A stretch of DNA of 64,000 bases, taken from positions 10,425 through 74,424 of the forward strand of contig JAOAET010000041.1 of the NCBI GenBank assembly GCA_026416665.1, given 5' to 3'. Made by a program: the position numbers and the translations under genes. How positions within the stretch are numbered: position 1 is the stretch's first letter; every line of letters starts with the position of its first letter. The notes under the pieces are model-generated. The model was not told the DNA's origin. It was given only the letters and a program-made list of their open reading frames with translations, and ran no database searches. Positions 1 through 64,000 of the stretch are shown here, piece after piece. This stretch comes from Candidatus Omnitrophota bacterium (GTDB taxonomy: Bacteria; Omnitrophota; Gorgyraeia; Gygaellales; Profunditerraquicolaceae).

Positions 1-1
1 T

Positions 2-475
2 CAAGCTTGTGTTTTAGTCTGCCCTAAAGGCGCAATAACACTAAATCAACAGAAGGCCACAGTAGACCAGAGGCTTTGTATTGGTTGCGCCAGTTGTATT
101 GCTGCATGTCGCTATCGAGCAATTGATGTCCCCTGGGAAAGTGGTGCAGATATTATACAAGAAAAGATGGTAGAATACGCCAATGCTGTTTTATCAAGAA
201 AGAAAGACAAAGCTGTTTTTATAAATTTTTGTCTAAAGATTACCGCTGAATGTGACTGCATTGCTAAAGATGATCCTGCGTTACTGCCAGATGTAGGAAT
301 TTTAGCAAGCAGTGATCCTGTGGCAGTGGATAAGGCAAGTATGGATTGTTGTATAGAATTAGCTGGTTATGATATTTTTAAGAAGGCACATCCCAAAAGA
401 GACGGTTTAAAACAGTTAATATATGCTGAAAAAATTGGTCTAGGGACGACCACTTATGAGCTAGTTCGTCTATAG
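2..475 (+). CDS. DUF362 domain protein with 4Fe-4S ferredoxin-type cluster motif (5' partial; ORF continues upstream of window in frame 2)
   Basis: Frame-2 translation from nt 2 reads ...CIGCASCIAACRYRAI... (CxxCxxCxxxC ferredoxin motif) and continues into the DUF362-like C-terminus of the listed ORF 167..475. Confidence 0.55.
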   Translation, partial: QACVLVCPKGAITLNQQKATVDQRLCIGCASCIAACRYRAIDVPWESGADIIQEKMVEYANAVLSRKKDKAVFINFCLKITAECDCIAKDDPALLPDVGILASSDPVAVDKASMDCCIELAGYDIFKKAHPKRDGLKQLIYAEKIGLGTTTYELVRL

Positions 476-505
476 TTATTTATTATAGAGTTTTAGAGAC
501 ATTTG

Positions 506-514
506 TGTTAAAAT
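506..514 (+). promoter_or_regulatory. candidate extended -10 element (TGnTAAAAT) upstream of 551..1249
   Basis: TGTTAAAAT sits 37 nt upstream of the ATG at 551. The -35 (TAGAGT-like) is weak. Confidence 0.3.
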
Positions 515-550
515 CAAATTGGTTCTCAGACAAAAGAAGAAAAAAGGCTA

Positions 551-1249
551 ATGAAGAGATTTTTGATTTTCGCAGGAATTATTGGTTCTGCGATTGGTAT
601 TTGGGTATGGGTATATTTCTTTCAGCAGGGACTGTTTTTCTTTCCACAAGAATCTTTTAACAAAAATCTGGAATTGAATTCAGAGATTAGAGCGAAATTG
701 GCCTATTTTCTAATGACCAGACTTAACTTATTAGAGGGTAAATTTGAGATCATTGACATAGTAGGTCTAAATGTCAAAGGTTTAGTTGGGGAAGATTATT
801 TTCTGGTAACCTTACGTGGTCCGGATGGAAGATTATATCAATTGACAATACAAAGAGGTTCACAGACTGCTTTTGAATGGCAGATAAACGAGGCAAGTTT
901 ACAACAAATTAACCTCACAGAATATAATGAGAATATAACAGATGAACACTTTTTTTCTTTTACGGATATGCTAAAAGAGAACGAAAAAGAAAAAAGATGG
1001 TTTAGTCTAATAGATGCATTTGCGCAGAAACAGCTTAAGAAGGAAGCAGATTTTTTATTTTTACAGCAACCAGTTGAACTTACCACAGAATCTTCTGTTG
1101 AAATAAATAACAAGAAAAACATTGGTTTTACCCCAACAATAGTCAATAATGTTGGACCTGATTCCATTTGGGTTATAGATTATCCTAAAGGTATAATTGG
1201 TCCGGGTTATAGGTCATATCTCTATCAGAAGATAAAAGGACAGAGGTAG
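551..1249 (+). CDS. hypothetical protein with N-terminal transmembrane anchor
   Basis: ORF 232 aa with a hydrophobic N-terminus (FLIFAGIIGSAIGIWVWVYFF). No recognisable domain. Confidence 0.45.
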   Translation: MKRFLIFAGIIGSAIGIWVWVYFFQQGLFFFPQESFNKNLELNSEIRAKLAYFLMTRLNLLEGKFEIIDIVGLNVKGLVGEDYFLVTLRGPDGRLYQLTIQRGSQTAFEWQINEASLQQINLTEYNENITDEHFFSFTDMLKENEKEKRWFSLIDAFAQKQLKKEADFLFLQQPVELTTESSVEINNKKNIGFTPTIVNNVGPDSIWVIDYPKGIIGPGYRSYLYQKIKGQR

Positions 1250-1252
1250 ATT

Positions 1253-1534
1253 ATGGATAAAAAAAGATTGTCTTTTATTACGGTGATTGGTAAAGATAAA
1301 AAGGGAATTGTTGCCCGTATTGCGAATTTGCTTTACAGAAATAATATTAATATTGAGGATATCTCGCAAAAAATTATGGAAGGGTTTTTTGTTATGGCTA
1401 TGTTAGTGGACATGGCCGATTGTAAGAAAGACAGAGCTGTTTTTGCAAAAGAGTTAAAGAATTTGGGTGAGAAGATGGGTTTAACTGTTCAGATTCAGGA
1501 TGAGGAAATTTTTAAGAGAATGCATAGGATATAA
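1253..1534 (+). CDS. ACT domain protein, UPF0237 family
   Basis: ITVIGKDKKGIVARIANLLYRNNINIEDISQKIMEGFFVMAMLV matches the UPF0237 ACT-domain consensus. It is the conserved partner of UPF0210 immediately downstream. Confidence 0.75.
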   Translation: MDKKRLSFITVIGKDKKGIVARIANLLYRNNINIEDISQKIMEGFFVMAMLVDMADCKKDRAVFAKELKNLGEKMGLTVQIQDEEIFKRMHRI

Positions 1535-1536
1535 AA

Positions 1537-2895
1537 ATGGCACTTACTGTAGAAGAGGTTTTTGAAACAGCTAGGATGATTATACATCAAAACTTAGATA
1601 TTCGTACAGCCACGCTTTCTTTAAATCTACGCGATTGTGTGCACTCTGATTTTCAAATTTTTTTAAGAAGGGTTAAAAATAAAATTATTACTGTGGGGAG
1701 AAAACTTGTTCAACAAGCAGAGGTTATTGAACAAAAATACGGCATCCCCATTGTAAATAAGAGGATTGCGGTAACACCGGTTACGCTGTTACTAAATAGC
1801 AATGCCAGTAAAAAAGATTTCTTAAAGTTTGCAAAAACACTGGATTATGCATCACAGTTAGCTGGTATTGATTTTATTGGAGGTTTTGGTGGTTTTTGTC
1901 AGAAGCGGATAACTAAAAGTATTTCTACCTTACTTGATTGTTTACCTGAAGTGTTGGCACAAACAAATAGGGTTTGTTCCTTTCTGAATGTTGGAACAAC
2001 CACCAGCGGATTAAATATAGACGTCATTAACTTATTAGGACCAATGCTTAAGGCTACGGCAGCTAAAAGTCGAAATGGTGTTGGGTGTGCAAAGTTTGTA
2101 GTTTTTGTTAATGCACCTGAAGATAATCCCTTTATGGCTGGTGCCTTTTGTGGTCCGGGTGAGCCAGATGCAGCACTAAATATAGGTATTAGTGGACCTG
2201 GGGTGGTTAGGTCAGTCATAGAGAAAAATAAAGATTGTGACTTAATAGAGTTATCAGACATTATAAAACGAACTGTCTTCAAAATAACCCGCGCAGGAGA
2301 ACTTATTGGAAAGGAAATTGCTACGCAGTTAGGTGTTCCTTTTGGTATTGTGGATATCTCACTTGCTTCCACTACTAAAGCAGGTGACTCTGTAGCCAAG
2401 GCTTTAGAGGCAATGGGTATAGAATCCTTTGGAGCACCAGGGTCAACTTTAGCGGTAGCGTTACTTATGGATGCAGTGAAAAAAGGCGGGGCAATGGCTT
2501 CTAGCTGTGTTGGCGGTTTAAGTGGAACATTTCTGCCAGTTAGTGAAGACAGCGCAATGGTAGAAGCAGTAAAACGTGGGTCTTTAAGTTTAGAAAAGTT
2601 AGAGGCATTGAGTGCAGTTTGTTCAGTTGGATTAGATATGGTAGCAATTCCGGGTTCTACAGATGCCAATACCATAAGTGCCATTATTGCTGATGAGCTT
2701 GCAATAGGGATTATTAATAACAAAACAACCGCAGTGCGTATTCTTCCTATTCCCCGAAAAAAAGTAGGTAGTATTGTGCATTTAGGTGGATTACTAGGTA
2801 CAGCTATTGTTATGCCTGTAAAAAAATGGAGTGCCAAAAATTTTCTAAAAAGAGGAGGCAGGCTACCTGCGCCCTTGATTGGTTTGCGTAATTAG
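1537..2895 (+). CDS. UPF0210 family protein (PFL-like, DUF711)
   Basis: 452 aa. The N-terminus NLDIRTATLSLNLRDC matches the UPF0210 signature. It is adjacent to UPF0237 as in many genomes. Confidence 0.75.
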   Translation: MALTVEEVFETARMIIHQNLDIRTATLSLNLRDCVHSDFQIFLRRVKNKIITVGRKLVQQAEVIEQKYGIPIVNKRIAVTPVTLLLNSNASKKDFLKFAKTLDYASQLAGIDFIGGFGGFCQKRITKSISTLLDCLPEVLAQTNRVCSFLNVGTTTSGLNIDVINLLGPMLKATAAKSRNGVGCAKFVVFVNAPEDNPFMAGAFCGPGEPDAALNIGISGPGVVRSVIEKNKDCDLIELSDIIKRTVFKITRAGELIGKEIATQLGVPFGIVDISLASTTKAGDSVAKALEAMGIESFGAPGSTLAVALLMDAVKKGGAMASSCVGGLSGTFLPVSEDSAMVEAVKRGSLSLEKLEALSAVCSVGLDMVAIPGSTDANTISAIIADELAIGIINNKTTAVRILPIPRKKVGSIVHLGGLLGTAIVMPVKKWSAKNFLKRGGRLPAPLIGLRN

Positions 2896-2985
2896 TGCTC
2901 GTTTAAGGTTTATTTTTAAGATAAAAAATATCTATCAGTCAATCACCTTTCCAAAAGTAAATAAAAATTTTTCAATAGTGCGAAA

Positions 2986-3819
2986 ATGAAAACTGAATCT
3001 TCGGACCTAATTTTTGACACCCAGAGTAATCTCTTTTATCGTCGATGGCTTACTGAAAAAAGCCAGGCTTGTTTATTGTTAGTGCATGGTTTATTTGCGC
3101 ATTCTGGAAGATGGCAGCCTTTGGCTGAGTATTTTTTAAATAAAGGGGTTTCTTCTTATGCCTTAGATTTAGAAGGATTTGGGGCAACAAAAGGCAGAAG
3201 AGGTGATATTGAGTCTTTCGAAGTATATTTTGAACAGATTAGGCAGTTGCAGAAAATTATTGCCACTTGTATGCAGCAGTTACCCACTTTTCTTGTTGGA
3301 GAAAGCTTTGGAGGATTATTGGCTTATCTTTTTAGTTATCGTTATGCTAGGCTTTTTAAAGGGTTAATATGCCTATCGCCGGCGTTTAGTGTAAAATTAC
3401 AAATAAGTTGGTGGGAATACACCAGGGTATTTTTACATTTCTTTATTAATCCTCAGAGACAATTTAGACTCAGATTAGCAGGAGATATGTGTACACGAGA
3501 TCCTGAATTTCAAGAACAGATAGATAACGACATTTTGGGACACAATTTTATTAGTGCACGTTTTGTGCTTAATTATTTTACTGCAGAAAGGACTGCTCGT
3601 AACAGCGTTTTTGTAATTCCTATACCTGTTTTATTTCTTATTGCAGGAAACGACCGGATTATTGACCCACATTTTAGTAAGATTGTTTTTTATCGGTTGG
3701 TTTGCGAGGATAAACAGATGATAAAATACCCTGAGATGTATCATGCTTTATCCGTAGAATATGGTAAAGAAAAAGTCTTCGAAGACATTTGGCAATGGAT
3801 AAAAAAACATATTAACTAA
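2986..3819 (+). CDS. alpha/beta hydrolase, lysophospholipase/monoacylglycerol lipase-like
   Basis: HGLFAHSGRW oxyanion region and GESFGG (GxSxG) nucleophile elbow. 277 aa. Confidence 0.65.
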   Translation: MKTESSDLIFDTQSNLFYRRWLTEKSQACLLLVHGLFAHSGRWQPLAEYFLNKGVSSYALDLEGFGATKGRRGDIESFEVYFEQIRQLQKIIATCMQQLPTFLVGESFGGLLAYLFSYRYARLFKGLICLSPAFSVKLQISWWEYTRVFLHFFINPQRQFRLRLAGDMCTRDPEFQEQIDNDILGHNFISARFVLNYFTAERTARNSVFVIPIPVLFLIAGNDRIIDPHFSKIVFYRLVCEDKQMIKYPEMYHALSVEYGKEKVFEDIWQWIKKHIN

Positions 3820-3858
3820 TATTTTTTAAAATAAGGAAATTTATGTTAGAATAACGCT

Positions 3859-5331
3859 ATGGAAAAAATTCGTTTTGACTTTAACAATATGTTTGATTTT
3901 AATATAGGTTCTCAACATGGCGTGCGTATGTCTGAGATAGCTAAAATGAAAAAAAAGATTTCCTCTGCAGACGCACATTTAAGAAAAGTAATTTCGTCAG
4001 AAAAGGATCGGATAAATCTTGGCTTAGAGTGGACACAGTTACCTTTTCAGGATGAAAAAACTATCAAGCAGATAGAGGAATTAGCCAGCCAGATTAGCGC
4101 AGGCTTCGAAAACGTTCTCTTCTTAGGAATAGGAGGATCATATCTAGGCCTAAAAGCAGCACAAGATGCCTTAACTTTTCCTTATTATAATGAATTCGAA
4201 CGCCTACGGAAGAAAAAACCACGCATATATTTTGAGGGTAACAATCTTGACCCCCAGACACTCTATGTGCTTCTTAAACAACTCGAACCCAAAAAGACAT
4301 TCGTAGTAGTTATCTCTAAGTCAGGAGAAACTACTGAGACGAAAGCGGCCTTTTTAGTAGTGCAGGACTGGTTAAAGAAAGCCTTAGGAAGCAGCTATGG
4401 TAGACAAATATTAGCAATTACTGATCCCCTGTCTGGGTCGTTACGTAAATTAGTAGAAGAGGAATCTGCAAAAGATAAACAAAGTTTTCGCAGCCTTCCT
4501 CTTCTGCGCGGGGTAGGTGGTAGATATTCAGAACTAAATATGGGACTTTTACACCTTAGTCTTATCGGGATAGATATACGCCACGTTCTTTCAGGAGCTG
4601 CAGATATGGCTTTACGTTGTCAGAATCGAAATTTATGGAAAAATCCTGCTTATCTTTATGCTACACTGCATACTATTCAATATTTAAATAAACATAAACC
4701 CATCACCATTATTATGCCTTTTTGTGAGGGATTAAAATCTACTGCTGACTGGTATTGCCAATTGCTTGCTGAAAGTACAGGTAAGAAATTTGGCCGTAAA
4801 ATAATTGTGGATAGATCCGGTAACGAGCGCTGGCTAGCGGATACTAAAAAAATAAAAAAAATAGGCAGAACCCCTATTGCTAGCCGTGGGACGAATGATT
4901 TACACTCTATTCAGCAGAACAATATTGAAGGAGAAAATAATAAAACTGTAACTTTTATTCGGGTAGAAAAGTTTGCTTGCGATATAAAGATTCCTAAAAA
5001 CCGTGATTTTCTCTCAGGGCTTTCTTATACCAAATTGTTGTCTTTGGCTCAGGAGGCAACAGAATGGGCATTAGTCAGAGAAAACCGACCTAACTGCACG
5101 GTGATTTTACCACAACTTAGTCCTTATTGTTGGGGTGGTCTTTTATATTTTTTTGAGATGGCTACTGCCTTCGAAGCAGAATTACTGAATGTTAACGCCT
5201 TTGATCAGCCAGGAGTTGAAGGATATAAAAACTATATGTATTATAAACTTAATAAGCCGGGGTTAGCTGAAGAGATTGCTGATGAGATTAGAAAAAATCC
5301 TTTAAAGAAACGTTGCGGTTTTATTATTTAA
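3859..5331 (+). CDS. pgi: glucose-6-phosphate isomerase
   Basis: FLGIGGSYLG and GVGGRYSELN phosphoglucose isomerase signatures. 490 aa. Confidence 0.8.
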   Translation: MEKIRFDFNNMFDFNIGSQHGVRMSEIAKMKKKISSADAHLRKVISSEKDRINLGLEWTQLPFQDEKTIKQIEELASQISAGFENVLFLGIGGSYLGLKAAQDALTFPYYNEFERLRKKKPRIYFEGNNLDPQTLYVLLKQLEPKKTFVVVISKSGETTETKAAFLVVQDWLKKALGSSYGRQILAITDPLSGSLRKLVEEESAKDKQSFRSLPLLRGVGGRYSELNMGLLHLSLIGIDIRHVLSGAADMALRCQNRNLWKNPAYLYATLHTIQYLNKHKPITIIMPFCEGLKSTADWYCQLLAESTGKKFGRKIIVDRSGNERWLADTKKIKKIGRTPIASRGTNDLHSIQQNNIEGENNKTVTFIRVEKFACDIKIPKNRDFLSGLSYTKLLSLAQEATEWALVRENRPNCTVILPQLSPYCWGGLLYFFEMATAFEAELLNVNAFDQPGVEGYKNYMYYKLNKPGLAEEIADEIRKNPLKKRCGFII

Positions 5332-5340
5332 AAGAAAGAT

Positions 5341-5706
5341 ATGGCGTTTAAAGTTCTTGTAGTGGATGATGAAGAAGATATACGTCAGATTATTGCTAAA
5401 CGGCTTAATCAGGAAGGTTTTGTTGTTTTTACAGCAGGAGATGGTTTTGAGGGTCTGTCTTTGGCAAAAAGAGAAATTCCTTCTTTGATTCTTTTAGATG
5501 TTGTTATGCCTTACTGTGATGGTTTTACTATGTTAAAAGAATTACAAAAAGATGAGGTTCTACGTCAAATTCCTGTTATTATGGTAACCGCTAAAGGGCA
5601 TACAGAATCAATATTTGAAGGTCAACGTTTGGGTGTAACAGATTATATTGTAAAACCAATAGACTTCCAGCAACTTCTTCATTATATCCGTAAATACTTG
5701 TATTAA
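5341..5706 (+). CDS. single-domain response regulator (CheY-like receiver)
   Basis: VLVVDDEEDIR ... LILLDVVMP ... DYIVKP receiver motifs. 121 aa. Confidence 0.8.
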   Translation: MAFKVLVVDDEEDIRQIIAKRLNQEGFVVFTAGDGFEGLSLAKREIPSLILLDVVMPYCDGFTMLKELQKDEVLRQIPVIMVTAKGHTESIFEGQRLGVTDYIVKPIDFQQLLHYIRKYLY

Positions 5707-5746
5707 TTAGAGGCTTGTTTTCTCCTTAATACTTTCCCTAATAACA

Positions 5747-7000
5747 ATGCTACGGCAATTTATTCCTAATATTTCTCATATACTTCGTGCTTTAAGGTAC
5801 CCTAATTACCGTTTATTCTTTACCGGCCAACTTGTTTCCTTAACAGGAACGTGGATGCAGCATTTGGCAGTAGGCTGGTTGGTATATCGCCTGACTAACT
5901 CTGCTTTTGCCTTAGGGCTAATTGGTTTTACCAGTCAAATAAGTACTTTCTTTATTTCACCTTTTGCAGGTGTGTGGGCCGACCATTGGAATAGGCGCCG
6001 TATTGTTTTGGTTACCCAAAGTCTAGCCATGTTACAGGCATTGGTGCTTGCTATTTTGACACTTTGGGGTAATATTCAAATCTGGCAAATAGTTTTTTTA
6101 AGTCTGTTATTGGGGGTAATTAGTGCCTTTGATATGCCTGTACGCCAGTCATTTACTGTTGACCTTATTGGGAATAAAGATGACCTTGGCAATGCTATTG
6201 CTTTAAATTCATTAGAATTTAACCTTGCACGTTTTATGGGGCCACCACTTGCAGGTATGGTGGTTTCTTGGTCAAATGAAGGGATATGTTTTTTGATAAA
6301 TGCCTTAAGTTACCTAGCTGTGGTCTTAGCACTAATAATTATTAGGACTAATCAACCTATCATTTTCAATAAAAAGAATAATATATTCGGCAGTATGCGA
6401 GAGGGTTTTCAGTATACTTTTAGAACACCAACAATGCGGTTTATCCTTATACTTATGGGAATAGTAAGTTTTGTGGTTATGCCTTATGCAGTATTATTAC
6501 CTGTTTTTGCTAGAGATGTCTTAAGAGGAGATGTCCAGACACTAGGGTATTTAATGGGAGCAGCAGGTTTAGGTGCGTTAACTGGTGCAATATTTTTAGC
6601 CAATAAGAGAACTATTCGCGGGATGGGTAAAATTATTGTTTTAGCTGATATTCTGCTTGCTTGCGGTTTAATAATGTTGTCTCTGTCTAGGACATTTCTT
6701 ATTTCAATAGGGCTTATGCTTTTAATTGGGTTTGGGATTATGATCCATATGGCAGCAAGCAATACTGTTTTACAGACATTGGTTGACGACGATAAACGTG
6801 GTAGAGTGATGAGTTTCTATATTATGGCTTTTATCGGAGTTACCCCTATTGGTAATTTATTAGCTGGTGTTATTGCCCAGCGTTTTGGTGCTCCTTTTAC
6901 AATTTTCTGTGCTGGTTTTATCTGCTTATCGGGTGCAGTATATTTCGGGTCTAAACTTCGTTCCTTATCTTTGGTCATTGATGCCCAGGCAAAAGAGTAA
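5747..7000 (+). CDS. MFS transporter
   Basis: 417 aa with about 12 predicted TM segments and an N-terminal YRLFFTGQLVSLTGTWMQ MFS motif. Confidence 0.75.
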   Translation: MLRQFIPNISHILRALRYPNYRLFFTGQLVSLTGTWMQHLAVGWLVYRLTNSAFALGLIGFTSQISTFFISPFAGVWADHWNRRRIVLVTQSLAMLQALVLAILTLWGNIQIWQIVFLSLLLGVISAFDMPVRQSFTVDLIGNKDDLGNAIALNSLEFNLARFMGPPLAGMVVSWSNEGICFLINALSYLAVVLALIIIRTNQPIIFNKKNNIFGSMREGFQYTFRTPTMRFILILMGIVSFVVMPYAVLLPVFARDVLRGDVQTLGYLMGAAGLGALTGAIFLANKRTIRGMGKIIVLADILLACGLIMLSLSRTFLISIGLMLLIGFGIMIHMAASNTVLQTLVDDDKRGRVMSFYIMAFIGVTPIGNLLAGVIAQRFGAPFTIFCAGFICLSGAVYFGSKLRSLSLVIDAQAKE

Positions 7001-7022
7001 TTTATCAATCTTATGAAGTTGT

Positions 7023-7652
7023 CTAGAATCGTTTTGTTAATATTCCCATTAAAAATACAATAGCAGAAATTATTAAGGCTGTTCCACAGATTGCAATCAT
7101 TATCTTATAAACCTTTTGAGAAATAAGTTTTTTTCCTTGATAACAACCCCAGGCAATACAACTATACCAAGCAAAGTCAGCACTGATATGGCTAATAAAA
7201 AATATCGTAAGACCGACAATTCCTTTCTTCAAACTTGCTAGTACCAGCCCAGCGCCAATAGTTAACCACCAGAAAAGCCAATAAGGATTAGCTAAACTAA
7301 CTGTTAATCCGAGAATAAAAGAATTATTCATTGCTTCTTTTTTGTCTATATTTTCAAAACTAATTTTACTTATTGATATTAACATACTTATTCCCAGCCA
7401 GAAAAGAATAGATGTTCCTAAAAGACCGATGGTGGATATAACCAAGGACATATGTTTTATCTTCGCAACACCTACTGCCAATATAATGACCATGATAAAC
7501 TCTAAGAAGGCATGTCCTAGGCAAATTAAAGGTCCTGACTTAAAGCCTCTTTTTGAACTTTGGGCAATTACCACCGCAAGGAGTGGACCGGGTATAAGCG
7601 CTCCTGACAAGGCTATTAAAAAAGATAACCAGGCAATTTTTAGATATTCCAT
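7023..7652 (-). CDS. LysE/RhtB-family amino-acid exporter
   Basis: LIPGPLLAVVIAQSSKRGFKSGPLICLGHAFLE N-terminal LysE signature. 209 aa polytopic membrane protein. Confidence 0.65.
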   Translation of the reverse strand: MEYLKIAWLSFLIALSGALIPGPLLAVVIAQSSKRGFKSGPLICLGHAFLEFIMVIILAVGVAKIKHMSLVISTIGLLGTSILFWLGISMLISISKISFENIDKKEAMNNSFILGLTVSLANPYWLFWWLTIGAGLVLASLKKGIVGLTIFFISHISADFAWYSCIAWGCYQGKKLISQKVYKIMIAICGTALIISAIVFLMGILTKRF

Positions 7653-7723
7653 AATTTTATTATATCAGAATGTTTTTCTTTGCTATATAATATTAATAGA
7701 ACTTTAAAGCAAGAAGGCAGGTA

Positions 7724-8941
7724 TTGCAAAAAAATAGCTATATGCCTGAGCATGTAAAAAGAATAGCTCTGGTTACTGATGATGAAAATTTAAAAAAAAT
7801 TCTGTATTTCTGTTTTGATGGTTGGGGATATGAGGTCTTCCTGTTATCTACAGCAGCTTTGAAGACCAATACTATTAAGAAAATATCTCCAGATGCAATT
7901 GTTATTGACGTAGCAGGTGCACGTAAGGAAGATTTAGCTTTTTGCTTACTTTTGAAACAAGACTTTATTACCGCCTTTATTCCACTTATTACCCTCATTG
8001 ACAAACGACATCTAAGACAAGAACTACTGCATTCTAAATACGGTGTTGATGACTATCTTATTAAACCACCAGACCCCTTAGATCTGAGAGTGCGTATTGA
8101 AATGGCGCTAAAACGGTCACGTTATAATTATTGTTGCCATCCTTTAACAGGTTTACCTGGTTCTCCATTAATTGAAGATGTACTAAATGATTGTATAAAA
8201 AGTAAAAAATCTTTTTTTCTTGGTTATGTTGACATTGACAACTTTAAATTCTATAACGATGTTTATGGCTATCTACGAGGAGATAGAATAATTATGCAAA
8301 CCGCTTATATACTTTACACCTCTTTAAAACACTTTGGAACTAAAAATGATTTTCTAGGACACATAGGCGGTGACGACTTTGTGTTTATAAGCTTTTCAGA
8401 AGATATAGAGCCGATTTGTCGCCACACCATTTTTTTGTTTGATGCCCTTATGCCTTTTCACTACACTAAGGAAGATAGACAGCGAGGTTATATTATTGCT
8501 AAAGACCGCAGGCGTAAATTTATTCAGGTAGGATTAGTTAGTTTATCTATTGCTTTAGTAAACCAGTCTTCTGAGCAACCTGTTCTTAGTATAATACAGA
8601 TAAATGAAAGAATTACAGAGCTTAAACGCTATCTTAAAGAAATACCTGGGTCTAAATTTATGGTTGATCGACGTAATCAGCCGAAGAATAGACAGATAAA
8701 GAATCACGCTCAGGGATTTTTGAAGAAAGATATATTTGGGCAAGTGTATCAACCACTTGGGCAAATCCTGCTAGAAAAAAAATTACTTACCTCTGAACAG
8801 CTGGATGAAGCCTTAAGGATACACTGGCGGCGTGATGTGCCTTTAGGTGATACACTCGTAGAAATGGGCTTGGTCAGCCCAGAACAAATACAAGCAGCTC
8901 TAATTGAACAAAAAGAGCGTTTACTGCCTGTTCTGGATTAG
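7724..8941 (+). CDS. receiver (REC)-GGDEF-like (variant GGDDF)-MshEN (T2SSE_N-type c-di-GMP-binding) domain protein
   Basis: The N-terminal REC-like domain reads VTDDEN...AIVIDV...DYLIKP. A central GGDEF-fold follows, with the motif written as HIGGDDFVFI. The C-terminus PLGDTLVEMGLVSPEQIQAALIEQ fits the MshEN 24-residue c-di-GMP-binding motif (LGxxLxxxGxxxxxxLxxALxxQ). Confidence 0.7.
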   Translation: MQKNSYMPEHVKRIALVTDDENLKKILYFCFDGWGYEVFLLSTAALKTNTIKKISPDAIVIDVAGARKEDLAFCLLLKQDFITAFIPLITLIDKRHLRQELLHSKYGVDDYLIKPPDPLDLRVRIEMALKRSRYNYCCHPLTGLPGSPLIEDVLNDCIKSKKSFFLGYVDIDNFKFYNDVYGYLRGDRIIMQTAYILYTSLKHFGTKNDFLGHIGGDDFVFISFSEDIEPICRHTIFLFDALMPFHYTKEDRQRGYIIAKDRRRKFIQVGLVSLSIALVNQSSEQPVLSIIQINERITELKRYLKEIPGSKFMVDRRNQPKNRQIKNHAQGFLKKDIFGQVYQPLGQILLEKKLLTSEQLDEALRIHWRRDVPLGDTLVEMGLVSPEQIQAALIEQKERLLPVLD

Positions 8942-8957
8942 TAAAAGGAGAAAGCCA

Positions 8958-9671
8958 ATGTCCTATACACTTTTATTAGTTGACGACGACGCCCAGTTTC
9001 GCGCAGAGTTTGCTGAAAGCTTTTCAGAGTTTTCTACTATTCAGGCAAAAGACGCTCAAGAGGCTTTAGAGATTCTAAGACGGCCTAATTTAATTGACCT
9101 GGTTATTGTTGATGTAAGGCTTCCTTCTATGAATGGTATTGAGTTAATACGGAAGATAAAACAGATAAAACCGGATCTTGGAATAGTTGTTTTAACAGGT
9201 TATAGTTCTAAGGATATAGCTATAGAAGCCCTTAAGGCCCATGTAGATGATTATCTTGAGAAGCCTATTGATATAGAGGTAGCAAAAAAAGTTATCTTAG
9301 AGCTATTGTTACAGCGAAGAGGAAAAGGCTCAAGAAACAACTATTATGAAGACAAAATATCTCAGGCAAAAGAAATTGTTTTACGTAATAGCGATAAAAA
9401 AATAAGCCTCAAAGAAGTAGCAGAGATTATTTGTCTTAGTCCCAAATACTTTAGTAGGCTATTTGAGGAAAAAGCAGGGATGCGTTTTACCGAGTTTCGT
9501 CTTAAGGCAAAAATTGACTATGCCAAGAAGCTGTTGAAGAATAGTTCTAAAACTATTGACCAGATATCTGATGAGTTAGGTTACAAAAATACTGAATCAT
9601 TTATTCGCCAGTTTAAGAAAAGAACCTCTTTTACACCTACAGAATTTAGACAAAAAAAGAAACGTTTTTAA
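8958..9671 (+). CDS. response regulator with AraC-type HTH output domain
   Basis: Receiver motifs LLVDDD ... LVIVDVRLP ... DDYLEKP, then an AraC HTH (ISLKEVAEIICLSPKYFSRLFEE...GYKNTESFIRQFKK). I chose the start at 8958 (AAGGAG RBS 7 nt upstream) rather than the overlapping ATG at 8904. Confidence 0.75.
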   Translation: MSYTLLLVDDDAQFRAEFAESFSEFSTIQAKDAQEALEILRRPNLIDLVIVDVRLPSMNGIELIRKIKQIKPDLGIVVLTGYSSKDIAIEALKAHVDDYLEKPIDIEVAKKVILELLLQRRGKGSRNNYYEDKISQAKEIVLRNSDKKISLKEVAEIICLSPKYFSRLFEEKAGMRFTEFRLKAKIDYAKKLLKNSSKTIDQISDELGYKNTESFIRQFKKRTSFTPTEFRQKKKRF

Positions 9672-9682
9672 GGAGTTTTACA

Positions 9683-10972
9683 GTGAAGCAGAAAGTGAGA
9701 AGACAAATCAATTTTAATGAGCAACTCCGAGTAATTAATAGCCGACTTAAACAAGAAATCCGTCAACGAAAGAAGGTTGAGGAAGAGTTAAAAAGTGCTT
9801 ACCAGCGTTTAGCAGATATTATAGAATTTCTGCCCGATCCAGTATTTGTTATTGATAAAGAAAAAAAGGTTATTGCTTGGAACAAGGCTTTAGAAGAAAT
9901 GACTTCTGTTAAAAAAGAAGAAATTATTGGCAAAGGTAACTTTGCTTATGCAGTGCCTTTTTACGGAAAGGCCAGACCTGTGCTTATTGACTTAATTTTT
10001 ATGGAAGATAAGGAAGTTGAAGCAAGATATAGTTTTGTGCGAAGGCAGGCAGATACGTTATTTGCTGAGGTTTTCGCACCGATGGTTTATGGTGGGAAAG
10101 GTGCCTTTCTGTGGCTTAAGGCATCACCATTATATGATAGCAAACATAACATAGTCGGTGCAATAGAGACAATTCGTGATATTACTCAACATAAAGAAGC
10201 AGAGGCGATTTTAAAGAAAGACAAAGAGAGTTTACAGCTACTAATGAAAGAACGTACAGAACAACTTCTTAAAGTGCAGAAGGAGTTAGCAGACGCAAGA
10301 CATTTATCAGAAATAGGCACACTTGCTGCCACAATAGCCCATGAGTTACGTAATCCTTTGGCAGCTATTCGTACAGCAGCCTATAACATAGGTAAAAAAA
10401 GTGATGACCAACGTTTAAAGCCGCATTTAGAGAATATCGATAAAAAAGTGGCGGAATGCGACCAAATCATTACTAATCTTTTGAACTATTCGCGGATTAA
10501 AACACCACATTTTGCTGAAGTAAAAATTCACCAGTTGTTAAACGAATGCATTGCACAAACACGTCAACGCTACAGTAGCTTAAAAATCAGATTAAGAAAA
10601 TTTTGTAATTGCAAAGAAAATGATACTATCTGCGCTGATGCTGTCCAGTTAAAAGAGCTTTTTAATAATGTCCTTAATAACGCCTTTGAAGCTTGTGAAC
10701 AAAATAAGGGTAGCATTACTGTGTATATTAATTATCAGCCCGCTAGTCATGTTACTGTGGTAATTGAGGATACAGGCATAGGTATACCTGCAGAGCATAT
10801 GAAACACCTTATGCAGCCATTTTTTACTACAAAGCAAAAGGGAACAGGTCTTGGTTTGGCAGTCTGTCAGCAATTAGTTAACTTACATCAGGGAACTATT
10901 AGTATTACCAGTAAGGTAGGTAAAGGTACACGCGTAACTATTAATTTACCCGCTGTTCATGACCGCTCATAA
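9683..10972 (+). CDS. PAS-domain sensor histidine kinase
   Basis: PAS region, H-box AHELRNPLAAI, and a HATPase_c G-box (GTGLGLAV). GTG start. Confidence 0.8.
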   Translation: MKQKVRRQINFNEQLRVINSRLKQEIRQRKKVEEELKSAYQRLADIIEFLPDPVFVIDKEKKVIAWNKALEEMTSVKKEEIIGKGNFAYAVPFYGKARPVLIDLIFMEDKEVEARYSFVRRQADTLFAEVFAPMVYGGKGAFLWLKASPLYDSKHNIVGAIETIRDITQHKEAEAILKKDKESLQLLMKERTEQLLKVQKELADARHLSEIGTLAATIAHELRNPLAAIRTAAYNIGKKSDDQRLKPHLENIDKKVAECDQIITNLLNYSRIKTPHFAEVKIHQLLNECIAQTRQRYSSLKIRLRKFCNCKENDTICADAVQLKELFNNVLNNAFEACEQNKGSITVYINYQPASHVTVVIEDTGIGIPAEHMKHLMQPFFTTKQKGTGLGLAVCQQLVNLHQGTISITSKVGKGTRVTINLPAVHDRS

Positions 10973-11187
10973 TCCTTTAAGTTATTTTTCTTTCTTAATT
11001 AATTGCTTTATCTCAAATTGAACTTTCAAAAATGCTGTTTTTTCAAGTAAAAGTAAAGTTGAAAACAAAGGTGGAAAAAAGTCAAAAGAAAGGGGAAAGA
11101 AGTGATTTACAAATTTATCAAATTATGTAAATATTTTAAGTGGGATAAAAGTACTTGATTTACAAAAGGATAAAATAGACAGAGATA

Positions 11188-11577
11188 ATGGAGAAAAAAA
11201 TTCTAGTAGTGGATGATGATAAAGAATTCTTAGAAGAACTACAAGAAACCTTAACTTTAAGTGGCTATGAGGTTAAGGCTATTTCTGATCCACGGAAGGC
11301 ATTGGCTGTAGCTATGCAACTTAAACCCGATATTATTGTGCTGGACCTAAAAATGCCAGGTATGACAGGATTTGAGGTAGTAAACAAAATTAAGAGTACA
11401 CCAGTTACTGAGCATATCCCTATTATTGCGATGAGCGGATTTTTTACTGCTGAGCAGGATGATAGTCTTTTGTCTTTTTTTCAGATTCATCATTACCTAC
11501 GTAAACCTTTTAATCCTCTTGACATAATTGCCCGTATTGAAGAGGTTTTTAAAGAAACAGCACATAAAAGGCATTAG
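11188..11577 (+). CDS. single-domain response regulator
   Basis: ILVVDDDKEF ... IIVLDLKMPGMTG ... YLRKP receiver motifs. 129 aa. Confidence 0.8.
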   Translation: MEKKILVVDDDKEFLEELQETLTLSGYEVKAISDPRKALAVAMQLKPDIIVLDLKMPGMTGFEVVNKIKSTPVTEHIPIIAMSGFFTAEQDDSLLSFFQIHHYLRKPFNPLDIIARIEEVFKETAHKRH

Positions 11578-11941
11578 CTGAAATATTAATAAAATATCAA
11601 TATCGTAAGTCTCTTATAATAAAACAGCACTCTTTAAATATCCCTGCCTATAATTTGTTACTTATTATTAAAAGTTATACTGTTTTATCGCTGTATTTTT
11701 GAAGATTCTGATTATCTATTAATTTTTCTCATAAGCAGAGAAGAATAATTAGATAAACTAAAAGTTACGTTAAAAATTATTTCTCAGACAGCATTGTTTC
11801 TGGCTCAGAGCTTATTTTAGGACATTAGCAGAATCTGTAGGAACCCAATTTTAAAAAAATTGCACAGGAGATTACATTATCAACGCTTTTTAGAAGGTTA
11901 ATTGATTGACTTTTATAAATAGCATTGATATAATCTGAATT

Positions 11942-13609
11942 ATGAAAATAGACAAACTTTTGACCATTGATGAGCGTAAAATCTTGCAGGGTAGCTCTAT
12001 TGCGCATTTTCTTATTGACAGAAACCACACCATTGTTGCTTGGAATCCTGCCTGTGAGGCATTAACTGGTTTTTCCGCCCGCCAAATGATAGGTACTTCT
12101 AATCAGTGGAAACCTTTCTATAATAATCCCCGGCCATGTTTATGTGATTTATTGGTAGACAAAGCTTCTTATCATACAATTAAGCGCCACTATAAGGGAA
12201 TGCAAATAAAACGTTGGGGATTAATCAGAGGGGCCTATGAGATAGAGGGCTTTTTTTCTGAAATGCATAAAAAAGGTAAATGGCTTCGCTTCACTGCGGC
12301 TCCTTTGTTAAATAAAAAAGGGGACATTATCGGTGCGATAGAAACACTTGAAGACATTACTGAACGTAAGCAAGCAGAAGAAAAAACAAAAGCGCTTAAT
12401 CGTAAACTTATTGTTACCAATCGCAAACTACGGATGGTTGCTCTTCGTGATATGCTTACAGGGCTTTTTAATCAACGGTATCTTGAAGAAGTCCTCGAAG
12501 CAGAGTTTTTGCGAGCAAAACGTTATGGGCAGGCCCTTTCTATTATTATGCTTGATATTGATTATTTTAAATCTATCAACGAACGCTATGGCCGTAAATT
12601 TGGAGACCAGGTACTTGTACAGTTAGCCGTATTTCTTAAAAAAATAGTAAGGAAATACGATATCCTAGTGCGTTATGGAGGTGAGGAATTTATAATTATT
12701 TCTCCTGGAAGTAACTTTTATCAAACCAGTGTTTTGGCTCGTAGAATAATGGATGAGATAAATCTGTATTCTTTTGGAGATACAAGACATTCTTTGAAGC
12801 TTAAACTAAGTATGGCTGTGGTTTGCTTGCCAGATGATAAAATAGTTAACAGTGAAGACCTTCTGCGTATTGGAGAAGAGTTGTTATTAAAGGCAAAAGA
12901 GGCAGGGGGCAACAGAATTTTCAGTAACCAAGATAAAAAACAACAAATTTTATCTACAAAGCAAAAACGTAAGCAAAAGGAAACTATTGAGAGTCTACGT
13001 TATCAACTACAGCAAATAACTAGGCGTGCTAATCAGAATTTGATGGAGGCAATTTTTGCTTTTGCTAAGGCGATTGAGTTACGTGACCATTATACTGGAG
13101 AACACGTTGAACAGACTGTTTATTATGCCACACAGATTGGACGTATGTTGAAACTAAGTGAGGAGGAGATTGAAAATATAAGGCAGGCAGCGGTGTTACA
13201 TGACCTTGGTAAAATTGGTATAAGCGATAATATACTTCTTAAGAAAGGTAAACTTTCTGAAGAAGAATATCTGCAGATTAAAAAACACCCCGAGATTGCT
13301 GCGGATATTTTAAGACCGATTCATTTTCTACGTTCGGTCATTCCTTACATACTTTATCACCACGAACGATGGGATGGTAAGGGTTATCCCAGTGGTCTTA
13401 AAGGGCAGCTTATTCCTGTGGGTGCAAGAATTATTGCCTTGGCTGATGTTTTTCAGGCACTGACTTCTAATCGTCCCTATCGAAAGGCTTTTACAAAAGA
13501 AGAAGCAATTCGTATCATTAAACAAGGTTCAGGTAAACAATTTGACCCAAAGATTGTAAGGGCTTTTTTAGCATTAATTAAGAAAAAAAATATCCACTCT
13601 GTTAAATAG
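11942..13609 (+). CDS. PAS-GGDEF-HD-GYP protein (diguanylate cyclase fused to c-di-GMP phosphodiesterase)
   Basis: N-terminal PAS domain. The GGDEF domain has an intact RYGGEEF motif. The C-terminal HD-GYP has HDLGKIG and HHERWDGKGYP motifs. Confidence 0.8.
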   Translation: MKIDKLLTIDERKILQGSSIAHFLIDRNHTIVAWNPACEALTGFSARQMIGTSNQWKPFYNNPRPCLCDLLVDKASYHTIKRHYKGMQIKRWGLIRGAYEIEGFFSEMHKKGKWLRFTAAPLLNKKGDIIGAIETLEDITERKQAEEKTKALNRKLIVTNRKLRMVALRDMLTGLFNQRYLEEVLEAEFLRAKRYGQALSIIMLDIDYFKSINERYGRKFGDQVLVQLAVFLKKIVRKYDILVRYGGEEFIIISPGSNFYQTSVLARRIMDEINLYSFGDTRHSLKLKLSMAVVCLPDDKIVNSEDLLRIGEELLLKAKEAGGNRIFSNQDKKQQILSTKQKRKQKETIESLRYQLQQITRRANQNLMEAIFAFAKAIELRDHYTGEHVEQTVYYATQIGRMLKLSEEEIENIRQAAVLHDLGKIGISDNILLKKGKLSEEEYLQIKKHPEIAADILRPIHFLRSVIPYILYHHERWDGKGYPSGLKGQLIPVGARIIALADVFQALTSNRPYRKAFTKEEAIRIIKQGSGKQFDPKIVRAFLALIKKKNIHSVK

Positions 13610-13618
13610 TTCTTATCT

Positions 13619-14305
13619 ATGTTTTCCTTCTTCTCTTACCCTATATTCTTTTATACGCTGGTTCTATTATTAATGGTTACATCCTTATGTGCTATTTTCT
13701 TACAAGAGAAGGAACAACGACGCACTATTCAAAAAAAGGAAAAACAGCTTGAAGAATATAGAAGACGAATTATGCAGTTAGAGGCATTAGGAAATAAAAA
13801 AGAAGAATTTCAGCAAAAGATACAACAATTAGAGAAGATTATTCAAGAAAACGAGGAAAATTTTGTAAAGTATTCAGAAGAAATTAAGCAAGCAACTGAA
13901 ACCAAGGAAATATTGACTAACCAATTAGTTTTATTACAATCACAATTAGACACAAAAGAAGATACACTCCAGCAGATGAAGCTTGCTAAGCAAAGGTTGG
14001 AAGAAGAAATTACCCGTCTACAACAAGAATTAGAAACAAGTAAGAGAGAATTAGAATTATCTAATCAGATGTATAACGGCCTTAAAGGTCAATTTGATGA
14101 GATGGAAGATAAATATAATCAACTTTTCCAGAAGTTTGTTGCATTACAGCAGAAACAGGAAAAAGAAAATACCAGAGATTATTCTTTAGATAATACACCT
14201 CATCCAGAACAGACTGAACAGCAAGACATTGCTGCAAAAATTAAAATACCAAATCTTGCTGCAGGGCTTCAGCAGTTCAATGAACCTAAGAACGATTCTT
14301 CTTAA
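13619..14305 (+). CDS. membrane-anchored coiled-coil protein
   Basis: N-terminal TM helix, then heptad-rich Q/E/K/L sequence. 228 aa. Confidence 0.5.
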   Translation: MFSFFSYPIFFYTLVLLLMVTSLCAIFLQEKEQRRTIQKKEKQLEEYRRRIMQLEALGNKKEEFQQKIQQLEKIIQENEENFVKYSEEIKQATETKEILTNQLVLLQSQLDTKEDTLQQMKLAKQRLEEEITRLQQELETSKRELELSNQMYNGLKGQFDEMEDKYNQLFQKFVALQQKQEKENTRDYSLDNTPHPEQTEQQDIAAKIKIPNLAAGLQQFNEPKNDSS

Positions 14306-14548
14306 TAATCCAAAGATTTATAAAGCAAAAGTTGGTCGGTGTTGTTTTCTTATTTATATTACAACTTATTAAATAAAAAAATTAGTAGGATATAGGTTTA
14401 CATATAAAACTATTTTTGGGGAAATACAATGAAGAGAAAGATTTTTCAGATAAAAAAGATTTGGATATGCCCAGACGGATTTTGTGTAGCTACTTGAAAG
14501 TTAGTAGAGTATCGCTGTAATTTATTCCAAAAGGTAAAGGAGTAAAAA

Positions 14549-14893
14549 ATGGATCGAAATACTGAAAAATTTGTGGGTTACTGTTTGTTAATATTGGGAT
14601 TATTTATCATTATTTTTTCGGCTTATCAGGTATACATTGTTTTTGTAGGCATAGCAAATCCACCGCGCGTGATGAATTTTGAAGATATTACTATGCAACT
14701 ACCTAATATTCAAGGGAAAGTTGAGATATTTGCTTCTGATATACTTAACAAAATAGGTAATCTAATACTATGGTATCTAGTTATGTTTTTTATGGTTAGT
14801 TGTGGGCATAAAATTGCTAACCTGGGAATTTTTCTTCTACGGCAGATTAAAGTCAGCGTGAAAGCAAAAGAGGATATTTCACAAGATAGTTAA
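14549..14893 (+). CDS. small hypothetical membrane protein
   Basis: 114 aa with two hydrophobic helices and an RBS-like AAAGGAG upstream. Confidence 0.4.
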   Translation: MDRNTEKFVGYCLLILGLFIIIFSAYQVYIVFVGIANPPRVMNFEDITMQLPNIQGKVEIFASDILNKIGNLILWYLVMFFMVSCGHKIANLGIFLLRQIKVSVKAKEDISQDS

Positions 14894-14898
14894 CTTAA

Positions 14899-15342
14899 TT
14901 GTTAAGAAAAATGTTTATTTTTTTAATAAGATGGATTATAGATGCGGTTAGCTTGGCGTTTGTAGTATGGTTATTTCCAAACGTTAGTGTGGATTCTTGG
15001 AGAACACTTCTCTTGGCGGCATTTTGCCTGGGGTTGGTTAATGCTACACTTAAACCTTTTTTATTATTGTGGACATTACCTCTTTCTTTATTAACATTCG
15101 GTTTTTTTACATTTGTTATCAACGGATTGCTTTTCTATGGGGTTTCAAAATTTGTGAAGGGCTTTTTTGTAGAGAACTTTACTAGTGCCTTCTTAGCCGC
15201 TTTAGTAATGTCGATAGTTAGTTTCATTGGAAATATTTTATTGGCACATCAAGGCAAGATGAATATTTATTTTTATCGTGACAATTGGTCTACGAGAAGG
15301 TATAAGGACAGTATTGATGTCAGAGCAAAAAAATTGAAATAA
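14899..15342 (+). CDS. DUF360 (YvlD/Phage_holin_4_2 family) membrane protein
   Basis: WIIDAVSLAFVVWLFPNVSV...LGLVNATLKPFLLLWTLPLSLLTFGFFTFVINGLLF matches the DUF360 consensus closely. Confidence 0.7.
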   Translation: MLRKMFIFLIRWIIDAVSLAFVVWLFPNVSVDSWRTLLLAAFCLGLVNATLKPFLLLWTLPLSLLTFGFFTFVINGLLFYGVSKFVKGFFVENFTSAFLAALVMSIVSFIGNILLAHQGKMNIYFYRDNWSTRRYKDSIDVRAKKLK

Positions 15343-15367
15343 TAAATTATTAAACAAGGTAATAGCA

Positions 15368-15970
15368 ATGGTAATGAGAAGATTAAAACAGTATTTTTTT
15401 GCGGGGATAGTTTTTATTGTCCCTCTGGCGGTTACTGTTTATGTCCTATTCGTTTTGTTTAGTTTCTTCGATTCTATTATTGGAAGATATATTCAACAAT
15501 ATATTCAGGATAAATTCGGATTTTACATTCCTGGTATAGGAGTAGCTTTACTTATTATTATTATCTTAATTACAGGATTTTTTGCCAACCGTTTTTTCAG
15601 ACACGGTTTCTTTATACGTATTGAGCAGTGGTTTAGTAAGTTACCTCTTGTAGCAAATCTCTATCCTACCTTAAAACAAGTTATCCTCTTTGTGGCTGCT
15701 CAGAAGGAATTCGGTTTTAAATCTGTGGTGCTTGTGGAATATCCACGTAAAGGTATATGGACATTAGGATTCTTGACTAATGAGCATTTCTCGGCAGTAA
15801 ATAAAGCGGCCAATCAGCAATTAATAGCAGTATATCTACCAATGTCACCTAATCCCCTCTCTGGCTATGTGGCTTTTTTTGAGCGCTCGGAAATAGTACC
15901 AGTGGATATGACGGTAGCCCAGGCACTTAATGTTATTCTATCAGCGGGAGTTTTTGGTTCACAAAAATAG
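15368..15970 (+). CDS. DUF502 family membrane protein
   Basis: FFAGIVFIVPLAVTVYVLFVLFSFFDSIIG N-terminal DUF502 pattern. 200 aa. Confidence 0.6.
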   Translation: MVMRRLKQYFFAGIVFIVPLAVTVYVLFVLFSFFDSIIGRYIQQYIQDKFGFYIPGIGVALLIIIILITGFFANRFFRHGFFIRIEQWFSKLPLVANLYPTLKQVILFVAAQKEFGFKSVVLVEYPRKGIWTLGFLTNEHFSAVNKAANQQLIAVYLPMSPNPLSGYVAFFERSEIVPVDMTVAQALNVILSAGVFGSQK

Positions 15971-16048
15971 TTGTTTTGATTTTTCTATTATGGTATTATA
16001 AAAAAACTTTAAAGGAAATCGTTTTTGGTCAGCTTATAAGGAGGCGAA

Positions 16049-16663
16049 ATGGGACATCTGATTATGAAGGGCGGGCCAGTAATGGTTCCGATTATTTTAG
16101 GTTCAATTTTTGGGTTCGCAATAGTAATAGAAAAGTTCATTTTTTTATTCCGTCTACGATATGATACAAGTTCCTTTGTTCAAGAGATATTTAAGGACCT
16201 AAAAGCAAACAAACCTCAACGGGCACTGTTGACCTGTGAACGTATGAGTAATTTTCCTTTAGCTGTAGTGTTTAAGATAGGTATTGAGCGAAGGATGCTT
16301 TCTGCAGAGCGTCTTGAAAAAATACTTGAGCAAGCGGGTAATAACCAGCTTCAACGTTTAGAAAAACGAATGGGTGCACTTGCTTCTATTATCGGGATAG
16401 AGCCTCTTTTAGGTTTTTTAGGAACGATAACCGGTCTTATCCGTGCCTTTATGATGTGGGAGCAAGCAGGAGCAAATATTACAGTCAGTGCATTAGCCAG
16501 TGGTATATATGAGGCGATGATTACTACCGCTACAGGTTTGGGGGTTTCTATACCTCTATATCTGTGCTATAACTACTTTATAAGCAGAATTAAATATCTA
16601 GCATGGGATTTAAATAACTATACTGTGCAGTTAGTAGAAGTTTTACAGGAATTAAAGGCATAG
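16049..16663 (+). CDS. MotA/TolQ/ExbB proton-channel family protein
   Basis: 204 aa with three TM helices and LASIIGIEPLLGFLGTITGLIRAF motif. Confidence 0.75.
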   Translation: MGHLIMKGGPVMVPIILGSIFGFAIVIEKFIFLFRLRYDTSSFVQEIFKDLKANKPQRALLTCERMSNFPLAVVFKIGIERRMLSAERLEKILEQAGNNQLQRLEKRMGALASIIGIEPLLGFLGTITGLIRAFMMWEQAGANITVSALASGIYEAMITTATGLGVSIPLYLCYNYFISRIKYLAWDLNNYTVQLVEVLQELKA

Positions 16664-16671
16664 AGCAAAAA

Positions 16672-17091
16672 ATGAAAATAATTCCCCGATATAATTACTT
16701 ATCCGGCTTAGAGTCTATTGCAATGACTGATATAATTCTTAATATGTTTATATTTTTCTTTATCTCGTTCAGTCTGCTTTATACCTTTAATCCTCACCGC
16801 ATACAAAAACTAGATGTAAAATTACCAAAAGCTTCACAAACTACAACTATTGGAGAACAAGAGCAGATAAATATAACCCTAAATAATGAAGGTCTGATAT
16901 TTGTAGGAGAGGATTTAGTAAGTCTTAAAGAACTAAAGGGTATAGTATCCACTAAATTACGAAATAATCCTGAGTTAATCGTCATTTTACGTGCTGACCG
17001 TCTGGTTAGTTTTAATAAGATCGTAGGAGTCTTAGATACCCTTACTGAACTAGGTATTACTAATTTACATATTGCTGCCATCAGAGAATAA
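16672..17091 (+). CDS. ExbD/TolR biopolymer transport protein
   Basis: 139 aa. Single N-terminal TM, and ELIVILRADRLVSFNKIVGVLDTL C-terminal ExbD fold motif. Confidence 0.75.
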   Translation: MKIIPRYNYLSGLESIAMTDIILNMFIFFFISFSLLYTFNPHRIQKLDVKLPKASQTTTIGEQEQINITLNNEGLIFVGEDLVSLKELKGIVSTKLRNNPELIVILRADRLVSFNKIVGVLDTLTELGITNLHIAAIRE

Positions 17092-17652
17092 ATGACTGTT
17101 TTAAATCTTATTCCTCAGCAGGTAACTTCGCGTATCTTAACTTTATTAGAACGCAAGAAACTCATAAAAACTTTAATACCTTCTCAAAAAATTCTCAATT
17201 GTAATGCTCCCCAAGGAGCATTAGAGGTAATTTACAAATCTTGCCACCGCTATGGTAGCCACAAGTTGATTTGCGTGAAGAAGAATTCTGAGCATATAAG
17301 ACTTACTTATCACGGAGATAATGAAGAATTCATTTTGGTAAATCCCAATGGTCATGTATATCGACCTCTATATATTGTCATTGCTCTTGATAAAAAAGAT
17401 GTTTTGTTACGGAAGATAAAAAATAGATGTTTAAGCAGTCGTGATTTTATGTGTCTTGTTATGGACTACCACAACCCAATGACTACGGTTTTTACTATGC
17501 TTAAAGACACTGTGCATTGTGAAGTTACTTCTAAGGGGAGGGGAAGAGGGCCTGTTTTCTTTGTAAGTGAGCCTAGTCGTTTGAAGGCTCATACAGTGCG
17601 TACTCCTGGATATCAACTTTTAATTTTAAACGGAATGCAAAGGAGAAGATAA
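17092..17652 (+). CDS. hypothetical basic protein, no recognisable domain
   Basis: 186 aa ORF directly abutting exbD. Not Pro-rich (not TonB-like). Confidence 0.4.
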   Translation: MTVLNLIPQQVTSRILTLLERKKLIKTLIPSQKILNCNAPQGALEVIYKSCHRYGSHKLICVKKNSEHIRLTYHGDNEEFILVNPNGHVYRPLYIVIALDKKDVLLRKIKNRCLSSRDFMCLVMDYHNPMTTVFTMLKDTVHCEVTSKGRGRGPVFFVSEPSRLKAHTVRTPGYQLLILNGMQRRR

Positions 17653-18269
17653 TGCCCTGTAAAACAATAAAAATTCTGATGTTACTTCTTATTCTAATTA
17701 TTCTAAGTATCTGTGAAAGAACACAGGCAGAAACGATACTTTTAGATGATTTTGAAGGAGCTATTACTGGTGGTGTTGAAGGAACAGTTGATTTTGGTGC
17801 AGGGAATGGGTCATCCGTAGCTGTTTGTGCATCAAGCGACATTAAACAGAGTGGAAATCAGTCATTAAAGATTACTTATCAAGCTGTAGAAGGTGGTTAT
17901 ATGTGGGTTGCGCGCGGTTTTCAGTTAGATGCAAAAAATGCTGTTTGGCTGGTAAAGCCCGAAACTATTCATTGGGAGAAATTTAAGGGTATTTCTTTTT
18001 ATATGTATGGTATGAATTCACTAGTAGATGTCGCTTTTGATATAAAAGACAATGGTGGTGAGATTTGGCGATATAAGATAACCGATGAGTTTACGGGGTG
18101 GAGAAAAATTACTTGTTACTGGGATGAGTTCTTTGCGCGTAACGACTGGCAGCCAGATAACGCTAATAAAAATAGAATTCTTGATTTCCCCCTAAAAAGT
18201 TTTCAATTTGAGGTGCTAACACCAGCAGAAGGTGTCCTTTATTTTGATAGAGTAGAGTTAGTTGACTAA
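17652..18269 (+). CDS. secreted protein, possible carbohydrate-binding (CIA30/CBM-like) beta-sandwich
   Basis: Signal peptide (MPCKTIKILMLLLILIILSICERTQA). The family assignment is tentative. Confidence 0.4.
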   Translation: MPCKTIKILMLLLILIILSICERTQAETILLDDFEGAITGGVEGTVDFGAGNGSSVAVCASSDIKQSGNQSLKITYQAVEGGYMWVARGFQLDAKNAVWLVKPETIHWEKFKGISFYMYGMNSLVDVAFDIKDNGGEIWRYKITDEFTGWRKITCYWDEFFARNDWQPDNANKNRILDFPLKSFQFEVLTPAEGVLYFDRVELVD

Positions 18270-19242
18270 GTTTATTATGCAAAGGAAAACAAGATTTATT
18301 TTAATCGTTAGCGTCTGTATATTATTGGTAATAGGGATTTATTGGGGATATTGCTATTTTATAGACTATCAGTCGACTTCAAAGCACCAGAAATTTTATT
18401 CAGAAAGATTATCAGCGTGGAAAAATCTTAAGAAGATTTTGGAGGACAAAATTGCAGAGTTTGATGGTGACAGTGCAGTTTTGGTTAAAGACCTTACTAT
18501 GGGTTGGAAATATAGTTATAACAAAGAAAAAGTTTTTCCTGCTGCAAGTTTAGTAAAGATACCTATTATGGCAAGCTGTTTTTTGGCAGAAAAAGAAGGT
18601 AAGCTTTCTCTTAAGGAAACTATTACATTGAAACAAAAGGACAAAACTGGTGGTTCGGGGATACTTAAATCTGTTAAATCTGGAACTTATTTTACTATAG
18701 AAGAATTAATTAAAATAATGATAGCCCACAGTGATAACACTGCTTCTAATATGCTAATCAGTAGACTTGGGTTAGAATATATTAATAATGCCTGTAGACA
18801 AATGGGGCTTAGGCATACTCATCTTGAACGAAAGATGATGGACTTCGTAGCAAGAAGACAAGGAAAAGAAAATTATACATCCGTTGAGGATATTGCCTAT
18901 CTTCTAGAAAAATTTTATAGAGGAAACTTTATAAATGCTAGAGTATCAAGAAAATGTATGGAGTTTTTGAAAGAACAGAAAATAAGAGACCGAATACCTA
19001 AGAAGTTACCCCCTGAAGTTCTAATTGCACATAAAACAGGGTTGGAACGTCGTGTTTGCCATGATGTGGGGATTGTCTTTACAGAAAAAGGAGATTTTCT
19101 TATTTGTGTTTTAACACACAGTCCCCAAAAGGCAAGCACTGTAAAAGATTTTATTGCTGACCTTGCCTGGGAAACCTATAAACAGTATTGCAGTTCTGAG
19201 GTAAATAATCAACCAAGGTTAAGTCTTCATTACGGTAAGTAG
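18262..19242 (+). CDS. serine hydrolase with class A beta-lactamase fold
   Basis: SxxK (SLVK), SDN (HSDNTA) and KTG (AHKTGL) motifs are in the correct order. N-terminal TM anchor. Confidence 0.7.
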   Translation: MTKFIMQRKTRFILIVSVCILLVIGIYWGYCYFIDYQSTSKHQKFYSERLSAWKNLKKILEDKIAEFDGDSAVLVKDLTMGWKYSYNKEKVFPAASLVKIPIMASCFLAEKEGKLSLKETITLKQKDKTGGSGILKSVKSGTYFTIEELIKIMIAHSDNTASNMLISRLGLEYINNACRQMGLRHTHLERKMMDFVARRQGKENYTSVEDIAYLLEKFYRGNFINARVSRKCMEFLKEQKIRDRIPKKLPPEVLIAHKTGLERRVCHDVGIVFTEKGDFLICVLTHSPQKASTVKDFIADLAWETYKQYCSSEVNNQPRLSLHYGK

Positions 19243-19278
19243 TAATAATAAATATTCTTATAGAAAGGAAAAATTAAG

Positions 19279-19581
19279 ATGTTTATTATAACCAATTTTC
19301 TCTTGGCGTTGTTATATGTCTTTGATTTAGCAGTAAACATCTATGTATTTTTAATTGTTGCAAGAGTGTTTATCTCTTGGGTTAATGCTGATATGCACAA
19401 CCCAGTTGTGCAATTCATTGTGGCAGTCACAGATATAGTGCTAGAACCAATCCGCAGGCTTTTACCTTCTAAATTTCGTTATCCTATAGATATCTCACCT
19501 ATGGTTGCTTGTTTTATCCTTATCTTTCTGCGGCAATTTCTTACTCCAACTGTTCATTCATTAATTGTAATGTTGCGTTAA
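19279..19581 (+). CDS. YggT family membrane protein
   Basis: 100 aa. YVFLIVARVFISWVN...PIDISPMVA YggT pattern. Confidence 0.7.
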   Translation: MFIITNFLLALLYVFDLAVNIYVFLIVARVFISWVNADMHNPVVQFIVAVTDIVLEPIRRLLPSKFRYPIDISPMVACFILIFLRQFLTPTVHSLIVMLR

Positions 19582-19807
19582 TTTATTAATAAAAATATAC
19601 TACCTATTTGTTGCCTTACATTATACTCTGTTTCGATTAGTAACTTAGTAACACCTTGATTTATAGTATTTTACCCACTTGTTTTTTATCTGACCTCTAA
19701 CTGCCTGATACGTTCGCTAAGATAATGTTCAGTTAATACAACAAGGTTTTATTCTATGTAATACTTAAGTAAAGACGGGCATTATAAACAGACCAAGTAA
19801 AATTTCC

Positions 19808-19836
19808 TTGACAAATCTTCTTAAAGAATTAAACTA
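19808..19836 (+). promoter_or_regulatory. sigma70-like promoter candidate (TTGACA-N16/17-TAAACT) for the cytochrome c gene
   Basis: A perfect -35 TTGACA at 19808..19813 and a 4/6 -10 about 17 nt downstream. A strong RBS AAGGAGGTGA is at 19843..19852. Confidence 0.4.
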
Positions 19837-19856
19837 AAAATAAAGGAGGTGATAAG

Positions 19857-20198
19857 ATGAAAAGATATAGTATTTTAGGCTTTGTTCTAGCATTAGTCAT
19901 AGCTGTAGTCTTGGCGATAAACGGTTATATTGCCGTTCAGGCACAGTCAGCCCCTGAGAAAGTTACTTTAAGTGGTGGTTCTTTTGGAGCAGTTACTTTT
20001 AATCATAGCAAACACGCTGAGACCATTGGATGCAAAGACTGCCATCATCAAGGAGAGTTGGACCAAAAATGCAATTCTTGTCATACTGCTGAGGCATCTG
20101 TGGATTCTAAAACAGCCTTCCATAAGAGCTGTATAGACTGTCACAAGGAGAAAGAACAGGGGCCTACAGGTTGTATGGATTGTCATAAAAAAGAATAG
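19857..20198 (+). CDS. small periplasmic tetraheme cytochrome c (cytochrome c3-like)
   Basis: Signal peptide plus four CxxCH haem-binding motifs (CKDCHH, CNSCHT, CIDCHK, CMDCHK) in 113 aa. Confidence 0.8.
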   Translation: MKRYSILGFVLALVIAVVLAINGYIAVQAQSAPEKVTLSGGSFGAVTFNHSKHAETIGCKDCHHQGELDQKCNSCHTAEASVDSKTAFHKSCIDCHKEKEQGPTGCMDCHKKE

Positions 20199-20217
20199 CT
20201 TAATGGTTTTTAAAAAA

Positions 20218-20256
20218 GCGGACATTGTTACTTATAGCAATGTCCGACTTTTTTTG
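20218..20256 (+). terminator. Rho-independent terminator
   Basis: GCGGACATTG / CAATGTCCG(A)C hairpin with a 10-nt loop, followed by a TTTTTTT run. Confidence 0.6.
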
Positions 20257-20293
20257 TTGAGGCTGAGAATGTTTTAAGCTATAATCAAAAAAT

Positions 20294-22303
20294 ATGGAAA
20301 ATACTACTTTACAAACTTATGGTAGTAAGTTTGTTTCTCAGCTTCTAACCACAATTCGGCTTATTTCCATTTATCCTGCCAAACATCCTCTTATTGTTAA
20401 CGCCTTGAAAACACTGATGAGCTACTTGGAATCTTTACTTACTACAGAAGACGTTCTAGAATTGGCTATTTCTCCAGATAACAGGGTTATTCTTAATCAA
20501 TTTGTTATTCAAGAAAAAGGTCAAGGTACAGTTAATGATTTTATTTCTCTATTTAAGAAACTAGAAGTAGAAAGTCTTATTTTTTCGCGGGGTCTAACCG
20601 TAGAAGAAATGGACAACTTTGTTAAATTTTTTATTAGTGATAAAGAAAAACTTAAATCCAAGCAAAACCTAAATACATTTTTCGAGGCACAGGGAATAAA
20701 GCATATCAAAGCCCGGCAGTATGAGTATCTGAAAATAGAAAAAGGTAAAGAGGCGACCCTTTTGGAAGGTAAGCTGAAAGACGTAGAGTTATTGAAGAAA
20801 AAAATAAAAGATTTTAGCCAAAAAAAGATATCAGAACCTGCTGATATACAAACTATTCAGGAAGGCGTTTTTAATCTAGTAAAAGAGGAATTCAAGCAAG
20901 AAGGAAAAATAAACAGTTCTATAAAAATACTTTTAAAAAAATTTATATTACATTCTTCAGACCATAATAATGTTCTAGAAAAATTGCGCCAAGCACTTAT
21001 TGATTTTGGTTGCCCCCCAGAACAAGTAGATAGTTTGATTAGCAGGATAAGGGAGGAAATTTCTCAGCCCCAGCAGTCTCGTGCGCGAATAACTAAAGAG
21101 GATTTGGAACTGTTACAGAGACAGAATAACCAGTTGAAAGAACAGTTAACAACTCTTCGTCAGGAAATAGAAAGACACAGATGGGCGTTAGAAGAACTAA
21201 AAAAAGAAAATAGAAAAATTATTAGTGAAAAACAGCGTATTGATAACATTGTTCATAATATGGCAGAGGGAATGGTGGTAGTTGACGCAGAGGGAAAAAT
21301 TATTTTGGTAAATCCTGCTGCCGAGCAGCTTTTAGGAATTACTAAAGAAGATATTGGTAAGCCCATACGCCAGGTAATTAAAGACGAACATCTATTGACC
21401 TTGACTAAGCAAATTACTGCCGATGCAGAAGGGATAGTAGAGAAAGACATTGAGTTGGTTTCAGCAGATGAATCTACCAAGCGGGTTCTACGAACTAGCT
21501 CTGCAGTAGTTGAAGATAATGAGGGACGAACTGTGGGTATGGTTACGATGCTAAATGATATTACTCGTCAGAAAGAAATTGAGAATCTAAAAAGTCAGTT
21601 TGTAGCAAGCGTTTCCCATGAGTTACGTACACCTTTAGTGGCTATTGAGAAGTCTATTAGTTTAATGTTAAGCAAAGCCGCAGGAGAAATTAACGAAACC
21701 CAGAGTCAATTCCTTAATATAGCAGAACGTAATCTTAAGCGCCTGACCGCGTTGATTAATGACCTTTTAGATTTGTCTAAACTTGAAGCAGGGAAAATGG
21801 TCCTAAAACGAAGACCTGTCTCGCTTGCTTCGCTTATTCAGGATGCCATAGAAAGTATGTTGAATTGGGCCGGGAGTAAATCTATTGCTCTAAAAAAAGA
21901 AATTGCGCAGGATTTGCCACTTATTGAACTTGACCCGGATCGGATTATTCAGGTTTTAAACAATCTTATTGGTAATGCTATTAAATATACTCCATCTGGA
22001 GGTCAGATTACTGTTAAAGCCAGATTTGTCAGTCAAGAGCACTGTGTGGAAGTAGAAGTAGAGGATACAGGTATTGGGATTCCTGAGGAGGATTTAGATA
22101 AGGTATTTGAAAAGTTTTACCAGGCAAAAGGACATGAGCAAACTGAGATTAAAGGCACAGGGATAGGTCTTGCAATAGTTAAAGAGATAGTCACCCTTCA
22201 TGGAGGAAAAGTATGGGTAGAAAGTCAGTTGGGTAAAGGGTCACGTTTCTTTTTTACTATTCCGCAGACAGGGGAGGAAGATAATGACAGACAACCAAAT
22301 TAA
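20294..22303 (+). CDS. PAS-domain sensor histidine kinase with long coiled-coil/HAMP-less N-terminal region
   Basis: PAS (VVDAEGKIILVNPAAEQLLG), H-box SHELRTPL, HATPase_c N/G boxes (NLIGNAIKYT, GTGIGLAIV). 669 aa. Confidence 0.8.
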   Translation: MENTTLQTYGSKFVSQLLTTIRLISIYPAKHPLIVNALKTLMSYLESLLTTEDVLELAISPDNRVILNQFVIQEKGQGTVNDFISLFKKLEVESLIFSRGLTVEEMDNFVKFFISDKEKLKSKQNLNTFFEAQGIKHIKARQYEYLKIEKGKEATLLEGKLKDVELLKKKIKDFSQKKISEPADIQTIQEGVFNLVKEEFKQEGKINSSIKILLKKFILHSSDHNNVLEKLRQALIDFGCPPEQVDSLISRIREEISQPQQSRARITKEDLELLQRQNNQLKEQLTTLRQEIERHRWALEELKKENRKIISEKQRIDNIVHNMAEGMVVVDAEGKIILVNPAAEQLLGITKEDIGKPIRQVIKDEHLLTLTKQITADAEGIVEKDIELVSADESTKRVLRTSSAVVEDNEGRTVGMVTMLNDITRQKEIENLKSQFVASVSHELRTPLVAIEKSISLMLSKAAGEINETQSQFLNIAERNLKRLTALINDLLDLSKLEAGKMVLKRRPVSLASLIQDAIESMLNWAGSKSIALKKEIAQDLPLIELDPDRIIQVLNNLIGNAIKYTPSGGQITVKARFVSQEHCVEVEVEDTGIGIPEEDLDKVFEKFYQAKGHEQTEIKGTGIGLAIVKEIVTLHGGKVWVESQLGKGSRFFFTIPQTGEEDNDRQPN

Positions 22304-22673
22304 GGTTTTAGTAACCGATGACGAAAAGGATTTTCGGGATCTTTTGGCATTTTGGTTAAAATCTAAAGGGTATGATGTAATCACAGCTAGTAACGGTATT
22401 GAGGCAGTAGAGAAGATTAAACAAGAATCTCCGGATGTTGTCTTTTTAGATTTAAATATGCCGGATAAGTACGGAACTGATACACTTAAAGAAATCAAAT
22501 CCTTTAATAAAGATTTACCCGTAATAATCATTAGCGCCCATGTAGACGACCGTAGAGCAAAGGAGGCAATGGATTTAGGTGTTGCTGGTGTATTTTATAA
22601 GGGCAGTGACTTTCAGCAAGGGCTTACTCTTTTAGAAGCAGCTCTCCATACCCATAAAAAGCTTAAGAAATAG
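22284..22673 (+). CDS. single-domain response regulator
   Basis: VLVTDDEKDFRD ... VFLDLNMPDKYG receiver motifs. Overlaps the kinase stop by 20 nt (translational coupling). GGGGAGG RBS. Confidence 0.8.
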   Translation: MTDNQIKVLVTDDEKDFRDLLAFWLKSKGYDVITASNGIEAVEKIKQESPDVVFLDLNMPDKYGTDTLKEIKSFNKDLPVIIISAHVDDRRAKEAMDLGVAGVFYKGSDFQQGLTLLEAALHTHKKLKK

Positions 22674-22698
22674 TTTTGTTTTTACTAAAAGAATTTAT

Positions 22699-22725
22699 CC
22701 GCAAGGTACCCTTGCGGTTTTTTTA
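22699..22725 (+). terminator. Rho-independent terminator
   Basis: CCGCAAGG-TAC-CCTTGCGG perfect 8-bp stem followed by TTTTTTTT. Confidence 0.65.
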
Positions 22726-22736
22726 TAAAAGATTTA

Positions 22737-22766
22737 TTGACAATTTAAAAAATTTTAGGATATAAT
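22737..22766 (+). promoter_or_regulatory. sigma70-like promoter (TTGACA-N18-TATAAT) for the secretin module A
   Basis: Consensus -35 at 22737..22742 and consensus -10 at 22761..22766, immediately after the terminator and 66 nt before the MerR-like gene. Confidence 0.55.
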
Positions 22767-22831
22767 AGATTTACGATAATTACCATAACTGTTAAAATTT
22801 TATAAAATCTAAATTCTAAGGAAGTGATTGT

Positions 22832-23089
22832 ATGATAAGAATAATTACCAAAAAATCTGGTGTTGACAATAAACTTATTTCAGCAAAACAGATAATGGCA
22901 AAGTATGGGATTACTTACCAGACAATAAATCACTATACTGATTTAGGGTTATTACCCTTAGTAGAAAAAAAAGGAAACGTTCGTTTCTATAATGAAAAAC
23001 AAGTATGTAAACGCTTATCTAAGATAAAGCATCTTGCTCAGGAAGGATATTCTCTTCGGCTTATTCGCAAAAAACTATTAGGCATATGA
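22832..23089 (+). CDS. MerR-superfamily HTH-only small DNA-binding protein (module A)
   Basis: 85 aa. ISAKQIMAKYGITYQTINHYTDLGLLP...GNVRFYNEKQV...GYSLRLIRKKL fits a MerR N-terminal winged HTH with no effector domain. Paralog of 30003..30233. Confidence 0.6.
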   Translation: MIRIITKKSGVDNKLISAKQIMAKYGITYQTINHYTDLGLLPLVEKKGNVRFYNEKQVCKRLSKIKHLAQEGYSLRLIRKKLLGI

Positions 23090-24102
23090 TATCAAAAAGA
23101 ATATTTTTTATTGTTGGGATAACCAGTCTGATTCTCTTTTTAAATAACAGCATGGTAGTTGCTGAAGAAGTTAAAGAACCACCTAGTAATACGCAAAAAA
23201 TGATTGGTGAGTTTTCTGGTTGGAATGTACCTGTGCCTGTTTCTAACTATAATTTTGTTAAGTATGCAATTTACCTGTTTGGAACTCGCTGGGGAGAGCA
23301 GCCGACTACTGAACAAGAATTAGAAGACAGGGTATGGGAACAACTTATTCTTTCCTATGAAGCTTTCAGGCGTAATATAAAAGTTGAGGAAGCTGAGATT
23401 GATGAAGAAATAGATAAGATGTTGAAGTCAGACAAAGTAAATTTTGACTGGCGCAAGGACCAAGATGCCTTTAAAAAGTGGGTAAAAGATAAAGCAAATA
23501 TTGAGATAAATTTGTTCCGTGAGATACTAAGGCACCTGTTGCAGCTAGAAAAACTTCGGAAAGAGGTATTAGATTCTTTCACCGTAAGTGTAACCGAAGA
23601 AGAGGCACTTAATGAATTTATTAATGAATATAATACTATGGAATTAGAATTGGTGCAATTTGACGAACTTAAAGATGCAGAGAAATTTTTTCAGGAGATG
23701 CAGGATCCTAAGAAGTGGCAAGAGCAGGCGGCTAAAGAACCCAAACGTTATCAACACCCCGGTTTTGTTTCTTTTGAGTTTTTAATTAATATGTGGAAAA
23801 TACCTAAAGAGGATCTTTATAAAATGCTAGAGATGGAGGTGGATTCTATTTATCCACCGCGTCCGATTTATCGCGGATGGGGTGTTTTTAGGATATTAAA
23901 AAAACGACCAGCTGATCCTAAAGAATTTCCCCAGGTACGCGATTCGTATTTTAAACAAGTAGAGATGCTTAAAAAATATGATAAGCTAAAAGAGTGGTTA
24001 AATAAATTAAAAGAGGATGCCAAAATAAAAATATACCCTAAGGTAGAAGAAGATAAAAAGTCTAGCAATAAACTTAACCCAAAGAGAATACTTTTCTGCT
24101 AA
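23086..24102 (+). CDS. secreted periplasmic protein, possibly SurA-N-like chaperone fold
   Basis: Signal peptide and a K/E-rich helical sequence. The domain call is weak. Confidence 0.35.
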   Translation: MISKRIFFIVGITSLILFLNNSMVVAEEVKEPPSNTQKMIGEFSGWNVPVPVSNYNFVKYAIYLFGTRWGEQPTTEQELEDRVWEQLILSYEAFRRNIKVEEAEIDEEIDKMLKSDKVNFDWRKDQDAFKKWVKDKANIEINLFREILRHLLQLEKLRKEVLDSFTVSVTEEEALNEFINEYNTMELELVQFDELKDAEKFFQEMQDPKKWQEQAAKEPKRYQHPGFVSFEFLINMWKIPKEDLYKMLEMEVDSIYPPRPIYRGWGVFRILKKRPADPKEFPQVRDSYFKQVEMLKKYDKLKEWLNKLKEDAKIKIYPKVEEDKKSSNKLNPKRILFC

Positions 24103-24105
24103 AAG

Positions 24106-24642
24106 ATGGCGAATAAAAAACGGGTTATTTTATTGGAAAATATTGTAAGATTCTTTTACGATGAAAGAAATCAATTGGATATCAAAAAAATTAATATTTT
24201 TCTCTTCTGTATCTTGATAGTAGTTATTCTTAATTTTGCGCGTCTGGTTATAACTTCCGCACAAGCAATAAGTAGGATTGATCTTGAAAAAGGCATTTCT
24301 TTGGAACCACCTGCTCTTTTGTCAACCCCAAAAGAAGACAGTAATTTACCAGAACTAAATAATTACTTACCGGCTATAAAACAACGCAATATCTTTAGAA
24401 TGGGAAAGTTTAGTCAACTGAGAGAGGAAACTACTTCTGGTAAGGCTCAGGAGATCAAGGCACAATATCAGCTAGTAGGTATTTCTTGGTCAGATGACCC
24501 TGATGCACTCATTGAAGACACTAAGCTACAGAAGACTTATTTTGTAAAAAAAGGCCAGTTGGTCGGAGATATGAAGGTAGAAGCAATCTATCGTGATAGG
24601 GTGGTATTGCGGTTAGGACAAGACCTTATTGAGTTAAAATGA
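24106..24642 (+). CDS. PilP/GspC-like secretin-interacting protein (N-terminal TM + C-terminal beta domain)
   Basis: TM helix. The C-terminus YQLVGISWSDDPDALIEDTKLQKTYFVKKGQLVGDMKVEAIYRDRVVLRLGQDLIEL follows the PilP/GspC HR-domain pattern (G.VKV..I..D.VVL). Confidence 0.45.
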   Translation: MANKKRVILLENIVRFFYDERNQLDIKKINIFLFCILIVVILNFARLVITSAQAISRIDLEKGISLEPPALLSTPKEDSNLPELNNYLPAIKQRNIFRMGKFSQLREETTSGKAQEIKAQYQLVGISWSDDPDALIEDTKLQKTYFVKKGQLVGDMKVEAIYRDRVVLRLGQDLIELK

Positions 24643-26474
24643 GATATTTCTTTGTAAGAGGGTTTAAAATCAAGTTTTGCTTTTTCGTTTTTTGTTTAGT
24701 AGCTTTTTTTTACATACTTGATTTTTTAAAAGTTGAGGCAGAAGAATTGAAGCAACTTGCTCAGGTACCCTCAATTACTCCTTTGATGGTGGGCCCTTCC
24801 TATGAAGAAAACAAAGTAAATATAGGTATGCAGGGAACTATTTCTCTTGACTTACGTAATATAGATATTGTAGATGCATTAAAGTTTCTTGCTACAAAGG
24901 CAAAAATAAATATTATCACCACCAAAAATGTTGCAGGAAGAGTTACATTGTTGGTAGAGAATGCAGTTATTCAAGATGTCTTTGATATAATATTGCGCAG
25001 TAATAATCTTGCTTACGATAAGAAAGGTGACATATATAATGTGATGACCCAAGAAGAATACCGTATCTTATATGGGAAAAACTTCTCAGATGTAAGACAA
25101 GTAAAAGTGTTTTATCTTAAATATGCAATCCCTGAACAGGCTTTTGCTCTTATTGATATGTTAAAAAGTGAAATAGGTCGCGTTTTGGTTGATCCAGAGA
25201 CAGGTAGTATTATGGTGATGGATTCTCCTGAAAGGCTTACTTTGATTGAAGAGGTATTGAAAGATTTTGAAGCAAAAAATACCATTAAGGTTATAAAACT
25301 CAATTATGCAAAGGCAAAAGATATTGAAGAGGCTTTAAAGAATCAACTTGATATCAAAAAGGTAGGATTAATTAAGGCAGACGAGCGTGGTAATCAGATA
25401 ATTGTCCAGACACTGCCGGAACGGATGGAACAGATTGAGGCATTAGTGAAAGCTTTAGACCAAAAGACAAGACAAATCATTATTGAAGTAAGTATAGTAC
25501 AAATCAATTTAAATGATATACTTACACAAGGAATTCAATGGGAAGGCCTGTTTAATCTTTTTTCTAATTCCAAGAAGCTATTGTATCTTGGTTCCTATCC
25601 TTTCAGCTCTGTTCAAGCTTCTAACGACCCTTGGCGGTCAAGATATTCCACCTGGCAGACAGTAGGAAATGTAGGTTCTTATCCTTTTAGTGGCACTACT
25701 TCTAACTACTCAGCCAGCAGACCAGTAATTTCAACTAGCACTATGCATTTAGGTCTAGTAGGCACACAAGACTTTGATATATTGTTGCAATATCTTCAGA
25801 CATTGGGTAGTACTCGTATAATCTCTAATCCTAAGATTGCAGTAACCAACAATCAAGAGGCGAAGATTCATGTAGGACAAAAAGAGGCATATGTAACCAC
25901 AACAACTACTACTGGTCAGACTACTAATACTGTCTCAGAAGAGGTGAATTTTGTTGATGTCGGTGTGATATTGTCCGTAGTTCCCACTATTAATGAAGAG
26001 GGTTTTATTAATTTAAAGGTAAAAGCAGAGGTAAATTCAGTTATTGATACCCTAATTACTCCGACTGAAAATAAAATACCTATTATTGATACTTCCTTAG
26101 CAGAAACCACTGTTCTTGTGAAAGAAGGTGCCACAGTTATTATTGGGGGATTACGTAAAGATACAAAAAATGAGCTGATTAAACAAACTCCCTATTTAAG
26201 TAAAATACCATTATTCGGAAATCTTTTTAAATTTAAGACCAAAGAAACTGTGCACAGCGAGTTAATGATTGTAATGACACCGAAAATTATAAGTGGAGAG
26301 GTATTTGTAGCTACTGCGGAAGGAAAACTTGCTGGACAGTCAGGCTTAAAACCCACAAGAGATTATGAAAGTAAATTGGAGGATTTTAAGCCACAACCTT
26401 CAGCTGATAAGGTATATGTACCAATAGGAAAAGATGAAAGACTACAACTTAGACCATTACGAAAACAAAACTAA
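24639..26474 (+). CDS. secretin (PilQ/GspD/MshL-like outer-membrane channel), module A
   Basis: N-terminal secretin_N-type repeats. C-terminal secretin domain: NPKIAVTNNQEAKIHVG...VKEGATVIIGGL...TPYLSKIPLFGNLFK...ELMIVMTPKII. Confidence 0.8.
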   Translation: MRYFFVRGFKIKFCFFVFCLVAFFYILDFLKVEAEELKQLAQVPSITPLMVGPSYEENKVNIGMQGTISLDLRNIDIVDALKFLATKAKINIITTKNVAGRVTLLVENAVIQDVFDIILRSNNLAYDKKGDIYNVMTQEEYRILYGKNFSDVRQVKVFYLKYAIPEQAFALIDMLKSEIGRVLVDPETGSIMVMDSPERLTLIEEVLKDFEAKNTIKVIKLNYAKAKDIEEALKNQLDIKKVGLIKADERGNQIIVQTLPERMEQIEALVKALDQKTRQIIIEVSIVQINLNDILTQGIQWEGLFNLFSNSKKLLYLGSYPFSSVQASNDPWRSRYSTWQTVGNVGSYPFSGTTSNYSASRPVISTSTMHLGLVGTQDFDILLQYLQTLGSTRIISNPKIAVTNNQEAKIHVGQKEAYVTTTTTTGQTTNTVSEEVNFVDVGVILSVVPTINEEGFINLKVKAEVNSVIDTLITPTENKIPIIDTSLAETTVLVKEGATVIIGGLRKDTKNELIKQTPYLSKIPLFGNLFKFKTKETVHSELMIVMTPKIISGEVFVATAEGKLAGQSGLKPTRDYESKLEDFKPQPSADKVYVPIGKDERLQLRPLRKQN

Positions 26475-26488
26475 CCAAAGAGCTCTTT

Positions 26489-29400
26489 ATGAGAAAAATA
26501 ATTTTTAACAAAAAAATTGTGGAAGAGGCATTGTTAATATCAATTATTGGGTTAGTTATTGCAGGTTTAAACGAACCAACATTTGCAAAGGAAAGAAGTA
26601 AATCAAAAACAGAAACCCAACTTCGGGAAGTAGACATTCTTAGGAAAGAATTGTTGAAGGCCCAAGAGGCTTTGGCTAATTTAAAATCCTTATATGCTGA
26701 TAAAGAAATTCAAGTGAAGCAGCTTTCTTTAAAATTGACTAAACTTGAAGAGGATTTTAGACAAGCACAGGAAACAGTTATTAGATTAAGAAGAGACAAA
26801 GAGGAATTAAGCCAACTTCAGACAAAACTTTCTTTGCAGCTAAAATCTTTAGAGACAGAAAAAGCAATTTTAAAGAAACAAAATGAGCTTCTTTCAACTT
26901 GTAATGAGGAAAATAAGGCGAAGACAAAAGAATTAACGGTACTGAGGGCAAACTGCGCTAAACAAAATCAAGACTTTTTGAATAAACAACAAGAGCTAGA
27001 GGCTACAATTGCAGCTTATGAAAACAAAAATCAACAGCTTATACAACAAAAGGCAGAATTAGAGTTAAAATATGCTTCTTGTAGTCAAGCCTTAACTGAA
27101 CGTAAAAACTTTGAAATTAGTTGCTTGGCACAGAAAGAGTCACTGCTAAAAGAATTACAAGACGTTAGACGGCAAAGAGATATGTTACAGAAAGATTTGG
27201 CTTCTGCTCAGGCTCAGACTGCAGAGGTATCTAATCTTTACGAGCGCCTAAAGCAACAACAGCAGATGGAAGAAGAACTTGGTCAGTTGCGTCGTAACGT
27301 TGCGCAGTTGCAAAATGAACTGAAAATATCACAAGAGCAAAATAAAAAGCTTTCGGAGATAGCTTCTAAATACAATAAACAAGCAGACTTAGCTGATCAG
27401 CTGTATCAACTACGAAAGCAATTGTCTATTTGTGAGGCGCAACGGATCCAACTAGAAAAACAACAACAGCAGCCCGATGTTCAAATTAGCCGTTTACGTT
27501 CTGAGATTGCACAGCTTGAAAAACAAAAATTGATGTTGGAAGAGACTTGTAATAAAGCTAAAAAGCAGCATGATGAATTAGGACGCAAGCTATCCGAAAT
27601 GAGCAAAAAATTACAGTTACTGCAAAATGAAAATAAGATGCTTAAGGAAAGTGTTTTGGCTTCGGATAAACAGACGTTGCTAAAAGAACTTGAGCTTCTA
27701 CGTAGGGATTTAGAAAAGAGCCAAGAAGAGAAGAAAAAGATAGAAGATTCCGCAAGACAAAATAAGCAAGAAACCCAAAAGGCACAACAACAGCTTGAGG
27801 TATTACGTAATAAACTAACTGCTTTAAAGACCTGTGAAGAAAATATAGAAAAACAAAGACAGCAATTAGCGGATTGTCAAGAACGTGTAAATCAAATAGA
27901 GTTACTTAAAAAGGAATTAGAATCCTTACGCACTAAGAATCAACATTTACAACAGCAAGTTCAGCAATGCACAGCGACTAATCAGCAGGGAAATACTTCC
28001 TTAAATAAAGAATTGGAGAAAGCTAATAAAGAACTGGAATTATTGCGTCATACTAACCAGCAGTTAGAGAAAAAAGCGCAAGAAATTTTTACCTTAAGAC
28101 AGAAAGAATCAGATGAGAAAACAAAGGAAATAGCTCTCCTCAAGAAAGAAATGGAAGATTTACGTAATATAAACAATAAACTCCAGCAAAGAATACAGCA
28201 GGCCGATGAAGAAGTAAAAGAGAAGAAAAAATGTGCTGAAGAGATTAATCTATTAAAAAGAGAACTTAAACAGGTGAATGACAAAAATAGGCAACTAAGT
28301 AAAAAAATAGAAGGGTGCCAAGCAGGAAGTCAACAGCAGCTGGTTGAATGTAACAAGAGAGTTGAATATCTTAACAAAGAATTAGAACAACTACGTAGCG
28401 TAAATAAAAAATTACAACAGAAAAGCGAAGAGGTTCTGACAACTCCAAAAGATTCCGCGCAGGAGAATAAAGAATACATTCAGTTAAAAGAAAAATATAG
28501 GCAATTAGAACAGGAACGCAATCGCCTTCAAGAAGAAATTAAGCAATTACAAAAACAACAGGCAGATTTAGTTACTCAATATGAAGCACGGTTAAAGAAA
28601 GAACCTATGCTTTCTAAGTCTTCCACTGATAGTAGCGAAACCGTCGCAATCCTCAAACAGGAGTTAACTAAAGCGCAGGAATTGTCCTATCAACTGGTTA
28701 AGGAGAAAGCGGATTGCCAGAAACGGTACGAGGAGCTTAGCGAACAGCTAAATAAAGCTTTATTAGTTAAAGAAGCTCAAGAGAAAGAAAAACAGGATAT
28801 AGAGCGGAAAAATAAAGAACTAGAAGAACAATACAAAAACTTATCATTACAGCTTTCGCGGCTAATGATACAGTATGGAGAATTAGGACAACAAAATCAA
28901 CAACTAACCAATGCTAACGCCAATTGCCGTAGTGAAATTGTTTCTGTTCAGAACAAACTACAACAAGCAGAACAATTGGTATCTTCACTTCAGTTAGAAG
29001 TGGAAAGGATGAAAAAAGAAAATAATGACCTCAATGTAAAGTTTTTTAACGAAAAGTTACAACGAGAACAAGATGTTGCTTTGGTGCAGGCGCAATGTAA
29101 CCAGCAGATTGCCTTAAAAGAGGGTGAATATGTTCAGCTTTCGAAAAAATTTGAAGATTTTCGTAATCAAAAACAGGTTCAGGTTACTGCTTTAGAAAAT
29201 GAACTTGCTTCGGTTAAGAAAGAATTAGCCGATGCACAAAATCTTTCCTTTCAGATGGTTCAGGAAAAAGGTTCCCTTTCCGGGCAACTTAAAAAGCTAA
29301 CAGAACAGTTACAAGCCACAGAAAATCAAAATACTCTTTTAATACAGCAAAAGACAGAATTAGAAAAACAAAATGCTTTCTTAAAGGAACAGTATATCTC

Positions 29401-30016
29401 TATATCCCAGGAATTAAAAAAGGTTCAGGAAGATACCAAACGAATAGAAAAAGTAAAGATTCCGCAGGAATTAGAGCGTTGTGTAAGTGAATTAAATTCT
29501 CTTAAGAGAGAGCTTGCTAATAAAGATGCTGAGTATCTTAAGAAGATAAAAGAATATGAACAGAAGTATAAAGAAACCAGTAGTACAGATAAGAATAAAC
29601 AAAGTCTTATTAAGGAACTTGCGCAGTTAAAAACCAAGTATGAGGAATTAGAAAGAAGATACCAGATGTCTGAGAAGATTCGTAAAGATTTAGAGGCAAT
29701 TAAAGAGCGTTATGGTAAATTACCCGAAGAGAATGCCAATCTTCACTATAATTTAGGGGTTTTATACGCAGAAAAGAAAGATTACGATAAGGCAATAACA
29801 GAATTTAAAAAGGTTATTGAGCTTAAACCTCGTGATGCAGAGGCGCATTATAATCTTGGAGTAATTATTGGTGAGTATTTAGGTAACCGCAAAGAAGCAC
29901 TACCATATCTTGAAAAATTTCTAGAATTAGCACCGCAGGACCCCGAAGCAGATAAGATTCGCAAATATATTGTTACCTGGAAAACTTTTAGTGAGGGACA
30001 AGATGACCAGCGCTAA
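26489..30016 (+). CDS. giant (1175 aa) membrane-anchored coiled-coil protein with C-terminal TPR domain
   Basis: N-terminal TM, about 1000 aa of Q/E/K/L heptad sequence, and a C-terminal TPR (HYNLGVLYAEKKDYDKAITEFKKVIELKPRDAEAHYNLG). Confidence 0.7.
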   Translation: MRKIIFNKKIVEEALLISIIGLVIAGLNEPTFAKERSKSKTETQLREVDILRKELLKAQEALANLKSLYADKEIQVKQLSLKLTKLEEDFRQAQETVIRLRRDKEELSQLQTKLSLQLKSLETEKAILKKQNELLSTCNEENKAKTKELTVLRANCAKQNQDFLNKQQELEATIAAYENKNQQLIQQKAELELKYASCSQALTERKNFEISCLAQKESLLKELQDVRRQRDMLQKDLASAQAQTAEVSNLYERLKQQQQMEEELGQLRRNVAQLQNELKISQEQNKKLSEIASKYNKQADLADQLYQLRKQLSICEAQRIQLEKQQQQPDVQISRLRSEIAQLEKQKLMLEETCNKAKKQHDELGRKLSEMSKKLQLLQNENKMLKESVLASDKQTLLKELELLRRDLEKSQEEKKKIEDSARQNKQETQKAQQQLEVLRNKLTALKTCEENIEKQRQQLADCQERVNQIELLKKELESLRTKNQHLQQQVQQCTATNQQGNTSLNKELEKANKELELLRHTNQQLEKKAQEIFTLRQKESDEKTKEIALLKKEMEDLRNINNKLQQRIQQADEEVKEKKKCAEEINLLKRELKQVNDKNRQLSKKIEGCQAGSQQQLVECNKRVEYLNKELEQLRSVNKKLQQKSEEVLTTPKDSAQENKEYIQLKEKYRQLEQERNRLQEEIKQLQKQQADLVTQYEARLKKEPMLSKSSTDSSETVAILKQELTKAQELSYQLVKEKADCQKRYEELSEQLNKALLVKEAQEKEKQDIERKNKELEEQYKNLSLQLSRLMIQYGELGQQNQQLTNANANCRSEIVSVQNKLQQAEQLVSSLQLEVERMKKENNDLNVKFFNEKLQREQDVALVQAQCNQQIALKEGEYVQLSKKFEDFRNQKQVQVTALENELASVKKELADAQNLSFQMVQEKGSLSGQLKKLTEQLQATENQNTLLIQQKTELEKQNAFLKEQYISISQELKKVQEDTKRIEKVKIPQELERCVSELNSLKRELANKDAEYLKKIKEYEQKYKETSSTDKNKQSLIKELAQLKTKYEELERRYQMSEKIRKDLEAIKERYGKLPEENANLHYNLGVLYAEKKDYDKAITEFKKVIELKPRDAEAHYNLGVIIGEYLGNRKEALPYLEKFLELAPQDPEADKIRKYIVTWKTFSEGQDDQR

Positions 30017-30233
30017 ATATATAACTGCAAAAGAAATTGCTCAGAAATATGCCCTTTCTTATCAAAGTATAAACCGCTATTCTGACGCAGGTCTTTTACC
30101 AGTTGCTTTCAAAAAAGGAAATATTCGTTATTTTGAACGTTCAGTAGTAATTAAACGAATGAAAACTATCTTAGAAATGAGTAAGGATGGGTACTCTTTG
30201 TTGTTGATACGCAAAAAAATTTTGGGTATTTAA
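30003..30233 (+). CDS. MerR-superfamily HTH-only small DNA-binding protein (module B paralog)
   Basis: MTSAKYITAKEIAQKYALSYQSINRYSDAGLLP...GNIRYFERSV...GYSLLLIRKKILGI. The start was chosen at the internal ATG 30003. Overlaps the stop of the 1175 aa gene. Confidence 0.6.
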   Translation: MTSAKYITAKEIAQKYALSYQSINRYSDAGLLPVAFKKGNIRYFERSVVIKRMKTILEMSKDGYSLLLIRKKILGI

Positions 30234-30234
30234 T

Positions 30235-31977
30235 ATGCGTTTTTGTGGAATAGTTTATTTAATTATCTGGGGCATTTTCATTACGGCTAAATGTGGTTTA
30301 GCTCAGCAAAGCGGTTTTCGTGATTTGGATTTTCCTCAGAAACGTATTTCTTTGGACCTAAAGGATATGGATATTATCGAAGCATTAAAATATATTGCCA
30401 CAAAAGCCCAGATGGATATTATCCCCACCAAAGAGGTTTCAGGTAGAGTTTCTCTTACGGTTCAGGATGTCCCTGTTAAAGATGTTTTTGAGATTATCTT
30501 ACGCAGCAACAATCTTGTTTACGAAAAACGGGGTTCTATCTACAATGTAATGACTGAAAATGAATATAAGAATCGTTTTGGGAGAAGTTTTTATGATAAT
30601 AGAATTTTTAAAGTAATTCAGCTACAATACGCCTCTCCTGAACAGGCATTGACTCTTTTAAATTCAATGAAAAGTGATGTTGGCAAGGTGCTTATTGACC
30701 CTGATTCTGGAATTATACTTATTCTTGATACCCCTGAAAGGGTAGCAAATATGGAGGCTACTTTAAGGGCAATGGATCAGAAAAGTATAATAAGAGTTTT
30801 TAATTTAAAGTATGCCCGTGCCAAAGATATGGAAGAAAAGCTTAAAACACAACTTGACCTTAAAAAAGTTGGTTCAGTAAAAGCTGATGAGCGAACAAAT
30901 CAATTGATTGTTCAGACGTTACCACAGAGAATGGAAGAAATAGCCAAGTTAATTGAAAGCCTTGACCAGAAGACACGACAGATTCTTATTGATGCCAAAA
31001 TAATTCAGGTGCAGTTAAATGATGCAACAAGCTCAGCGGTAGAGTGGGAAGGTCTTTTTCAGCTTAGTAAAAAGCACGGCATGACTTATTTAGGGTCATA
31101 CCCTTTTAGTTCAGTTCAGGCATCCACAGACAGTTGGCGTTCACGTAAAGATACACTTACAGAGGTAGGATACGTAGGGTCTTTTCCTTTTTCTGGCACA
31201 ACCTCAAATTACTCTGCAGGCAGGCAAAGTGTGGGGATTCAAGAAATGCATTTAGGAGTTATTGGCAAAAATGATTTTGATGTTATAATAAAGTATCTGC
31301 AGTCATTGGGACAGACCCGTATTCTTTCTAATCCTAAGTTAGCAGTGGTAAACAACCAAGAGGCAAGAATTCATGTTGGCGAGCGACAAGCTTATATTAC
31401 TACTACCACCACTCAGACGCAGACTTCTACTACTGTATCTGAAGCAGTAACGTATGTAGACGTGGGGATTCAGTTAGCAGTAACTCCCACTATCAATGAG
31501 GATGGATTTGTTACTGTAAAGATAAAGCCTGAGATTTCTAGTGTGGTTAGTTATCTTGAGACTTCCAGTAATAACAAAATACCTATAATTGATACTTCTA
31601 CTGCAGAAACTATTGTAATGGTAAAAGACGGAACAAGTATCTTAATAGGAGGTCTTAGTAAACAGGAAAAGGTAAATACCTCTGAAGGTGTACCCTTGTT
31701 GCAGAAGGTTCCTGTTTTAGGAAAGATATTTTCCAATAAGGTTGATAAAACAAAACGCTCGGAACTAATGGTATTGTTGACTCCGCATGTAGTAGAAGGC
31801 GATGAGTTAGTTACTGGTTCTCAGAGTGACTTCGGTTATAAATTAGATAAAGAATATCAAAAATACCCTGAGTTCTTAGATGAACCAGTAGAATTGGAAC
31901 CGAAACCTTATCAAACGTATCCACCACTTAGAGGTGAGCAAAGTTTACCAACTTTAAAACCTGAGCGTAGTTTTTAG
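30235..31977 (+). CDS. secretin (PilQ/GspD/MshL-like), module B paralog
   Basis: The same architecture as 24639..26474 with collinear similarity throughout (e.g. NPKLAVVNNQEARIHVG, LIGGLSK, VPLLQKVPVLGKIF, ELMVLLTPHVV). Confidence 0.8.
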   Translation: MRFCGIVYLIIWGIFITAKCGLAQQSGFRDLDFPQKRISLDLKDMDIIEALKYIATKAQMDIIPTKEVSGRVSLTVQDVPVKDVFEIILRSNNLVYEKRGSIYNVMTENEYKNRFGRSFYDNRIFKVIQLQYASPEQALTLLNSMKSDVGKVLIDPDSGIILILDTPERVANMEATLRAMDQKSIIRVFNLKYARAKDMEEKLKTQLDLKKVGSVKADERTNQLIVQTLPQRMEEIAKLIESLDQKTRQILIDAKIIQVQLNDATSSAVEWEGLFQLSKKHGMTYLGSYPFSSVQASTDSWRSRKDTLTEVGYVGSFPFSGTTSNYSAGRQSVGIQEMHLGVIGKNDFDVIIKYLQSLGQTRILSNPKLAVVNNQEARIHVGERQAYITTTTTQTQTSTTVSEAVTYVDVGIQLAVTPTINEDGFVTVKIKPEISSVVSYLETSSNNKIPIIDTSTAETIVMVKDGTSILIGGLSKQEKVNTSEGVPLLQKVPVLGKIFSNKVDKTKRSELMVLLTPHVVEGDELVTGSQSDFGYKLDKEYQKYPEFLDEPVELEPKPYQTYPPLRGEQSLPTLKPERSF

Positions 31978-31985
31978 GAGAGAAA

Positions 31986-32930
31986 ATGATAAGATTATTT
32001 AAAATAAGTTTAATAGCTGTTATACTCAGTCATATAATAGATATCTCTTCTGTCTTTGCGCAAGCAACATTACAAGAAGAGTTCAATAAGTTAAAGAAGC
32101 AGTATGAATTGGTGGTCGCCGACAGAGATAATATTTTAGCCCAGACAAAGGGATTACTTGAATATAAAAATCGTTATAAGGAATTAGAAACAGAGTATGA
32201 CAAACTAAAAAAAGAAAATGACCAACTGAAAATAGACCTTCAATTAGCTAAAGAACAAATTACTAATCTCCAGCAGCTGCAAGGTGAATGGGAGATAACT
32301 AAAGGTCAGCTTGAACGAGAAAATAAAGAGTTAAAGGCATCTTTAGAAAAGGTTACTGTGGAATACAAGATGCTTCCGGAATTACGTAAGGAGTTAAATT
32401 CAATTAAAAATGAAAACACAGCACTTAGACGTTCTATGCAGTCACTTGAAGCAAAGGTAAAACAGCTAAATCAACAAAAACTTAATGACGATGCACAGCT
32501 TGAGATATACCGTATCCAAATAAAAGATTTAAAGAAACGTTATGAACAGGCACTGGCAAAAAATAGAGAATTAGAAAAACGAGCACAAAACCTACCTAAA
32601 CGTTTTGCAGAGTTGGCTCGTGAGAACAAAATGCTTATTAAAGAGACAGCACTAATGCATTATAATTTAGGTGTCTTTTATACAAAGAATAAGGAATTTT
32701 CACGGGCAATAGCGGAGTTTGAAAAAGCAGCAGAGCTTAATCCTGAAGACCCAGCAGTTTATTATAATCTTGGTTATATCTATGCAGAATACCTAGTAAA
32801 TAGGCCTAAGGCAATTGAATACTTTAAAAAGTATCTAGGTGTAGCCAAACCAGGGGATAAGGATATGGACTGGGTTAAGAAATATATTGTAACATGGGAA
32901 ACGTGGGAGGGTAAAAAACCAATGAAATAA
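31986..32930 (+). CDS. coiled-coil protein with C-terminal TPR domain (short paralog of the 1175 aa protein)
   Basis: Signal/TM, about 200 aa of coiled coil. The C-terminus MHYNLGVFYTKNKEFSRAIAEFEKAAELNPEDPAVYYNLGYIYAEY...KKYIVTWE is collinear with the C-terminus of 26489..30016. Confidence 0.65.
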   Translation: MIRLFKISLIAVILSHIIDISSVFAQATLQEEFNKLKKQYELVVADRDNILAQTKGLLEYKNRYKELETEYDKLKKENDQLKIDLQLAKEQITNLQQLQGEWEITKGQLERENKELKASLEKVTVEYKMLPELRKELNSIKNENTALRRSMQSLEAKVKQLNQQKLNDDAQLEIYRIQIKDLKKRYEQALAKNRELEKRAQNLPKRFAELARENKMLIKETALMHYNLGVFYTKNKEFSRAIAEFEKAAELNPEDPAVYYNLGYIYAEYLVNRPKAIEYFKKYLGVAKPGDKDMDWVKKYIVTWETWEGKKPMK

Positions 32931-32945
32931 GAAGGAGGGGCGAGA

Positions 32946-33530
32946 ATGAAGAGAGCGATAGTTTTTACCGCAGTTTTTAGTCTTCTACTGTTAGTTGTAA
33001 ATGAGGTACTTGCTTGGTCTATATTTGGAAAGAAGAAAGAAACTTCACCAACAACCACACAACAAGATACTGCCAAATCCACACCAACTCCTGCAGTCGC
33101 TTCACCTCAGAAGACACCTGAGGAGTTGAAACGCGAAGAGGCACTTAAAGTACGTAAAGCACAGGCACAACGTAAATTAGCGGAGCTTAATAATACTGAA
33201 TGGCAGATTGAGTTAACTCCTCTTTATAGTAAAGGAAAGAAAGAAACAGATACAGTAGTTTTCAAAGAAAATAAAGTTTCTTTGGTTAACTTTAGTAAGA
33301 AAGGATTTGGTCCTACTAATTTTACTTTAACCGTTCAAGAAGATGGAATGGTAGTTTGGGAGACAATGCAGACCTCTGAAAAAGGGCAATTAGTATTTTG
33401 GCGAGGTGAGATGGATACAGATTTAAAGCAAATGCGGGGAGTAGCCAGCTATCAAATAGACCAGAACAACAAACAGGATTATTCTTTCATAAGTATATCA
33501 AAGAAGAATCTACCTATTACGGATAAGTAA
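32946..33530 (+). CDS. secreted protein with Thr/Pro-rich linker, unknown function
   Basis: Signal peptide, a low-complexity TSPTTTQQDTAKSTPTPAVASPQKTP linker, and a globular C-terminus. Located immediately upstream of the ExeA-like ATPase. Confidence 0.45.
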   Translation: MKRAIVFTAVFSLLLLVVNEVLAWSIFGKKKETSPTTTQQDTAKSTPTPAVASPQKTPEELKREEALKVRKAQAQRKLAELNNTEWQIELTPLYSKGKKETDTVVFKENKVSLVNFSKKGFGPTNFTLTVQEDGMVVWETMQTSEKGQLVFWRGEMDTDLKQMRGVASYQIDQNNKQDYSFISISKKNLPITDK

Positions 33531-33531
33531 T

Positions 33532-34440
33532 ATGTATGAGGCCTACTGGGGGCTAACAGAAAAACCATTTGAAAATACCCCTGACCCACGTTTTTTCTAC
33601 TACTCACAACAACATAAAGAGGCAATTGCCCGCATGCTCTATGTGGTGCGTGAGCATAAAGGGGCAGCTCTTTTTACAGGAGAATATGGTTGCGGGAAAA
33701 CACTTCTTTCACGTATCTTATGGCAGGAATTACAACAGGAGAATCGCTACCAACCTGTATTTATCTTAAATCCCCGCCTGTCGGGTGTAGAGTTTATTCA
33801 AGAAATTGTCCATCAGTTAGGAGGTGCTTTTGAATCTCAGGCAAAGATTGATTTATTTCATTGTCTACATAAGATACTCTACGCCAACCATAACGCAAAT
33901 AAACACAGTGTTATTATTATTGATGAGGCACAGGCAATTAAAGATAAAGATACTTTCGAAGAGATAAGATTGCTTTTAAATTTCCAGTTGGATAATGCCT
34001 TTCTTTTAACCATTATCCTGTTGGGACAACCAGAGTTAAAATTTACTGTAATGAGTCTTCCACAATTTATGCAAAGAATGGCGGTTCGTTTTCATTTGAA
34101 GGCCTTTAATGAAATAGAGACCAGACAATATATTGAACATCGCTTAGCAGTCTGTGGAGTGAAACGACAACTGTTTGCGGACGAGGCATATAAAGAGATA
34201 TATGTTGTTACCGGTGGCATACCCCGTCGTATTAATACCATATGTGATTTGGCTTTGTTAGTTGGTTTTGGTTTAGGTTTGACTATTATAGACCACCAAA
34301 CCATCATAAAAATTAATCAGGACTTAGAATCACCTGATTTTAACGGTTCACTTCAACAACCTCTACAGACCGCTAGTGATAATTCTACAAATAACGGAGC
34401 AAGTCAGATTGATTCCTTAAAAGTCAAACCACAGACATAG
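33532..34440 (+). CDS. ExeA/GspA/MshM-like AAA+ ATPase
   Basis: N-terminal YWGLTEKPFENTPDPRFFYYSQQHKEA...LFTGEYGCGKTLLSR (ExeA signature plus Walker A) and a Walker B IIIIDEAQ. Confidence 0.75.
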   Translation: MYEAYWGLTEKPFENTPDPRFFYYSQQHKEAIARMLYVVREHKGAALFTGEYGCGKTLLSRILWQELQQENRYQPVFILNPRLSGVEFIQEIVHQLGGAFESQAKIDLFHCLHKILYANHNANKHSVIIIDEAQAIKDKDTFEEIRLLLNFQLDNAFLLTIILLGQPELKFTVMSLPQFMQRMAVRFHLKAFNEIETRQYIEHRLAVCGVKRQLFADEAYKEIYVVTGGIPRRINTICDLALLVGFGLGLTIIDHQTIIKINQDLESPDFNGSLQQPLQTASDNSTNNGASQIDSLKVKPQT

Positions 34441-34463
34441 AATAATAGCAATAATTAATAAAG

Positions 34464-35564
34464 ATGTTAAGTATTCTAAATGTATTGAAAAAATATTATG
34501 AAGAGAAGAAGAAGACAGCTGAAGGTGTATCTTCTAATTCTGAAAAAGAGCGTTCAGATGTAACTTCAATAGTACAGAATTTAGAACTTCCTTCCTTGGC
34601 AGACTGCGGTGCTACAAGAGAATCAATAAGTATTTTTACTGTGGTAAACAGACAGTCAGAGGAAGAGAAGGCTCAGAAAGCAAGAGAATTTTATTTTAAT
34701 CTTGTAAATTGGCTAAGAAAGATTTATACAACAGAATTCCAAGCGAATGCACAATTTAAAGAAGAGTGTTTTAGTTTTATTGATGAGCAGTTAACGTATC
34801 TTAACACTGCCGTTGAGGAATTGATTCATCAAGCAAATAGTGACTATCCTGTTGATGAGACCTGGCTTGCTTCTCATGCAGCAGCAGTAAGTGTGATTGC
34901 TTTAGAGATAGCCAAGGGGTTAGAATATAATAGGCAGAAGCTTATGGAACTGGCAGCTTGTGTATTCTTTCATGATATTGGAATGCTTAAGATTTTGGAC
35001 ATTGTCCAGAAACAATCACAATTAAGCAAAGAAGAGTTGGCGCAGATAAGACAACATCCTATTATGGGGACAAGTCTTTTAGGGACGATGAATCTTGGAC
35101 TATTTAGTTGTATAGGTGAGGTTATATTACAAGAGCATGAGCGGATAGATGGTAGTGGGTATCCTCAAGGTTTAAAGCAAGATACAATTAATGAATATGC
35201 AAAGATATTGGGCCTTGCGGATATTTACGAAGCACTTACTCATAATCGCCCTTATCGTAGAAGAATTACACCACCTAAGGCAATAAACTTGATTCTAAAT
35301 AACAAACATCTGTTTGATGCGAAAGTTTTGAAAAAACTTTTAGAACGCATAGGGGTCTTTCCAGCAGGGAGTCTGGTGCGTCTAAATACAAAAGAAATTG
35401 GGGTGGTCACGAAGATTAACCATCAGCTTCCACTTAGGCCCACAGTGTTAGTTTTATTTGAAGAGAAAGGAACAAGACTTTCGGCACCAAAAGAACTTGA
35501 CCTCTCAAAAAATTTTTTACTTTGTATTGAGGAGTGTATTGAGGAAAATGTAACAGTATCTTAA
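34464..35564 (+). CDS. HD-GYP domain protein (c-di-GMP phosphodiesterase family)
   Basis: HDIGMLKI and HERIDGSGYPQGL motifs in the C-terminal half. The N-terminal half has no recognisable domain. Confidence 0.75.
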   Translation: MLSILNVLKKYYEEKKKTAEGVSSNSEKERSDVTSIVQNLELPSLADCGATRESISIFTVVNRQSEEEKAQKAREFYFNLVNWLRKIYTTEFQANAQFKEECFSFIDEQLTYLNTAVEELIHQANSDYPVDETWLASHAAAVSVIALEIAKGLEYNRQKLMELAACVFFHDIGMLKILDIVQKQSQLSKEELAQIRQHPIMGTSLLGTMNLGLFSCIGEVILQEHERIDGSGYPQGLKQDTINEYAKILGLADIYEALTHNRPYRRRITPPKAINLILNNKHLFDAKVLKKLLERIGVFPAGSLVRLNTKEIGVVTKINHQLPLRPTVLVLFEEKGTRLSAPKELDLSKNFLLCIEECIEENVTVS

Positions 35565-35573
35565 AATAAATCT

Positions 35574-37346
35574 ATGTGGCAGAGCAAGGGCTTATTTACA
35601 ATTGGCATTGTGGGATTTGGATTAGTTGCGCTAACCACTTTTGTTGCTACAGAATTATCACGGCAAAAGGAAATTCAAATTCAGCTTAACCAGCTTCTTT
35701 CAGATGCCTATAAAGAAAAAGAGTCACTTTCTGGAACAATAGAACAGCTAAAAGAAGACCTTAACCAGAAGCAACAACTACTATCTAAACTCTCGGATGT
35801 GCAGGCGATCCATCAGGCATTGATTACTGCACAACAAAATGTAGAGATGTTAACCGCAGAAGTAAATAGACTTAATAAGGAACGTTCTAACTTACAGGCA
35901 GAAAATGTTAGTTTAAATACACGCTTTCAAAATACTACTAAAGAATATATGAAAGTGTTAGCAGAACTGAAAGCCGTAAAAGAAGAATTGAATCGTGTTA
36001 ATCAGCAGGCTGCCCCTGAACGTAAAAAGCTTGAACAGGTAAATAAGCTTTTAGAAGAAAAAACACAAGAATTCCTGAAACAGCAAAAGGAGTTGGAGGC
36101 AATAAAAGCACAACTAAAGAATGTAAACGACAATAATAAAAATCTTCAAAATAAAGTGGTAAGCCTTGAGCAAGAAAGACAAAAACTTCTTTCACAGGTT
36201 AAATCTTTAGAAACACAATTAAATAGTCGTGTTCCGTCTTCGCGAAATTGGGAGCAGACAATATCCGAGTTAAAAAGAACCTTAGCTGAGCGTGATAAGG
36301 AAATTACACAGCTTCAAGAACGCCTACAGCAGGTGCAGGAACAATCCACAAAGGCTATCCAAACGAGTTCCTTAACAGATAGACAAAAACAGATGCCACA
36401 ATTAAAGGATGAGAGACTTCAACGCCAAATAGATGAACTTCACAAGATAAATACACAGCTTAAAGAAGAAGTCACACGTCTCTCAGATGAATTGGCCCAG
36501 GAGCGTCAAAAGGTTAATCGGTTGGCACGTAGTTCACAGATAGTTTCGCCCGATATTAAGAAAATAGAAACTATGCAGGAAGAAATGAAGCGTCTGTCTG
36601 ATATTCTTATGCGAAAAGAGTTTGAGATAGATGAAGCTAAAAAAGAAACCTTAAGCTATAAAGAGAAACTTATTGAGATGCAAGAAAAGTTAAATCGTTT
36701 AGAGGCTTATGCAAACTCCACACGAGTAGCCAAAGATCAGTTGTTGGAATTACAGAATCAGAAGGCTCTATTAGAGTCGCGTCTTGCTGAAGCACAGGCA
36801 CAGCTTGCTAAGAAAAATGAGCTAATTGAGTCTTTACAAAAGAACATTGACTTCTTGAATCAAGATATAGCAAAAAAAGATGAACAAATACGTAAGATAG
36901 AAAATGAACTTTCTTTCTTAAGCAGAAAATCTAAGGAGGAATTGGAACAGGAAAAAGCACGGTCTACTGAAATTAATTTATTGTATTCCAGTCTTAAAGC
37001 ACAGCTTGCCCAGTATGCTGACGCCCTAAAACTTAAAGATGCACAGAGTGAACAAGACCGCAAACAGATTGCCAAACTACAGGAAGAGATTTTACAAGTT
37101 CGGCAAAAGGCTGAGAGATTAGAAACGGAGTTAGCTGAAGCGCGTGAACGACAACGGAAAGCTATGGATGATTTGTCTGCAGCAGTTCGGCTCAATGCAG
37201 TTTTACAGGAAAGACTTTTTGGTACATCCGAAAAATCTAACATCTCTTATAACCTTACAGATACCTTAGAATCAGAAAGCCAACGGCTCAAGGCAGAGGA
37301 GATGCGTAAGAAAATAGAAGTTATTCTTGAGCCAAAGAAGAATTAA
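35574..37346 (+). CDS. membrane-anchored coiled-coil protein (590 aa)
   Basis: N-terminal TM (LFTIGIVGFGLVALTTFVA), then continuous heptad-rich sequence. Confidence 0.55.
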   Translation: MWQSKGLFTIGIVGFGLVALTTFVATELSRQKEIQIQLNQLLSDAYKEKESLSGTIEQLKEDLNQKQQLLSKLSDVQAIHQALITAQQNVEMLTAEVNRLNKERSNLQAENVSLNTRFQNTTKEYMKVLAELKAVKEELNRVNQQAAPERKKLEQVNKLLEEKTQEFLKQQKELEAIKAQLKNVNDNNKNLQNKVVSLEQERQKLLSQVKSLETQLNSRVPSSRNWEQTISELKRTLAERDKEITQLQERLQQVQEQSTKAIQTSSLTDRQKQMPQLKDERLQRQIDELHKINTQLKEEVTRLSDELAQERQKVNRLARSSQIVSPDIKKIETMQEEMKRLSDILMRKEFEIDEAKKETLSYKEKLIEMQEKLNRLEAYANSTRVAKDQLLELQNQKALLESRLAEAQAQLAKKNELIESLQKNIDFLNQDIAKKDEQIRKIENELSFLSRKSKEELEQEKARSTEINLLYSSLKAQLAQYADALKLKDAQSEQDRKQIAKLQEEILQVRQKAERLETELAEARERQRKAMDDLSAAVRLNAVLQERLFGTSEKSNISYNLTDTLESESQRLKAEEMRKKIEVILEPKKN

Positions 37347-37349
37347 AGA

Positions 37350-38225
37350 ATGAGAATTATTTTGCGTATTTTTATAGTTGTTATCAACGTTTTTTGGTTT
37401 TCTTTACTTTTAGCTGGTGATGACGATATTGAAAAAGCCCGACAATATTATGAATTAGGGAACATTCTCTATCAAGAAGGCAAATATGACCAGGCACAAC
37501 AACAGTATCAGAAGGCATTGGAGTTGTTACAGAAAAAGCAATCTTCTTCTTTGACTTCAACACCTTCTTCAATACCTTTACCATCTCCAACTCAGCAGAG
37601 CCAGTTACCAGAAGTTCCTAAAAGAAAAGAGGAGCCACGCCTTATAACCGAGTACAGAATAGGTGATGAGGATATCCTGAAAATTTCTGTTTGGCAGAAT
37701 GATGACTTAAACCAAGAAGTTATTGTTCGTCCTGATGGTAAGATTTCTTTTCCACTTATTGGTGATGTCCCTGCACGCGGTTTAACTATTCCTGAGTTAG
37801 ATGAAGAGATTACCCACCGACTTTCAGAATATGTACGTTCACCAGAAGTTTCTATTTCACTGGTTAAGATGGGTGGGTCTCGGGTTATTATTTTAGGGCA
37901 GGTACACAGACCTGGTGTTTATAATGTATCAGGGGCAAAGACAATTTTAGAAGCAATTGGTTTAGCCGGTGGTTTTACTAATGATGCGGTACCTTCCAGT
38001 ACCATTCTTATTAGAGGTGGGTTTATTGACCCTAAACCACAACGGATTAATTTAAGTAAAGCCCTCAAAGGAAAAAACGCCGAGGCGTTTAGAATTTCGT
38101 TACAACCTGAAGATATAATCTATGTTCCAAAGAAGTTTATCGCCGATATTAATTACGTCCTTTCCCTTATTGTCGACCCTATTGCCAAAGGTACTTATAT
38201 TAAAGATACCTATGAAAAATGGTAA
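37350..38225 (+). CDS. polysaccharide export protein, Wza/KpsD family (Poly_export + SLBB)
   Basis: YRIGDEDILKISVWQNDDLNQEVIVRPDGKISFPLIGDV (Poly_export) and GQVHRPGVYNV...ILEAIGLAGGFT (SLBB) motifs. The N-terminus has a TPR-like helix pair and an S/T/P-rich linker. Confidence 0.75.
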   Translation: MRIILRIFIVVINVFWFSLLLAGDDDIEKARQYYELGNILYQEGKYDQAQQQYQKALELLQKKQSSSLTSTPSSIPLPSPTQQSQLPEVPKRKEEPRLITEYRIGDEDILKISVWQNDDLNQEVIVRPDGKISFPLIGDVPARGLTIPELDEEITHRLSEYVRSPEVSISLVKMGGSRVIILGQVHRPGVYNVSGAKTILEAIGLAGGFTNDAVPSSTILIRGGFIDPKPQRINLSKALKGKNAEAFRISLQPEDIIYVPKKFIADINYVLSLIVDPIAKGTYIKDTYEKW

Positions 38226-38372
38226 AGTGGTAATGGGGCCAGAATTATTTCTGTCTTAAGTTTAATTTCTTTTTAAAACCAACATCTAATTCCAGAGACA
38301 GTAACATTTAAGATTAAATTTTTGATTACATATATATCTTTTTTTAATAAAAACTATGGTAAAATAAATTAT

Positions 38373-38660
38373 ATGGATACACTCTACGAAAAAAATCCTG
38401 ACGTTATTTTTAGAAAAATTGCTGGTGAATATCTGCTTATGCCCATAAAACAAAAGGCAGTAGATTTAAGAAGTATCTATACCTTAAACGAAACAGCTTC
38501 CTGTATCTGGCAACTTCTTGATGGTAAAACAACTATTGGTGATATACAAAAAGCACTTTGTGAGCAATTTGATATTACTTCAGAGCAAGCACTTTGGGAT
38601 ATTCAAGAATTTGTTAGTCAACTGGAGGCGTTAGGTTTTATTCATAGAATAAGCCGATAG
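38373..38660 (+). CDS. PqqD-like protein (RiPP recognition element, RRE)
   Basis: About 95 aa. NETASCIWQLLDGKTTIGDIQKALCEQFDITSEQALWDIQEFVSQLEALGFI is the PqqD/RRE pattern. The start was chosen at the internal ATG 38373. Confidence 0.6.
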   Translation: MDTLYEKNPDVIFRKIAGEYLLMPIKQKAVDLRSIYTLNETASCIWQLLDGKTTIGDIQKALCEQFDITSEQALWDIQEFVSQLEALGFIHRISR

Positions 38661-38661
38661 T

Positions 38662-40419
38662 ATGAAGCAGGTGCTTTTATGTATTCCGCCTGACTACGAC
38701 CATGAATATCCTGCCTTAGGAACAGCGGTTCTTCAGGCGTATCTTAAGAAACACAAGGTTTCTTGTTTACAAATCGACTTAAATCTTGCTTATCGAAAAT
38801 TTCTTGCCCAGCATGTCTGGGCAGAAACAGAGCTTACTTTAGAGGAACAAATTTTTTTCCTACCTTGGCTTATAAAGAAATTCTTTCGCAACTGTCTTAA
38901 AGGTCGTTATTACGAAGATTGTCTTGCCCGCCAATCAGATGGAATCTTTCCAGAGTTGCCTTATGGTAACAACACCAACAGTTCCTTCTTTTTCTGTGAG
39001 CATTTACTTTCTTCAGAATATCTATTTAGATATCTTGAAGATGAAGAAGAAAATACCTTTTGGCAGTTTTTTACACAAAGTGGCATCTTAGATATAATTC
39101 AACAAGAAGACATAAAACTAGTAGGAATCTCTATTATTTCTCCTTCACAGGCAATTGCTTCATTGACATTAGCTTTACTGATTAAGAAGAGATTTCCCCA
39201 AGTGCATGTAAATATCGGTGGACAGTGGCCTACGCTTTACAGACGTCAAATTTTAGAACATAGACAGTTATTTAGATGTTTTGATAGTGTAATCGTCTTT
39301 GAGGGAGAAGTTGCTTTACTAGAATTAGCAAGAAGAGTTTGCGCAAACAAAGAAATTACAGGTATTGCTAATGTTATTACCAAAGATACAAAACTAAATG
39401 AGCACTTTAGAATTGCTGAGATAGATATGCGTAGACTGCCACCACCTGATTTTGAAGGCCTTCTCCTAGGAGAATACGACGGTGCAAGGGATGGCCAGAT
39501 TAGTTTAACTTTTGAGAGTTCTCGAGGTTGTTACTGGGGGCGTTGTGCCTATTGTGTAGATTTACCTTTACCTAAACCCAGTTATCGTATAAAATCAGCA
39601 CAATTAGTAGTAAGAGATATGTGTTATTTAAAGGATAAATTTGGAGCAAGCTTTTTACTATTGAGTGACCCTGGACTTTCTTGTCGTCAGATGGTAGAGA
39701 TTTCGGAAGAGATTATTCGGCAGGGAGTAAAAATTAATTGGTGGACAATGGCACGGCTTGATCCTGGATTTAAGAAAGAACATTTTGAACTTGCCCATAA
39801 AGCAGGCCTTTGCCAGATAAATTTTGGTTTTGAAACAGCATCTGAACGTCTAAGTAAACTTTTAGACAAGGGGAACCTAAGAGAACGTAGTTCTCGCATT
39901 ATCCGAGACTGTGCCTTAAGTGGTATAAAGGTGGATTTGCAGACAATGCTGGGGTTACCGCAGGAAACTTATGAAGAGGCTCTAGAAACAATAGATTTCT
40001 TGCTAGAACACAAAGAGTTTATCAGCCATGTTACCTTTAATATCTATTACCTTACACCTGAGAATTATGTGTATTATAACCCTTACAGGTATGGTATAAG
40101 TTATGACAAAGAAAAAGTTTTGCCTTTTTCTTTCTTTATTCCTTTTCAAAATTTATATGGGATAGATATGGAGAAAGCAGCACAGATAGAAAAAATTTAT
40201 TATGCCTTGGTAGAAAAAGAAAAAATAACAAGCAAAGCCAAAGAAGAAATTGGGAAAATAGACTTATTTAGTTCTACTGAAACAGAAAACAGCCAGCTTT
40301 TAAAAGAGGTGTTTATAACTTTGTTAGATCAAACAGTAAGTATTAAATATTACTATGATGAAAAGACTGATACCTGTACTTTTTTAGAAGAAGAGGATGT
40401 CTTTTCGCAAAGAAGGTAA
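38662..40419 (+). CDS. B12-binding-domain radical SAM enzyme
   Basis: N-terminal cobalamin-binding-like Rossmann segment, then SSRGCYWGRCAYC (Cx4Cx2C radical SAM cluster motif). 585 aa. Confidence 0.75.
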   Translation: MKQVLLCIPPDYDHEYPALGTAVLQAYLKKHKVSCLQIDLNLAYRKFLAQHVWAETELTLEEQIFFLPWLIKKFFRNCLKGRYYEDCLARQSDGIFPELPYGNNTNSSFFFCEHLLSSEYLFRYLEDEEENTFWQFFTQSGILDIIQQEDIKLVGISIISPSQAIASLTLALLIKKRFPQVHVNIGGQWPTLYRRQILEHRQLFRCFDSVIVFEGEVALLELARRVCANKEITGIANVITKDTKLNEHFRIAEIDMRRLPPPDFEGLLLGEYDGARDGQISLTFESSRGCYWGRCAYCVDLPLPKPSYRIKSAQLVVRDMCYLKDKFGASFLLLSDPGLSCRQMVEISEEIIRQGVKINWWTMARLDPGFKKEHFELAHKAGLCQINFGFETASERLSKLLDKGNLRERSSRIIRDCALSGIKVDLQTMLGLPQETYEEALETIDFLLEHKEFISHVTFNIYYLTPENYVYYNPYRYGISYDKEKVLPFSFFIPFQNLYGIDMEKAAQIEKIYYALVEKEKITSKAKEEIGKIDLFSSTETENSQLLKEVFITLLDQTVSIKYYYDEKTDTCTFLEEEDVFSQRR

Positions 40420-41872
40420 TCTTATAAAAATGAGAGCATTTCCTGTATCAATGATGGAAGACCACGACCAGGCCTATTTTTTCTGGAAGAAGCAAGGTCT
40501 AAAAGGATTTACTCTTTTACATATTGATGCACATCTTGACTTTGGTTGGTTGCCAGAACTTGACTGGCAACAATTGCCCACTATTTCTTTTTCACAATTA
40601 CCTGCTTTGCAATCACAACTGTTGCTTAATCCTTTTATTACTTCAAAAGAAAAACTACTTAATATTGGTAATTTTATTTGCTCTGCTATTAGAGATGGTA
40701 TTGTTAGACGGTTGTTTTGGATTGTTCCTGAGCCAACATTAAATTGTCTGCGCGGAAATTATTTCTTGCAGAAGCAGATAAAACAAATCTTACGGCTAAA
40801 AAAAACCGATACAGGTAGCTTTTTGATAAAGCAAAGAAGTATTAATTTCCGCTTGGCAGGAGTTGAGGTTACTGTTTGTGGTTTAAGTGACTTCTGTTAC
40901 GTAGAAGAGCCAGTGCTTCTGGATATAGATGTAGATTTTTTGGTTACTGGCTATATCTGGAATGACGTTGATCCTTGTCGTATTCCTTGGATATACCCTG
41001 ACCAGTTATATGAGTTGGTAAGTAAGAAAATTTCTCAAATTGAGGCCTTAACTATAGCCTATTCAGTGGAAGGAGGCTTTACCCCTCTAAAATTCAAATT
41101 CCTTGGTGATTACCTGCGACTTTACTTTACAGAGGACTTTAGCAAAGAAGATGAAGACAGTTTAGAGAGAAGAAAAGAGGCAATATATTTAGAAGAACAG
41201 AAGCAATACGACAAAGCAGAAGCCATTTATGAGGAACTTTTAAAAATTAACCCAAAAGATGCCTCAATTTATTTTGCTCTTTATTTGTTGAACTTAAACA
41301 GTCACATAGCCGATATTACAAAAGCGAGAAATTATTTCTACAGGGCTATTCAAATTGACCCGACATATTCCACAGAATATAATAATTACGGCATTCTCTA
41401 TGCACGCAATGGCCGTTATAGCCAGGCAAAAAAGTATTACCAAAGGTTCTTAGAGATGTGTCCGACTAATGCTTCTTGCTGGGAAGGATTAGGTTTTATT
41501 GCTTTAAGAGAAAGAGATTACACAGCCTCTCTGAGATTTTTTAAAAAGTCCTTAGAATATGATTCACAAAGATTAGCTAGTCAATTGGGTGTAGCAATTA
41601 TTCATTTTTATCAAGGGGTTTTAGATAAGGCAGAAGAGATGCTTTTTTCGTTAAAAGAGAAGTTAACTGATAATTTTGAAATCTATTGGTGGCTGGCACG
41701 CATTGCCCATAAAAAAGGGCTTAATAAACAGGCAATTAATTACTACAAGAAGGCAGTTTTAACTGGTGGTGAAGGAGTAGCTGTTCACTGGTATCTGGCA
41801 AGTTTGTATTTAAAAGAAAAAAATTTTTTCAGAGTAACAGAAGAATTAAGCCGTATTATTCAACAGATTTAA
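40397..41872 (+). CDS. TPR-repeat protein with N-terminal UPF0489/arginase-like domain
   Basis: N-terminal FTLLHIDAHLDFGW (DAHxD-like metal-site motif). The C-terminal half has at least 5 TPR repeats. The start may instead be the ATG at 40430. Confidence 0.5.
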   Translation: MSFRKEGNLIKMRAFPVSMMEDHDQAYFFWKKQGLKGFTLLHIDAHLDFGWLPELDWQQLPTISFSQLPALQSQLLLNPFITSKEKLLNIGNFICSAIRDGIVRRLFWIVPEPTLNCLRGNYFLQKQIKQILRLKKTDTGSFLIKQRSINFRLAGVEVTVCGLSDFCYVEEPVLLDIDVDFLVTGYIWNDVDPCRIPWIYPDQLYELVSKKISQIEALTIAYSVEGGFTPLKFKFLGDYLRLYFTEDFSKEDEDSLERRKEAIYLEEQKQYDKAEAIYEELLKINPKDASIYFALYLLNLNSHIADITKARNYFYRAIQIDPTYSTEYNNYGILYARNGRYSQAKKYYQRFLEMCPTNASCWEGLGFIALRERDYTASLRFFKKSLEYDSQRLASQLGVAIIHFYQGVLDKAEEMLFSLKEKLTDNFEIYWWLARIAHKKGLNKQAINYYKKAVLTGGEGVAVHWYLASLYLKEKNFFRVTEELSRIIQQI

Positions 41873-41875
41873 GAT

Positions 41876-42154
41876 ATGTTTTTACAGAATAAACTAAAGA
41901 GGTGTTTTCAAAAAAACGAAGATATTATTGAAGAAGAAAAAGACAGGATAATTACTCTTTTTGACCCGTATCGTAGAGTAGCAATTAGATTAAGTCCTAC
42001 TGGATATAGGATTTGGCAGTTAATAGATGGTCGCCGTCAAGTATCCGATATTATTGAAGAATTGAAAAAAGATTTTGAGGTCAATGAAAAAACCATCTGT
42101 AGAGATGTTATATGTTTTCTGGATAAGTTAGCTAAAAGAGAGATAATCAAATAA
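41876..42154 (+). CDS. PqqD-like protein (second discrete RRE)
   Basis: 92 aa. RLSPTGYRIWQLIDGRRQVSDIIEELKKDFEVNEKTICRDVICFLDKLAKREII is the PqqD pattern. Confidence 0.55.
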   Translation: MFLQNKLKRCFQKNEDIIEEEKDRIITLFDPYRRVAIRLSPTGYRIWQLIDGRRQVSDIIEELKKDFEVNEKTICRDVICFLDKLAKREIIK

Positions 42155-43275
42155 TGTTTTGTTCAATTCAGCAAAGAAAATTTGCGGATTTATGTAACGA
42201 ACTCGATTCTGTGGCTATTAAAGAAAAGATTCCTTATATGTGTGCCTTTGAACTTACTTATCGGTGCAATTTATCCTGCTGTCACTGTTATTGCAATTTA
42301 CCAGCAAATCATCCCAACAAAGAAAAGGAGATTCCCACAAATAAGGTTAGGCAACTTCTTGATGAAATGGTAGATAGTGGGTGTTTATGGTTATTGTTGA
42401 CAGGGGGTGAGGTGTTTTTACGTGAAGATTTTTGGCAAATCTATCTGTATGCCTTAAGAAAAGGTTTTCTTATTGACCTGTTTACCAATGCGACATTACT
42501 AGATGAGGAGAAAGTGAAACGTCTTTCCGATTACCCACCTCTTTCTCTAGAAATAAGTTTATATGCTGCAAAGGAACAAATTCATGATAATATAACTGGA
42601 GTGTGTGGTTCATTTAAGCGGTTAATGAATGCTATCACTGCCCTTAAAAAATACAATGTACCTTTCTCATTAAAAAGTATTTTGATGAAAGAGAACATTG
42701 CTGAACTTACTGCTATGCGTAAATTAGCCAAGGATTATCAGGTAAGTTTTCGTTATGATACATTAATCTGTCCTCGCTTAGATGGAGGTAACTTGCCCTT
42801 GATTCATCGGTTAAGCGAATGGGAAATGGCACAATTGGATATATTAGATGATTACCCTATTTTGGAGAAGATTTTTCAGGAATATTGGGCTAAACCAATG
42901 TCAGAGCCACTTATCTGCGGAGCAGGGGTATTTGCCTTTAATATTAATCCATACGCAGTGTTAAGCCCTTGCACGATGTTTAAGAGTTTTCAATATTCGT
43001 TACATAATGTGTCTTTTTTGGAAGCTTGGAAAAAGATGACTGGTGAGTTTGAAAAAAAAATAAAATATCTTCTGGAACCTCTTTGCCAAAAATGTAATAT
43101 GGTTTATATTTGTCCCAATTGTCCTGCCTGGAGTGAGTTGGAGACAGGCAGTTTAAAGGGTATTGTCAGACATATCTGCCTATATGCCAAGACACTAGAA
43201 AAGATTTACAGGATAACAAAGGAGGGCAATAATGGAGAAAAAGCCTTATCAAAAACCAACAATGCAGGAGGTTAA
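42154..43275 (+). CDS. radical SAM enzyme with C-terminal SPASM domain (peptide-modifying maturase family)
   Basis: CAFELTYRCNLSCCHCY (Cx3Cx2C) and a Cys-rich C-terminus CQKCNMVYICPNCPAWSE typical of SPASM auxiliary clusters. Confidence 0.8.
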   Translation: MFCSIQQRKFADLCNELDSVAIKEKIPYMCAFELTYRCNLSCCHCYCNLPANHPNKEKEIPTNKVRQLLDEMVDSGCLWLLLTGGEVFLREDFWQIYLYALRKGFLIDLFTNATLLDEEKVKRLSDYPPLSLEISLYAAKEQIHDNITGVCGSFKRLMNAITALKKYNVPFSLKSILMKENIAELTAMRKLAKDYQVSFRYDTLICPRLDGGNLPLIHRLSEWEMAQLDILDDYPILEKIFQEYWAKPMSEPLICGAGVFAFNINPYAVLSPCTMFKSFQYSLHNVSFLEAWKKMTGEFEKKIKYLLEPLCQKCNMVYICPNCPAWSELETGSLKGIVRHICLYAKTLEKIYRITKEGNNGEKALSKTNNAGG

Positions 43276-43390
43276 ACTTTCTATTGATGATACTTTATTA
43301 TCTGCCTGTCGTAAGACAGCAACTTCACGGGTCAATCCTAAACGGGGAACTTCTTGCCGTGCCTGCAGAACAACCTATCGTTCTTCATAA
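43232..43390 (+). CDS. candidate RiPP precursor peptide (52 aa, not in the supplied ORF track): MEKKPYQKPTMQEVKLSIDDTLLSACRKTATSRVNPKRGTSCRACRTTYRSS
   Basis: ATG at 43232 with an AAAGGAGGG RBS 6 nt upstream. It overlaps the last 44 nt of the rSAM-SPASM gene in another frame. The leader has a lasso-type YxxPxL element (YQKPTM). The core is Cys/Thr/Ser/Arg-rich with 3 Cys. Confidence 0.45.
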   Translation: MEKKPYQKPTMQEVKLSIDDTLLSACRKTATSRVNPKRGTSCRACRTTYRSS

Positions 43391-43408
43391 AACAGTTACC
43401 TCCTTATA

Positions 43409-44293
43409 ATGAAAGATGATATTGGAGTAAGTAATAGCTTTAGTGTCTTACTTAACATAGCAGGTTTAGGCCTGTCTATTAAAAGTAGTGTGCCTTTTCG
43501 TTGTTTTAAGGATTTTAGTTTCTATGAAAAGTTCATTGTAAATGAATTTCCTGAGATATCGTGTTTTCTTACCCATCGAATAGGAGTGCCGAATCTTTAT
43601 TTAAATACTGCCACAGAAACTTTTACTACCCAAAATTGGCTACTTCAAACCACTACAGACAAAAAAATTCTTATTGTTGGTCCACAACAAAAAAACAAAC
43701 TAGTAGATAATGTAGCAGTATTTAACTCAGATTATAGTCAGGGTATTTTGTATCAGAAACATATCTATGAGATATTTCGTAGGTTTATAGACCAGTTTTT
43801 ATTTATCAATATTTTAAGTAGAAGAAAAGGATTTCTATTTCACGCCTCAGGTGTAATTTACCAGAATAAAGGACTTTGTTTTGCTGGCGTATCTGGAAGC
43901 GGAAAATCTACTTTACTTAGTCTTTGGCGAAGAGAAGTCCCAGAGGATGCTTTATTAAACGATGACAGAGTAGCATTGCGTAGAATAAAAAGAAGGTGGT
44001 TAATTTTTGGAACGCCTTGGTATGGTGAGTCAAAAGTTGCTACCAACAAATCGGCACGGTTAAATACCATTTTTTTTATTCGCCATGCGGATAAGACTTT
44101 TCTTAAGCCGATATCCGTAAACCAGGCATTAGCAAAGTTAGGGGTACTGGCTTTATTACCTTTATGGGATAAATCTTCTGTTAAGCAGGTATTATCTTCC
44201 TTTGAGATGTTGGTAAAAGAGGTTCCTATGTATGAATTTGGTTTCCGACCTGATAAAACGGCAGTAGAAACAATAAAAGAGCTCTTATGCTAA
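43409..44293 (+). CDS. HPr-kinase-C-like P-loop kinase
   Basis: GLCFAGVSGSGKSTLLS Walker A in an HprK_C-like context. Homologues occur as precursor-peptide kinases in lasso-type clusters. Confidence 0.55.
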   Translation: MKDDIGVSNSFSVLLNIAGLGLSIKSSVPFRCFKDFSFYEKFIVNEFPEISCFLTHRIGVPNLYLNTATETFTTQNWLLQTTTDKKILIVGPQQKNKLVDNVAVFNSDYSQGILYQKHIYEIFRRFIDQFLFINILSRRKGFLFHASGVIYQNKGLCFAGVSGSGKSTLLSLWRREVPEDALLNDDRVALRRIKRRWLIFGTPWYGESKVATNKSARLNTIFFIRHADKTFLKPISVNQALAKLGVLALLPLWDKSSVKQVLSSFEMLVKEVPMYEFGFRPDKTAVETIKELLC

Positions 44294-46455
44294 TGGAGGT
44301 TGTTTGTTCTCAGCAAGAATTTGATAAATTATTGACACAGATACGCTCAAAGGTAAACTATGTTACTTTTCAGGCAAGAGGAGCAAGTATGTTTGCCTTT
44401 ATCAAGAAAGGGGATTGGTTAAAAATAGAAATTCTGCCTCAGAACAGCGATTGTTTAATTCGTAAGGGAGACGTTGTCCTTTTTAAAAAACAAGATATGC
44501 TTTTTCTACATAGAGTTATACGGATAAATAAGGAAGGATTTTTAGTAAAAGCAGATGCCTCTTTAGGAAGTGACGGAGTTATTTTGCCTGATGAGATTAT
44601 AGGAAAACTTATTACTATTCAAAGAGGCAGAAAATTGATAGATTTAGATAAACGAGTTTACCGTTTGGTAGCATTAGGTATAGCCAATTTAAGTAATCTG
44701 TTTTCTTGCTTATGGTTTATTTTCGATAAACTGTGCATGTTTTATCTTAAGATACTGCATTGCTTACAGAAAGTTTCCCTCTACAGAAAAATAGCCCGTA
44801 TGTTTTGTGGAGATATTATTATTCGGCAAGCAACTACAAATGACCAACAGCAGTTACGTGATTTGTATCGTATGGCTGGTATTGATGTACAAGAAGGGCT
44901 GAGTAAAATAAAGTTAGAAGGATTTTGGTTAGTAGCCCAGAGAAATAAAAAGATAGCCGCAGCGGTTACTATTTCTGCCAGTGAAAGTGACCCAAGTTTT
45001 TGGCTTATCTTTGGCTTGGAAGTAAAGCCATGGTTGCGCGGTATGGGAATCGGGAAAAAAATTATTCAACACGCAATAAGCATGGCCAAGGAAAGAGGTG
45101 CAAAAAAGATAGGTTTGTTTGTATCCAAAAAAGCAACCGCTGCAGTTAATCTTTATCGGTCTTTGGGTTTTATTCCCACAGAAGAAGTTCCCGAAGGTTA
45201 TAATCGCTGGCAAGAAGATTTGTTTTTAGTATACAGTGATTGTTTTAAGAAGAGAAAAAAACAACAAGGAGAAGCAAAAAAAATGTATTCAGAAGAGCCA
45301 CTTAGTTCTTCCTTAAAGGCTTCCTTAAAGGCCCTTATTCAACTGGTTTGCTTAGATAATCAATCTAGAAGTAACTTTAATTATAGAAATTTTTCTGTTA
45401 TACAGTGGCAAGATTTACTAAAACTCTCCATTAAGGAAGGATTATTTTTTCCTTTCTGGCAGGGTTTACAAAGATATTTTCATCTACAACAGAAAACTCA
45501 AAACTCTCCATTAACCTTTACAAAGATGAACTTCATCAAAGAGATTATTCCTGAGCAAGTAGCAGAAGAGTTTATGGATAACTATTACCATCATCTTGCC
45601 GCAAGTATGATGTTTAGTTCAGCGGTAGAATCAATTCTAAACCATCTAGAGAATCATCAAATACTTACACTTCTTATGAAAGGTCCAACGGTAGATAATA
45701 TTATTTACGGTGACTACTTACGTAGCCGTGGCGATTTAGATATTGTGGTGAAACAAAAAGATTGGCCTTTACTTACTAGGGTTTTAGAAAATATAGGATA
45801 TTTTATACAACTACCGCCAAGAGATTACCCATTATTTGAATACCAGAATAGTCTTTTATTCTTACCTAAAAAAGAAGGCATACCCATTCATCTACATAAT
45901 AACTTATTTAATAATTTATATTTAGGCGTTGATGGGCTATTTTTGCCTTCTATGGAAAAAGTTTGGCAAGAGACTATACCGCTTAAGAATTACCAGTGGA
46001 TTCGTGCTTTGCAACCTGAAATGCAGATTATTTATCTTTGTGAACATGCAGTTAAACATAATTTTGAACAGTTGGTTTTAGCTTATGAAATCCAGAGGAT
46101 AATTCTTATATATGCGAATTCTCTGGACTGGAATAAATTAGTGATTCTTACCCAATCAATGGGGTTAACCCAGGTTGTATATACTGCCTTAGAAGTGGTC
46201 AGAGACCTGTTTAACATAGATTTACCTGTTGAACGGTTAAAGAGATTACAACCGAAGCTTACTGTTGTCCAGAGATGTTTTCTAAGAAAAGTAAGAGATA
46301 GGAAGATATCTTATTGGACTTGTTATCCTTTATATCTTAGTATGCGCAAAAAATTTTTTTATAAACTGCGTTTTATCTGGTACAGTTTTTTCCCACCTGG
46401 TTTTCCTTTGCGAGGATATCTTACTAGGATAAGGAAATTAATACTGGCACAATGA
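44287..46455 (+). CDS. tri-domain fusion: S24/S26-peptidase-like N-terminus + GNAT acetyltransferase + uncharacterised nucleotidyltransferase (NTP_transf_5-like)
   Basis: GASMFAFIKKGDWLKIE (peptidase S24/S26 fold), a GNAT core (RGMGIGKKIIQHAISMAKERGAKKIGLFV) and a C-terminal LLMKGPTVDNIIYGDYLRSRGDLDIVV nucleotidyltransferase motif. 722 aa. Confidence 0.55.
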   Translation: MLMEVVCSQQEFDKLLTQIRSKVNYVTFQARGASMFAFIKKGDWLKIEILPQNSDCLIRKGDVVLFKKQDMLFLHRVIRINKEGFLVKADASLGSDGVILPDEIIGKLITIQRGRKLIDLDKRVYRLVALGIANLSNLFSCLWFIFDKLCMFYLKILHCLQKVSLYRKIARMFCGDIIIRQATTNDQQQLRDLYRMAGIDVQEGLSKIKLEGFWLVAQRNKKIAAAVTISASESDPSFWLIFGLEVKPWLRGMGIGKKIIQHAISMAKERGAKKIGLFVSKKATAAVNLYRSLGFIPTEEVPEGYNRWQEDLFLVYSDCFKKRKKQQGEAKKMYSEEPLSSSLKASLKALIQLVCLDNQSRSNFNYRNFSVIQWQDLLKLSIKEGLFFPFWQGLQRYFHLQQKTQNSPLTFTKMNFIKEIIPEQVAEEFMDNYYHHLAASMMFSSAVESILNHLENHQILTLLMKGPTVDNIIYGDYLRSRGDLDIVVKQKDWPLLTRVLENIGYFIQLPPRDYPLFEYQNSLLFLPKKEGIPIHLHNNLFNNLYLGVDGLFLPSMEKVWQETIPLKNYQWIRALQPEMQIIYLCEHAVKHNFEQLVLAYEIQRIILIYANSLDWNKLVILTQSMGLTQVVYTALEVVRDLFNIDLPVERLKRLQPKLTVVQRCFLRKVRDRKISYWTCYPLYLSMRKKFFYKLRFIWYSFFPPGFPLRGYLTRIRKLILAQ

Positions 46456-47241
46456 GCCATCTTTTTGGACTCTTCTTATTGCCCAGTCAAACATAAGAAT
46501 GGAAAAAGGTAAAAGGGTTATAGAAAAAAAGAAGAGGAAAAAAATCTGAGGTAACAGTTTCTCCAAAGAATAATTTTTATACACTGCAGATTGTATTGCC
46601 TCAATAGCGTAGGTAATGGGAAATAAACGTGCACAAATTTGAAGCCAAAAAGGCAATACTGTAATTGGGAAATACACGCCTCCGAGTAATCCTTCCAGAG
46701 TTCCGATTAACCAACTCAAAGGATTGGCTCGTTTAGTTATCATTACAAAGCTTGCAGAAAGTATACCTAAACCAGAAAAAGAGGTAATGGTAAGAAAAAG
46801 AATAACCGCGCAAGACACTATATTTATTTGCTGAAAGTCAATACGAAATAAAAAGACAGCTAAAAGAAGATAAATTATTAGGTCAACAGTAGCAATAATT
46901 AGATTCCACAGAACCAGTGAGAACAAAAAGACACTTATTCTAGTAGGTGTAGCAACAATAGCTTCAAGGGTACCTTGCTGTTGTTCTAAACGCAGACGGT
47001 CTGAGAATGCCCCTAAGCCCACACCAGCATAACCAAAAAATGCGCTACTTAGTAAGACGTAAGCAAAATAATTTACGCCAAAAGGTTCGAGATGCCTGAC
47101 TATGGTATGACCAAATAGTTTATCAATAAAGAAATAACTTAATAAATTAAAAAAGATACCGAGGATATTTAGAAAAAATGACAGACGGTAACTTGTCTCT
47201 TGAAGAAAATCTTTTTTAAGAAAAGCAAATACTCTACGCAT
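46438..47241 (-). CDS. ABC-2 type transporter permease
   Basis: 267 aa. Six TM segments and an ABC-2 membrane pattern. Confidence 0.65.
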   Translation of the reverse strand: MRRVFAFLKKDFLQETSYRLSFFLNILGIFFNLLSYFFIDKLFGHTIVRHLEPFGVNYFAYVLLSSAFFGYAGVGLGAFSDRLRLEQQQGTLEAIVATPTRISVFLFSLVLWNLIIATVDLIIYLLLAVFLFRIDFQQINIVSCAVILFLTITSFSGLGILSASFVMITKRANPLSWLIGTLEGLLGGVYFPITVLPFWLQICARLFPITYAIEAIQSAVYKNYSLEKLLPQIFFLFFFSITLLPFSILMFDWAIRRVQKDGSLCQY

Positions 47242-47242
47242 T

Positions 47243-48073
47243 CTATTTTTCTTGCTTAGAGGTTAATTCCAAAAACAACTCTTTAACAGATGCCTTAGGG
47301 TTGCGGGTCGCCTGTCTTAACTCTTCTTGAGTTCCAAAACCACAGACCCTGCCTTGTTTGATAATAAGATATAAGGTGGCTAACTCTTCTGCTTCTTCCC
47401 AGCGATGGGTGGTAAAAATTACAGTTGCTTTCTGACGTCCAAGTATTTCGTGTTTTAAGAATTCACGCAATTTTAGACAACAGCGGTAATCTAGACTTTT
47501 ACTTGGCTCATCCAACAGCAGAAGACGAGGTTCATGCATAAAAGCACGCACAAGTCCTATTTTTTGTTGCATCCCTGTAGAGTAATTGTCAAAGCGTTTA
47601 TCTAAAAAATCTATTTCAAACAGGTTAGATAACTTCTCAATTTGTTGGGAAGTTTGTTTTTTGGATAGGCCATAGAGAGAAGCAAAAAACTCTAAATTCT
47701 GTCTTCCGGTTAATCGCCAATAAAAAGTTCTTTCACTATTCGTTACCAGACCAATTAAACGTTTCAGTTTATAACCATTTTTGGTAGAATTAAGGCCATC
47801 AAAGATTATTTCTCCCTTATCAGGTAAAAGAATATTGGCAACAATCTTTAGGAGAGTAGTTTTGCCTGCTCCGTTAGGACCAAGTAGTGCTAATACTTGA
47901 CCAAATTCTAAAGAAAAAGATACATCAGATAGGGCAACTAATGGTTGTCGTGACGGGTGTCTAAAAAAAGGTAAGTTGTTTAAAACTAAGGGAAAAAAAA
48001 TCTTTGTAATACCTTTTACTTTTAGCATAGTTTTAAGTTTAGCAGATAAGTATCTGTGCGTCAACAGTAGCAA
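47243..48073 (-). CDS. ABC transporter ATP-binding protein
   Basis: Walker A LLGPNGAGKTTLLK, ABC signature YSTGMQQKIGL, Walker B LLLLDEPS. Confidence 0.8.
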   Translation of the reverse strand: MLLLTHRYLSAKLKTMLKVKGITKIFFPLVLNNLPFFRHPSRQPLVALSDVSFSLEFGQVLALLGPNGAGKTTLLKIVANILLPDKGEIIFDGLNSTKNGYKLKRLIGLVTNSERTFYWRLTGRQNLEFFASLYGLSKKQTSQQIEKLSNLFEIDFLDKRFDNYSTGMQQKIGLVRAFMHEPRLLLLDEPSKSLDYRCCLKLREFLKHEILGRQKATVIFTTHRWEEAEELATLYLIIKQGRVCGFGTQEELRQATRNPKASVKELFLELTSKQEK

Positions 48074-48216
48074 AAAATGAGTTGTTAATGGATGTTTGCC
48101 ATTTTAAGGATTTCTTATTACTTCATATTTTTCTTGACATTTCTTATTGGAAGTATTAAAGTTAAAAAAAGAAATTAAGATAGCATTAAAATTCTTTAGA
48201 AAGGAGGTAGAAGAAT

Positions 48217-49098
48217 ATGGGTAGAAAAAAGGTAGTTATTATGTCGTGTTTAATTTTTTGTATCCTCATACTTATGAAGGATTTTGTTAATGCAGAGACA
48301 AAAGATAATAGTCAGGTGCCTGAGTGGCTTAAGCGCACCAGTTACGGAATAAATATTGACTCATCTCAGAAACCGAGAATTTATATTGAGACAGTACAAC
48401 CACTCTATCAGGATGAAGACAAGATAGATACTTTTTTTACCCATGGGCGTATAAATATTCAAAACGAAAGAGGTATTTACAACTTGGGTTTGGGCTATCG
48501 CAGGTTACTTACAGAAGAATTTTTAGCAGGGATAAATACCTTTTTTGACTACCAAGATTTACATAACCACTATCGCACAGGTTTTGGTTTAGAAGCAATT
48601 GGCAAGCGTGCTGAAGCAAGATTAAATACTTATTTTGGACTTTCACCGACTCGCAAAGTTAAAGAGACCGCCAGCTCTACTCAATATGAAAAGGCCGTAG
48701 ATGGTTTCGATGTAGAACTTGGAGGACCGGTGCCCTATTTACCTTGGTTAAAATTATTTGGTAGTTATTATCAATATGACTTTAAGAAATTTAAAGATAT
48801 GCAAGGTTCAAAAATTCGTAGTGAAATAAAATTGATAAAATGCCTGACTATTAATTTAGAGACATATGATGATAATAAAGGTGAGCGTGAATATGCAATG
48901 GACACCAGATTTAATTTTGCCTTTGATAATTTTAGTTTCAAGGATTTTTTGAGTGCTTTCAAGTTGGAGAACGAAAAATATAAAGAAGTCAACTTGCGTG
49001 ACCGTACCTTAGACAGGGTAGAGAGAAACTTTAATATTCAGGTAGAAAAATGGGCTGAGGTTACAGGTATGACTGTGGAGATCGGAAGGGGAAGTTAA
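48217..49098 (+). CDS. outer-membrane beta-barrel resembling the inverse-autotransporter (intimin/invasin) beta domain, without passenger
   Basis: Signal peptide. YNLGLGYRRLL...GINTFFDYQD...YRTGFGLEAIG...GFDVELGGPVPYLPWLKLFGSYYQYD is collinear with the intimin beta-domain motif series. Confidence 0.45.
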   Translation: MGRKKVVIMSCLIFCILILMKDFVNAETKDNSQVPEWLKRTSYGINIDSSQKPRIYIETVQPLYQDEDKIDTFFTHGRINIQNERGIYNLGLGYRRLLTEEFLAGINTFFDYQDLHNHYRTGFGLEAIGKRAEARLNTYFGLSPTRKVKETASSTQYEKAVDGFDVELGGPVPYLPWLKLFGSYYQYDFKKFKDMQGSKIRSEIKLIKCLTINLETYDDNKGEREYAMDTRFNFAFDNFSFKDFLSAFKLENEKYKEVNLRDRTLDRVERNFNIQVEKWAEVTGMTVEIGRGS

Positions 49099-49118
49099 GA
49101 ATTAAGGAGGTTAGGTAA

Positions 49119-49772
49119 ATGGAAAAAAAATTAATATTAGGATTAATAATATTATTTACCTTGCAAGTATCATCTTATGGTGATAACGTGGCTGTTACTC
49201 CTCAAGAATACATAGTTACTATTAATAAAATTGAATTCTATAACGAAGATACCTCTTCTTGGATCACCGTTGGTGAAGGAAAGCTTAGTTTTGATATTGC
49301 TTCAGTTAATGCCGGACAGACAGTGGGTAGTTATGTAGATGCTAGTGCCGTTGCCGAAGGTACTTATACGCAGGGAAGAGTTTATGTTTCACTTACCTTT
49401 TATTTAAAGGCCAGTGCTACTATTGATGGGACTACTTACTACACAACTGAAGGCGGATACGAGAATCCTTTCCCTGATTCTGAACTTCAAGGTTACATTG
49501 CTGCAAAAACTACAACGGATCCTAATCGCGCTTCCAGGGGAATATCGGTTCTTACCGAACAGGCTTTAGAAAGAGCAGGTTTTGATGTTGTAGGAGATAG
49601 TTTTATATTTGAAGGAGAAGTTCTATTACCTATTGTAGTAAAAAAAGGTTTTACCAAAAAGGTCAGAATTAATTTTAATGTAACAAATAGTGTAGCCTTT
49701 GAAGAGATTCCTTCCGGCGACGTGGTGTGTTATCCTTTACCGCCAGTACTTACTTTTAAGGTAATTGACTAA
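49119..49772 (+). CDS. secreted hypothetical protein
   Basis: Signal peptide (LILGLIILFTLQVSSYG). 217 aa, beta-rich composition. Confidence 0.4.
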   Translation: MEKKLILGLIILFTLQVSSYGDNVAVTPQEYIVTINKIEFYNEDTSSWITVGEGKLSFDIASVNAGQTVGSYVDASAVAEGTYTQGRVYVSLTFYLKASATIDGTTYYTTEGGYENPFPDSELQGYIAAKTTTDPNRASRGISVLTEQALERAGFDVVGDSFIFEGEVLLPIVVKKGFTKKVRINFNVTNSVAFEEIPSGDVVCYPLPPVLTFKVID

Positions 49773-50072
49773 CAGGATTTTATATAAAATTTTTCCAGGT
49801 TTACGATATTGTTCTATATAAGGCATAAATTGAATTAAGAGTAAAAGCATGTTATTTTACTTACAACAGCGTCAAGAGCAATAAGAAAAAATAAGTGACC
49901 ATCAGTTTTTACAATTAACTTTTAACTTCCTACCTAATCGCCCTTGTTATTGACTAAAGATTAATTACAAAGGTTAAAAATAAACACTTCTTTTTAGTCC
50001 ACTTTGGATAAAAATCCCTTGCTAACCCCTTGATTCTATGGTAAGTTAGAAAAAAATAAGAAGGAAATAAAA

Positions 50073-52055
50073 ATGGCACAATACGAACTTAATTTACGAG
50101 ATTATCTAAGGATTCTGCGTAAACGTAAGTGGGTTATTTTTCTTACTTTTGCAGTGGTTAGCATCATAAGTATTTTAGTGTTAAGTAGTGGCGAAAAAAT
50201 ATATCGGGCCACTGCCACTGTTAAAATTCAAGAGCGTAAAACCATTGCAGGGCTTTTGACTGAGATGTTTGTTTATAGCCCTGGGGATATTATGACTACT
50301 GAGTCGCAATTTGTAACAAGTTTTCCTATTGCGCTTAACGTATGCTTACGTATGGATAAATTAAAAGATGATTGGCTTAGTCGAAAACGTAAGATGGGAG
50401 AGATAGAGTACATAGAACCAGAGGATGTTAAACCCGAGTTTATTGAAGAAGTAAATCAAGTTGTTGGGGAATTGCAGAGTAAGATAAAAGTAGAAATAGT
50501 ACAAAATACCAATATGTTACGCATAAGCGCAGAGTCAAGTGTTCCTGTTGAGGCCATGGATATTGCTAATATGGTAGCCACAGTTTATATAGAAGCAAAC
50601 TTAAGAGAAAAGAATAAACACGCTGCCCATGCCCGCCAGTTTATTGAAGAACAATTGCAGACTTTAGAAGCTAACTTGCGCCGTTCCGAAGATGAGAAAC
50701 TGCAAAAGTTTGGTGAAGGTGCTGAGATGGTAAAACTTGCCCAACCCATTGAAGATAAATTGGTAGAACTGCAGTTTAAACTCTCTGAACTTCTACAAAA
50801 ATATACCGAACGCCATCCTCAAGTTATTCAATTACGCCAGCAGATTAAGAGTTTAGAAGAACAAGTTCAAGGTGTTTCCGGCAGACAACTAGAATATGCA
50901 CGGTTAGTCCGAGAAATTGAAGTAAATAAAAAACTTTATGAAATGCTTAAGGAGAAATTGGAAGAGGCACGTATCACCGAGGCACAAAGAGTAAGTGATG
51001 TCTCTTTTGTTGAACGAGCAGTTATGCCTGAAGAACCTCTAAGTGGTGACCGCACACTTAAGATTGTTATGGCTTCCTTTTTGGGATTAATTTTAGGGGT
51101 ATCTATGGCTTTTATTTTAGAAACAATGGATACCTCTATTGGTACTATTGAAGATGTGGAGAATGTGATAAAACTTCCTGTTTTAGGTGTTGTCCCACCT
51201 ATTGAGTGGGAAACAAAGACATATACTATTTTACATCGAATAAAGGAACAATTTTTCCCTTCTAACAAAAATGATGCCGAAGAACGTCTTGTTCACCTCT
51301 ACGCCCATTTTAAACCGCAGTCACCTACAACAGAAGCATTTCGCAATATACATACCAATCTTAAACTTAATACTACAAGAAAAGTGTTAATTATCACCAG
51401 TTCTGGTCCTAGAGAAGGGAAGAGCACAGTGGTTTGTAACTTAGGGTTAGTTATGGCACAGATAGGGTTACGGACTCTTTTAGTATCTTGTGATTTACGC
51501 AGACCAGTTATCGCTAAAATATTTGGGATTAAGCGCGAACCAGGTTTAAGTGAATTAATAAGGGGTAGTGCTTCTTTAGATGAAGTCCTTTATAATATTA
51601 CAGATTTGTTACTTGGTGATTTGGGGTTTGATGTGATACGTAAAACCCCTGGGATGGAGAATATTTGGATATTACCTTCTGGACATCTTCCTTCTAACCC
51701 CGTTGAAATTTTAGAATCAAAGGCAATGTCAGATATAATTGTTCAGCTGAGAGAAAAATTTGACGTTGTTCTTTTTGATACCCCGCCAGTTTTACCGGTT
51801 ACTGATGCCAGTTTATTAGCCAGTAAAGTAGATGGGGTAGTCATTGTGTATGAGATTGGGCGTACAGGTAGAGAAGGACTTATGCGCACAAAAGTGCAAC
51901 TTGAGGCAGTAGGCGCTAAAATCTTAGGCGTTGTCCTAAATCACACAATGCCTCAGACAGAGTTAGTATCACCTTATCCTTACTACCATAAGTATGCCTA
52001 CTATAGTGAAGAAAAACAGATTAACAAAAAAAATACAAATCGTGAAAAGACCTAA
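50073..52055 (+). CDS. polysaccharide co-polymerase/BY-kinase (Wzc/CapAB-like: Wzz domain + tyrosine autokinase + C-terminal Tyr cluster)
   Basis: Two TM segments flanking a periplasmic coiled-coil. Walker A ITSSGPREGKST (CapB-like), Walker B VLFDTPPV, C-terminal PYPYYHKYAYYSEE tyrosine cluster. Confidence 0.8.
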   Translation: MAQYELNLRDYLRILRKRKWVIFLTFAVVSIISILVLSSGEKIYRATATVKIQERKTIAGLLTEMFVYSPGDIMTTESQFVTSFPIALNVCLRMDKLKDDWLSRKRKMGEIEYIEPEDVKPEFIEEVNQVVGELQSKIKVEIVQNTNMLRISAESSVPVEAMDIANMVATVYIEANLREKNKHAAHARQFIEEQLQTLEANLRRSEDEKLQKFGEGAEMVKLAQPIEDKLVELQFKLSELLQKYTERHPQVIQLRQQIKSLEEQVQGVSGRQLEYARLVREIEVNKKLYEMLKEKLEEARITEAQRVSDVSFVERAVMPEEPLSGDRTLKIVMASFLGLILGVSMAFILETMDTSIGTIEDVENVIKLPVLGVVPPIEWETKTYTILHRIKEQFFPSNKNDAEERLVHLYAHFKPQSPTTEAFRNIHTNLKLNTTRKVLIITSSGPREGKSTVVCNLGLVMAQIGLRTLLVSCDLRRPVIAKIFGIKREPGLSELIRGSASLDEVLYNITDLLLGDLGFDVIRKTPGMENIWILPSGHLPSNPVEILESKAMSDIIVQLREKFDVVLFDTPPVLPVTDASLLASKVDGVVIVYEIGRTGREGLMRTKVQLEAVGAKILGVVLNHTMPQTELVSPYPYYHKYAYYSEEKQINKKNTNREKT

Positions 52056-52096
52056 GAGTTGGAATATTTTTCCGACGAATGGGTTATAAAGAAATT

Positions 52097-52123
52097 GGGG
52101 ATACAGGTATCCCCGTTTTTTTT
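52097..52123 (+). terminator. Rho-independent terminator between wzc-like and wzy-like genes
   Basis: GGGGATA-CAGG-TATCCCC hairpin followed by a run of eight T. Confidence 0.65.
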
Positions 52124-52136
52124 AGAATAAGAAATT

Positions 52137-53516
52137 ATGCCTCTGGCTTATCCCAAAATACCCCTTCAGATATTAATCTTTCTTTTTGTAAGCACACTTA
52201 TCTTTGTTTTTCTTCTTTTTGGTTTCCCCATACAGAATACCATTGTTCTTTTTTTAGCAACTGTGGTTTTTGTTATTGCCTTTCTTAATACTAATATTGC
52301 ACTTATTATCATTATTATTTCAATGCTCCTTTCCCCAGAGATACAGGCAGGTAGAGTAGCTACACGCACGGTTAATCTTAGAGTAGAAGATATTTTTATC
52401 TTTGTTGTTTTTTTTGGTTGGCTGGCGCGTATGGCTATACGTAAAGAACTTGGATTGCTTCGTAAGAATCCCCTTAACGCACCAATTATTATTTACTTTA
52501 CTATTTGTGTGGTTTCTACCCTTCTTGCTTTATTAGAGGGAAAAGGTTTTCCTAAAGATGCCTTTTTTTATCTTCTGAAATACTTTGAGTATTATCTTAT
52601 CTTTTTTATGGTAACAAACAATCTGCACAGTGTCTTTCAGGCAAAGGTTTTTGTTTATACTATGCTGATTACCTGCTTTATTGTCTGCGCTATTGCCTGG
52701 ACACAAATACCTACAGGGCAACGTCTATCCGCACCTTTTGAAAGTGAAGGAGGAGAACCCAACACCTTTGCTGGATATTTAAATTTAATGATGGCGCTTA
52801 TCATTGCCTTTGCCATTTATGCCAAGACACTGAAAATGCGTTTAGTTTGGATTGGGTTTTTTTTCTTTGCGTTTGTGCCTTTTCTTTACACGCTCTCGCG
52901 TGAAGGATGGATAAGTTTTATTCCTTTACTTTTTGCTTTTATTGTCTTAAATAAGAGGGCGCGAGCAGTTCTTATTTTATTCTCTTTAACTTCATTTGTT
53001 TTTCTTCCTCCTTTGTTGCCAAAGCACATCCATAAAAGGGCCCAAGATACATTTGCAAAGGAAAAGTCATATAAATTATTTGGAAGAAAAATCTATGTGT
53101 CTGAGTCAACTGCTGACCGTATTGAGGCGTGGAAAAAAGCAATGGTAAAGATTCGCCGAAAACCTATTCTTGGAAGAGGTGTGCCTGGCGGTTCGGTTAT
53201 TGATAACCAATACACCCGAGTTCTTACTGAAACAGGTCTTGTGGGTTTTACCAGTTTTATGTGGATAATTATACTGCTATTTCGTTTTGCTTTAAGAACT
53301 TATCGTCAGACCGAAGATGATTTTATCAAAGCCATAAGTTTAGGTTTTCTTGGAGGGTTTGTGGCACTGCTTTTTCAAGGTTTAGGTGCAGCAGTTTTTA
53401 TTCTCATTCGTATAATGGAACCATTCTGGTTTCTAGCAGCATTGGTATTGACTCTACCTGAGGTTAAGGCAGAAGAAAGGATGCAACTATTAAATAACAC
53501 TGAATATGTGCGATAA
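52137..53516 (+). CDS. O-antigen ligase / Wzy-like polymerase family membrane protein
   Basis: 459 aa, about 10-12 TM segments with a large periplasmic loop. O-antigen ligase-like pattern. Confidence 0.6.
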   Translation: MPLAYPKIPLQILIFLFVSTLIFVFLLFGFPIQNTIVLFLATVVFVIAFLNTNIALIIIIISMLLSPEIQAGRVATRTVNLRVEDIFIFVVFFGWLARMAIRKELGLLRKNPLNAPIIIYFTICVVSTLLALLEGKGFPKDAFFYLLKYFEYYLIFFMVTNNLHSVFQAKVFVYTMLITCFIVCAIAWTQIPTGQRLSAPFESEGGEPNTFAGYLNLMMALIIAFAIYAKTLKMRLVWIGFFFFAFVPFLYTLSREGWISFIPLLFAFIVLNKRARAVLILFSLTSFVFLPPLLPKHIHKRAQDTFAKEKSYKLFGRKIYVSESTADRIEAWKKAMVKIRRKPILGRGVPGGSVIDNQYTRVLTETGLVGFTSFMWIIILLFRFALRTYRQTEDDFIKAISLGFLGGFVALLFQGLGAAVFILIRIMEPFWFLAALVLTLPEVKAEERMQLLNNTEYVR

Positions 53517-55086
53517 AGATGTCTCCGACAAAATAATTCGTAACACTGCTTTTAATATCTTAGCAAAAGTATGGTTTTCCATTTTGGGTTTATTATTGAC
53601 CCCTTATATTATGCAACATTTGGGGGTAGAACGGTTTGGCGTTTTGTCACTAGTAGGAGTGTTAACTAGTTATTTGGGGCTTCTTGATTTAGGGGTAGGA
53701 AATTCTTTTGTAAAATATGTTTCACAGTTTTATGCAATAAAGGATTTTTTAGCACTTAATCGGTTAGTGGTAACTGGCTTTTTATTCTATGCTATCTTAG
53801 GTGTCCTTATGTTATCATCAAGTTTTTTTCTTATTAAATTACTTGTTTTATTTTTCAAAATACCTGTGTTTTTATCTTCAGAAGCAGAGTTTGTTTTTCT
53901 GTTGGGTATTGCTACTCTGTGTGTCTCCAATGCCTTTGGGCCTTTTATAGCTATAATTCCCGGACTACAACGAATGGATATAGCAAACATAATTAGTATT
54001 TTGGTTTCCTTTGTAACAGTAATAGGAACAGTATTTTCTTTGAAACAAGGATGGGGTTTATCGGGTTTGATGATAACCAACGCAACGGTTGTTCTATTGA
54101 CAGTATTGGCTAATATGATAATTACTCATCGTCTACTGCCTCAGTTTAGTTTTCACTTTAGGTTTTTTGATGGTTCATTGTTAAAACGTATATTTAAATT
54201 TGGCTTTCAGGTACAATTTAGCCGTATTTCCTCAACAATTACTACCCACACCGACAAATTATTAATAACCTATTTTTTGAATTTAGCGTTAGTTTCTTTT
54301 TATCAATTGGGTTCAACTATTGTTTCTTATGCAATGTCAATTCCTGCGCTTCTTGTTTCTCCTTTTGTGCCTGCATTTTCTGAGTTGTCTGCCAGACAAC
54401 AGAGACAGAAGTTAATAGATGTCTATTTAAGAAGTACAAAATATCTGGCTTTTGTTACTGTCCCAATTTTTATGGCAATTGCTGTGCAAAGCCACCGAAT
54501 TATGCGTGTATGGATGGGAAGTGGTTTTGAACAGGCGGGGTTGGTAATTCAAATTTTATGTTCCGCTTATCTATTAAATATGTTTGCTCGATTATCTTCA
54601 GCCTTTGCAATGTCAATAGAAAAGACTGATATTATGATGAAGAGTTCACTTATTACCATTATAGTAAACATCATCGCAAGTATTTTATTTATTAAACTTC
54701 TGGGTTTTGCGGGTGTTGCTTGGGGCACGGCAATAGCGGTTAATTTAGGCACTTGGTATTTTCTTAGGCAACTTCATAAAAAGATAAATATAACCTGGTC
54801 AGCTTATACCAAGGTAACAATGCCCTTTTTAGGGTGTGGAATTCTGGCTTTTTTTGTTCAGATTATTTTAGATATCTGGTTAAATTATTTTAAGACATCG
54901 CGATTAATAGAAGCAGTAATAATGGTAGCCTGCTTAATATTTTCTTCAGTGATTTATATGATTTTGGTTCTGGTAGTAAAGATTTTTGATGATACTGACA
55001 GAAGTTTTATTAAGGAAAAATTTCCTGCCTTTAGCAATTGGTTAGAAAGATGGTTGGGCAAAATTGCCGCATCTGTAAAAATGTAG
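53506..55086 (+). CDS. Wzx-type flippase (polysaccharide biosynthesis protein, MOP superfamily)
   Basis: 526 aa, about 14 TM segments. N-terminal IIRNTAFNILAKVWFSILGLLLTPYI flippase-type motif. Confidence 0.7.
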   Translation: MCDKDVSDKIIRNTAFNILAKVWFSILGLLLTPYIMQHLGVERFGVLSLVGVLTSYLGLLDLGVGNSFVKYVSQFYAIKDFLALNRLVVTGFLFYAILGVLMLSSSFFLIKLLVLFFKIPVFLSSEAEFVFLLGIATLCVSNAFGPFIAIIPGLQRMDIANIISILVSFVTVIGTVFSLKQGWGLSGLMITNATVVLLTVLANMIITHRLLPQFSFHFRFFDGSLLKRIFKFGFQVQFSRISSTITTHTDKLLITYFLNLALVSFYQLGSTIVSYAMSIPALLVSPFVPAFSELSARQQRQKLIDVYLRSTKYLAFVTVPIFMAIAVQSHRIMRVWMGSGFEQAGLVIQILCSAYLLNMFARLSSAFAMSIEKTDIMMKSSLITIIVNIIASILFIKLLGFAGVAWGTAIAVNLGTWYFLRQLHKKINITWSAYTKVTMPFLGCGILAFFVQIILDIWLNYFKTSRLIEAVIMVACLIFSSVIYMILVLVVKIFDDTDRSFIKEKFPAFSNWLERWLGKIAASVKM

Positions 55087-56033
55087 AAGGTAACCGTCTG
55101 CATAAGGTTAGAGAAATGATGTTTGGTAGAAAAGAGTTCTTTCTATACCTTGAATGTGGTAATTGTGGATGTTTACAGCTGATGGATATCCCTTTAGATT
55201 TAGGGCAGTATTATCCTAAAGAATATTATTCTTTTGCTATACCTGAAGCACTCGGTAAGAAAGACAATTCCTTCAAGCGTTTTTTACGAATAGTGCGGAG
55301 TAGATATCTGTTAGGTCACAGCGATATTTTGGGGCTATTAATAAACTTCTTGCTACCGCCTGCCGAGAAGATAAAAGAGTATCTTCTTATCCTTAAAAGA
55401 TGCAATATAGACCTTAGTCAGAAGATACTTGATGTTGGTTGTGGAGAAGGTAATTGGCCCGCAGAGCTATCTTGGTATGGTTTTAAACACATAGTGGGAA
55501 TTGACCCATACATGCGCCAAGAAAGAAAATTCCCGGGGTTAGAACTTTATAAACGCGACATTTTCGCTATGGATGGTTGTTTTGATATCATTTTGTTTCG
55601 TCATTCTTTTGAACATTTAGATAACCCTTGGGATATTCTTAAGAAAGCAAGAGAAATTATTTCCGCTGACGGCTGGTTAATCATACGAACTCCTTTTGTT
55701 CCTTGTTATGCTTGGAAGGAATATGGTTGCAACTGGGTGGCAATTGATGCACCTCGTCATATCTTTATCTACTCAGAAAAGGCAATGGAAATTTTGGCTA
55801 ATCAGGCAAATTTTAGAATCGTTGATACTGTATTTGTATCCGATGCCTTTCAGTTTTGGGCAAGTCAACAATATGCCCAAGATATACCACTAAAATCTGA
55901 ACGTTCTTATGCAGTTACTCCACAGAAGAGTATTTTTAAATTAAAGGATATCCAGCGTTTTAATAAGTTGGCAAGACAACTTAACAAGAATAAAGAGGGC
56001 GATGAGGTTTGTTTCTATTTGAGGCCACAATAG
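55038..56033 (+). CDS. class I SAM-dependent methyltransferase with N-terminal 4-Cys zinc ribbon
   Basis: CRIC...CGNCGC zinc ribbon. Motif I ILDVGCGEGNW. The start is uncertain (ATGs at 55038, 55050 and 55116). Overlaps the flippase stop. Confidence 0.6.
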   Translation: MVRKMVGQNCRICKNVEGNRLHKVREMMFGRKEFFLYLECGNCGCLQLMDIPLDLGQYYPKEYYSFAIPEALGKKDNSFKRFLRIVRSRYLLGHSDILGLLINFLLPPAEKIKEYLLILKRCNIDLSQKILDVGCGEGNWPAELSWYGFKHIVGIDPYMRQERKFPGLELYKRDIFAMDGCFDIILFRHSFEHLDNPWDILKKAREIISADGWLIIRTPFVPCYAWKEYGCNWVAIDAPRHIFIYSEKAMEILANQANFRIVDTVFVSDAFQFWASQQYAQDIPLKSERSYAVTPQKSIFKLKDIQRFNKLARQLNKNKEGDEVCFYLRPQ

Positions 56034-56058
56034 ATTTTTTTAGAACATCTTTGGCAGT

Positions 56059-56940
56059 ATGTTAGAAGATTTTCCTGTAATAGATATTATTACTGTAAAT
56101 TATAATGGAAGACATTTTTTAGAAGAATTTTTTACAGCTATCGTAAATCTGTCTTATCCCAAAGATAAAATTCGCCTTATTTTTATAGACAATAATTCAA
56201 AAGATGGCTCTATAGAATGGGTAAAAAGTCAGAAAACAGATTTTTCAGTTATTCTGCTAACAAATAAAAAAAATCTTGGTTTTGCGACAGCCAACAATCT
56301 TGCTTTTAGAATATGCAAAGCAGAGTTTATTGCATTATTAAACAACGATACTAAAGTTGAACCTGACTGGCTTGTTTGGCTTGTTCGAGCAATAAGAAGC
56401 GACAGTGGTATTGGGATAGTAAGTTCAAGACAACTGCCTAAGGAATCACCGAGGTTAATTGACCCTCAAAGCAACGAAACCAGTTGGTGTAGTGGAGGTC
56501 ATTGTCTTATTCGAAGAAGTTGTCTAGAGAAGGTAGGTTACTTTGATGATAAATTTTTTATGTATGGAGAAGATGTAGATTTATCTTGGCGTATGTGGCT
56601 TCATGGCTACAAGTGTCTTTATGTGCCAGAGGCGATTTGCTATCATCATTATAAGAGCCCTGAACGTTTTATAGAACGTAGGCTTATGTTTCATGTGAGA
56701 AATTCTATATTGCTTCGTTACACTTATGGAAGACGGTATGACATTCTAAGACAAGTTTGGAAGTGGATTAAAGAAGCATTCGCCTTTGCCCTAAAAAGGG
56801 GTGACTTTAAAAAAGCATTTGCGATATGCTCAGGAGTTTTTCTACATGCATTCTGCATAGCGCATTTTATTCAAAAAGGTAGGCGATTAAAAAGATTCTC
56901 TTCTTTCGAACAGGTGAAGCAAAAATGGATAACTCTGTAG
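56059..56940 (+). CDS. glycosyltransferase family 2
   Basis: IDIITVNYNGRHF...IFIDNNSKDGS...ALLNNDTKVE GT2 (GT-A, DxD) pattern. Confidence 0.7.
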   Translation: MLEDFPVIDIITVNYNGRHFLEEFFTAIVNLSYPKDKIRLIFIDNNSKDGSIEWVKSQKTDFSVILLTNKKNLGFATANNLAFRICKAEFIALLNNDTKVEPDWLVWLVRAIRSDSGIGIVSSRQLPKESPRLIDPQSNETSWCSGGHCLIRRSCLEKVGYFDDKFFMYGEDVDLSWRMWLHGYKCLYVPEAICYHHYKSPERFIERRLMFHVRNSILLRYTYGRRYDILRQVWKWIKEAFAFALKRGDFKKAFAICSGVFLHAFCIAHFIQKGRRLKRFSSFEQVKQKWITL

Positions 56941-57704
56941 GGCCGAAGATTTCGGCAGTAGTAATGATTTACAACGAAGAAAGGCAAATCAAGGATTGTC
57001 TAGAAACTATCAAATGGGTTGATGAAATAGTTATCTGTGACTCTTTTTCTACGGATAGAACCGTGGAGATATGCCGTAAATATACTGATAAGATATTTCA
57101 GAGGAAATTTGATAATTTCGGAAATCAGAAAAAATGGCTTTTAGATAAACCTTCCTACCAGTGGGTTTTGTTTGTTGAGGCAGACGAGCGGTTTAGTCCT
57201 GAATTAGCTGTAGAGATACGCCAACGCCTAGCAATAGATGAAGGCTATGATGGATATTGGATACCTTTTAAGAATTTTGTTTTCGGACAACAGATGAAAG
57301 GAGATTTTTGGAATTTTAAGAAGATTAAACTGTTTAAGAAGGAAAAAGGTAGTTGGCAAGATAAGTTTGTCCATGCTGGATTCATACTAAATGGAGTTGC
57401 CGGTTGTTTATCTAATTACGTTTTTCATTATCCTTATCCTAATCTTAAAATAATGTTAACAAAGCAGTCAAGGGCTGTTCGTCTTGAGGCAAGACAACTT
57501 TTAAACAGCAACAAGAGAATCGGTTGGGGGGATGCATTTCGGGCTTTATACTGGGTGCCTCTTAGGTTTATCAAATTTTTTTTCTTGATGAAGGATTATA
57601 AAAGTGGATTTGCAGGTTTAATATTTTGTTTGGTTACCTCATTTTATGAGATTGGAATAATTTATCATTACTGGAAATTAAAGCTATGGGAAAAGCAGGT
57701 TTAG
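56925..57704 (+). CDS. glycosyltransferase family 2 (small, LPS-core-type)
   Basis: ISAVVMIYNEERQI...VICDSFSTDRT...VLFVEADERF pattern. Confidence 0.6.
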   Translation: MDNSVGPKISAVVMIYNEERQIKDCLETIKWVDEIVICDSFSTDRTVEICRKYTDKIFQRKFDNFGNQKKWLLDKPSYQWVLFVEADERFSPELAVEIRQRLAIDEGYDGYWIPFKNFVFGQQMKGDFWNFKKIKLFKKEKGSWQDKFVHAGFILNGVAGCLSNYVFHYPYPNLKIMLTKQSRAVRLEARQLLNSNKRIGWGDAFRALYWVPLRFIKFFFLMKDYKSGFAGLIFCLVTSFYEIGIIYHYWKLKLWEKQV

Positions 57705-58636
57705 TTTCGGTTATTATTATTAACTATAATGGCTGTGATTTACTTAAGGAATGCCTTTCTTCGGTAACAGCACAAAGTTATGCTCCTATTGAGATTATTG
57801 TAGTAGACAACGGCTCAGTTGATTCTTCTGTGGAATTTTTAAGAAATAATTACCCACAGGTAAAACTGATATTGAATAAAGAAAATCTCGGTTTTGCCGA
57901 GGCAGCGAATCAGGGAATACTTAAAGCAAAAGGAGAATTTATTGCTTTATTGAATAACGACGCTTGTGCCGACCCACATTGGATTTCTTCTTTGGTAAAA
58001 GTAATGTTAGAAAATCCTCAGATAGGTAGTTGTGCATCAAAGTTAATTAATTATAACGACCATAAGATAATTGACGCAGTGGGATTGTTGTTACATCGTG
58101 CAGGATTTGCTAAAAGCAGAGCACATCAACAAGTTGATAGTGGACAGTTTGACATAATTGAAGAGGTCTTTGCTTGCCACGGAGCGGCTGCCTTTTACCG
58201 AAAGAAAATGTTAGAAGAGATTGGTCTATTTGATGCTGATTACTTTGCCTATAATGAAGAGTTTGATTTGGGGTTGCGTGCACAACTTGCTGGTTTTCGG
58301 TGTTTATATGTGCCACAGGCAGTGGTTTATCATCAAGGTGGAAAAACACGTGCAAAACAGGATGAGGAGTTTCGCCTTTATCATATGGAGCGTAATCGGC
58401 TATGGACGATCTTCAAAGACTGGCCGATTGGTTTTTTCTTTTTTTGTTTTCCTTATTTTTTAAAGTATGAGTTAGAAATTTTATTGAATTTAAATAAGTA
58501 TAATAAAAAAGCAGTGATAAAAGCACGAATAGATTTTTTAAAAAGGCTACCACAGATTCTGAAGAAAAGATATTATATCCAACGTAAAAGAAAAGTTTCA
58601 ATTAAGTATTTACGTAACCTGATTAAGAATAATTAA
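57686..58636 (+). CDS. glycosyltransferase family 2
   Basis: VSVIIINYNGCDLL...IIVVDNGSVDSS...ALLNNDACAD GT2 pattern. Confidence 0.75.
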   Translation: MGKAGLVSVIIINYNGCDLLKECLSSVTAQSYAPIEIIVVDNGSVDSSVEFLRNNYPQVKLILNKENLGFAEAANQGILKAKGEFIALLNNDACADPHWISSLVKVMLENPQIGSCASKLINYNDHKIIDAVGLLLHRAGFAKSRAHQQVDSGQFDIIEEVFACHGAAAFYRKKMLEEIGLFDADYFAYNEEFDLGLRAQLAGFRCLYVPQAVVYHQGGKTRAKQDEEFRLYHMERNRLWTIFKDWPIGFFFFCFPYFLKYELEILLNLNKYNKKAVIKARIDFLKRLPQILKKRYYIQRKRKVSIKYLRNLIKNN

Positions 58637-58641
58637 AAAGT

Positions 58642-59757
58642 ATGCATATTGGTTTTGATATAAGACCGCTAATATTTACTAAGGCAGGTATTGCTCATTA
58701 TTTATATGGATTGATAAGCTATCTTTCACAAAACATGTGGCTACAGTTGCATCTATTTTCTTCGGGAAAAACTAATATAAAGTGGAATTCTTCGAATATT
58801 GTAGAACATCTTTTGCGGTTACCCCACCTAAATAATCTCTGTGAACAATTTTGGCAGGAGGTCCTTCTTCCTTGGGCAGTTGATGCCAATAAAATAGATG
58901 TTTTCCACGGCTGTCGTTTTCATATCCCTAGGTATTTACATTGCCCTTCAGTAGTAACTATTCACGATTTAGCTTTTAAAAAGTATCCTCAATTTGTTGT
59001 TTTAAGCGCAACGAAACTATTTGATAGGTATATTACTATTTCTTCACAGAAAGCCGACACTATTATTGTTCTTTCAGAGACTACTAAGAAAGACCTAATT
59101 AATTTTTATGAAGTAGATCCAATTAAGATTAGAGTTATTCCCCTTGCACCTTGTATTGATTACATACCAACAGCGGAACATATAGAAGTGACTAAACAAG
59201 AATTCTCAATTAAAGGTGAATACATTTTATTTTTTGGGACCATTGAACCACGAAAGAACCTGACTACCCTAATTAAGGCATATGCCAATTCTTCTTTTAA
59301 GGATAAATATTACTTAGTTATTGCAGGGCCTAAGGGCTGGCTTTATGAAGAGGTATTTAAAACTGCAGAAAGATACAATCTTTCTAACAGGATAATTTTC
59401 ACAGGGTTTGTTACCGAACAACAAAAAGCCTGTTTGTATGCCGGATGTAAAGTGTTTGTTTTTATCTCTTGGTATGAAGGGTTTGGTATACCTGTAGTGG
59501 AGGCAATGCACTTTGGTAAGGCAACAGTTATTTCCAATACTTCCTCTTTAGCAGAGTATTTTAAAGATGCCAGTTGTATGGTTGAGCCTGATTCTATTGA
59601 GTCAGTCAAAAACGCCCTTGAGCAGGTTTTAGAAGATCGGCATTTCAGAGAAGAATTAGAGAAACGTTCTAGAGAGAAAGTCAAAGAGTTTAGTTGGCAG
59701 AAGACAGCTTCTTTGACCTTACAAGTATATAAAGAGGTTTACGACAAAAGAAAATGA
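58642..59757 (+). CDS. glycosyltransferase family 1 (GT4)
   Basis: C-terminal YEGFGIPVVEAMHFGKATVIS (EX7E-type GT-B motif). Confidence 0.75.
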   Translation: MHIGFDIRPLIFTKAGIAHYLYGLISYLSQNMWLQLHLFSSGKTNIKWNSSNIVEHLLRLPHLNNLCEQFWQEVLLPWAVDANKIDVFHGCRFHIPRYLHCPSVVTIHDLAFKKYPQFVVLSATKLFDRYITISSQKADTIIVLSETTKKDLINFYEVDPIKIRVIPLAPCIDYIPTAEHIEVTKQEFSIKGEYILFFGTIEPRKNLTTLIKAYANSSFKDKYYLVIAGPKGWLYEEVFKTAERYNLSNRIIFTGFVTEQQKACLYAGCKVFVFISWYEGFGIPVVEAMHFGKATVISNTSSLAEYFKDASCMVEPDSIESVKNALEQVLEDRHFREELEKRSREKVKEFSWQKTASLTLQVYKEVYDKRK

Positions 59758-60884
59758 GACGTAAGATATTAATGATTGATGTTGGTGGTTGGGGTGGAAT
59801 TACCCACTATACTTATAACCTTATGCAGGCATTAGCAGAATGTAAAGAAATAGAAGTAGCGCTTTTAACCAATAAAGATTATGAGTTAGACCATTTACCC
59901 AAGAAGTTTAGCATCTTCAAAGTCCCTTTACTTGGTCAGTCATATTTACGGACAATACACAATATTTTCTCGGTTATTTTCTGTTACAAACCCCAAATTA
60001 TTCATATCCAGACAATGGTAAGTGCCCGTAAGGATTGGTTCTGGTTTATGTTAGCAAAACTTATAGGCAAGAAAATAATTCTCACCTGCCATAATGTTTT
60101 ACCTCACGAGGATATTGAAAAAAATGCTTTTTTTATGAAAACTGCTTTTCGGATTATTTATTCATCAGCAGAAAAAATTATTGCTCATTCTCAATATAGT
60201 CGTAACCGATTAAATAATTTTTTTCAAATTGATTTAGCCAAAATTGTAATTATCCCTCATGGGAATTATTTATTTTTTAGAAAACAAGAATTATCTCCCA
60301 AAGAAGCAAGGAAAAAATTATCTATTGCAGAAGACAAAAAAGTAATCATAAATTTTGGAGCACTACGATATTACAAAGGAGTAGATGACCTGTTGTGTGC
60401 TTTGGATTTGTTGCGCAAGAAGAGGGATAATGTTCTGCTTATTTTGGCAGGTAAACCTATGCATGTACCGGAGAATTATTTTGAGAAGTTAATTGAACAG
60501 AAACAGTTAACCGACTATGTCCTTTTTAAGAAGGGTTATATCTCGTTTGAGGATATTGCTGTTCTTTTTTTTGCAAGTGATTTAGCTGTGTTTCCCTATC
60601 AAGAAATAGATACAAGTGGCTCACTACAACTTGCTTATGCATTTGCTAAGCCCGTAGTAGCAACCAAAACTGGCAGTATGCCAGAGGTAATTGAAGACGG
60701 AGTAAATGGTATTTTAGTTGAACCTGGTAATGTTCAGGCACTTGCTGAAGCAATGGAAAAAATCTTGTTTAATTCCGATATTACTAGTATGTCAGAGGCT
60801 TGTTTTCATTTAGCTAAAGAAAGATTTAGTTGGGATTTAATTGCACAAAAAACAGAGCAGTTGTATAAAGAGATTAAAATATGA
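59754..60884 (+). CDS. glycosyltransferase family 1 (GT4)
   Basis: FPYQEIDTSGSLQLAYAFAKPVVATKTGSMPEVIEDGVNG GT-B C-terminal motif. Confidence 0.75.
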   Translation: MRRKILMIDVGGWGGITHYTYNLMQALAECKEIEVALLTNKDYELDHLPKKFSIFKVPLLGQSYLRTIHNIFSVIFCYKPQIIHIQTMVSARKDWFWFMLAKLIGKKIILTCHNVLPHEDIEKNAFFMKTAFRIIYSSAEKIIAHSQYSRNRLNNFFQIDLAKIVIIPHGNYLFFRKQELSPKEARKKLSIAEDKKVIINFGALRYYKGVDDLLCALDLLRKKRDNVLLILAGKPMHVPENYFEKLIEQKQLTDYVLFKKGYISFEDIAVLFFASDLAVFPYQEIDTSGSLQLAYAFAKPVVATKTGSMPEVIEDGVNGILVEPGNVQALAEAMEKILFNSDITSMSEACFHLAKERFSWDLIAQKTEQLYKEIKI

Positions 60885-62362
60885 AACAAAATTTCTTTTT
60901 GATATTTATTATTATTTCCTTTTTACTGTTGGGTGGAATTGGTATTAAACCGCTATTAGGTCCTTATGGTGATAATGCCCGTTATCTTGTTCTTGCTCAG
61001 TCACTGTTAAAGAAGAAAGGTATGCGCCTAATAAACTATCCTCATCAGCCTCCTGAACCCAAGGTGCCTATAGGTTATCCTTTAGTTTTGGCTACTGTTA
61101 TGACTTTATTTGGGCAAAACTTTGTGTTACTGAAATGCAGTTCTTTATTTTTTATGGCAGCTGGTTTTTTTACTTTTTATTTTGTCCTTAGAGGATACAA
61201 TTTTTATGGGTTATCTACTATTTTAGTTCTAATGACTGCTATTTTTAACATGCATTTTTTAGAGCATAGCCGTGATTTGTTTGTTGAACCGTTATTTATT
61301 TTACTTTTTATGCTGGTATGTTTGTTTATGGCAAAATATGAACAGGGAAATAAAAAATTATACCTTAAAATAGCATTTATTCTCTCATTAATTACTTTCT
61401 TCGTCCGACAGATTGGCGTCATCTTGCTTTTGGCAGAAGCCATAGTTTTGGCGCGTAGGAAAGAACGTTTATTATCGCTTTTCTTTGTTATTGTTTTTTT
61501 ATGTTTAGTAGCATTTTGGATATTTCAAAATATGCAGTTAGAAAACACTTATCTTAAAGAATTTTTAAGCCAAGGTTCTTATCTACTGCCCAGTCCTAAA
61601 AAAATAACTTTCTTCAGTCTGATAAAGCGCTATAGTTATGAGACACTGGTTTATCTGGGAGATATAGTAATTGATTTTCTTTTTCCTTTAGCAGGTTACA
61701 TAAAACCAAGAACAAATTTTTGGGCCCTTAAAATATTCTTTTCCTTGAGCGCTTGCGGATTAACCCTATTTGGATTTTTACGGTTACCATTGTTGCACCG
61801 TAAAAGTTTTCTGGCAATTACCTCTATTTTATATGCGCTTTGTCTTCCTTTATTTCCCACCTATGGTATCCGTTATTTACTGCCGATAGGATTGGTTATT
61901 ATTTTTTATTTTGTATGGGGTATAAGGAATATAAAACTGCCGAGGGCAATTATTTTAGTTATTGTTATCTTGTTAGTTATTGGTAATCTTTTTTCGGCAA
62001 TAAGTGATTTATTCAAACCCCAGCGTATTTTTTCTGATAGCGTTAAGAATTTCTATGCAGCGTTAGAATTTCTTAAGAAAAATGTTTCTCCTGCGGTTAT
62101 TGTCTGTAGAAAACCATATTTAGGTTATATTATTTCAGGCCACAAAACCTTGGGATTTTCTACCTCTACAGATGTGGCTTATCTTTACCAAGAAATGATT
62201 AATCAAGGTGCTACCCATGTGATTGTTGATAATATTGATATTGCTGGAATAAACCTTACCAGAAAATACGTTGAACCAGTAGTTAGAACCTTTAAAAGTA
62301 ATTTTAGACTTATTTATAGGTTAGAACACCCCCTTACAGAAGTTTATGAGATTATCCGATGA
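60881..62362 (+). CDS. polytopic membrane protein, possibly ArnT/PMT-like (GT39/GT83) glycosyltransferase
   Basis: 493 aa, more than 10 TM segments, N-terminal periplasmic-loop acidic residues. The family assignment is tentative. Confidence 0.4.
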   Translation: MKQNFFLIFIIISFLLLGGIGIKPLLGPYGDNARYLVLAQSLLKKKGMRLINYPHQPPEPKVPIGYPLVLATVMTLFGQNFVLLKCSSLFFMAAGFFTFYFVLRGYNFYGLSTILVLMTAIFNMHFLEHSRDLFVEPLFILLFMLVCLFMAKYEQGNKKLYLKIAFILSLITFFVRQIGVILLLAEAIVLARRKERLLSLFFVIVFLCLVAFWIFQNMQLENTYLKEFLSQGSYLLPSPKKITFFSLIKRYSYETLVYLGDIVIDFLFPLAGYIKPRTNFWALKIFFSLSACGLTLFGFLRLPLLHRKSFLAITSILYALCLPLFPTYGIRYLLPIGLVIIFYFVWGIRNIKLPRAIILVIVILLVIGNLFSAISDLFKPQRIFSDSVKNFYAALEFLKKNVSPAVIVCRKPYLGYIISGHKTLGFSTSTDVAYLYQEMINQGATHVIVDNIDIAGINLTRKYVEPVVRTFKSNFRLIYRLEHPLTEVYEIIR

Positions 62363-62457
62363 TTACTTTTGTTTAAGGGCAAATAATGATTTTAATAAGA
62401 GTTAAGTAAAATTGGTTATTTAAAATATTTACTTCAAAATTCAGTATAGGCAGATAT

Positions 62458-63306
62458 ATGTGGAAAATAGCAGTGGTTGTTGTAACACGTAATAACTGTG
62501 ATATGCTTAAACAGTTAATTAATGATTTAGAAAAACAAACATTTAAGCCGAAACAAATTTGGATTATTGATAATGCTTCTTCGGATGGAACCGAAGCATT
62601 TTTACAGAATTTTTCACCTCCCTTTTTTTATGTTCGGTTTAGTCAGAATACAGGCAGTGCTGGCGGTTACTACGAAGGAATTTTGAGAGCAAAGCAGGAT
62701 AATGATGCGGTATGGCTTCTTGATGATGATGTAACCGTTTCTGAAAATGCCTTAGAAGAATTAGTTAAACATCTTGATTTGCTAGTAAAAAAGAAGCCCA
62801 TTGGAGCAGTTCGTAGTTGGTGTGCAAGCGATTGTCCCTATAAAGAACCGTTTTGCACTGACAGTTTTGCTTGGCGTGGCACCTTAATTACTGAGGAAGC
62901 AATTTCTACTGTGGGTCTGCCACAGAGAGATTACTTTCTCTATGCTGATGATACTGAGTATGCTTTACGTATAAAAGAAGCCGGTTTTTCAATTTTTTGG
63001 GTTCCCTCCAGTCGTGTTATTGAGAAGCGATTAGCGGATAAAGAACTAATTGGTAAGGGGGTCTTTAAGACAACACTTGTTAGAGAGCCGGCCAAACTTT
63101 ATTATGCCTTTCGTAATCAACTGCATGTAGGAATAAAATACAAGAAATGGTGGCAGGTTGTTAAAACATTTTTGTTTGCCGTTAAAGTTATTTTTGTTTT
63201 TTCTTTAGGCAAGAGAAAAGAGAGTGAAAAAATTATTGCGGTAAAATTGGCACTGAAAGATGGTTTTTGTGGTCGTTTAGGAAGACATCCACATTATATT
63301 CTATGA
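62458..63306 (+). CDS. glycosyltransferase family 2
   Basis: IAVVVVTRNNCDML...IWIIDNASSDGT...VWLLDDDVTV GT2 pattern. Confidence 0.7.
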   Translation: MWKIAVVVVTRNNCDMLKQLINDLEKQTFKPKQIWIIDNASSDGTEAFLQNFSPPFFYVRFSQNTGSAGGYYEGILRAKQDNDAVWLLDDDVTVSENALEELVKHLDLLVKKKPIGAVRSWCASDCPYKEPFCTDSFAWRGTLITEEAISTVGLPQRDYFLYADDTEYALRIKEAGFSIFWVPSSRVIEKRLADKELIGKGVFKTTLVREPAKLYYAFRNQLHVGIKYKKWWQVVKTFLFAVKVIFVFSLGKRKESEKIIAVKLALKDGFCGRLGRHPHYIL

Positions 63307-63439
63307 GGTAAGTTTATAGTTATTTTGAAATTAACATTTACAGCTGATACAAAAAAAGTCATCTGACGGTAATCATCTTAAAAAGTAGTTGTAAATTAAT
63401 TTTATCCTGTTTTTAATAAAAGGTAATATTTTCAATTTA

Positions 63440-64000
63440 TGGCAAGGCGGATTCTTTACATTACAGATACCGGTGAGATTCGTGGTGGAGGAGAGATAAG
63501 TCTTTTACTGCTTCTGCAAAATATCTGCCGTAATAAATACATTCCTGTAGTAGGTGCGCCAACTTCGGGAAGTTTTACAGAGCAGATTTCTGCATTGGGT
63601 ATTAAGGTTAAAAAATTTAATTACCGCAAGATAACTAATCTCATTAATATCGTTGTTACACTTAAAACAATTAAGCATTTATGTGAAATTATTGACGAAG
63701 AGAAGATAAATCTTGTACATACTAATTCTACGGGTGGGGTAGTTTTGTTAGCAAGTATTGCTTGTTTGTTAAAGCATACACCTTTGGTTTGCCACACAAG
63801 ATTGCTTTACCCTGGGTTTTTAACAGAACTAATTCAAATTATTTTTGCTAAGAAAATAGTGGCTATATCCCAAGCAGTGGCTAAGAAGCCCTTATATCGT
63901 TTATTTTCAAACAAAGTGGTATGTATCTATAATGGTTTAGAGTTACCTGTTGTTACGGATAAAATAGATAAAGAAATATTCATAAGAGAGCTTGGTTTGT
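63440..64000 (+). CDS. glycosyltransferase family 1 (GT4), 3' partial at window end
   Basis: N-terminal RILYITDTGEIRGGGEISLLLL GT4 N-domain pattern. The ORF runs off the end of the window. Confidence 0.55.

Follow-up and report, generated by a model that had tools for sequence, protein, structure and literature searches.

A receiver–GGDDF protein of Omnitrophota with a C-terminal MshEN_N module: a candidate c-di-GMP-gated cyclase

Examination of a 64,000-nucleotide stretch of DNA from an Omnitrophota bacterium (hereafter the 64-kb window) revealed a gene coding for a divergent receiver (REC), a complete GGDEF-fold domain carrying the motif GGDDF, and a C-terminal tail predicted to be an MshEN_N c-di-GMP-binding module (Table 1). 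Whether control of the cyclase module has moved from phosphorylation to the binding of c-di-GMP in cis is, on the sequence evidence gathered here, an evenly balanced proposition. The domains and their folds, the conserved residues, the lack of an I-site and the phylogenetic association of tail and receiver decay are shown below, while we infer that the protein is catalytic, that it binds c-di-GMP and in which direction it is regulated.

The three-domain layout put forward in an initial annotation of this DNA was borne out by sequence profiles, by an AF2 model of the full-length protein (pLDDT 83.9, pTM 0.79) and by Foldseek, whose best PDB matches to that model were PleD, WspR and DgcR (E=1e-13 to 1e-17). 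Translation from TTG 7724, which has the sequence AGAAGG 6 nt upstream, yields 405 aa, and the alternative ATG start at 7742 yields 399 aa; the N-termini of homologues agree with the ATG, from which residues are numbered throughout. NCBI already holds an identical protein in its 405-aa form, labelled only 'diguanylate cyclase [Candidatus Omnitrophica bacterium]'.

Table 1. Features of the REC-GGDDF-MshEN_N gene and of its surroundings (nucleotide positions in the 64-kb window; residues counted from ATG 7742).
Feature	Position	Strand	Basis or remark
REC-like + GGDDF (GGDEF fold) + MshEN_N gene	7724..8941	+	Open reading frame checked
Divergent receiver (REC), aa 6-127	7757..8122	+	Pfam sub-threshold, AF2, Foldseek, residue tables
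Complete GGDEF-fold domain, aa 133-312, from 'PLTGLPG' turn to conserved '...DRR'	8138..8677	+	Pfam, AF2, Foldseek, conservation
T-K-N-D (aa 200-203) where canonical domains have the RxxD inhibitory site, Arg missing	8339..8350	+	Alignment of relatives
GGDDF motif, aa 209-213, after invariant H207 (PleD R366, Arg in canonical domains)	8366..8380	+	Invariant in relatives
Interdomain linker, variable, low confidence, aa 313-337	8678..8752	+	pLDDT 58-59 over aa 311-330; weak conservation among relatives
MshEN_N c-di-GMP-binding module (predicted), aa 338-390, no T2SSE_N1 after it	8753..8911	+	NF053729, PilF GSPII, model
REC-AraC response regulator, downstream neighbour	8958..9671	+	Starts 17 nt past the stop; AAGGAG ribosome-binding site
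PAS histidine kinase, next after REC-AraC	9683..10972	+	Sole candidate kinase close by, should the receiver be phosphorylated at all
LysE-family exporter, divergent, upstream	7023..7652	-	Sole neighbour recurring beside a homologue (L002/L003)

The central domain scored 41.3 bits against Pfam GGDEF (PF00990; cutoff 23.8), the match spanning only positions 6-87 of the 161 in the profile, and it passed TIGR00254 with 43.0 bits (cutoff 37.4). A truncated GGDEF domain was considered and ruled out by the complete fold seen in the AF2 model, where pLDDT was about 85-96 across aa 141-308, and by Foldseek, in which the GGDEF domain of GcbC matched the model of this domain with TMt 0.82 and rmsd 2.9 Å. 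PleD, WspR and DgcR, the best matches in sequence as well as in structure, likewise consist of a REC followed by a GGDEF fold and share the metal and guanine residues; they differ from the present protein, which carries GGDDF, lacks RxxD, has the PleD R366-D292 pair replaced, shows a decayed receiver pocket and ends in an MshEN_N tail.

The protein belongs to a REC-GGDDF family that counts 623 representatives at a limit of E<=1e-30 and is present in at least 600 species genomes from many phyla. A search for an NCBIfam model of the family found none, only PleD and DgcR matches far below threshold; the PleD equivalog NF007135 gave 65.8 bits, its cutoff being 474. The commonest form is a REC-GGDDF protein of about 310 aa without any further output domain, in which GGDDF must therefore be the output. 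Elsewhere in the family an EAL, an HD-GYP or even a canonical GGDEF domain frequently comes after the module, and the fused partners, MshEN included, are all c-di-GMP domains. The architecture was called uncommon in the initial annotation, which holds for the family overall (about 15 MshEN-tailed forms among the top 150 representatives) but not for a large Omnitrophota lineage, where more than 120 clusters make it the standard form. The tailed forms fall into one clade, of Omnitrophota, in a neighbour-joining (NJ) tree drawn without bootstrap support.

The motif does not conform to the signature GG(D/E)EF, the substitution of Asp for Glu at its fourth position having been read correctly in the initial annotation. 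GGDDF is kept in all 48 close relatives and in 69 of 69 relatives from other phyla. Among the top 150 family representatives the only variants are AGDDF, GGDDY and GGDDL; DE is never seen, and the fourth-position Asp never returns to Glu. Judged by this conservation, GGDDF is a strict family signature and not the result of decay. Over the same 48 close and 69 cross-phylum relatives, conservation of the residues equivalent to PleD D327, D329, F331-K332, N335-D336, G343-D344 and K442 is complete or no lower than 90%. Four of the residues concerned, D164, N172, D181 and K169, align directly to PleD D327, N335, D344 and K332. K299, placed by its helix position and by alignment to the canonical GGDEF protein of the window and to the PleD sequence, is a less certain counterpart of K442; the equivalents of K442 and R446 are less secure because the PDB profile-search alignment to PleD ends at about residue 216. 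In PleD a conserved Arg, R366, precedes the motif and forms a salt bridge with D292. Neither side of this pair is kept here: the invariant H207 stands in for the substrate-contacting Arg, and position 133 is N, S or H. As both partners have changed, the site appears remodelled rather than decayed.

Diguanylate cyclases are normally restrained by an RxxD I-site, and receptor-type GGDEF domains normally retain this I-site while losing the A-site. No RxxD was found five residues upstream of the motif in this protein or across the alignment of the REC-GGDDF family, in which position 200, that of the Arg, is N, T, S or G; the canonical GGDEF gene within the 64-kb window carries RKYD at the aligned position. 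By alignment, the loss of the I-site together with a kept A-site is the reverse of what receptor-type domains display.

The tail consists of a tandem motif of 24+5+24 = 53 aa, PLGQILLEKKLLTSEQLDEALRIH-WRRDV-PLGDTLVEMGLVSPEQIQAALIEQ, with the canonical 5-residue spacer. The initial annotation had recognised a real motif at the C-terminus but gave only its second copy; there are two. NCBIfam NF053729 ('c-di-GMP_motif, MshE-related') aligned over its whole length (1-53/53) with 59.5 bits, well over its cutoff of 38 (E=2.1e-16), and PilF GSPII was matched with E=2.5e-9. The tandem motif lies far above chance. A loose regular expression for the motif found only these two sites in the six-frame translation of the window and thus no other MshEN motif, for instance on a pilus ATPase, and no T2SSE ATPase was present among the window ORFs scanned. 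Consensus positions agree at 8 of 11 in the first motif and 9 of 11 in the second, and L2, G3, L6, L17 and L21 are 85-100% conserved in the 48 relatives. Both motifs depart from the consensus by a Pro in position 1, and motif 1 does so further by a Lys in position 10 and a His in position 24. MshE R9 and Q32, reported to be important for binding, correspond to Pro and His in motif 1 here, which tells against the reading preferred below. An Arg is not required in position 1 of the motif, however: PilF GSPII-B, which has K and L in that place, binds at 6 nM, and GSPII-C, which has Pro, at about 500 nM (PMC11731258).

The modelled tail (pLDDT 85.4) superposes on c-di-GMP-bound MshE (5HTL_B) with an rmsd of 0.7 Å over 56 columns (TMq 0.74), and its top 17 structural matches are all MshEN/GSPII domains, although a domain of this small size yields only weak E-values (0.06-0.7). 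MshE (5HTL) and PilF GSPII-B (8PDK) share its 24+5+24 four-helix bundle (rmsd 0.7-1.2 Å, 32-40% identity); their domains are N-terminal on pilus or secretion ATPases and accompanied by T2SSE_N1, whereas here the module is C-terminal and T2SSE_N1 is lacking. The Pfam T2SSE_N model PF05157, suggested earlier as a check, gave no match in this protein. In full-length relatives that model covers T2SSE_N1, which follows the 53-aa motif and spans aa 397-480 in one and 388-474 in another; the present protein stops 9 residues past motif 2. Since PF05157 matches only the region past the motif, its failure is not evidence against MshEN; by these alignments the tail is the MshEN_N subdomain only, without T2SSE_N1 (MshEN_C). 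The proposal of an MshEN-type module, which was to fall if profile thresholds were missed, therefore stood, on the NF053729 score, the PilF GSPII match and the fit to 5HTL.

Such modules are found in other proteins. The E. coli glycosyltransferase NfrB also bears a C-terminal MshEN-type module, with an almost identical motif 1 ('PLGQILLE...EQLD.AL'), and binds c-di-GMP with a Kd of about 1 µM, which activates the attached glycosyltransferase (PMC8669469). NfrB has both the N and C subdomains, unlike our protein, which has MshEN_N only and in which the attached enzyme would be a cyclase. Bd2402 (REC-MshEN_N-UNK), MXAN_7396 ((MshEN_N)2-REC-ACyc) and MXAN_2809 (MshEN-HD-GYP-REC-DUF4388) share the combination of MshEN or MshEN_N with a receiver and nucleotide-signalling enzymes, but none contains GGDEF and the order of domains differs; the published table of architectures that lists them (PMC5013675 Supplementary Table 4) has no GGDEF-MshEN fusion. 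Literature searches on GGDDF, IGGDDF, GGDEF-MshEN and Omnitrophota c-di-GMP found nothing on this family or fusion, the only proteins to emerge being GSU1937, PA3258, a Streptomyces EAL-GGDDF protein and Bordetella DdpB.

The initial annotation took the protein for a likely c-di-GMP receptor or effector with a non-canonical GGDEF motif. In such a reading GGDDF would have no catalytic activity, and the protein would be a receptor or adaptor that binds c-di-GMP through MshEN_N, perhaps with GTP at GGDDF, and signals by protein contacts. The well-supported MshEN_N module would fit this role, as would a Pfam GGDEF match that spans half of the domain only, and the two active-site replacements, of the catalytic-base Glu by Asp and of the substrate-contacting Arg by His, could be expected to cost activity. 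GGDEF domains that act as regulators by sensing nucleotides typically stand ahead of another such domain, as the module does in the wider family before EAL, HD-GYP or canonical GGDEF, and the arrangement recalls degenerate domains that sense GTP. The role of catalytic base across the dimer has been proposed for the fourth residue of the motif, where a shorter side chain could impair the reaction, and PA3258 (GGDDF-EAL) is cited as lacking cyclase activity (PMC8835794). Against this, a GGDDF domain can be active, as that of the Geobacter sulfurreducens Hypr GGDEF protein GSU1937 is in vivo (PMC8835794), so that a fourth-position Asp can be tolerated, which, by a condition that the annotation itself had set, weakens the dead-domain reading. 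GSU1937 shares GGDDF and, like our protein, has neither EAL nor HD-GYP; it is a membrane HAMP protein with a Hypr Ser that allows cGAMP synthesis (PMC8835794), and the present protein instead has the guanine-specific Asp, a REC N-terminus and an MshEN_N tail. The inverted retention of A-site and I-site also speaks against a dead receptor, as do the dominance in the family of REC-GGDDF proteins that stand alone and have no further output domain, and the lack of a conserved partner gene nearby. GG-DD-F, the metal-site Asps and the guanine-reading Asn/Asp are invariant across phyla, a constancy difficult to account for unless the site performs chemistry. We therefore consider a dead receptor unlikely, and a working cyclase the more likely state of this protein by sequence and by analogy, because the metal, guanine and phosphate positions are kept, the I-site is missing, the Asp is never Glu and GSU1937 is active.

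The receiver is divergent, with a Pfam REC (PF00072) score of 23.0 bits, below the 30.2 cutoff, although strands and helices alternate over aa 7-127 of the AF2 model. Its acceptor D56 is present in 48 of 48 close relatives and K108 in 47, but the rest of the pocket is altered: the acidic pair is T12-D13 (S12-S13 in 43 of the 48), the Thr/Ser normally kept where strand 4 ends is replaced by I86 (Ile in all 48), and the 'MP' that follows the acceptor is lost. Short-form relatives have textbook receivers with a DD acidic pair and T86. Pfam REC scores are 104-121 bits in the short forms, 63-73 in forms with a full MshEN and 23 here, and the acceptor Asp itself is gone in some tailed relatives (L055, L082, P0141, P0152, P0164). 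A non-canonical pocket occurs in 11 of 14 tailed and 21 of 120 untailed representatives. Receiver decay thus tracks the presence of the tail, and as all tailed proteins form one clade, the association amounts to a single case for which the Fisher p-value overstates the support.

Given the decayed pocket of the tailed Omnitrophota clade, the earlier description of the protein as phosphorylation-gated is doubtful. A classical cyclase of the PleD/WspR type would require that the adjacent PAS kinase phosphorylate D56 and thereby promote dimerisation, the tail adding only product inhibition or localisation. Such a mechanism could draw on the conservation of D56 and K108, on the D13 that this protein retains, on the textbook receivers of the short forms and on the position of the gene 17 nt upstream of a response regulator and PAS-kinase pair. 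The gene and that of the REC-AraC regulator are probably co-transcribed, but no conserved operon partner was found in the neighbourhoods of L001, L002/L003 and L004, which differ, so that the REC-AraC gene is context and not a conserved partner. With the kinase neighbourhood not conserved, and with the Ile, the SS pair, the missing 'MP', the sub-threshold REC score and the acceptor losses listed above, phosphorylation-activated control of this protein seems distinctly improbable.

That the remodelled site makes or binds another nucleotide (cGAMP, pGpG or a linear product) instead of c-di-GMP is highly improbable, even though the changes (Glu to Asp, Arg to His, and GRN to G-S-x) are family-wide and the one characterised GGDDF enzyme, GSU1937, makes cGAMP besides c-di-GMP (PMC8835794), since the Hypr-type Ser is absent, the guanine-specifying Asn/Asp are intact and the domains fused to the module across the family are all specific for c-di-GMP.

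The reading that we prefer, that of a cyclase controlled by its own tail, would run as follows. The REC-GGDDF module, with an active site remodelled yet conserved, most likely makes c-di-GMP from GTP as a dimer. One Omnitrophota lineage would have gained a C-terminal MshEN, later cut down to the 53-aa MshEN_N four-helix bundle, and after this gain the phospho-acceptor pocket of the receiver would have decayed, leaving a receiver-like domain that may now serve mainly as a dimerisation scaffold. The c-di-GMP, either the protein's own or that of other cyclases such as the product of the PAS-GGDEF-HD-GYP gene 3 kb downstream, would bind the tail and alter how the two GGDDF domains meet. As the enzyme has no RxxD I-site, the tail would supply the product control that is otherwise missing. 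Negative feedback, with the tail as a substitute for the I-site, is favoured; activation, that is positive feedback, is the alternative. A bolder reading, less likely than not, is that REC-GGDDF proteins are ancient phosphorylation-controlled cyclases, that an Omnitrophota lineage swapped this input to give a c-di-GMP-gated cyclase through a module other than the I-site, working as a feedback clamp or a self-amplifying switch, and that 'DD' marks a separate and widespread catalytic form of the GGDEF fold.

MshEN domains are the highest-affinity class among known protein receptors of c-di-GMP. If the tail controls the enzyme, it would represent a second, independent solution to the product control of c-di-GMP synthesis and the first case found of an MshEN regulating a cyclase; if its binding activates, as in MshE and NfrB, the protein would be a self-amplifying switch. 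MshEN_N-only receptors are missed by Pfam-based screens, because the Pfam model matches only past the c-di-GMP-binding core, and in motif-based censuses the members of this large unnamed family, with GGDDF as the rule, would be called 'degenerate or inactive'. The Omnitrophota comprise bacteria, many of them ultra-small, that are known without cultivation, and a signalling protein present in nearly all of them offers a way into their biology.

The reading frame that encodes the window protein was confirmed open, and its start codon is ambiguous. TTG 7724, the start chosen in the NCBI record, gives a 405-aa protein and has the good Shine-Dalgarno sequence AGAAGG 6 nt upstream, whereas ATG 7742, from which residues are counted here, gives 399 aa, has no Shine-Dalgarno sequence upstream and is the closer fit to the N-termini of homologues. 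An identical protein is present in NCBI with the sole annotation 'diguanylate cyclase [Candidatus Omnitrophica bacterium]'. The G+C content of the window is 35%.

The window protein scores below the PleD equivalog threshold and lacks the I-site, several hallmarks of a receiver and the GG(D/E)EF signature. It scores 41.3 bits with Pfam GGDEF (cutoff 23.8), with an alignment confined to the model's first half, and 23.0 bits with Pfam REC, under the 30.2 cutoff. A full-length AF2 model built from 48 homologues (pLDDT 83.9, pTM 0.79) groups in Foldseek with PleD, WspR and DgcR. Its GGDEF fold is complete (TMt 0.82, rmsd 2.9 Å against the GcbC GGDEF domain), which rules out a truncated domain and attributes the half-length Pfam match to sequence divergence.

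The MshEN motif placed at the C-terminus by the initial annotation is indeed there, in two copies instead of one: two 24-residue motifs separated by exactly five residues. The Pfam model then proposed as a check, PF05157, gave no match with the window protein because it covers the T2SSE_N1 subdomain, which is absent here. In longer relatives PF05157 aligns downstream of the 53-aa motif (aa 397-480 in locus L010, aa 388-474 in L082), and the window protein terminates nine residues past motif 2. NCBIfam NF053729, a model of the 53-aa c-di-GMP-binding motif, was matched end to end (59.5 bits, cutoff 38). By its sequence, the protein corresponds to what Wang et al. 2016 (PMC5013675) call 'MshEN_N only'. 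Pfam screens are blind to such proteins, which NF053729 detects. The C-terminal 74 residues, modelled on their own (pLDDT 85.4), overlay c-di-GMP-bound MshE (5HTL) with an rmsd of 0.7 Å across 56 columns and PilF GSPII-B with 1.0-1.2 Å; the top 17 hits of this model are all MshEN/GSPII domains, with the weak E-values (0.06-0.7) of a short domain. The window protein is a GGDEF superfamily member with a genuine MshEN_N module.

The tail matches the consensus at 8 of 11 positions in motif 1 and 9 of 11 in motif 2; within the family, conservation is 85-100% at L2 and G3, which make backbone contacts, and at the hydrophobic Leu positions. Both motifs depart from the consensus by a Pro at position 1, and motif 1 also by Lys and His at positions 10 and 24, respectively. 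An Arg at position 1 is not needed: PilF GSPII-B, with Lys and Leu there, has an affinity of 6 nM, and GSPII-C, with Pro, one of about 500 nM (PMC11731258). Motif 1 of NfrB is almost identical to that of the window protein ('PLGQILLE...') and likewise has no Gln at position 24; the Kd of NfrB for c-di-GMP is about 1 µM, and binding switches on its enzyme domain (PMC8669469). Since most consensus positions are matched, and PilF and NfrB bind despite deviations at position 1 or 24, the tail probably binds c-di-GMP.

Full-length relatives with the same three-part layout form more than 120 clusters (52-60% identity), nearly all from Omnitrophota MAGs. In 48 of these relatives there is little or no variation in GGDDF, in the equivalents of PleD D327, D329, K332, N335 and D344, in receiver D56 and K108, or in the key positions of both MshEN motifs. 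When species-representative genomes were scanned for two peptides of the family, IKPPDPLD and GHIGGDDF, at least 600 stretches matched. Of the 600 matches listed, 597 encode relatives, from Omnitrophota, Elusimicrobia, Gemmatimonadota, Acidobacteriota, Chloroflexi, Actinomycetota, Clostridia and others; the majority of the scanned relatives are about 310 aa long and end directly after the conserved '...DRR' that closes the GGDEF fold. Across 69 cross-phylum relatives, H207, G209-G210-D211-D212-F213 and K299 are invariant, conservation is 90% or more at D164, D166, FK, ND, GD and S304, and the I-site Arg was not found at its position, which holds N, T, S or G (equivalents of K442 and R446 were assigned by helix position and by alignment to the canonical GGDEF of the window). 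HMMER, run exhaustively against 1.84 billion representatives, returned 623 at E<=1e-30; among the best 150 of these, the only motif variants were AGDDF, GGDDY and GGDDL, and none had Glu at the fourth position.

The family signature can be written H-[IV]-[GA]-G-D-D-[FYL], without the RxxD I-site and with the PleD R366-D292 salt bridge replaced. In PleD, R366 (the Arg before the motif) touches the substrate and is tied to D292 by a salt bridge that is strictly conserved. Both partners are exchanged in the window family (His207 and N/S/H133), which argues for coordinated remodelling and not random loss. On these sequence comparisons, GGDDF is the signature of a large unnamed family found in at least 600 species genomes of many phyla; no NCBIfam model names it, and no paper on it was found in the literature.

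REC-GGDDF is also reused in larger proteins (representatives P0135, P0138, P0147, P0172, P0195, P0144, P0153, P0154 and P0155), as REC-GGDDF-EAL (5 of 10 sampled), as REC-GGDDF-REC-HD-GYP, together with a canonical GGDEF, and C-terminally in PAS/GAF hybrid histidine kinases. Where GGDDF and a canonical GGDEF occur side by side in the same protein, the two domains seem not to be redundant. Loci L079 and L081 (Roseiflexus) and L046 (Acidobacteriota) carry another C-terminal extension of about 130 aa resembling a second degenerate receiver, with a weak FleQ-type REC match in L079 (22 bits). MAGs tagged Planctomycetia, Planctomycetales or Actinomycetota (L006, L025, L032-L034, L053, L057 and L063) encode proteins of almost the same type as the Omnitrophota forms, that of L006 with 53% identity and an MshEN_N tail; these labels may reflect mis-binning or mis-classification.

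The initial annotation took the GGDDF domain to be catalytically dead and the protein to be a likely c-di-GMP receptor. The fourth motif residue, here Asp, is the proposed catalytic base working across the dimer, and PA3258 (GGDDF-EAL) lacks cyclase activity. That EAL, REC-HD-GYP or a canonical GGDEF often follows the module in the wider family also fits a pattern known for regulatory GGDEF domains. A dead domain is nevertheless less likely than an active one. Receptor-type GGDEF domains retain the I-site and have lost the A-site, and the REC-GGDDF family shows the reverse. Its commonest form is the stand-alone REC-GGDDF with no other output, and catalysis is the best explanation for both Asp being invariant across many phyla. 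Moreover, GSU1937, the only GGDDF domain directly tested, is active in vivo, and its activity is abolished by the change to GADDF (PMC8835794). We thus favour an active GGDDF enzyme in the window protein. Its predicted product is probably c-di-GMP, since the Asn/Asp pair that reads guanine is unchanged and all fused partners are c-di-GMP domains.

In an NJ tree of the shared REC-GGDDF core (no bootstrap), all MshEN-bearing proteins form one clade, whose members come from Omnitrophota or from MAGs that are probably mis-binned. Full-MshEN forms (about 485 aa: L010, L011, L013, L055 and L082) branch first, MshEN_N-only forms are a derived subclade, and L012 has lost the tail. Receivers of the short forms are textbook (DD(D/E)P, D...MP, Thr86, K-P-F). 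Almost every member of the tailed clade has Ile or Val instead of Thr86; in L055 and L082, Thr is retained and the acceptor Asp is Ser. The acidic pair is SS in 43 of 48 members of the MshEN_N subclade, where 'MP' is lost. In an independent set of 50%-identity representatives, the pocket is non-canonical in 11 of 14 tailed versus 21 of 120 untailed proteins (Fisher p 7e-6, overstated because the tailed forms are a single lineage), and three full-MshEN representatives retain a canonical pocket. Pfam REC scores drop from 104-121 bits for the short forms to 63-73 bits with a full MshEN and 23 bits for the window protein. The tail seems to have been acquired first, with receiver decay afterwards.

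It is doubtful that the window protein is still phosphorylation-gated, as had been proposed. D56 and K108 persist in its pocket (T12-D13, D56, I86, K108), and a response regulator and PAS-kinase pair begins 17 nt downstream of the gene; against this stand I86, the altered acidic pair, the lost 'MP' and the low REC score.

The gene context is not conserved in the other genomes compared and therefore gives no functional lead. In the window, a dense signalling cluster (8958-13609) lies directly downstream of the gene. In L002 (6530-7944) and L003 (1239-2653), a pair of single-domain PilZ genes, together with a divergent LysE exporter gene like that of the window (7023-7652), directly precedes the homologue. 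L001 (complete Omnitrophota genome CP070807.1) encodes at 13196-15067 a 623-aa protein with MshEN (PF05157) and PilZ, 4 kb from the homologue, bringing two c-di-GMP receptor domain types together. The export-type cluster at 23086-38225 may encode an export system for pili or a surface polymer that is linked to c-di-GMP; no T2SSE traffic ATPase was found among the scanned ORFs of the window. Methylobacillus EpsG combines MshEN_N with AAA_31, whereas a regex scan found no MshEN motif in the AAA_31 protein of the window.

Features of the window (unmatched ORFs of 178-338 aa: no Pfam match at E<=1e-5)
Positions	Feature	Remark
551-1249	Unmatched ORF	
5341-5706	Single-domain REC	Upstream of target
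7023-7652	LysE exporter	Divergent, upstream of target
7724-8941 (+)	Window protein	Target
8366-8380	GGDDF codons	Within target
8753-8911	Two MshEN-type motifs	Within target
8958-9671	REC-AraC regulator	Signalling cluster
9683-10972	PAS histidine kinase	Signalling cluster
11188-11577	Single-domain REC	Signalling cluster
11942-13609	PAS-GGDEF-HD-GYP	Signalling cluster; canonical (GGEEF, RKYD I-site)
13619-14305	Unmatched ORF	
17092-17652	Unmatched ORF	
23086-24642	Unmatched ORF	Export-type cluster
24639-26474	Secretin	Export-type cluster
26489-30016	Large TPR protein	Export-type cluster
30235-31977	Secretin	Export-type cluster
31986-32930	Large TPR protein	Export-type cluster
32946-33530	Unmatched ORF	Export-type cluster
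33532-34440	AAA_22 ExeA/MshM-like ATPase	Export-type cluster
34464-35564	Stand-alone HD-GYP	Export-type cluster
35574-37346	590-aa ORF without Pfam match	Export-type cluster
37350-38225	Wza-type Poly_export protein	Export-type cluster
43409-44293	Unmatched ORF	
50073-52055	Wzz/GNVR/AAA_31 protein	Chain-length determinant, tyrosine-kinase-like

In the mechanism that we propose, the GGDDF cyclase module would act only as a dimer, the receiver-like domain would now be chiefly a scaffold, and activity would be set by c-di-GMP on the C-terminal four-helix bundle, the tail giving product control to an enzyme without an I-site. Inhibition is the favoured direction, with the tail as an I-site substitute, whereas MshE and NfrB are activated by their ligand, which keeps a self-amplifying switch a live alternative. 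The PAS-GGDEF-HD-GYP and stand-alone HD-GYP proteins of the window could make or degrade the ligand.

Known fusion partners of MshEN are T2SSE ATPases, glycosyltransferases, REC, HD-GYP, CheA, CheX, class III cyclases and kinases; GGDEF is absent from the published architecture table (PMC5013675). Full-text literature searches found no GGDEF-MshEN fusion. Domain shuffling is common in c-di-GMP signalling, and the fusion is therefore interesting to the specialist and not astonishing. Of more note is a by-product of the analysis, the large and unstudied GGDDF family: motif-based censuses would score all its REC-GGDDF members as 'degenerate' GGDEF proteins.

Follow-up and report, generated by a model that had tools for sequence, protein, structure and literature searches.

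In a Candidatus Omnitrophota metagenome-assembled genome, two collinear tandem modules at positions 22832-32930 each encode, in the same order, a MerR-like HTH protein, a secretin and a coiled-coil protein with a C-terminal TPR domain, and the whole block is found again in dozens of related contigs. We read this region, with a probability of roughly 60%, as encoding that half of a type II secretion system (T2SS; type IV filament system) specific to Omnitrophota which occupies the outer membrane and periplasm. This half has been duplicated, its coiled-coil-TPR proteins would be pilotin-like, and it would be run together with polysaccharide export, the platform presumably being encoded elsewhere. 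Positions refer to the window, i.e., the whole stretch of 64 kb that was analyzed, and the features from 20294 to 38225 lie on the + strand.

Few outer-membrane channels have been studied as well as secretins, yet the factors responsible for their targeting and assembly vary by system. The parent secretion system is known here; what is new is the presence of two tandem type II secretin copies, each with a small DNA-binding protein and a coiled-coil-TPR protein. A conserved coiled-coil-TPR partner that is not a lipoprotein would represent a new class of secretin accessory; it is present in more than 90 loci and, with clustering at 50% identity, in about 90 of the best 150 matches. A stepwise route is also apparent, in which a T2SS operon shed its outer-membrane module, which was then duplicated and wired to polysaccharide export and c-di-GMP signaling. 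The surface machinery of the Omnitrophota, an uncultured phylum of probably host-dependent nanobacteria, is of current interest, and T2SS-like loci have been reported to be conserved across them (West-Roberts et al., 2023, bioRxiv 10.1101/2023.11.21.568195).

Organization of the Locus

A preliminary description of this DNA had proposed a tandemly duplicated module with collinear paralogs and a common TPR C-terminus, and this is borne out by the open reading frames, by matches to the MerR_1, Secretin/Secretin_N and TPR domains in both modules, and by pairwise BLASTP: the MerR-like proteins are 46% identical over 83 aa (E 6e-28), the secretins 52% over 551 aa, and the coiled-coil proteins 41% over their last 131 aa (E 3e-29), the HYNLGV...KYIVTW motif included. 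In the secretin tree, the first-position (A) and second-position (B) secretins form separate, position-specific clades; the duplication, therefore, is also old, which the preliminary description had not stated.

Upstream of the modules lie the genes of a PAS sensor histidine kinase (20294..22303; Pfam HATPase_c, HisKA and PAS), which is the upstream neighbor in most type I loci, and of a stand-alone receiver-domain response regulator of 129 aa with no output domain (22284..22673; Response_reg, E 1e-26), which precedes the MerR gene in related loci as well. This unit is closed by an intrinsic-terminator-like hairpin (22699..22717; 8-bp stem with six GC pairs, then a T run), just 3' of which the strong sigma-70 promoter noticed earlier is found as a perfect TTGACA-18-TATAAT site (22737..22766; 12/12 consensus). 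It is the probable start of a long operon, and about 40 related loci have a TTGACA-N16-19-TATAxT element 5' of their first MerR gene. From 22832 to 38225 all intergenic gaps or overlaps are of 23 nt or less, with a single conserved promoter and without any strong terminator on the + strand, a layout that suggests a single transcript.

As had been noticed for the immediate surroundings (pilin, prepilin peptidase, PilB/GspE), domain searches revealed no GspE/PilB, GspF, GspG/L/M, pilin or prepilin peptidase in the 64-kb window, nor was a prepilin-type N-terminus found there in any frame. Likewise, in at least 20 type I loci, no GspE/F/G/L/M, pilin or prepilin peptidase was found at distances of up to 10 kb from the matched secretin.

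The Secretins and Their Relatives

Secretin A (24639..26474, 611 aa) and secretin B (30235..31977, 580 aa) share the architecture of the superfamily PF00263 in Pfam: a signal peptide with a hydrophobic N-terminus, an N0/STN domain (E 8.7e-4 and 3.8e-9, respectively), two Secretin_N domains and the secretin domain (E 5.5e-43 and 9.4e-47). Secretin A continues into a tail of about 55 aa, common to A-type orthologs, and secretin B into a conserved tail ending in ..LKPxRNF; alignments show that each paralog conserves its own tail and that the T2SS outgroups have none. Both secretins stay under the cut-offs of the curated models: A and B score 224.0 and 245.7 bits with GspD (TIGR02517, cut-off 351), 239.5 and 251.6 bits with PilQ (TIGR02515, cut-off 284), and 157.1 and 188.4 bits with MshL (cut-off 250). 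The best PDB matches of secretin B are XcpQ and PilQ, with Myxococcus xanthus PilQ in second place, and both secretins are about equally near to GspD/XcpQ and to PilQ. No AMIN domain was found in either, and no PilM/N/O in the 64-kb window.

It is the relatives that are informative on the origin of the module. Two independent contigs, L057 and L058, encode a secretin that falls in the same clade (54% identity); the genes stand in the order AAA_22, GspC-like, secretin, a coiled-coil-TPR protein of 305 aa, GspE (T2SSE+MshEN+PilZ), GspF, GspG, GspK and PilM/N. In the next outgroup, L017, whose secretin obtains a higher score with the GspD model, the secretin closes a canonical T2SS operon (GspE-F-G-K-PilMN-PilO-AAA_22-(GspC)-secretin, as in L016), and more distant Omnitrophota secretins also stand at the end of canonical T2SS operons. 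Because single secretins of the same clade adjoin gsp operons and distant ones end them, the module is T2SS-derived. In the window, secretin A but not secretin B has a GspC-like gene in front of it and gspE-M genes are not found, whereas the relatives L057/L058 are embedded in complete T2SS operons. Four related contigs with the same dual locus (L018-L020, L025) carry a gene for a prepilin peptidase 7 kb upstream of it. It is known that gspC-gspD units can stand apart from the other genes of a T2SS, e.g., Pseudomonas xcpPQ, and the missing platform neighbors are thus weak evidence for autonomy.

These results change part of the preliminary description. Its view that the locus is something other than a canonical pilus or T2SS is not supported, in view of the gsp operons that adjoin same-clade secretins; of the undescribed two-channel machine that it proposed, the duplication, the coiled-coil-TPR partner and the lack of a platform nearby stand, while the origin is that of a T2SS. 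We favor a T2SS-derived outer-membrane module, duplicated and elaborated, over a categorically new machine.

The Coiled-Coil-TPR Proteins

The gene following secretin A encodes CC1175 (26489..30016, 1175 aa), composed of a signal peptide, a nearly proline-free coiled coil of about 1040 aa and a two-repeat C-terminal TPR (residues 1083-1126) ending in KYIVTW. CC314, encoded after secretin B (31986..32930, 314 aa), has a cleavable signal peptide, a coiled coil of about 190 aa and the same C-terminal TPR (residues 222-291). The pairing of secretin and coiled-coil-TPR is the most robust new feature of the locus: among 105 distinct clade secretins whose downstream sequence is visible, 92 have a coiled-coil-TPR ORF within 400 nt on their 3' side, the exceptions being mostly at contig ends. 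The lack of co-conservation that would have spoken against the preliminary description was therefore not seen.

The coiled coil evolves fast and the C-terminus is conserved, the latter being aligned end to end in about 90 of the best 150 matches (representatives clustered at 50% identity). CC1175 orthologs after the first secretin range from about 630 to 1430 aa, with a few shorter ones (376-399 aa) in some type II loci, and behind each secretin that is second or single there is a short coiled-coil-TPR gene. As judged by eye, with no predictor, the A/B-lineage proteins have cleavable-looking signal peptides, those of single-secretin relatives uncleaved-looking membrane anchors, and the form of about 305 aa in the T2SS operon, considered ancestral, looks anchored in the inner membrane. 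In agreement with the contrast drawn earlier to TPR lipoprotein pilotins, the signal peptide of CC314 is free of Cys and CC1175 shows no lipobox, just two TPR motifs are present, and the PilW model score is 24.9 bits (cut-off 154). No adhesin-type domain was found in them with Pfam, and no description of such a secretin partner in the literature searched.

Associated Envelope Proteins

Between MerR-A and secretin A, two genes are found. The first encodes p338 (23086..24102), an exported SurA-N-like chaperone homologue with no PPIase domain (weak PrsA-like match, E 1.6e-5; marginal SurA N-domain matches in PDB), whose longer relatives combine SurA_N-like and cyclophilin PPIase domains. The second (24106..24642) encodes a bitopic protein with a TM segment and an HR-like domain. 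It had been called PilP/GspC-like, a call that is weak by models (T2SSC, E 2e-4 and 21.7 bits, cut-off 27; GspC_delta, E 1e-6, also sub-cut-off; NCBIfam GspC, 28.6 bits, cut-off 150), but is backed by homology to the protein of the GspC-position gene in the T2SS operons L017 and L057.

Downstream of CC314 is p194 (32946..33530), an exported protein in which a disordered linker and one helix accompany an 8-stranded beta-barrel, and which is known from Omnitrophota only. It adjoins a cytoplasmic GspA/ExeA/MshM-like AAA_22 ATPase of 302 aa (33532..34440; E 5.6e-20; TIGR03015 221.5 bits, cut-off 324.5), which has the AAA_22 domain of GspA/ExeA and no TM or peptidoglycan-binding domain; the barrel of p194 is also not the HR/PilP fold of a GspB partner. 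At least one AAA_22 gene occurs in every fully visible clade locus, the T2-type, i.e., that of canonical T2SS operons, and a downstream type substituting for each other among loci.

Regulation and Link to Polysaccharide Export

MerR-A (22832..23089, 85 aa; MerR_1 E 1e-10, 42.1 bits) and MerR-B (30003..30233, with a longer ORF from 29970; E 1e-4, 22.5 bits) both exceed the 21.6-bit cut-off for the N-terminal winged HTH. For MerR-B, the ATG at 30003 is the likelier start because the resulting 76 aa fit the orthologs of about 75 aa; its gene begins ahead of the CC1175 stop and is separated from that of secretin B by 1 nt. The helix 1-4 pattern is conserved across 30 aligned family members, and the proteins, of 75-85 aa, stop right after helix 4, with neither the C-terminal dimerization coiled coil nor the effector region of the MerR family. 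The family counts 315 clusters of about 80 aa, the named matches being nearly all from Omnitrophota. To judge from their sequences, these are predicted DNA-binding proteins that may regulate the operon.

Three further genes complete the conserved block: an HD-GYP-type protein (34464..35564; HD_5 E 5e-28, HD and GYP motifs visible), a probable c-di-GMP phosphodiesterase; CC590 (35574..37346), an N-terminal membrane anchor followed by a coiled coil of about 560 aa, with only coiled-coil-type matches and a conserved position; and, last, a short Wza-like OPX polysaccharide export protein (37350..38225) with TPR, Poly_export (E 4e-25) and one SLBB (TIGR03027 117.9 bits, cut-off 180), in which no C-terminal membrane helix is seen. 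Of the A/B dual loci that extend for 6.5 kb or more on the downstream side, 6/6 have the Wza-like gene, as do 0/13 single-secretin loci, and the linkage of Wza, HD-GYP and CC590 is strict in the A/B lineage (12 loci including the window, against 0/13). The dual-secretin module is apparently co-transcribed with the HD-GYP and Wza-like genes.

Functional Interpretation

In the T2SS reading, each paralogous GspD-type secretin would form its own outer-membrane pore and have a dedicated periplasmic coiled-coil protein, whose two-repeat TPR would most likely dock on the secretin, plausibly on the paralog-specific conserved C-terminal tail. The coiled-coil-TPR protein would take over from the customary lipoprotein pilotin as a factor for assembly, anchoring or spacing, and the GspC/PilP-like protein, the SurA-N-like chaperone, the small beta-barrel protein and the GspA/MshM-like ATPase would make up the rest of the set for secretin assembly. 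The two MerR proteins, together with the kinase and receiver encoded upstream of them, would probably set transcription from the conserved promoter. Since the set appears co-transcribed with the HD-GYP protein and the short Wza exporter, we propose that protein secretion and exopolysaccharide export are turned on jointly; other parts of the genome presumably encode the ATPase, platform and pseudopilins. Against this reading stand the lack of platform, pilin or prepilin peptidase genes in the window and around type I loci, both secretins scoring under the GspD and PilQ cut-offs, and the linkage to Wza, HD-GYP and CC590, which hints at a different job. Moreover, the T2SS operons L017, L016 and L057 have their own secretin, and may therefore not need the extra pair, and a coiled coil of 1040 residues, about 150 nm when extended, is far beyond the width of the periplasm and fits a simple pilotin poorly.

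This length, nearly free of proline and ranging over about 1000-1400 aa, together with the fast-evolving coiled coil, the conserved C-terminus and the cleavable-looking signal peptides, raises the doubtful alternative that at least the long coiled-coil-TPR protein is a cargo or surface fiber and not an assembly factor: exported by Sec, it would pass through the secretin or hook on it by the TPR end, forming an attachment fiber of about 150 nm (about 28 nm for the short protein). Omnitrophota have indeed been proposed in the literature to be attaching predators or parasites, but the ancestral form suits a periplasmic bridge, adhesin-type domains are absent, and the signal peptides were called by eye.

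Alternatively, secretins and coiled-coil-TPR scaffolds might constitute an autonomous envelope machine with two channels, associated with polysaccharide export and needing no type IV filament platform, which would act jointly with the short Wza/Wzc pathway, e.g., as outer-membrane exits or docking rings for polymer or matrix proteins. It would be the first secretin-based machine needing no pseudopilus platform, and is in our view unlikely. A short OPX with no C-terminal membrane helix in the same apparent operon, its restriction to the dual loci, the loss of the T2-type AAA_22 from window-type loci and the platform-free 64 kb are consistent with it, as is the logic of synthase-dependent polysaccharide systems (AlgK/AlgE, PelB, BcsC, PgaA), which combine a TPR scaffold and an outer-membrane channel. 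However, no secretin is known to export polysaccharide, the GspC-like connector and GspA-like ATPase, both inside T2SS operons in relatives, are kept, the short OPX has a candidate beta-barrel partner at 48217-49098, and co-transcription may be mere co-regulation. A bolder and quite unlikely variant is that the A/B secretins and the two coiled-coil-TPR proteins have left the T2SS and, with CC590 and the short Wza/Wzc, build a c-di-GMP-controlled envelope structure, the rings being outer-membrane gates or sockets and the 150-nm coiled coil an extracellular or periplasm-lining fiber of an Omnitrophota-specific surface or matrix organelle with no pseudopilus.

Finally, that these are PilQ-type secretins of a type IV or competence pilus, with pilM-P, pilB/C and pilin genes elsewhere, is suggested by PilQ scores slightly above those of GspD and by the M. 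xanthus match, but is highly improbable given that those scores are sub-cut-off, AMIN domains are missing, the relatives' operons with GspG- and GspK-type pseudopilins are T2SS, and the L017 secretin favors the GspD model.

Comparison With Known Systems

With its AAA_22 ATPase, short OPX, Wzc, HprK-like kinase and ABC transporter, the gene set toward the downstream end of operon and window is similar to XrtA/PEP-CTERM-type EPS loci; however, the TIGR03015 and TIGR03027 scores are below the cut-offs, the window ORFs that were scanned include no exosortase, and the locus of this type in Rubrivivax gelatinosus contains no secretins (PMC3684757).

MerR-A/B share with Streptomyces BldC a lone MerR winged HTH of helices 1-4 with no dimerization helix or effector domain, but lie in two copies within a secretion operon; the PDB search with the MerR-like protein gave no BldC and a single match, 5gpe (E 0.005). 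The MSHA genes mshL, mshM and mshN likewise place a secretin, an AAA_22 ATPase and a TPR protein side by side, and the TIGR03015 family is reported by NCBI to be related to MshM and GspA. MshN, however, is all-TPR with no long coiled coil, MshL scores are sub-cut-off, and mshE/G or pilins are not in the window.

Like the pilotins PilF/PilW/Tgl (T4aP) and TadD (Tad), the coiled-coil-TPR proteins are encoded with a secretin, on which they presumably act, and match the PilW, Tgl and GltE models weakly; unlike them, they have no lipobox and fuse two TPR to a coiled coil of 190-1040 residues. Their build of signal peptide, coiled coil and C-terminal TPR is that of CpoB/YbgF of Tol-Pal, periplasmic between the membranes, but no match to the YbgF model was obtained at E 0.01, the coiled coil is 3-15 times longer and the partner is a secretin, not Tol-Pal.

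There is also a close resemblance to the T2SS GspC-GspD pair and GspA/ExeA, e.g., P. aeruginosa xcpPQ and Aeromonas exeAB-exeD, with which the locus shares an N0/Secretin_N secretin, an upstream GspC/PilP-like HR protein and a GspA-like AAA_22 ATPase. Here, in contrast, the ATPase is without TM segment and peptidoglycan-binding domain, and coiled-coil-TPR partners, with no lipoprotein pilotin or GspB, accompany two tandem secretins in an operon that includes HTH-only MerR genes and joins the module to Wza and HD-GYP.

Organization of the duplicated block

A tandem duplication of a MerR-like protein, a secretin and a coiled-coil protein ending in TPRs, first proposed in the preliminary description, is confirmed by the ORF map, the domain models and the paralog alignments, with all six genes on the + strand. 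Module A comprises MerR-A (22832-23089; 85 aa, MerR_1 domain), a secretin of 611 aa (24639-26474) and CC1175, a 1175-aa coiled-coil protein with a C-terminal TPR part (26489-30016); module B comprises MerR-B (29970/30003-30233; 87 or 76 aa depending on the start, MerR_1 domain), a secretin of 580 aa (30235-31977) and CC314, the 314-aa counterpart of CC1175, also with TPR at the C-terminus (31986-32930). Both secretins are complete (STN/N0, two Secretin_N and the secretin domain). In pairwise alignments, identity is 52% across 551 aa for the secretins, 46% for the MerR proteins and 41% over the final 131 aa, the TPR ends, of the coiled-coil proteins. Module A has in addition an exported protein of 338 aa, p338 (23086-24102), and a 178-aa bitopic protein. 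Of the two further features that had been ascribed to this module, the strong sigma70 promoter stands, as a promoter-like site of perfect consensus at 22737-22766 (+ strand) preceded by a terminator at 22699-22717 (+ strand), but the PilP/GspC likeness is weak, the bitopic protein matching the GspC/T2SSC domain models only below cut-off.

In about 40 related loci, a similar element (TTGACA-N16-19-TATAxT) is located 5' of the first MerR gene. Since a strong + strand terminator was not detected anywhere from 22770 to 38225, the genes from MerR-A to Wza, a short OPX exporter (37350-38225), probably form one transcript; downstream of module B, from p194 to Wza, the intergenic gaps do not exceed 23 nt. 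According to the family alignment, the MerR proteins contain the whole MerR winged HTH and end before the dimerisation helix, which is the build of BldC-type proteins, and in some lineages both copies stand in tandem at the operon start. A search for MerR operators around the promoter returned AT-rich low-information repeats only, and an Rfam search of the window gave no match.

Genomic surroundings

The block is directly preceded by a PAS histidine kinase and a receiver-only response regulator and, farther upstream, by c-di-GMP proteins, a TolQR-like pair and housekeeping genes. Module B is followed, in order, by p194 (32946-33530), an exported protein of 194 aa, an AAA_22 ATPase, an HD-GYP protein, CC590, a membrane-anchored coiled coil of 590 aa (35574-37346), and the Wza-type exporter. 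The ATPase is GspA/MshM-like (TIGR03015, 221.5 bits, below the 324.5 cut-off). Beyond Wza there is a PqqD/radical-SAM set and then a Wzx/Wzy-type polysaccharide locus with Wzc, Wzy, a flippase and glycosyltransferases. The observation that pilins, prepilin peptidase and a GspE-type ATPase are missing nearby holds for the whole 64-kb window, in which domain searches found no pilin, GspE/F, PilM-O or prepilin peptidase, and no frame contains a prepilin-type N-terminus.

Several features of these surroundings deserve mention in their own right. A dense c-di-GMP toolkit is present around the locus, consisting of a REC protein with partial GGDEF similarity and an MshE-related c-di-GMP-binding motif (7724-8941), a PAS-GGDEF-HD-GYP protein (11942-13609) and, inside the operon, the HD-GYP protein (34464-35564). 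At 16049-19242, a TolQ/ExbB-TolR/ExbD pair is followed by a 186-aa ORF, a CBM_11-like protein and a class A beta-lactamase-family protein; the gene for the latter, with the adjoining Phage_holin_4_2, DUF502 and cytochrome c3 genes, is also found 5' of the locus in three related contigs (L018-L020). The Wza-like exporter is short (291 aa, with TPR, Poly_export and one SLBB) and a C-terminal outer-membrane helix is not evident; 10 kb downstream, a 293-aa protein resembling the beta-barrel domain of inverse autotransporters (48217-49098) could be its outer-membrane partner. On the same strand, and as a possible continuation of the operon, the stretch 38322-46455 encodes PqqD-like, B12-binding radical SAM, TPR, second PqqD-like, radical SAM/SPASM and HprK-related kinase-like proteins and a GNAT + NTP_transf_5 fusion; the set has the look of a peptide-modification cassette within the polysaccharide locus, and parts of it recur 3' of Wza in two related contigs (L008, L050).

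Distribution and age of the duplication

The closest genome matches to the window are Candidatus Omnitrophota MAGs, and both MerR-A and p194 have a counterpart of 100% identity in an NCBI Omnitrophica MAG. The whole gene order, from the histidine kinase and response regulator through MerR, p338, the GspC-like protein, the first secretin with its long coiled coil, MerR, the second secretin with its short coiled coil, p194, AAA_22, HD-GYP and CC590 to Wza, is retained in 13 MAG loci, as well as in contigs found via the MerR protein and in many of 77 metagenome loci. The MerR and p194 families (315 and 151 clusters, respectively) are essentially restricted to Omnitrophota, and the few other taxon names among them apparently stem from mistakes in binning or labelling. 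In the literature searched, no account of a locus of this kind was found.

A neighbour-joining tree of 125 distinct secretins, computed without support values and accompanied by a smaller tree, separates first-position secretins (47 members), second-position secretins (37 members) and the secretins of single-secretin loci (37 members), the last being sister to the first-position clade. Because the clades follow position in the locus, the duplication is, on this topology, older than the divergence of these lineages.

The secretin and its coiled-coil-TPR partner

The coiled-coil-TPR protein is co-conserved with the secretin in related loci. Among the 105 distinct clade secretins for which 600 nt or more is available downstream, 92 are followed within 400 nt by an ORF with the shared C-terminal domain; in most of the 13 exceptions a contig end or a frameshift interrupts the sequence. 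First partners in dual loci are mostly long, at roughly 630-1430 aa, and a few have 376-399 aa; second partners measure about 305-360 aa, and single-secretin loci encode a partner of about 340-370 aa. As judged by eye, partners of the dual lineage start with cleavable-looking signal peptides and those of single-secretin loci with uncleaved-looking membrane anchors, and none of the partners examined has a lipobox. Their TPR part consists of two consensus-like repeats and shows no specific resemblance to known pilotins. An earlier homolog search with the 114-aa TPR end returned short fragments only; an exhaustive HMMER search of 1.84 billion representatives gave 195 matches at E <=1e-30, and among the best 150 we counted roughly 90 in which the domain is matched once, end to end, at the C-terminus of a 310-480-aa protein, the remainder being generic multi-repeat TPR proteins.

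Secretins A and B each end in a tail of about 55 aa that is conserved within the paralog (in B it finishes with ..LKPxRNF) and missing from the T2SS outgroup secretins. The tails are putative docking sites for the TPR part. CC1175 has 16 cysteines along an otherwise uniform coiled coil, against none in CC314 and CC590. Its orthologs carry 0-10, so the trait is lineage-specific, and a disulphide-stapled fibre was considered and rejected as a general model.

Accessory proteins

The AF2 model of p194 is confident (pLDDT 84.5) and consists of a signal peptide, a disordered linker, one helix and an 8-stranded up-and-down barrel. A profile search against PDB sequences found nothing; the nearest PDB folds are small soluble or membrane barrels (Cap15, small outer-membrane barrels, avidins) rather than PilP/GspC-HR, so on this model p194 is not a GspB/ExeB analogue. 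In three single-secretin loci, proteins of 416-430 aa that match p194 (L063 16119-17387, L064 15624-16874, L083 6932-8224) bear an N-terminal IS200-like Y1 transposase domain (Pfam Y1_Tnp, E 1e-9 to 1e-11), an odd fusion beside a secretion module.

For p338, the single-sequence AF2 model is unusable (pLDDT 38). Weak sequence matches to PrsA/SurA, together with the domain make-up of its longer relatives, suggest a SurA-like protein: the relatives in single-secretin loci (476-534 aa) have a SurA_N-like region, accompanied by a cyclophilin PPIase domain in three out of four that were scanned, in agreement with the PPIase noted in Omnitrophota T2SS-like loci (bioRxiv 10.1101/2023.11.21.568195).

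The link to polysaccharide export

The succession p194-(AAA22)-HD-GYP-CC590-Wza occurs in every one of the six A/B dual loci whose downstream sequence extends to 6.5 kb or more; the total, including the window, is 12 loci. None of 13 loci of the single-secretin type has it; an independent duplication within the single-secretin clade (L064, L075) also lacks it. This linkage may reflect a real functional shift in the lineage of the window. Alternatively, it may amount to co-regulation only of protein secretion and matrix polysaccharide, both of which are classic c-di-GMP outputs. The window operon encodes the HD-GYP protein, and the GspE of a related T2SS operon (L057, 6481-8625) has, besides T2SSE, an N-terminal MshEN and a C-terminal PilZ domain, two potential c-di-GMP-binding modules on one ATPase.

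Relation to the T2SS

T2SS-like loci are reported to be widespread in the phylum Omnitrophota (bioRxiv 10.1101/2023.11.21.568195; bioRxiv 10.64898/2026.06.07.730766). Distant Omnitrophota secretins, 34-40% identical, are the last gene of canonical T2SS operons, ordered in L017 as GspE-GspF-GspG-(minor pseudopilins)-GspK-PilM/N-PilO-AAA_22-GspC-like-secretin and similarly in L016. Within the clade, two independent contigs (L057, L058) encode AAA_22, a GspC-like protein, a secretin 54% identical to each window secretin, a 305-aa coiled-coil-TPR protein and GspE, after which L057 goes on with GspF, GspG and GspK to PilM/N; judging from this gene order, the coiled-coil-TPR protein is here a component of a real T2SS gene set. 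In gene content the loci grade from a lone module within a T2SS operon, through free-standing single modules that begin with MerR or with the kinase and regulator, to dual modules having one MerR and the AAA_22 type of canonical T2SS operons (T2-type), and finally to loci like that of the window, where a second MerR and p338 are present, the first partner is lengthened and the T2-type AAA_22 is missing. No complete locus is without an AAA_22 gene.

Four contigs of a related lineage (L018-L020, L025) encode a prepilin peptidase about 7 kb upstream of the dual locus (L018 2310-3119; A24_N_bact + Peptidase_A24); the corresponding part of the window has no such gene. In L014, a 2499-aa ORF (354-7853) directly 5' of AAA_22, GspC-like and secretin genes brings to mind the association that has been reported between giant genes of Omnitrophota and T2SS-like loci. 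The region L052 3983-17775 (MerR-MerR-p338-AAA22-GspC-secretin-coiled-coil-TPR, flanked by secretin and GspK fragments and two PilM/N genes) may be a recombined T2SS region or a chimeric assembly and was left out of the evidence.

The partner family, the coiled coil, 150 nm long if extended, and the Wza linkage are worth experiment. The comparative data do not support the machine distinct from the T2SS that the preliminary description proposed, although one may exist in the lineage of the window; the locus is best read as an outer-membrane module of T2SS type that has been duplicated, is joined to an exopolysaccharide operon and includes a coiled-coil-TPR partner not described before.

Follow-up and report, generated by a model that had tools for sequence, protein, structure and literature searches.

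On balance, a gene string in an uncultivated Candidatus Omnitrophota bacterium appears to be a surface operon centred on c-di-GMP, in which an outer-membrane module of the MSHA/T2SS type is coupled to a control and OPX module for exopolysaccharide export. The four genes at 33532-38225 would serve a Wzx/Wzy-type exopolysaccharide pathway as a control and export module, reaching from cytoplasm to periplasm and made of an ExeA/GspA-superfamily ATPase, its dedicated HD-GYP partner, a membrane-anchored coiled-coil protein and a class-3 OPX, the latter presumably acting as a periplasmic ring on the PCP/Wzc protein and lacking an outer-membrane segment. The Omnitrophota lineage studied here would have combined it, in a single predicted operon, with the outer-membrane part of a type IV filament system resembling MSHA/T2SS, which comprises a GspC-like protein, two secretins and putative pilotin-like coiled-coil/TPR proteins. 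The cell would then produce its filament or secretion channel jointly with polysaccharide export, as one surface programme linked to c-di-GMP.

The DNA analysed, hereafter the window, is a stretch of 64,000 nt from a metagenome-assembled genome (MAG; GCA_026416665.1, JAOAET010000041.1:10425-74424), the upstream part of which carries ExbB/ExbD-like, signalling and housekeeping genes. The features that concern us first are the following:

20294-22673, + strand: PAS histidine kinase (20294-22303) and single-domain receiver (22284-22673)
22699-22766, + strand: terminator-like hairpin and promoter-like site, predicted start of the transcription unit
22832-23089, + strand: small MerR-type HTH protein that opens the string, 85 aa with no domain other than HTH
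23086-24102, + strand: secreted 338-aa protein, weak peptidyl-prolyl isomerase/SurA-like match in the family search
24106-24642, + strand: bitopic GspC-like protein, weak T2SSC and GspC_delta matches
24639-26474, + strand: secretin 1 (weak STN, two Secretin_N, Secretin)
26489-30016, + strand: secreted protein of 1175 aa, coiled coil with TPR at the C terminus
30003-30233, + strand: second small MerR-type HTH protein
30235-31977, + strand: secretin 2 (STN, two Secretin_N, Secretin)
31986-32930, + strand: 314-aa secreted coiled-coil and TPR protein, weak PilW/Tgl-type TPR matches
32946-33530, + strand: 194-aa secreted protein (p194), no match in the family search
33532-34440, + strand: ExeA/GspA-superfamily cytoplasmic P-loop ATPase, 302 aa (AAA_22, PF13401, 72 bits)
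34464-35564, + strand: stand-alone HD-GYP protein, 366 aa (HD_5/HD-GYP, 98 bits)
35574-37346, + strand: 590-aa coiled-coil protein, membrane-anchored by one N-terminal hydrophobic segment
37350-38225, + strand: class-3 OPX, 291 aa (one TPR, Poly_export, SLBB)

ORF calling recovered all four genes of 33532-38225 where the original prediction had placed them, and the intergenic distances from 22832 to 38225 all lie between -47 and +23 nt, confirming a tight, co-oriented string. For the second MerR-type gene, the ORF list starts at TTG 29970; we suggest ATG 30003 instead because the orthologues are 74-76 aa long. Upstream of the first gene, an intrinsic-terminator-like hairpin at 22699-22717 (8 bp stem, 6 GC, T7 tail) is followed on its 3' side by a promoter-like TTGACA-18-TATAAT at 22737-22766, which agrees with the sigma-70 consensus at 12 of 12 positions. 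Given this one terminator/promoter pair and gaps of at most 23 nt, a single operon is predicted that starts at 22.8 kb and extends to 38.2 kb or beyond, which covers the span of about 22.8-38.2 kb put forward earlier for a test of co-transcription. Neither a c-di-GMP riboswitch nor any other RNA leader (no Rfam family) nor a tRNA was detected across the 64-kb window. Relatives also keep the kinase/receiver pair upstream of the secretin module and, in one related locus (L015), upstream of the ATPase itself, which the receiver gene abuts directly.

Both secretins have clear Secretin and Secretin_N Pfam domains, and each is followed by a coiled-coil/TPR protein; against the equivalogs they score 240-252 bits for PilQ (cutoff 284) and 224-246 bits for GspD (cutoff 351). 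The 338-aa protein occupies the slot held in most relatives by a distinct ExeA paralogue, ATPpar, which is found in 28 of 43 secretin-anchored loci, and p194 co-varies with the secretin module, often in several copies in relatives. Among the closest known arrangements is that of the MSHA operon (mshL-mshM-mshN, then the c-di-GMP-binding MshE), with which the window shares a secretin, a TPR protein and a short cytoplasmic ExeA-like ATPase; an MshM-like setting is present, the ATPase following secretin 2, its coiled-coil/TPR protein and p194. Unlike MSHA, the window encodes within its 64 kb none of the pilus or T2SS inner-membrane components (MshE/G, pilins, PilMNO, GspE/F/G), its secretins number two and are accompanied by long coiled-coil/TPR proteins, and its ATPase falls in an HD-GYP-coupled clade, distinct from that of the ATPase at the head of relatives' secretin modules.

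The ATPase has a Walker A motif at G50-x2-G53-x-G55-K56-T57 and a Walker B motif at D131-E132-x-Q134, and GxxGxGKT and DEAQ are invariant across 26 homologues; a protein identical to it is present at NCBI. It shares with ExeA/GspA the N-terminal AAA_22 domain and a 'PF..PDP.F.Y' motif. Unlike the components of ExeAB-ExeD and GspAB, it has no N- or C-terminal TM segment and no PG_binding match (domain and hydrophobicity checks over the 302 aa), no GspB/ExeB-type partner was matched among the neighbouring genes, and there is no gspC-M linkage. Its similarity to E. coli GspA is only marginal, and the K-12 protein was dropped as an ExeA reference, being too divergent to tell the paralogues apart. 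The sole NCBIfam match of the ATPase is TIGR03015, the ATPase of XrtA/PEP-CTERM loci such as that of Nitratidesulfovibrio vulgaris pDV1 (OPX, chain-length determinant, tyrosine kinase, TIGR03015 ATPase and TIGR03016 outer-membrane protein), which have in common with the window a short ExeA-like ATPase beside a short OPX and a PCP/kinase in a Wzx/Wzy-type setting. We nevertheless rejected the assignment to an XrtA system: the TIGR03015 score is below cutoff (221.5 bits versus 324.5), no exosortase family was matched in any scanned ORF, no PEP-CTERM-like tail was found, and no TIGR03016-type protein occurs in the window or in any comparison locus fetched, while pDV1 has no HD-GYP partner. The ATPase is no closer to its pDV1 counterpart (32% identity) than to an Aeromonas ExeA-like protein (36%), and a neighbour-joining tree places it apart from the former, within the HD-GYP-coupled clade.

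The original prediction took the ATPase to be present because of the secretins. It could in that case be an ExeA/MshM-type secretin multimerisation factor, perhaps replacing the paralogue lost in this lineage. The gene starts 1 nt past the last gene of the secretin module, its identity is higher to the Aeromonas ExeA-like protein than to the XrtA ATPase, and the order of MSHA genes is also secretin, ExeA-like, TPR (PMC4624765). Window-type loci have moreover lost ATPpar, which heads the module elsewhere, so that each fused cluster retains at least one ExeA-like ATPase (the main one in type A, ATPpar in type B, both in L095). Set against this, the protein lacks the TM segment, peptidoglycan-binding domain and GspB partner of such factors, and deletion of mshM in Vibrio cholerae did not reduce pilus production (PMC4624765). 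Its clade, marked by its coupling to HD-GYP, to which it is paired or fused, occurs mostly without secretins, and the secretin modules of relatives use ATPpar, only 34-35% identical to the main ATPase. We consider a role as secretin multimerisation factor distinctly unlikely; assisting secretins is not the main task of this ATPase.

The HD-GYP protein consists of a conserved N-terminal helix, a disordered linker, the HD-GYP domain, whose fold matches solved HD-GYP domains, and a C-terminal five-strand beta domain. Alignment to PmGH (4mcw) and 58 orthologues showed that H138, H170-D171, H198, H225, D253 and the G-Y-P motif (232-234) are retained. A full set of metal-binding residues had been put forward for checking, and six of the seven ligands are present together with GYP, the exception being the first His of the HH pair, which is E224 here (Glu in 31 and His in 19 of the 59 family members). 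Glutamate is also able to bind metal. The Lys of HDxGK is replaced by M174. Canonical HD-GYPs (PmGH, PA4781, DvhD 9rbz, Bd1817) share the fold, most metal ligands and the GYP motif with the window protein, which differs from them in having no receiver or sensor domain, in three motif changes (HH to EH, HDxGK to HDxG[M/L/I], DxxDAL to DxYEAL), in its additional N-terminal helix and C-terminal beta domain, and in its obligate link to an ExeA-like ATPase, as partner or within one chain. It is probably a c-di-GMP phosphodiesterase or sensor.

The pairing is widespread. The HD-GYP gene directly follows the ATPase gene in 60 of about 75 ATPase-anchored genome loci, most of them without secretins, and in 36 of the 39 labelled Omnitrophota, with gaps mostly of -47 to +25 nt; the pair also occurs in MAGs labelled Neomarinimicrobiota, Fidelibacterota, Latescibacterota, Brocadiaceae, Nitrospinota and Thermodesulfobacteriota, these labels being as deposited and possibly wrong. 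Two proteins of 608 aa (P0305, P0306) are natural fusions of AAA_22 and HD-GYP in the same order as the separate genes and retain the features typical of the subfamily, namely HDIGM, DVYEAL and a C-terminal beta domain. From this arrangement we infer that the ATPase and the HD-GYP protein act as one unit, which may respond to c-di-GMP and may control the assembly or activity of envelope complexes. No paper pairing an HD-GYP with ExeA, GspA or MshM was found in the literature searched.

The usual setting of the pair is a surface-polysaccharide locus. Secretin-less loci have the order ATPase-HDGYP-OPX-Wzc-Wzy (L015, L042, L048, L084) or OPX-Wzc-ATPase-HDGYP-Wzy-Wzx (L027, L033), and one (L169) reads GTs-WbqC-PIG-L-DegT-WecA-like-HDGYP-SPOR-AAA_22-OPX-Wzz-kinase-Wzy, where the SPOR (peptidoglycan-binding) protein between HD-GYP and ATPase recalls the ExeA function split across two genes. 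Further cases of an ExeA-like ATPase beside OPX/PCP genes are the XrtA locus annotated on pDV1 and an EPS locus on a Pseudorhodobacter plasmid. Outside Omnitrophota, OPX/Wzc homologues often went undetected within 10 kb of the pair.

The 590-aa protein matches only coiled-coil families, all below threshold; an equivalent gene stands between HD-GYP and OPX in two secretin-less loci (L011, L024). The OPX is composed of a signal/anchor helix, one TPR hairpin, a disordered linker, Poly_export and SLBB domains and a conserved 30-aa tail of the pattern ...KGxY...W, ending in Trp. Its description as a Wza-like exporter is right insofar as it is a Poly_export/SLBB protein, but the alignment reaches only residues 63-232 of Wza (D1-D2), there is no Wza_C match and no Cys lipobox, and the final helix of the predicted structure has only 13 residues. 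The best solved fold match is 9n9a, 'Class-3 OPX WzaB', and the protein conforms to the definition of class 3 as Poly_export-SLBB(n) without a Wza_C or GfcC domain (Saidi et al. 2022, bioRxiv 10.1101/2022.02.11.480155). A class-3 OPX has no outer-membrane helix and therefore does not provide a second outer-membrane channel, so the earlier proposal that two types of outer-membrane channel are combined here is not supported. The WzaX/S/B proteins of Myxococcus, which work with 18-strand beta-barrel porins, are of the same OPX class and Wzx/Wzy setting; unlike them, the window OPX has an N-terminal TPR hairpin, the conserved tail, secretin neighbours and no PgaA/GfcD-like barrel nearby.

The genes that follow include those of polysaccharide synthesis:

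38322-46455, + strand: radical-SAM/PqqD peptide-maturation-like cassette (PqqD, B12-rSAM, arginase-like with TPR, PqqD, rSAM/SPASM, HprK-related kinase, S24-GNAT-NTP_transf_5)
50073-55086, + strand: Wzc-type PCP/tyrosine kinase (50073-52055), Wzy_C polymerase (52137-53516), MOP flippase (53506-55086)
55038-63306, + strand: methyltransferase, GT2/GT4 glycosyltransferases and multi-TM 493-aa protein, polysaccharide biosynthesis

The Wzc, Wzy_C and flippase genes are the Wzx/Wzy pathway to which the OPX belongs, and in two related loci (L001, L087) Wzc, then Wzy, comes directly after the OPX in place of the radical-SAM/PqqD cassette.

Under one rival explanation, a composite translocon, the two secretins would be the outer-membrane exit for polymer from the class-3 OPX, and the products of 22.8-38.2 kb would work as a single machine linked up by the GspC-like and coiled-coil/TPR proteins. 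Without any membrane-spanning element, a class-3 OPX needs a separate outer-membrane pore, and a known barrel is nearby in only 77 of 2017 cases (bioRxiv 10.1101/2022.02.11.480155). No PgaA/GfcD-like partner barrel is encoded near the window OPX, and with no TIGR03016-like or other conserved barrel found, the secretins are the sole outer-membrane channels of the operon. The sole barrel in the window, an IAT_beta inverse autotransporter (48217-49098), was rejected as the pore, having no counterpart in the 84 ATPase-anchored loci to which the screen was confined; the 493-aa protein at 60881 was likewise rejected as a barrel, being a multi-TM protein. The pDV1 ExeA-like ATPase adjoins an outer-membrane protein gene, as the ATPase here adjoins secretins, and HD-GYP, coiled coil and OPX follow secretins in two arrangements, sometimes with no Wzc nearby. 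This explanation is weakened by orthologous OPX proteins (49-53% identity, same C-terminal tail) in loci without a secretin within 10 kb, by the half of the secretin modules that have no OPX, by a module contiguous with a full T2SS/MSHA-like set (L148), which indicates an ordinary secretin role, and by the lack of any precedent found for polysaccharide export via an OPX-secretin pair. We regard a composite translocon as unlikely, and consider it equally unlikely that in Omnitrophota the Wzx/Wzy polymer exits through such an OPX-secretin translocon, with the ExeA-family ATPase/HD-GYP driving assembly or gating under c-di-GMP.

We return to two modules joined in one surface operon. The same gene string is present in dozens of independent contigs and so is not due to chance. 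In 14 of the 28 metagenome loci that could be assessed, the secretin module has HD-GYP, coiled coil and OPX behind it, in one or other of two arrangements; these three genes recurrently travel with it. In the type-B loci L107 and L108, the three genes come after the secretin module without the main ATPase, no Wzc/Wzy is nearby and PGI and sigma-factor-like genes come next, indicating that the trio can travel with secretins rather than with biosynthesis genes. The secretin block is itself a separable module, missing from three loci (L011, L016, L024) despite 10 kb of upstream sequence, and in L148 it runs on into T2SSE(MshEN+PilZ)-T2SSF-pseudopilin-PilMN-T2SSM, MSHA-like extras that stand beside the other paralogue. 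Separate transcription units with unrelated conservation patterns, or a complete MSHA/T2SS set elsewhere that explains the ATPase, had been named as evidence against the original prediction. The patterns are indeed separable and L148 has a full set, but this set accounts for ATPpar and not for the window ATPase. That each module is found alone in many genomes would also suit mere neighbours, two unrelated systems that are adjacent and read through but share no function. This we consider very unlikely, as the junction is kept across ATPase identities of 64-85%, is rebuilt in the type-B arrangement and has gaps of 1-23 nt, and as L037 has its secretins downstream of the pair.

The Omnitrophota literature searched describes Tad, T4aP and a T2SS-like locus near giant genes; the present cluster was not found there, in keeping with the earlier statement that its architecture had not been described. 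The fusion of secretin and polysaccharide-export modules recurs in relatives, is unreported in the literature searched and is built of known types of parts. Likewise, we found no description there of the cassette in which an ExeA-family ATPase is combined with a distinctive HD-GYP, as two genes or sometimes as a single fused one. Many uncultivated lineages carry this cassette within surface-polysaccharide loci, and it is a new candidate for a point at which c-di-GMP controls export of the Wzx/Wzy type. Its recognition corrects an easy mis-annotation, that of 'general secretion pathway protein A' beside secretins. Class 3 is the majority class of OPX proteins, mostly without a known outer-membrane partner, and the repeated occurrence of such an OPX in a secretin operon of this lineage offers a concrete, testable candidate for that partner. 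Omnitrophota are ultra-small, probably host-dependent bacteria, and the locus is likely to be part of their attachment apparatus.

All four genes of 33532-38225 were found where the original prediction had placed them, in a window of about 35% GC whose coding lies almost wholly on the plus strand:

33532-34440, plus strand, ExeA-like ATPase of 302 aa with an AAA_22 P-loop
34464-35564, plus strand, HD-GYP protein with an HD_5/HD-GYP match
35574-37346, plus strand, coiled-coil protein with a single hydrophobic segment at its N-terminus, the remainder giving only coiled-coil matches below threshold
37350-38225, plus strand, OPX protein with one TPR, Poly_export and SLBB

For the ATPase, HD-GYP and OPX proteins, identical NCBI entries exist from a Candidatus Omnitrophica MAG. 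The ATPase is preceded, in order, by genes for a MerR HTH protein, a secreted and weakly SurA/PPIase-like protein, a GspC-like protein, the first secretin (Sec1), a 1175-aa coiled-coil/TPR protein, another MerR HTH protein, the second secretin (Sec2), a 314-aa coiled-coil/TPR protein and a secreted 194-aa protein of no assigned family (p194). After OPX come a radical-SAM/PqqD cassette, a minus-strand ABC exporter and then genes for Wzc, Wzy, Wzx and glycosyltransferases. An upstream histidine-kinase/receiver pair ends in a strong hairpin (22699-22717, T7 tail), and just after this hairpin lies a perfect TTGACA-18-TATAAT site (22737-22766). All intergenic distances within 22832-38225 are between -47 and +23 nt (1 nt at the p194-ATPase junction) and no convincing terminator was found in this interval. 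This packing and the single predicted terminator/promoter pair agree with the co-oriented, operon-like string described originally, and 22832-38225 is predicted to be one transcription unit. Upstream, the window encodes more c-di-GMP enzymes, a receiver-GGDEF (7724-8941) and a PAS-GGDEF-HD-GYP protein (11942-13609), and also, unrelated to the finding, an ExbB/ExbD-like pair (16049-17091, recognized by eye from translations) and a class III (c3/c7-type) cytochrome c (19857-20198, Pfam match).

Eighty genome loci carrying ATPase homologues of 47-85% identity were retrieved with 10 kb flanks. Their genes were annotated by BLAST comparison with the window proteins, an approach that may miss divergent coiled-coil proteins and genes for OPX or its Wzc-type partner (PCP). 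An HD-GYP gene lies directly 3' of the ATPase in 60 of the approximately 75 assessable loci, mostly overlapping it or at most 25 nt away. By MAG labels as deposited, 36 of 39 Omnitrophota loci contain the pair, which is also found under the labels Neomarinimicrobiota/Fidelibacterota, Latescibacterota, Brocadiaceae/Planctomycetota, Nitrospinota and Thermodesulfobacteriota. Natural ATPase-HD-GYP fusions (protein clusters P0305 and P0306, 608 aa) have an HD-GYP of the window subtype in the same order as the gene pair, Rosetta-stone evidence that the two act together. The only fusion contig recovered (L163, 7.3 kb, gene at 5417-7243) has a PFK gene upstream. The pair is tandemly duplicated in L026 and L037 (10001-14433), the two pairs of the latter being followed by a receiver, a second ExeA-like paralogue (ATPpar), a coiled coil, a GspC-like gene and a secretin.

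A secretin is present in only eight of the ATPase-anchored loci. The Omnitrophota loci L011, L016 and L024 have no secretin in the 10 kb before the ATPase, a stretch filled by housekeeping genes, and in L015 a conserved receiver gene is the immediate upstream neighbour of the ATPase. The secretin and ATPase/HD-GYP/OPX modules are separable. Neighbour-joining placed the window ATPase in a clade composed solely of HD-GYP-coupled proteins, apart from a third clade (ATPpar) and from a proteobacterial group comprising an Aeromonas ExeA-like protein, Ideonella GspA (with GspB), the XrtA ATPase of plasmid pDV1 and a Rhodobacterales EPS-locus ATPase. Its sole NCBIfam match, TIGR03015 ("XrtA/PEP-CTERM system-associated ATPase"), scores 221.5 bits against a cutoff of 324.5 and merely reflects the absence of other curated models, since the XrtA ATPase (32% identity) is no closer than the ExeA-like protein (36%). 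Pairing with HD-GYP, scarcity of secretins and a clade of its own thus speak against the initial view that the secretins explain this ATPase.

We compared the HD-GYP residues with PmGH (4mcw) and across 59 orthologues. The ligand set, whose completeness the original prediction had singled out for checking, is nearly intact: H138, H170-D171, H198, H225, D253 and GYP are kept, and Glu replaces the first His of the HH pair (E in 31 and H in 19 of the 59 orthologues). In this subtype the Lys of HDxGK is Met, Leu or Ile, and DxxDAL reads DxYEAL. A confident structure model (pLDDT 84.5, pTM 0.79) has four parts, namely a conserved N-terminal helix (MxRISDILKK), a disordered stretch (residues 21-61), the helical HD-GYP domain, best matched by c-di-GMP-bound DvhD, PA4781, PmGH and Bd1817, and a five-strand C-terminal beta domain missing from these solved structures. 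Catalytic activity would be plausible; a role as sensor or "trigger" is equally possible.

The OPX protein matches Wza only over Wza residues 63-232 (D1-D2), a profile scan gave no Wza_C match, and its terminal helix is 13 residues long in the model (pLDDT 82.5). The closest solved structure is 9n9a, "Class-3 OPX WzaB from Myxococcus xanthus". In the classification of Saidi et al. (bioRxiv 10.1101/2022.02.11.480155), proteins of class 3 are unable to span the outer membrane; those of Myxococcus pair with a separate beta-barrel, and a known barrel was nearby for only 77 of the 2017 class-3 OPX surveyed. The proposed combination of two outer-membrane channel types therefore does not hold. The protein carries a TPR hairpin typical of Omnitrophota and a conserved C-terminal tail of about 30 residues ending in Trp/Phe (VPKKFIAxLNYFLxQxLxPxxKGxY...W; F263, I264, Y269, P277 and G281 invariant in 36 sequences), present with or without adjacent secretins. 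This tail may dock onto TPR domains of the coiled-coil proteins encoded nearby. No homologue of the TIGR03016 outer-membrane protein of pDV1 was found in the window or any fetched comparison locus. A single stand-alone inverse-autotransporter beta-barrel lacking a passenger domain (IAT_beta, 293 aa, 48217-49098) lies just upstream of Wzc, with no counterpart in the 84 ATPase-anchored loci, the sole set screened.

The wider setting is that of polysaccharide export. The order ATPase-HD-GYP-OPX-Wzc-Wzy recurs in L001, L015, L042, L048 and L084, and OPX-Wzc-ATPase-HD-GYP-Wzy-Wzx in L027, L033 and L038. An unlabelled metagenome contig (L169, 9001-17963) reads glycosyltransferases, WbqC, PIG-L, DegT, WecA-like, HD-GYP, SPOR protein, AAA_22, OPX (736 aa, FG-GAP+Poly_export), Wzz, kinase and Wzy; its peptidoglycan-binding SPOR protein between HD-GYP and ATPase recalls the peptidoglycan-binding domain of ExeA. 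On annotated plasmids, too, ExeA-like ATPases lie within EPS loci: pDV1 carries, in order, OPX, PCP, kinase, XrtA ATPase and the TIGR03016 protein, and a Pseudorhodobacter plasmid a short OPX, TPR protein, AAA ATPase, Wzz and kinase. The membrane-anchored coiled-coil gene belongs to the ATPase/HD-GYP/OPX module, because it also stands between HD-GYP and OPX in the secretin-less L011 and L024. Since Wzc-Wzy directly follow OPX in L001 and L087, the radical-SAM cassette of the window is an insertion. This peptide-maturation-like cassette (38322-46455: PqqD, B12-radical SAM, arginase-like+TPR, PqqD, rSAM/SPASM, HprK-related kinase B, S24-GNAT-NTP_transf_5) precedes an ABC-2 exporter (46438-48073, minus strand); similar PqqD/rSAM/HprK-like/NTP_transf_5 genes adjoin ATPase-HD-GYP-OPX in L011, L013, L016, L018, L024, L025, L029-31, L066, L069, L088, L103 and L147.

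A secretin-anchored search returned 77 metagenome loci of three types:

Type A (window-like): MerR, SurA-like, GspC-like, Sec1, coiled-coil/TPR, MerR, Sec2, coiled-coil/TPR, p194, ATPase, HD-GYP, coiled coil, OPX
Type B: MerR, ATPpar, GspC-like, Sec1, coiled coil, Sec2, coiled-coil/TPR, p194, HD-GYP, coiled coil, OPX
Type C: (HK-REC), MerR, ATPpar, GspC-like, secretin, coiled-coil/TPR, p194, SurA-like, p194

Type B lacks the main, window-type ATPase, and its loci L107 and L108 lack Wzc downstream; no HD-GYP or OPX was found within reach of type C modules. ATPpar, which the window lacks and which shares 34-35% identity with the window ATPase, comes first in 28 of 43 assessable secretin modules; L095 has both ATPases. 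Where at least 6.5 kb follow the last secretin, HD-GYP and OPX are present in half of the loci (14/28) and both absent in the other 14. The small MerR-type proteins of the predicted operon (22832-23089 and 30003-30233; 75-85 aa, HTH only, no effector domain) each precede a secretin sub-block and share 59-72% identity with counterparts in relatives. The PAS histidine kinase and single-domain receiver (20294-22673) are conserved neighbours, lying directly before the cluster in types A and C and preceding the ATPase in L015; in the window the terminator/promoter pair divides them from the cluster.

In L148 (2309-14462) a module of ATPpar, GspC-like, secretin and coiled-coil/TPR genes is contiguous with T2SSE (MshEN plus C-terminal PilZ), T2SSF, a T2SSJ-like pseudopilin, a PilM-PilN fusion and T2SSM, and in L095 an MshEN-domain T2SSE gene begins about 950 nt after OPX. 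These gene orders indicate that the secretin block is the outer-membrane portion of an MSHA/T2SS-like system; the motor ATPase of this system is itself of a c-di-GMP receptor type. The nearest described arrangement is the Vibrio mshL-mshM-mshN trio (PMC4624765). In L119 (17211-21566) and L142 (18633-21572) the type C module is followed by a very large secreted protein (1452 aa and >980 aa, respectively); the two resemble each other at the N-terminus, match no Pfam family and may be secretion substrates.

The secretins could instead serve as exit pore for the class-3 OPX, as type B loci and the lack of a barrel partner would suggest; orthologous loci without secretins and the ordinary T2SS context of L148 count against this and make it unlikely. 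The finding at 33532-38225 spans the junction of two modules, each of known kind. Their fusion should not be put down to adjacency alone, since it recurs in types A and B, and L037 has secretins downstream of the tandem pairs. As anticipated, this gene arrangement appears undescribed, no description having been found in the searched literature. All readings are drawn from sequence, synteny and predicted structures of uncultivated organisms. On balance, we slightly favour the view of one c-di-GMP-centred surface operon from which an MSHA/T2SS-type outer-membrane module would be made together with a control/OPX module for exopolysaccharide export; the ATPase/HD-GYP pair would be the cytoplasmic control or assembly unit.
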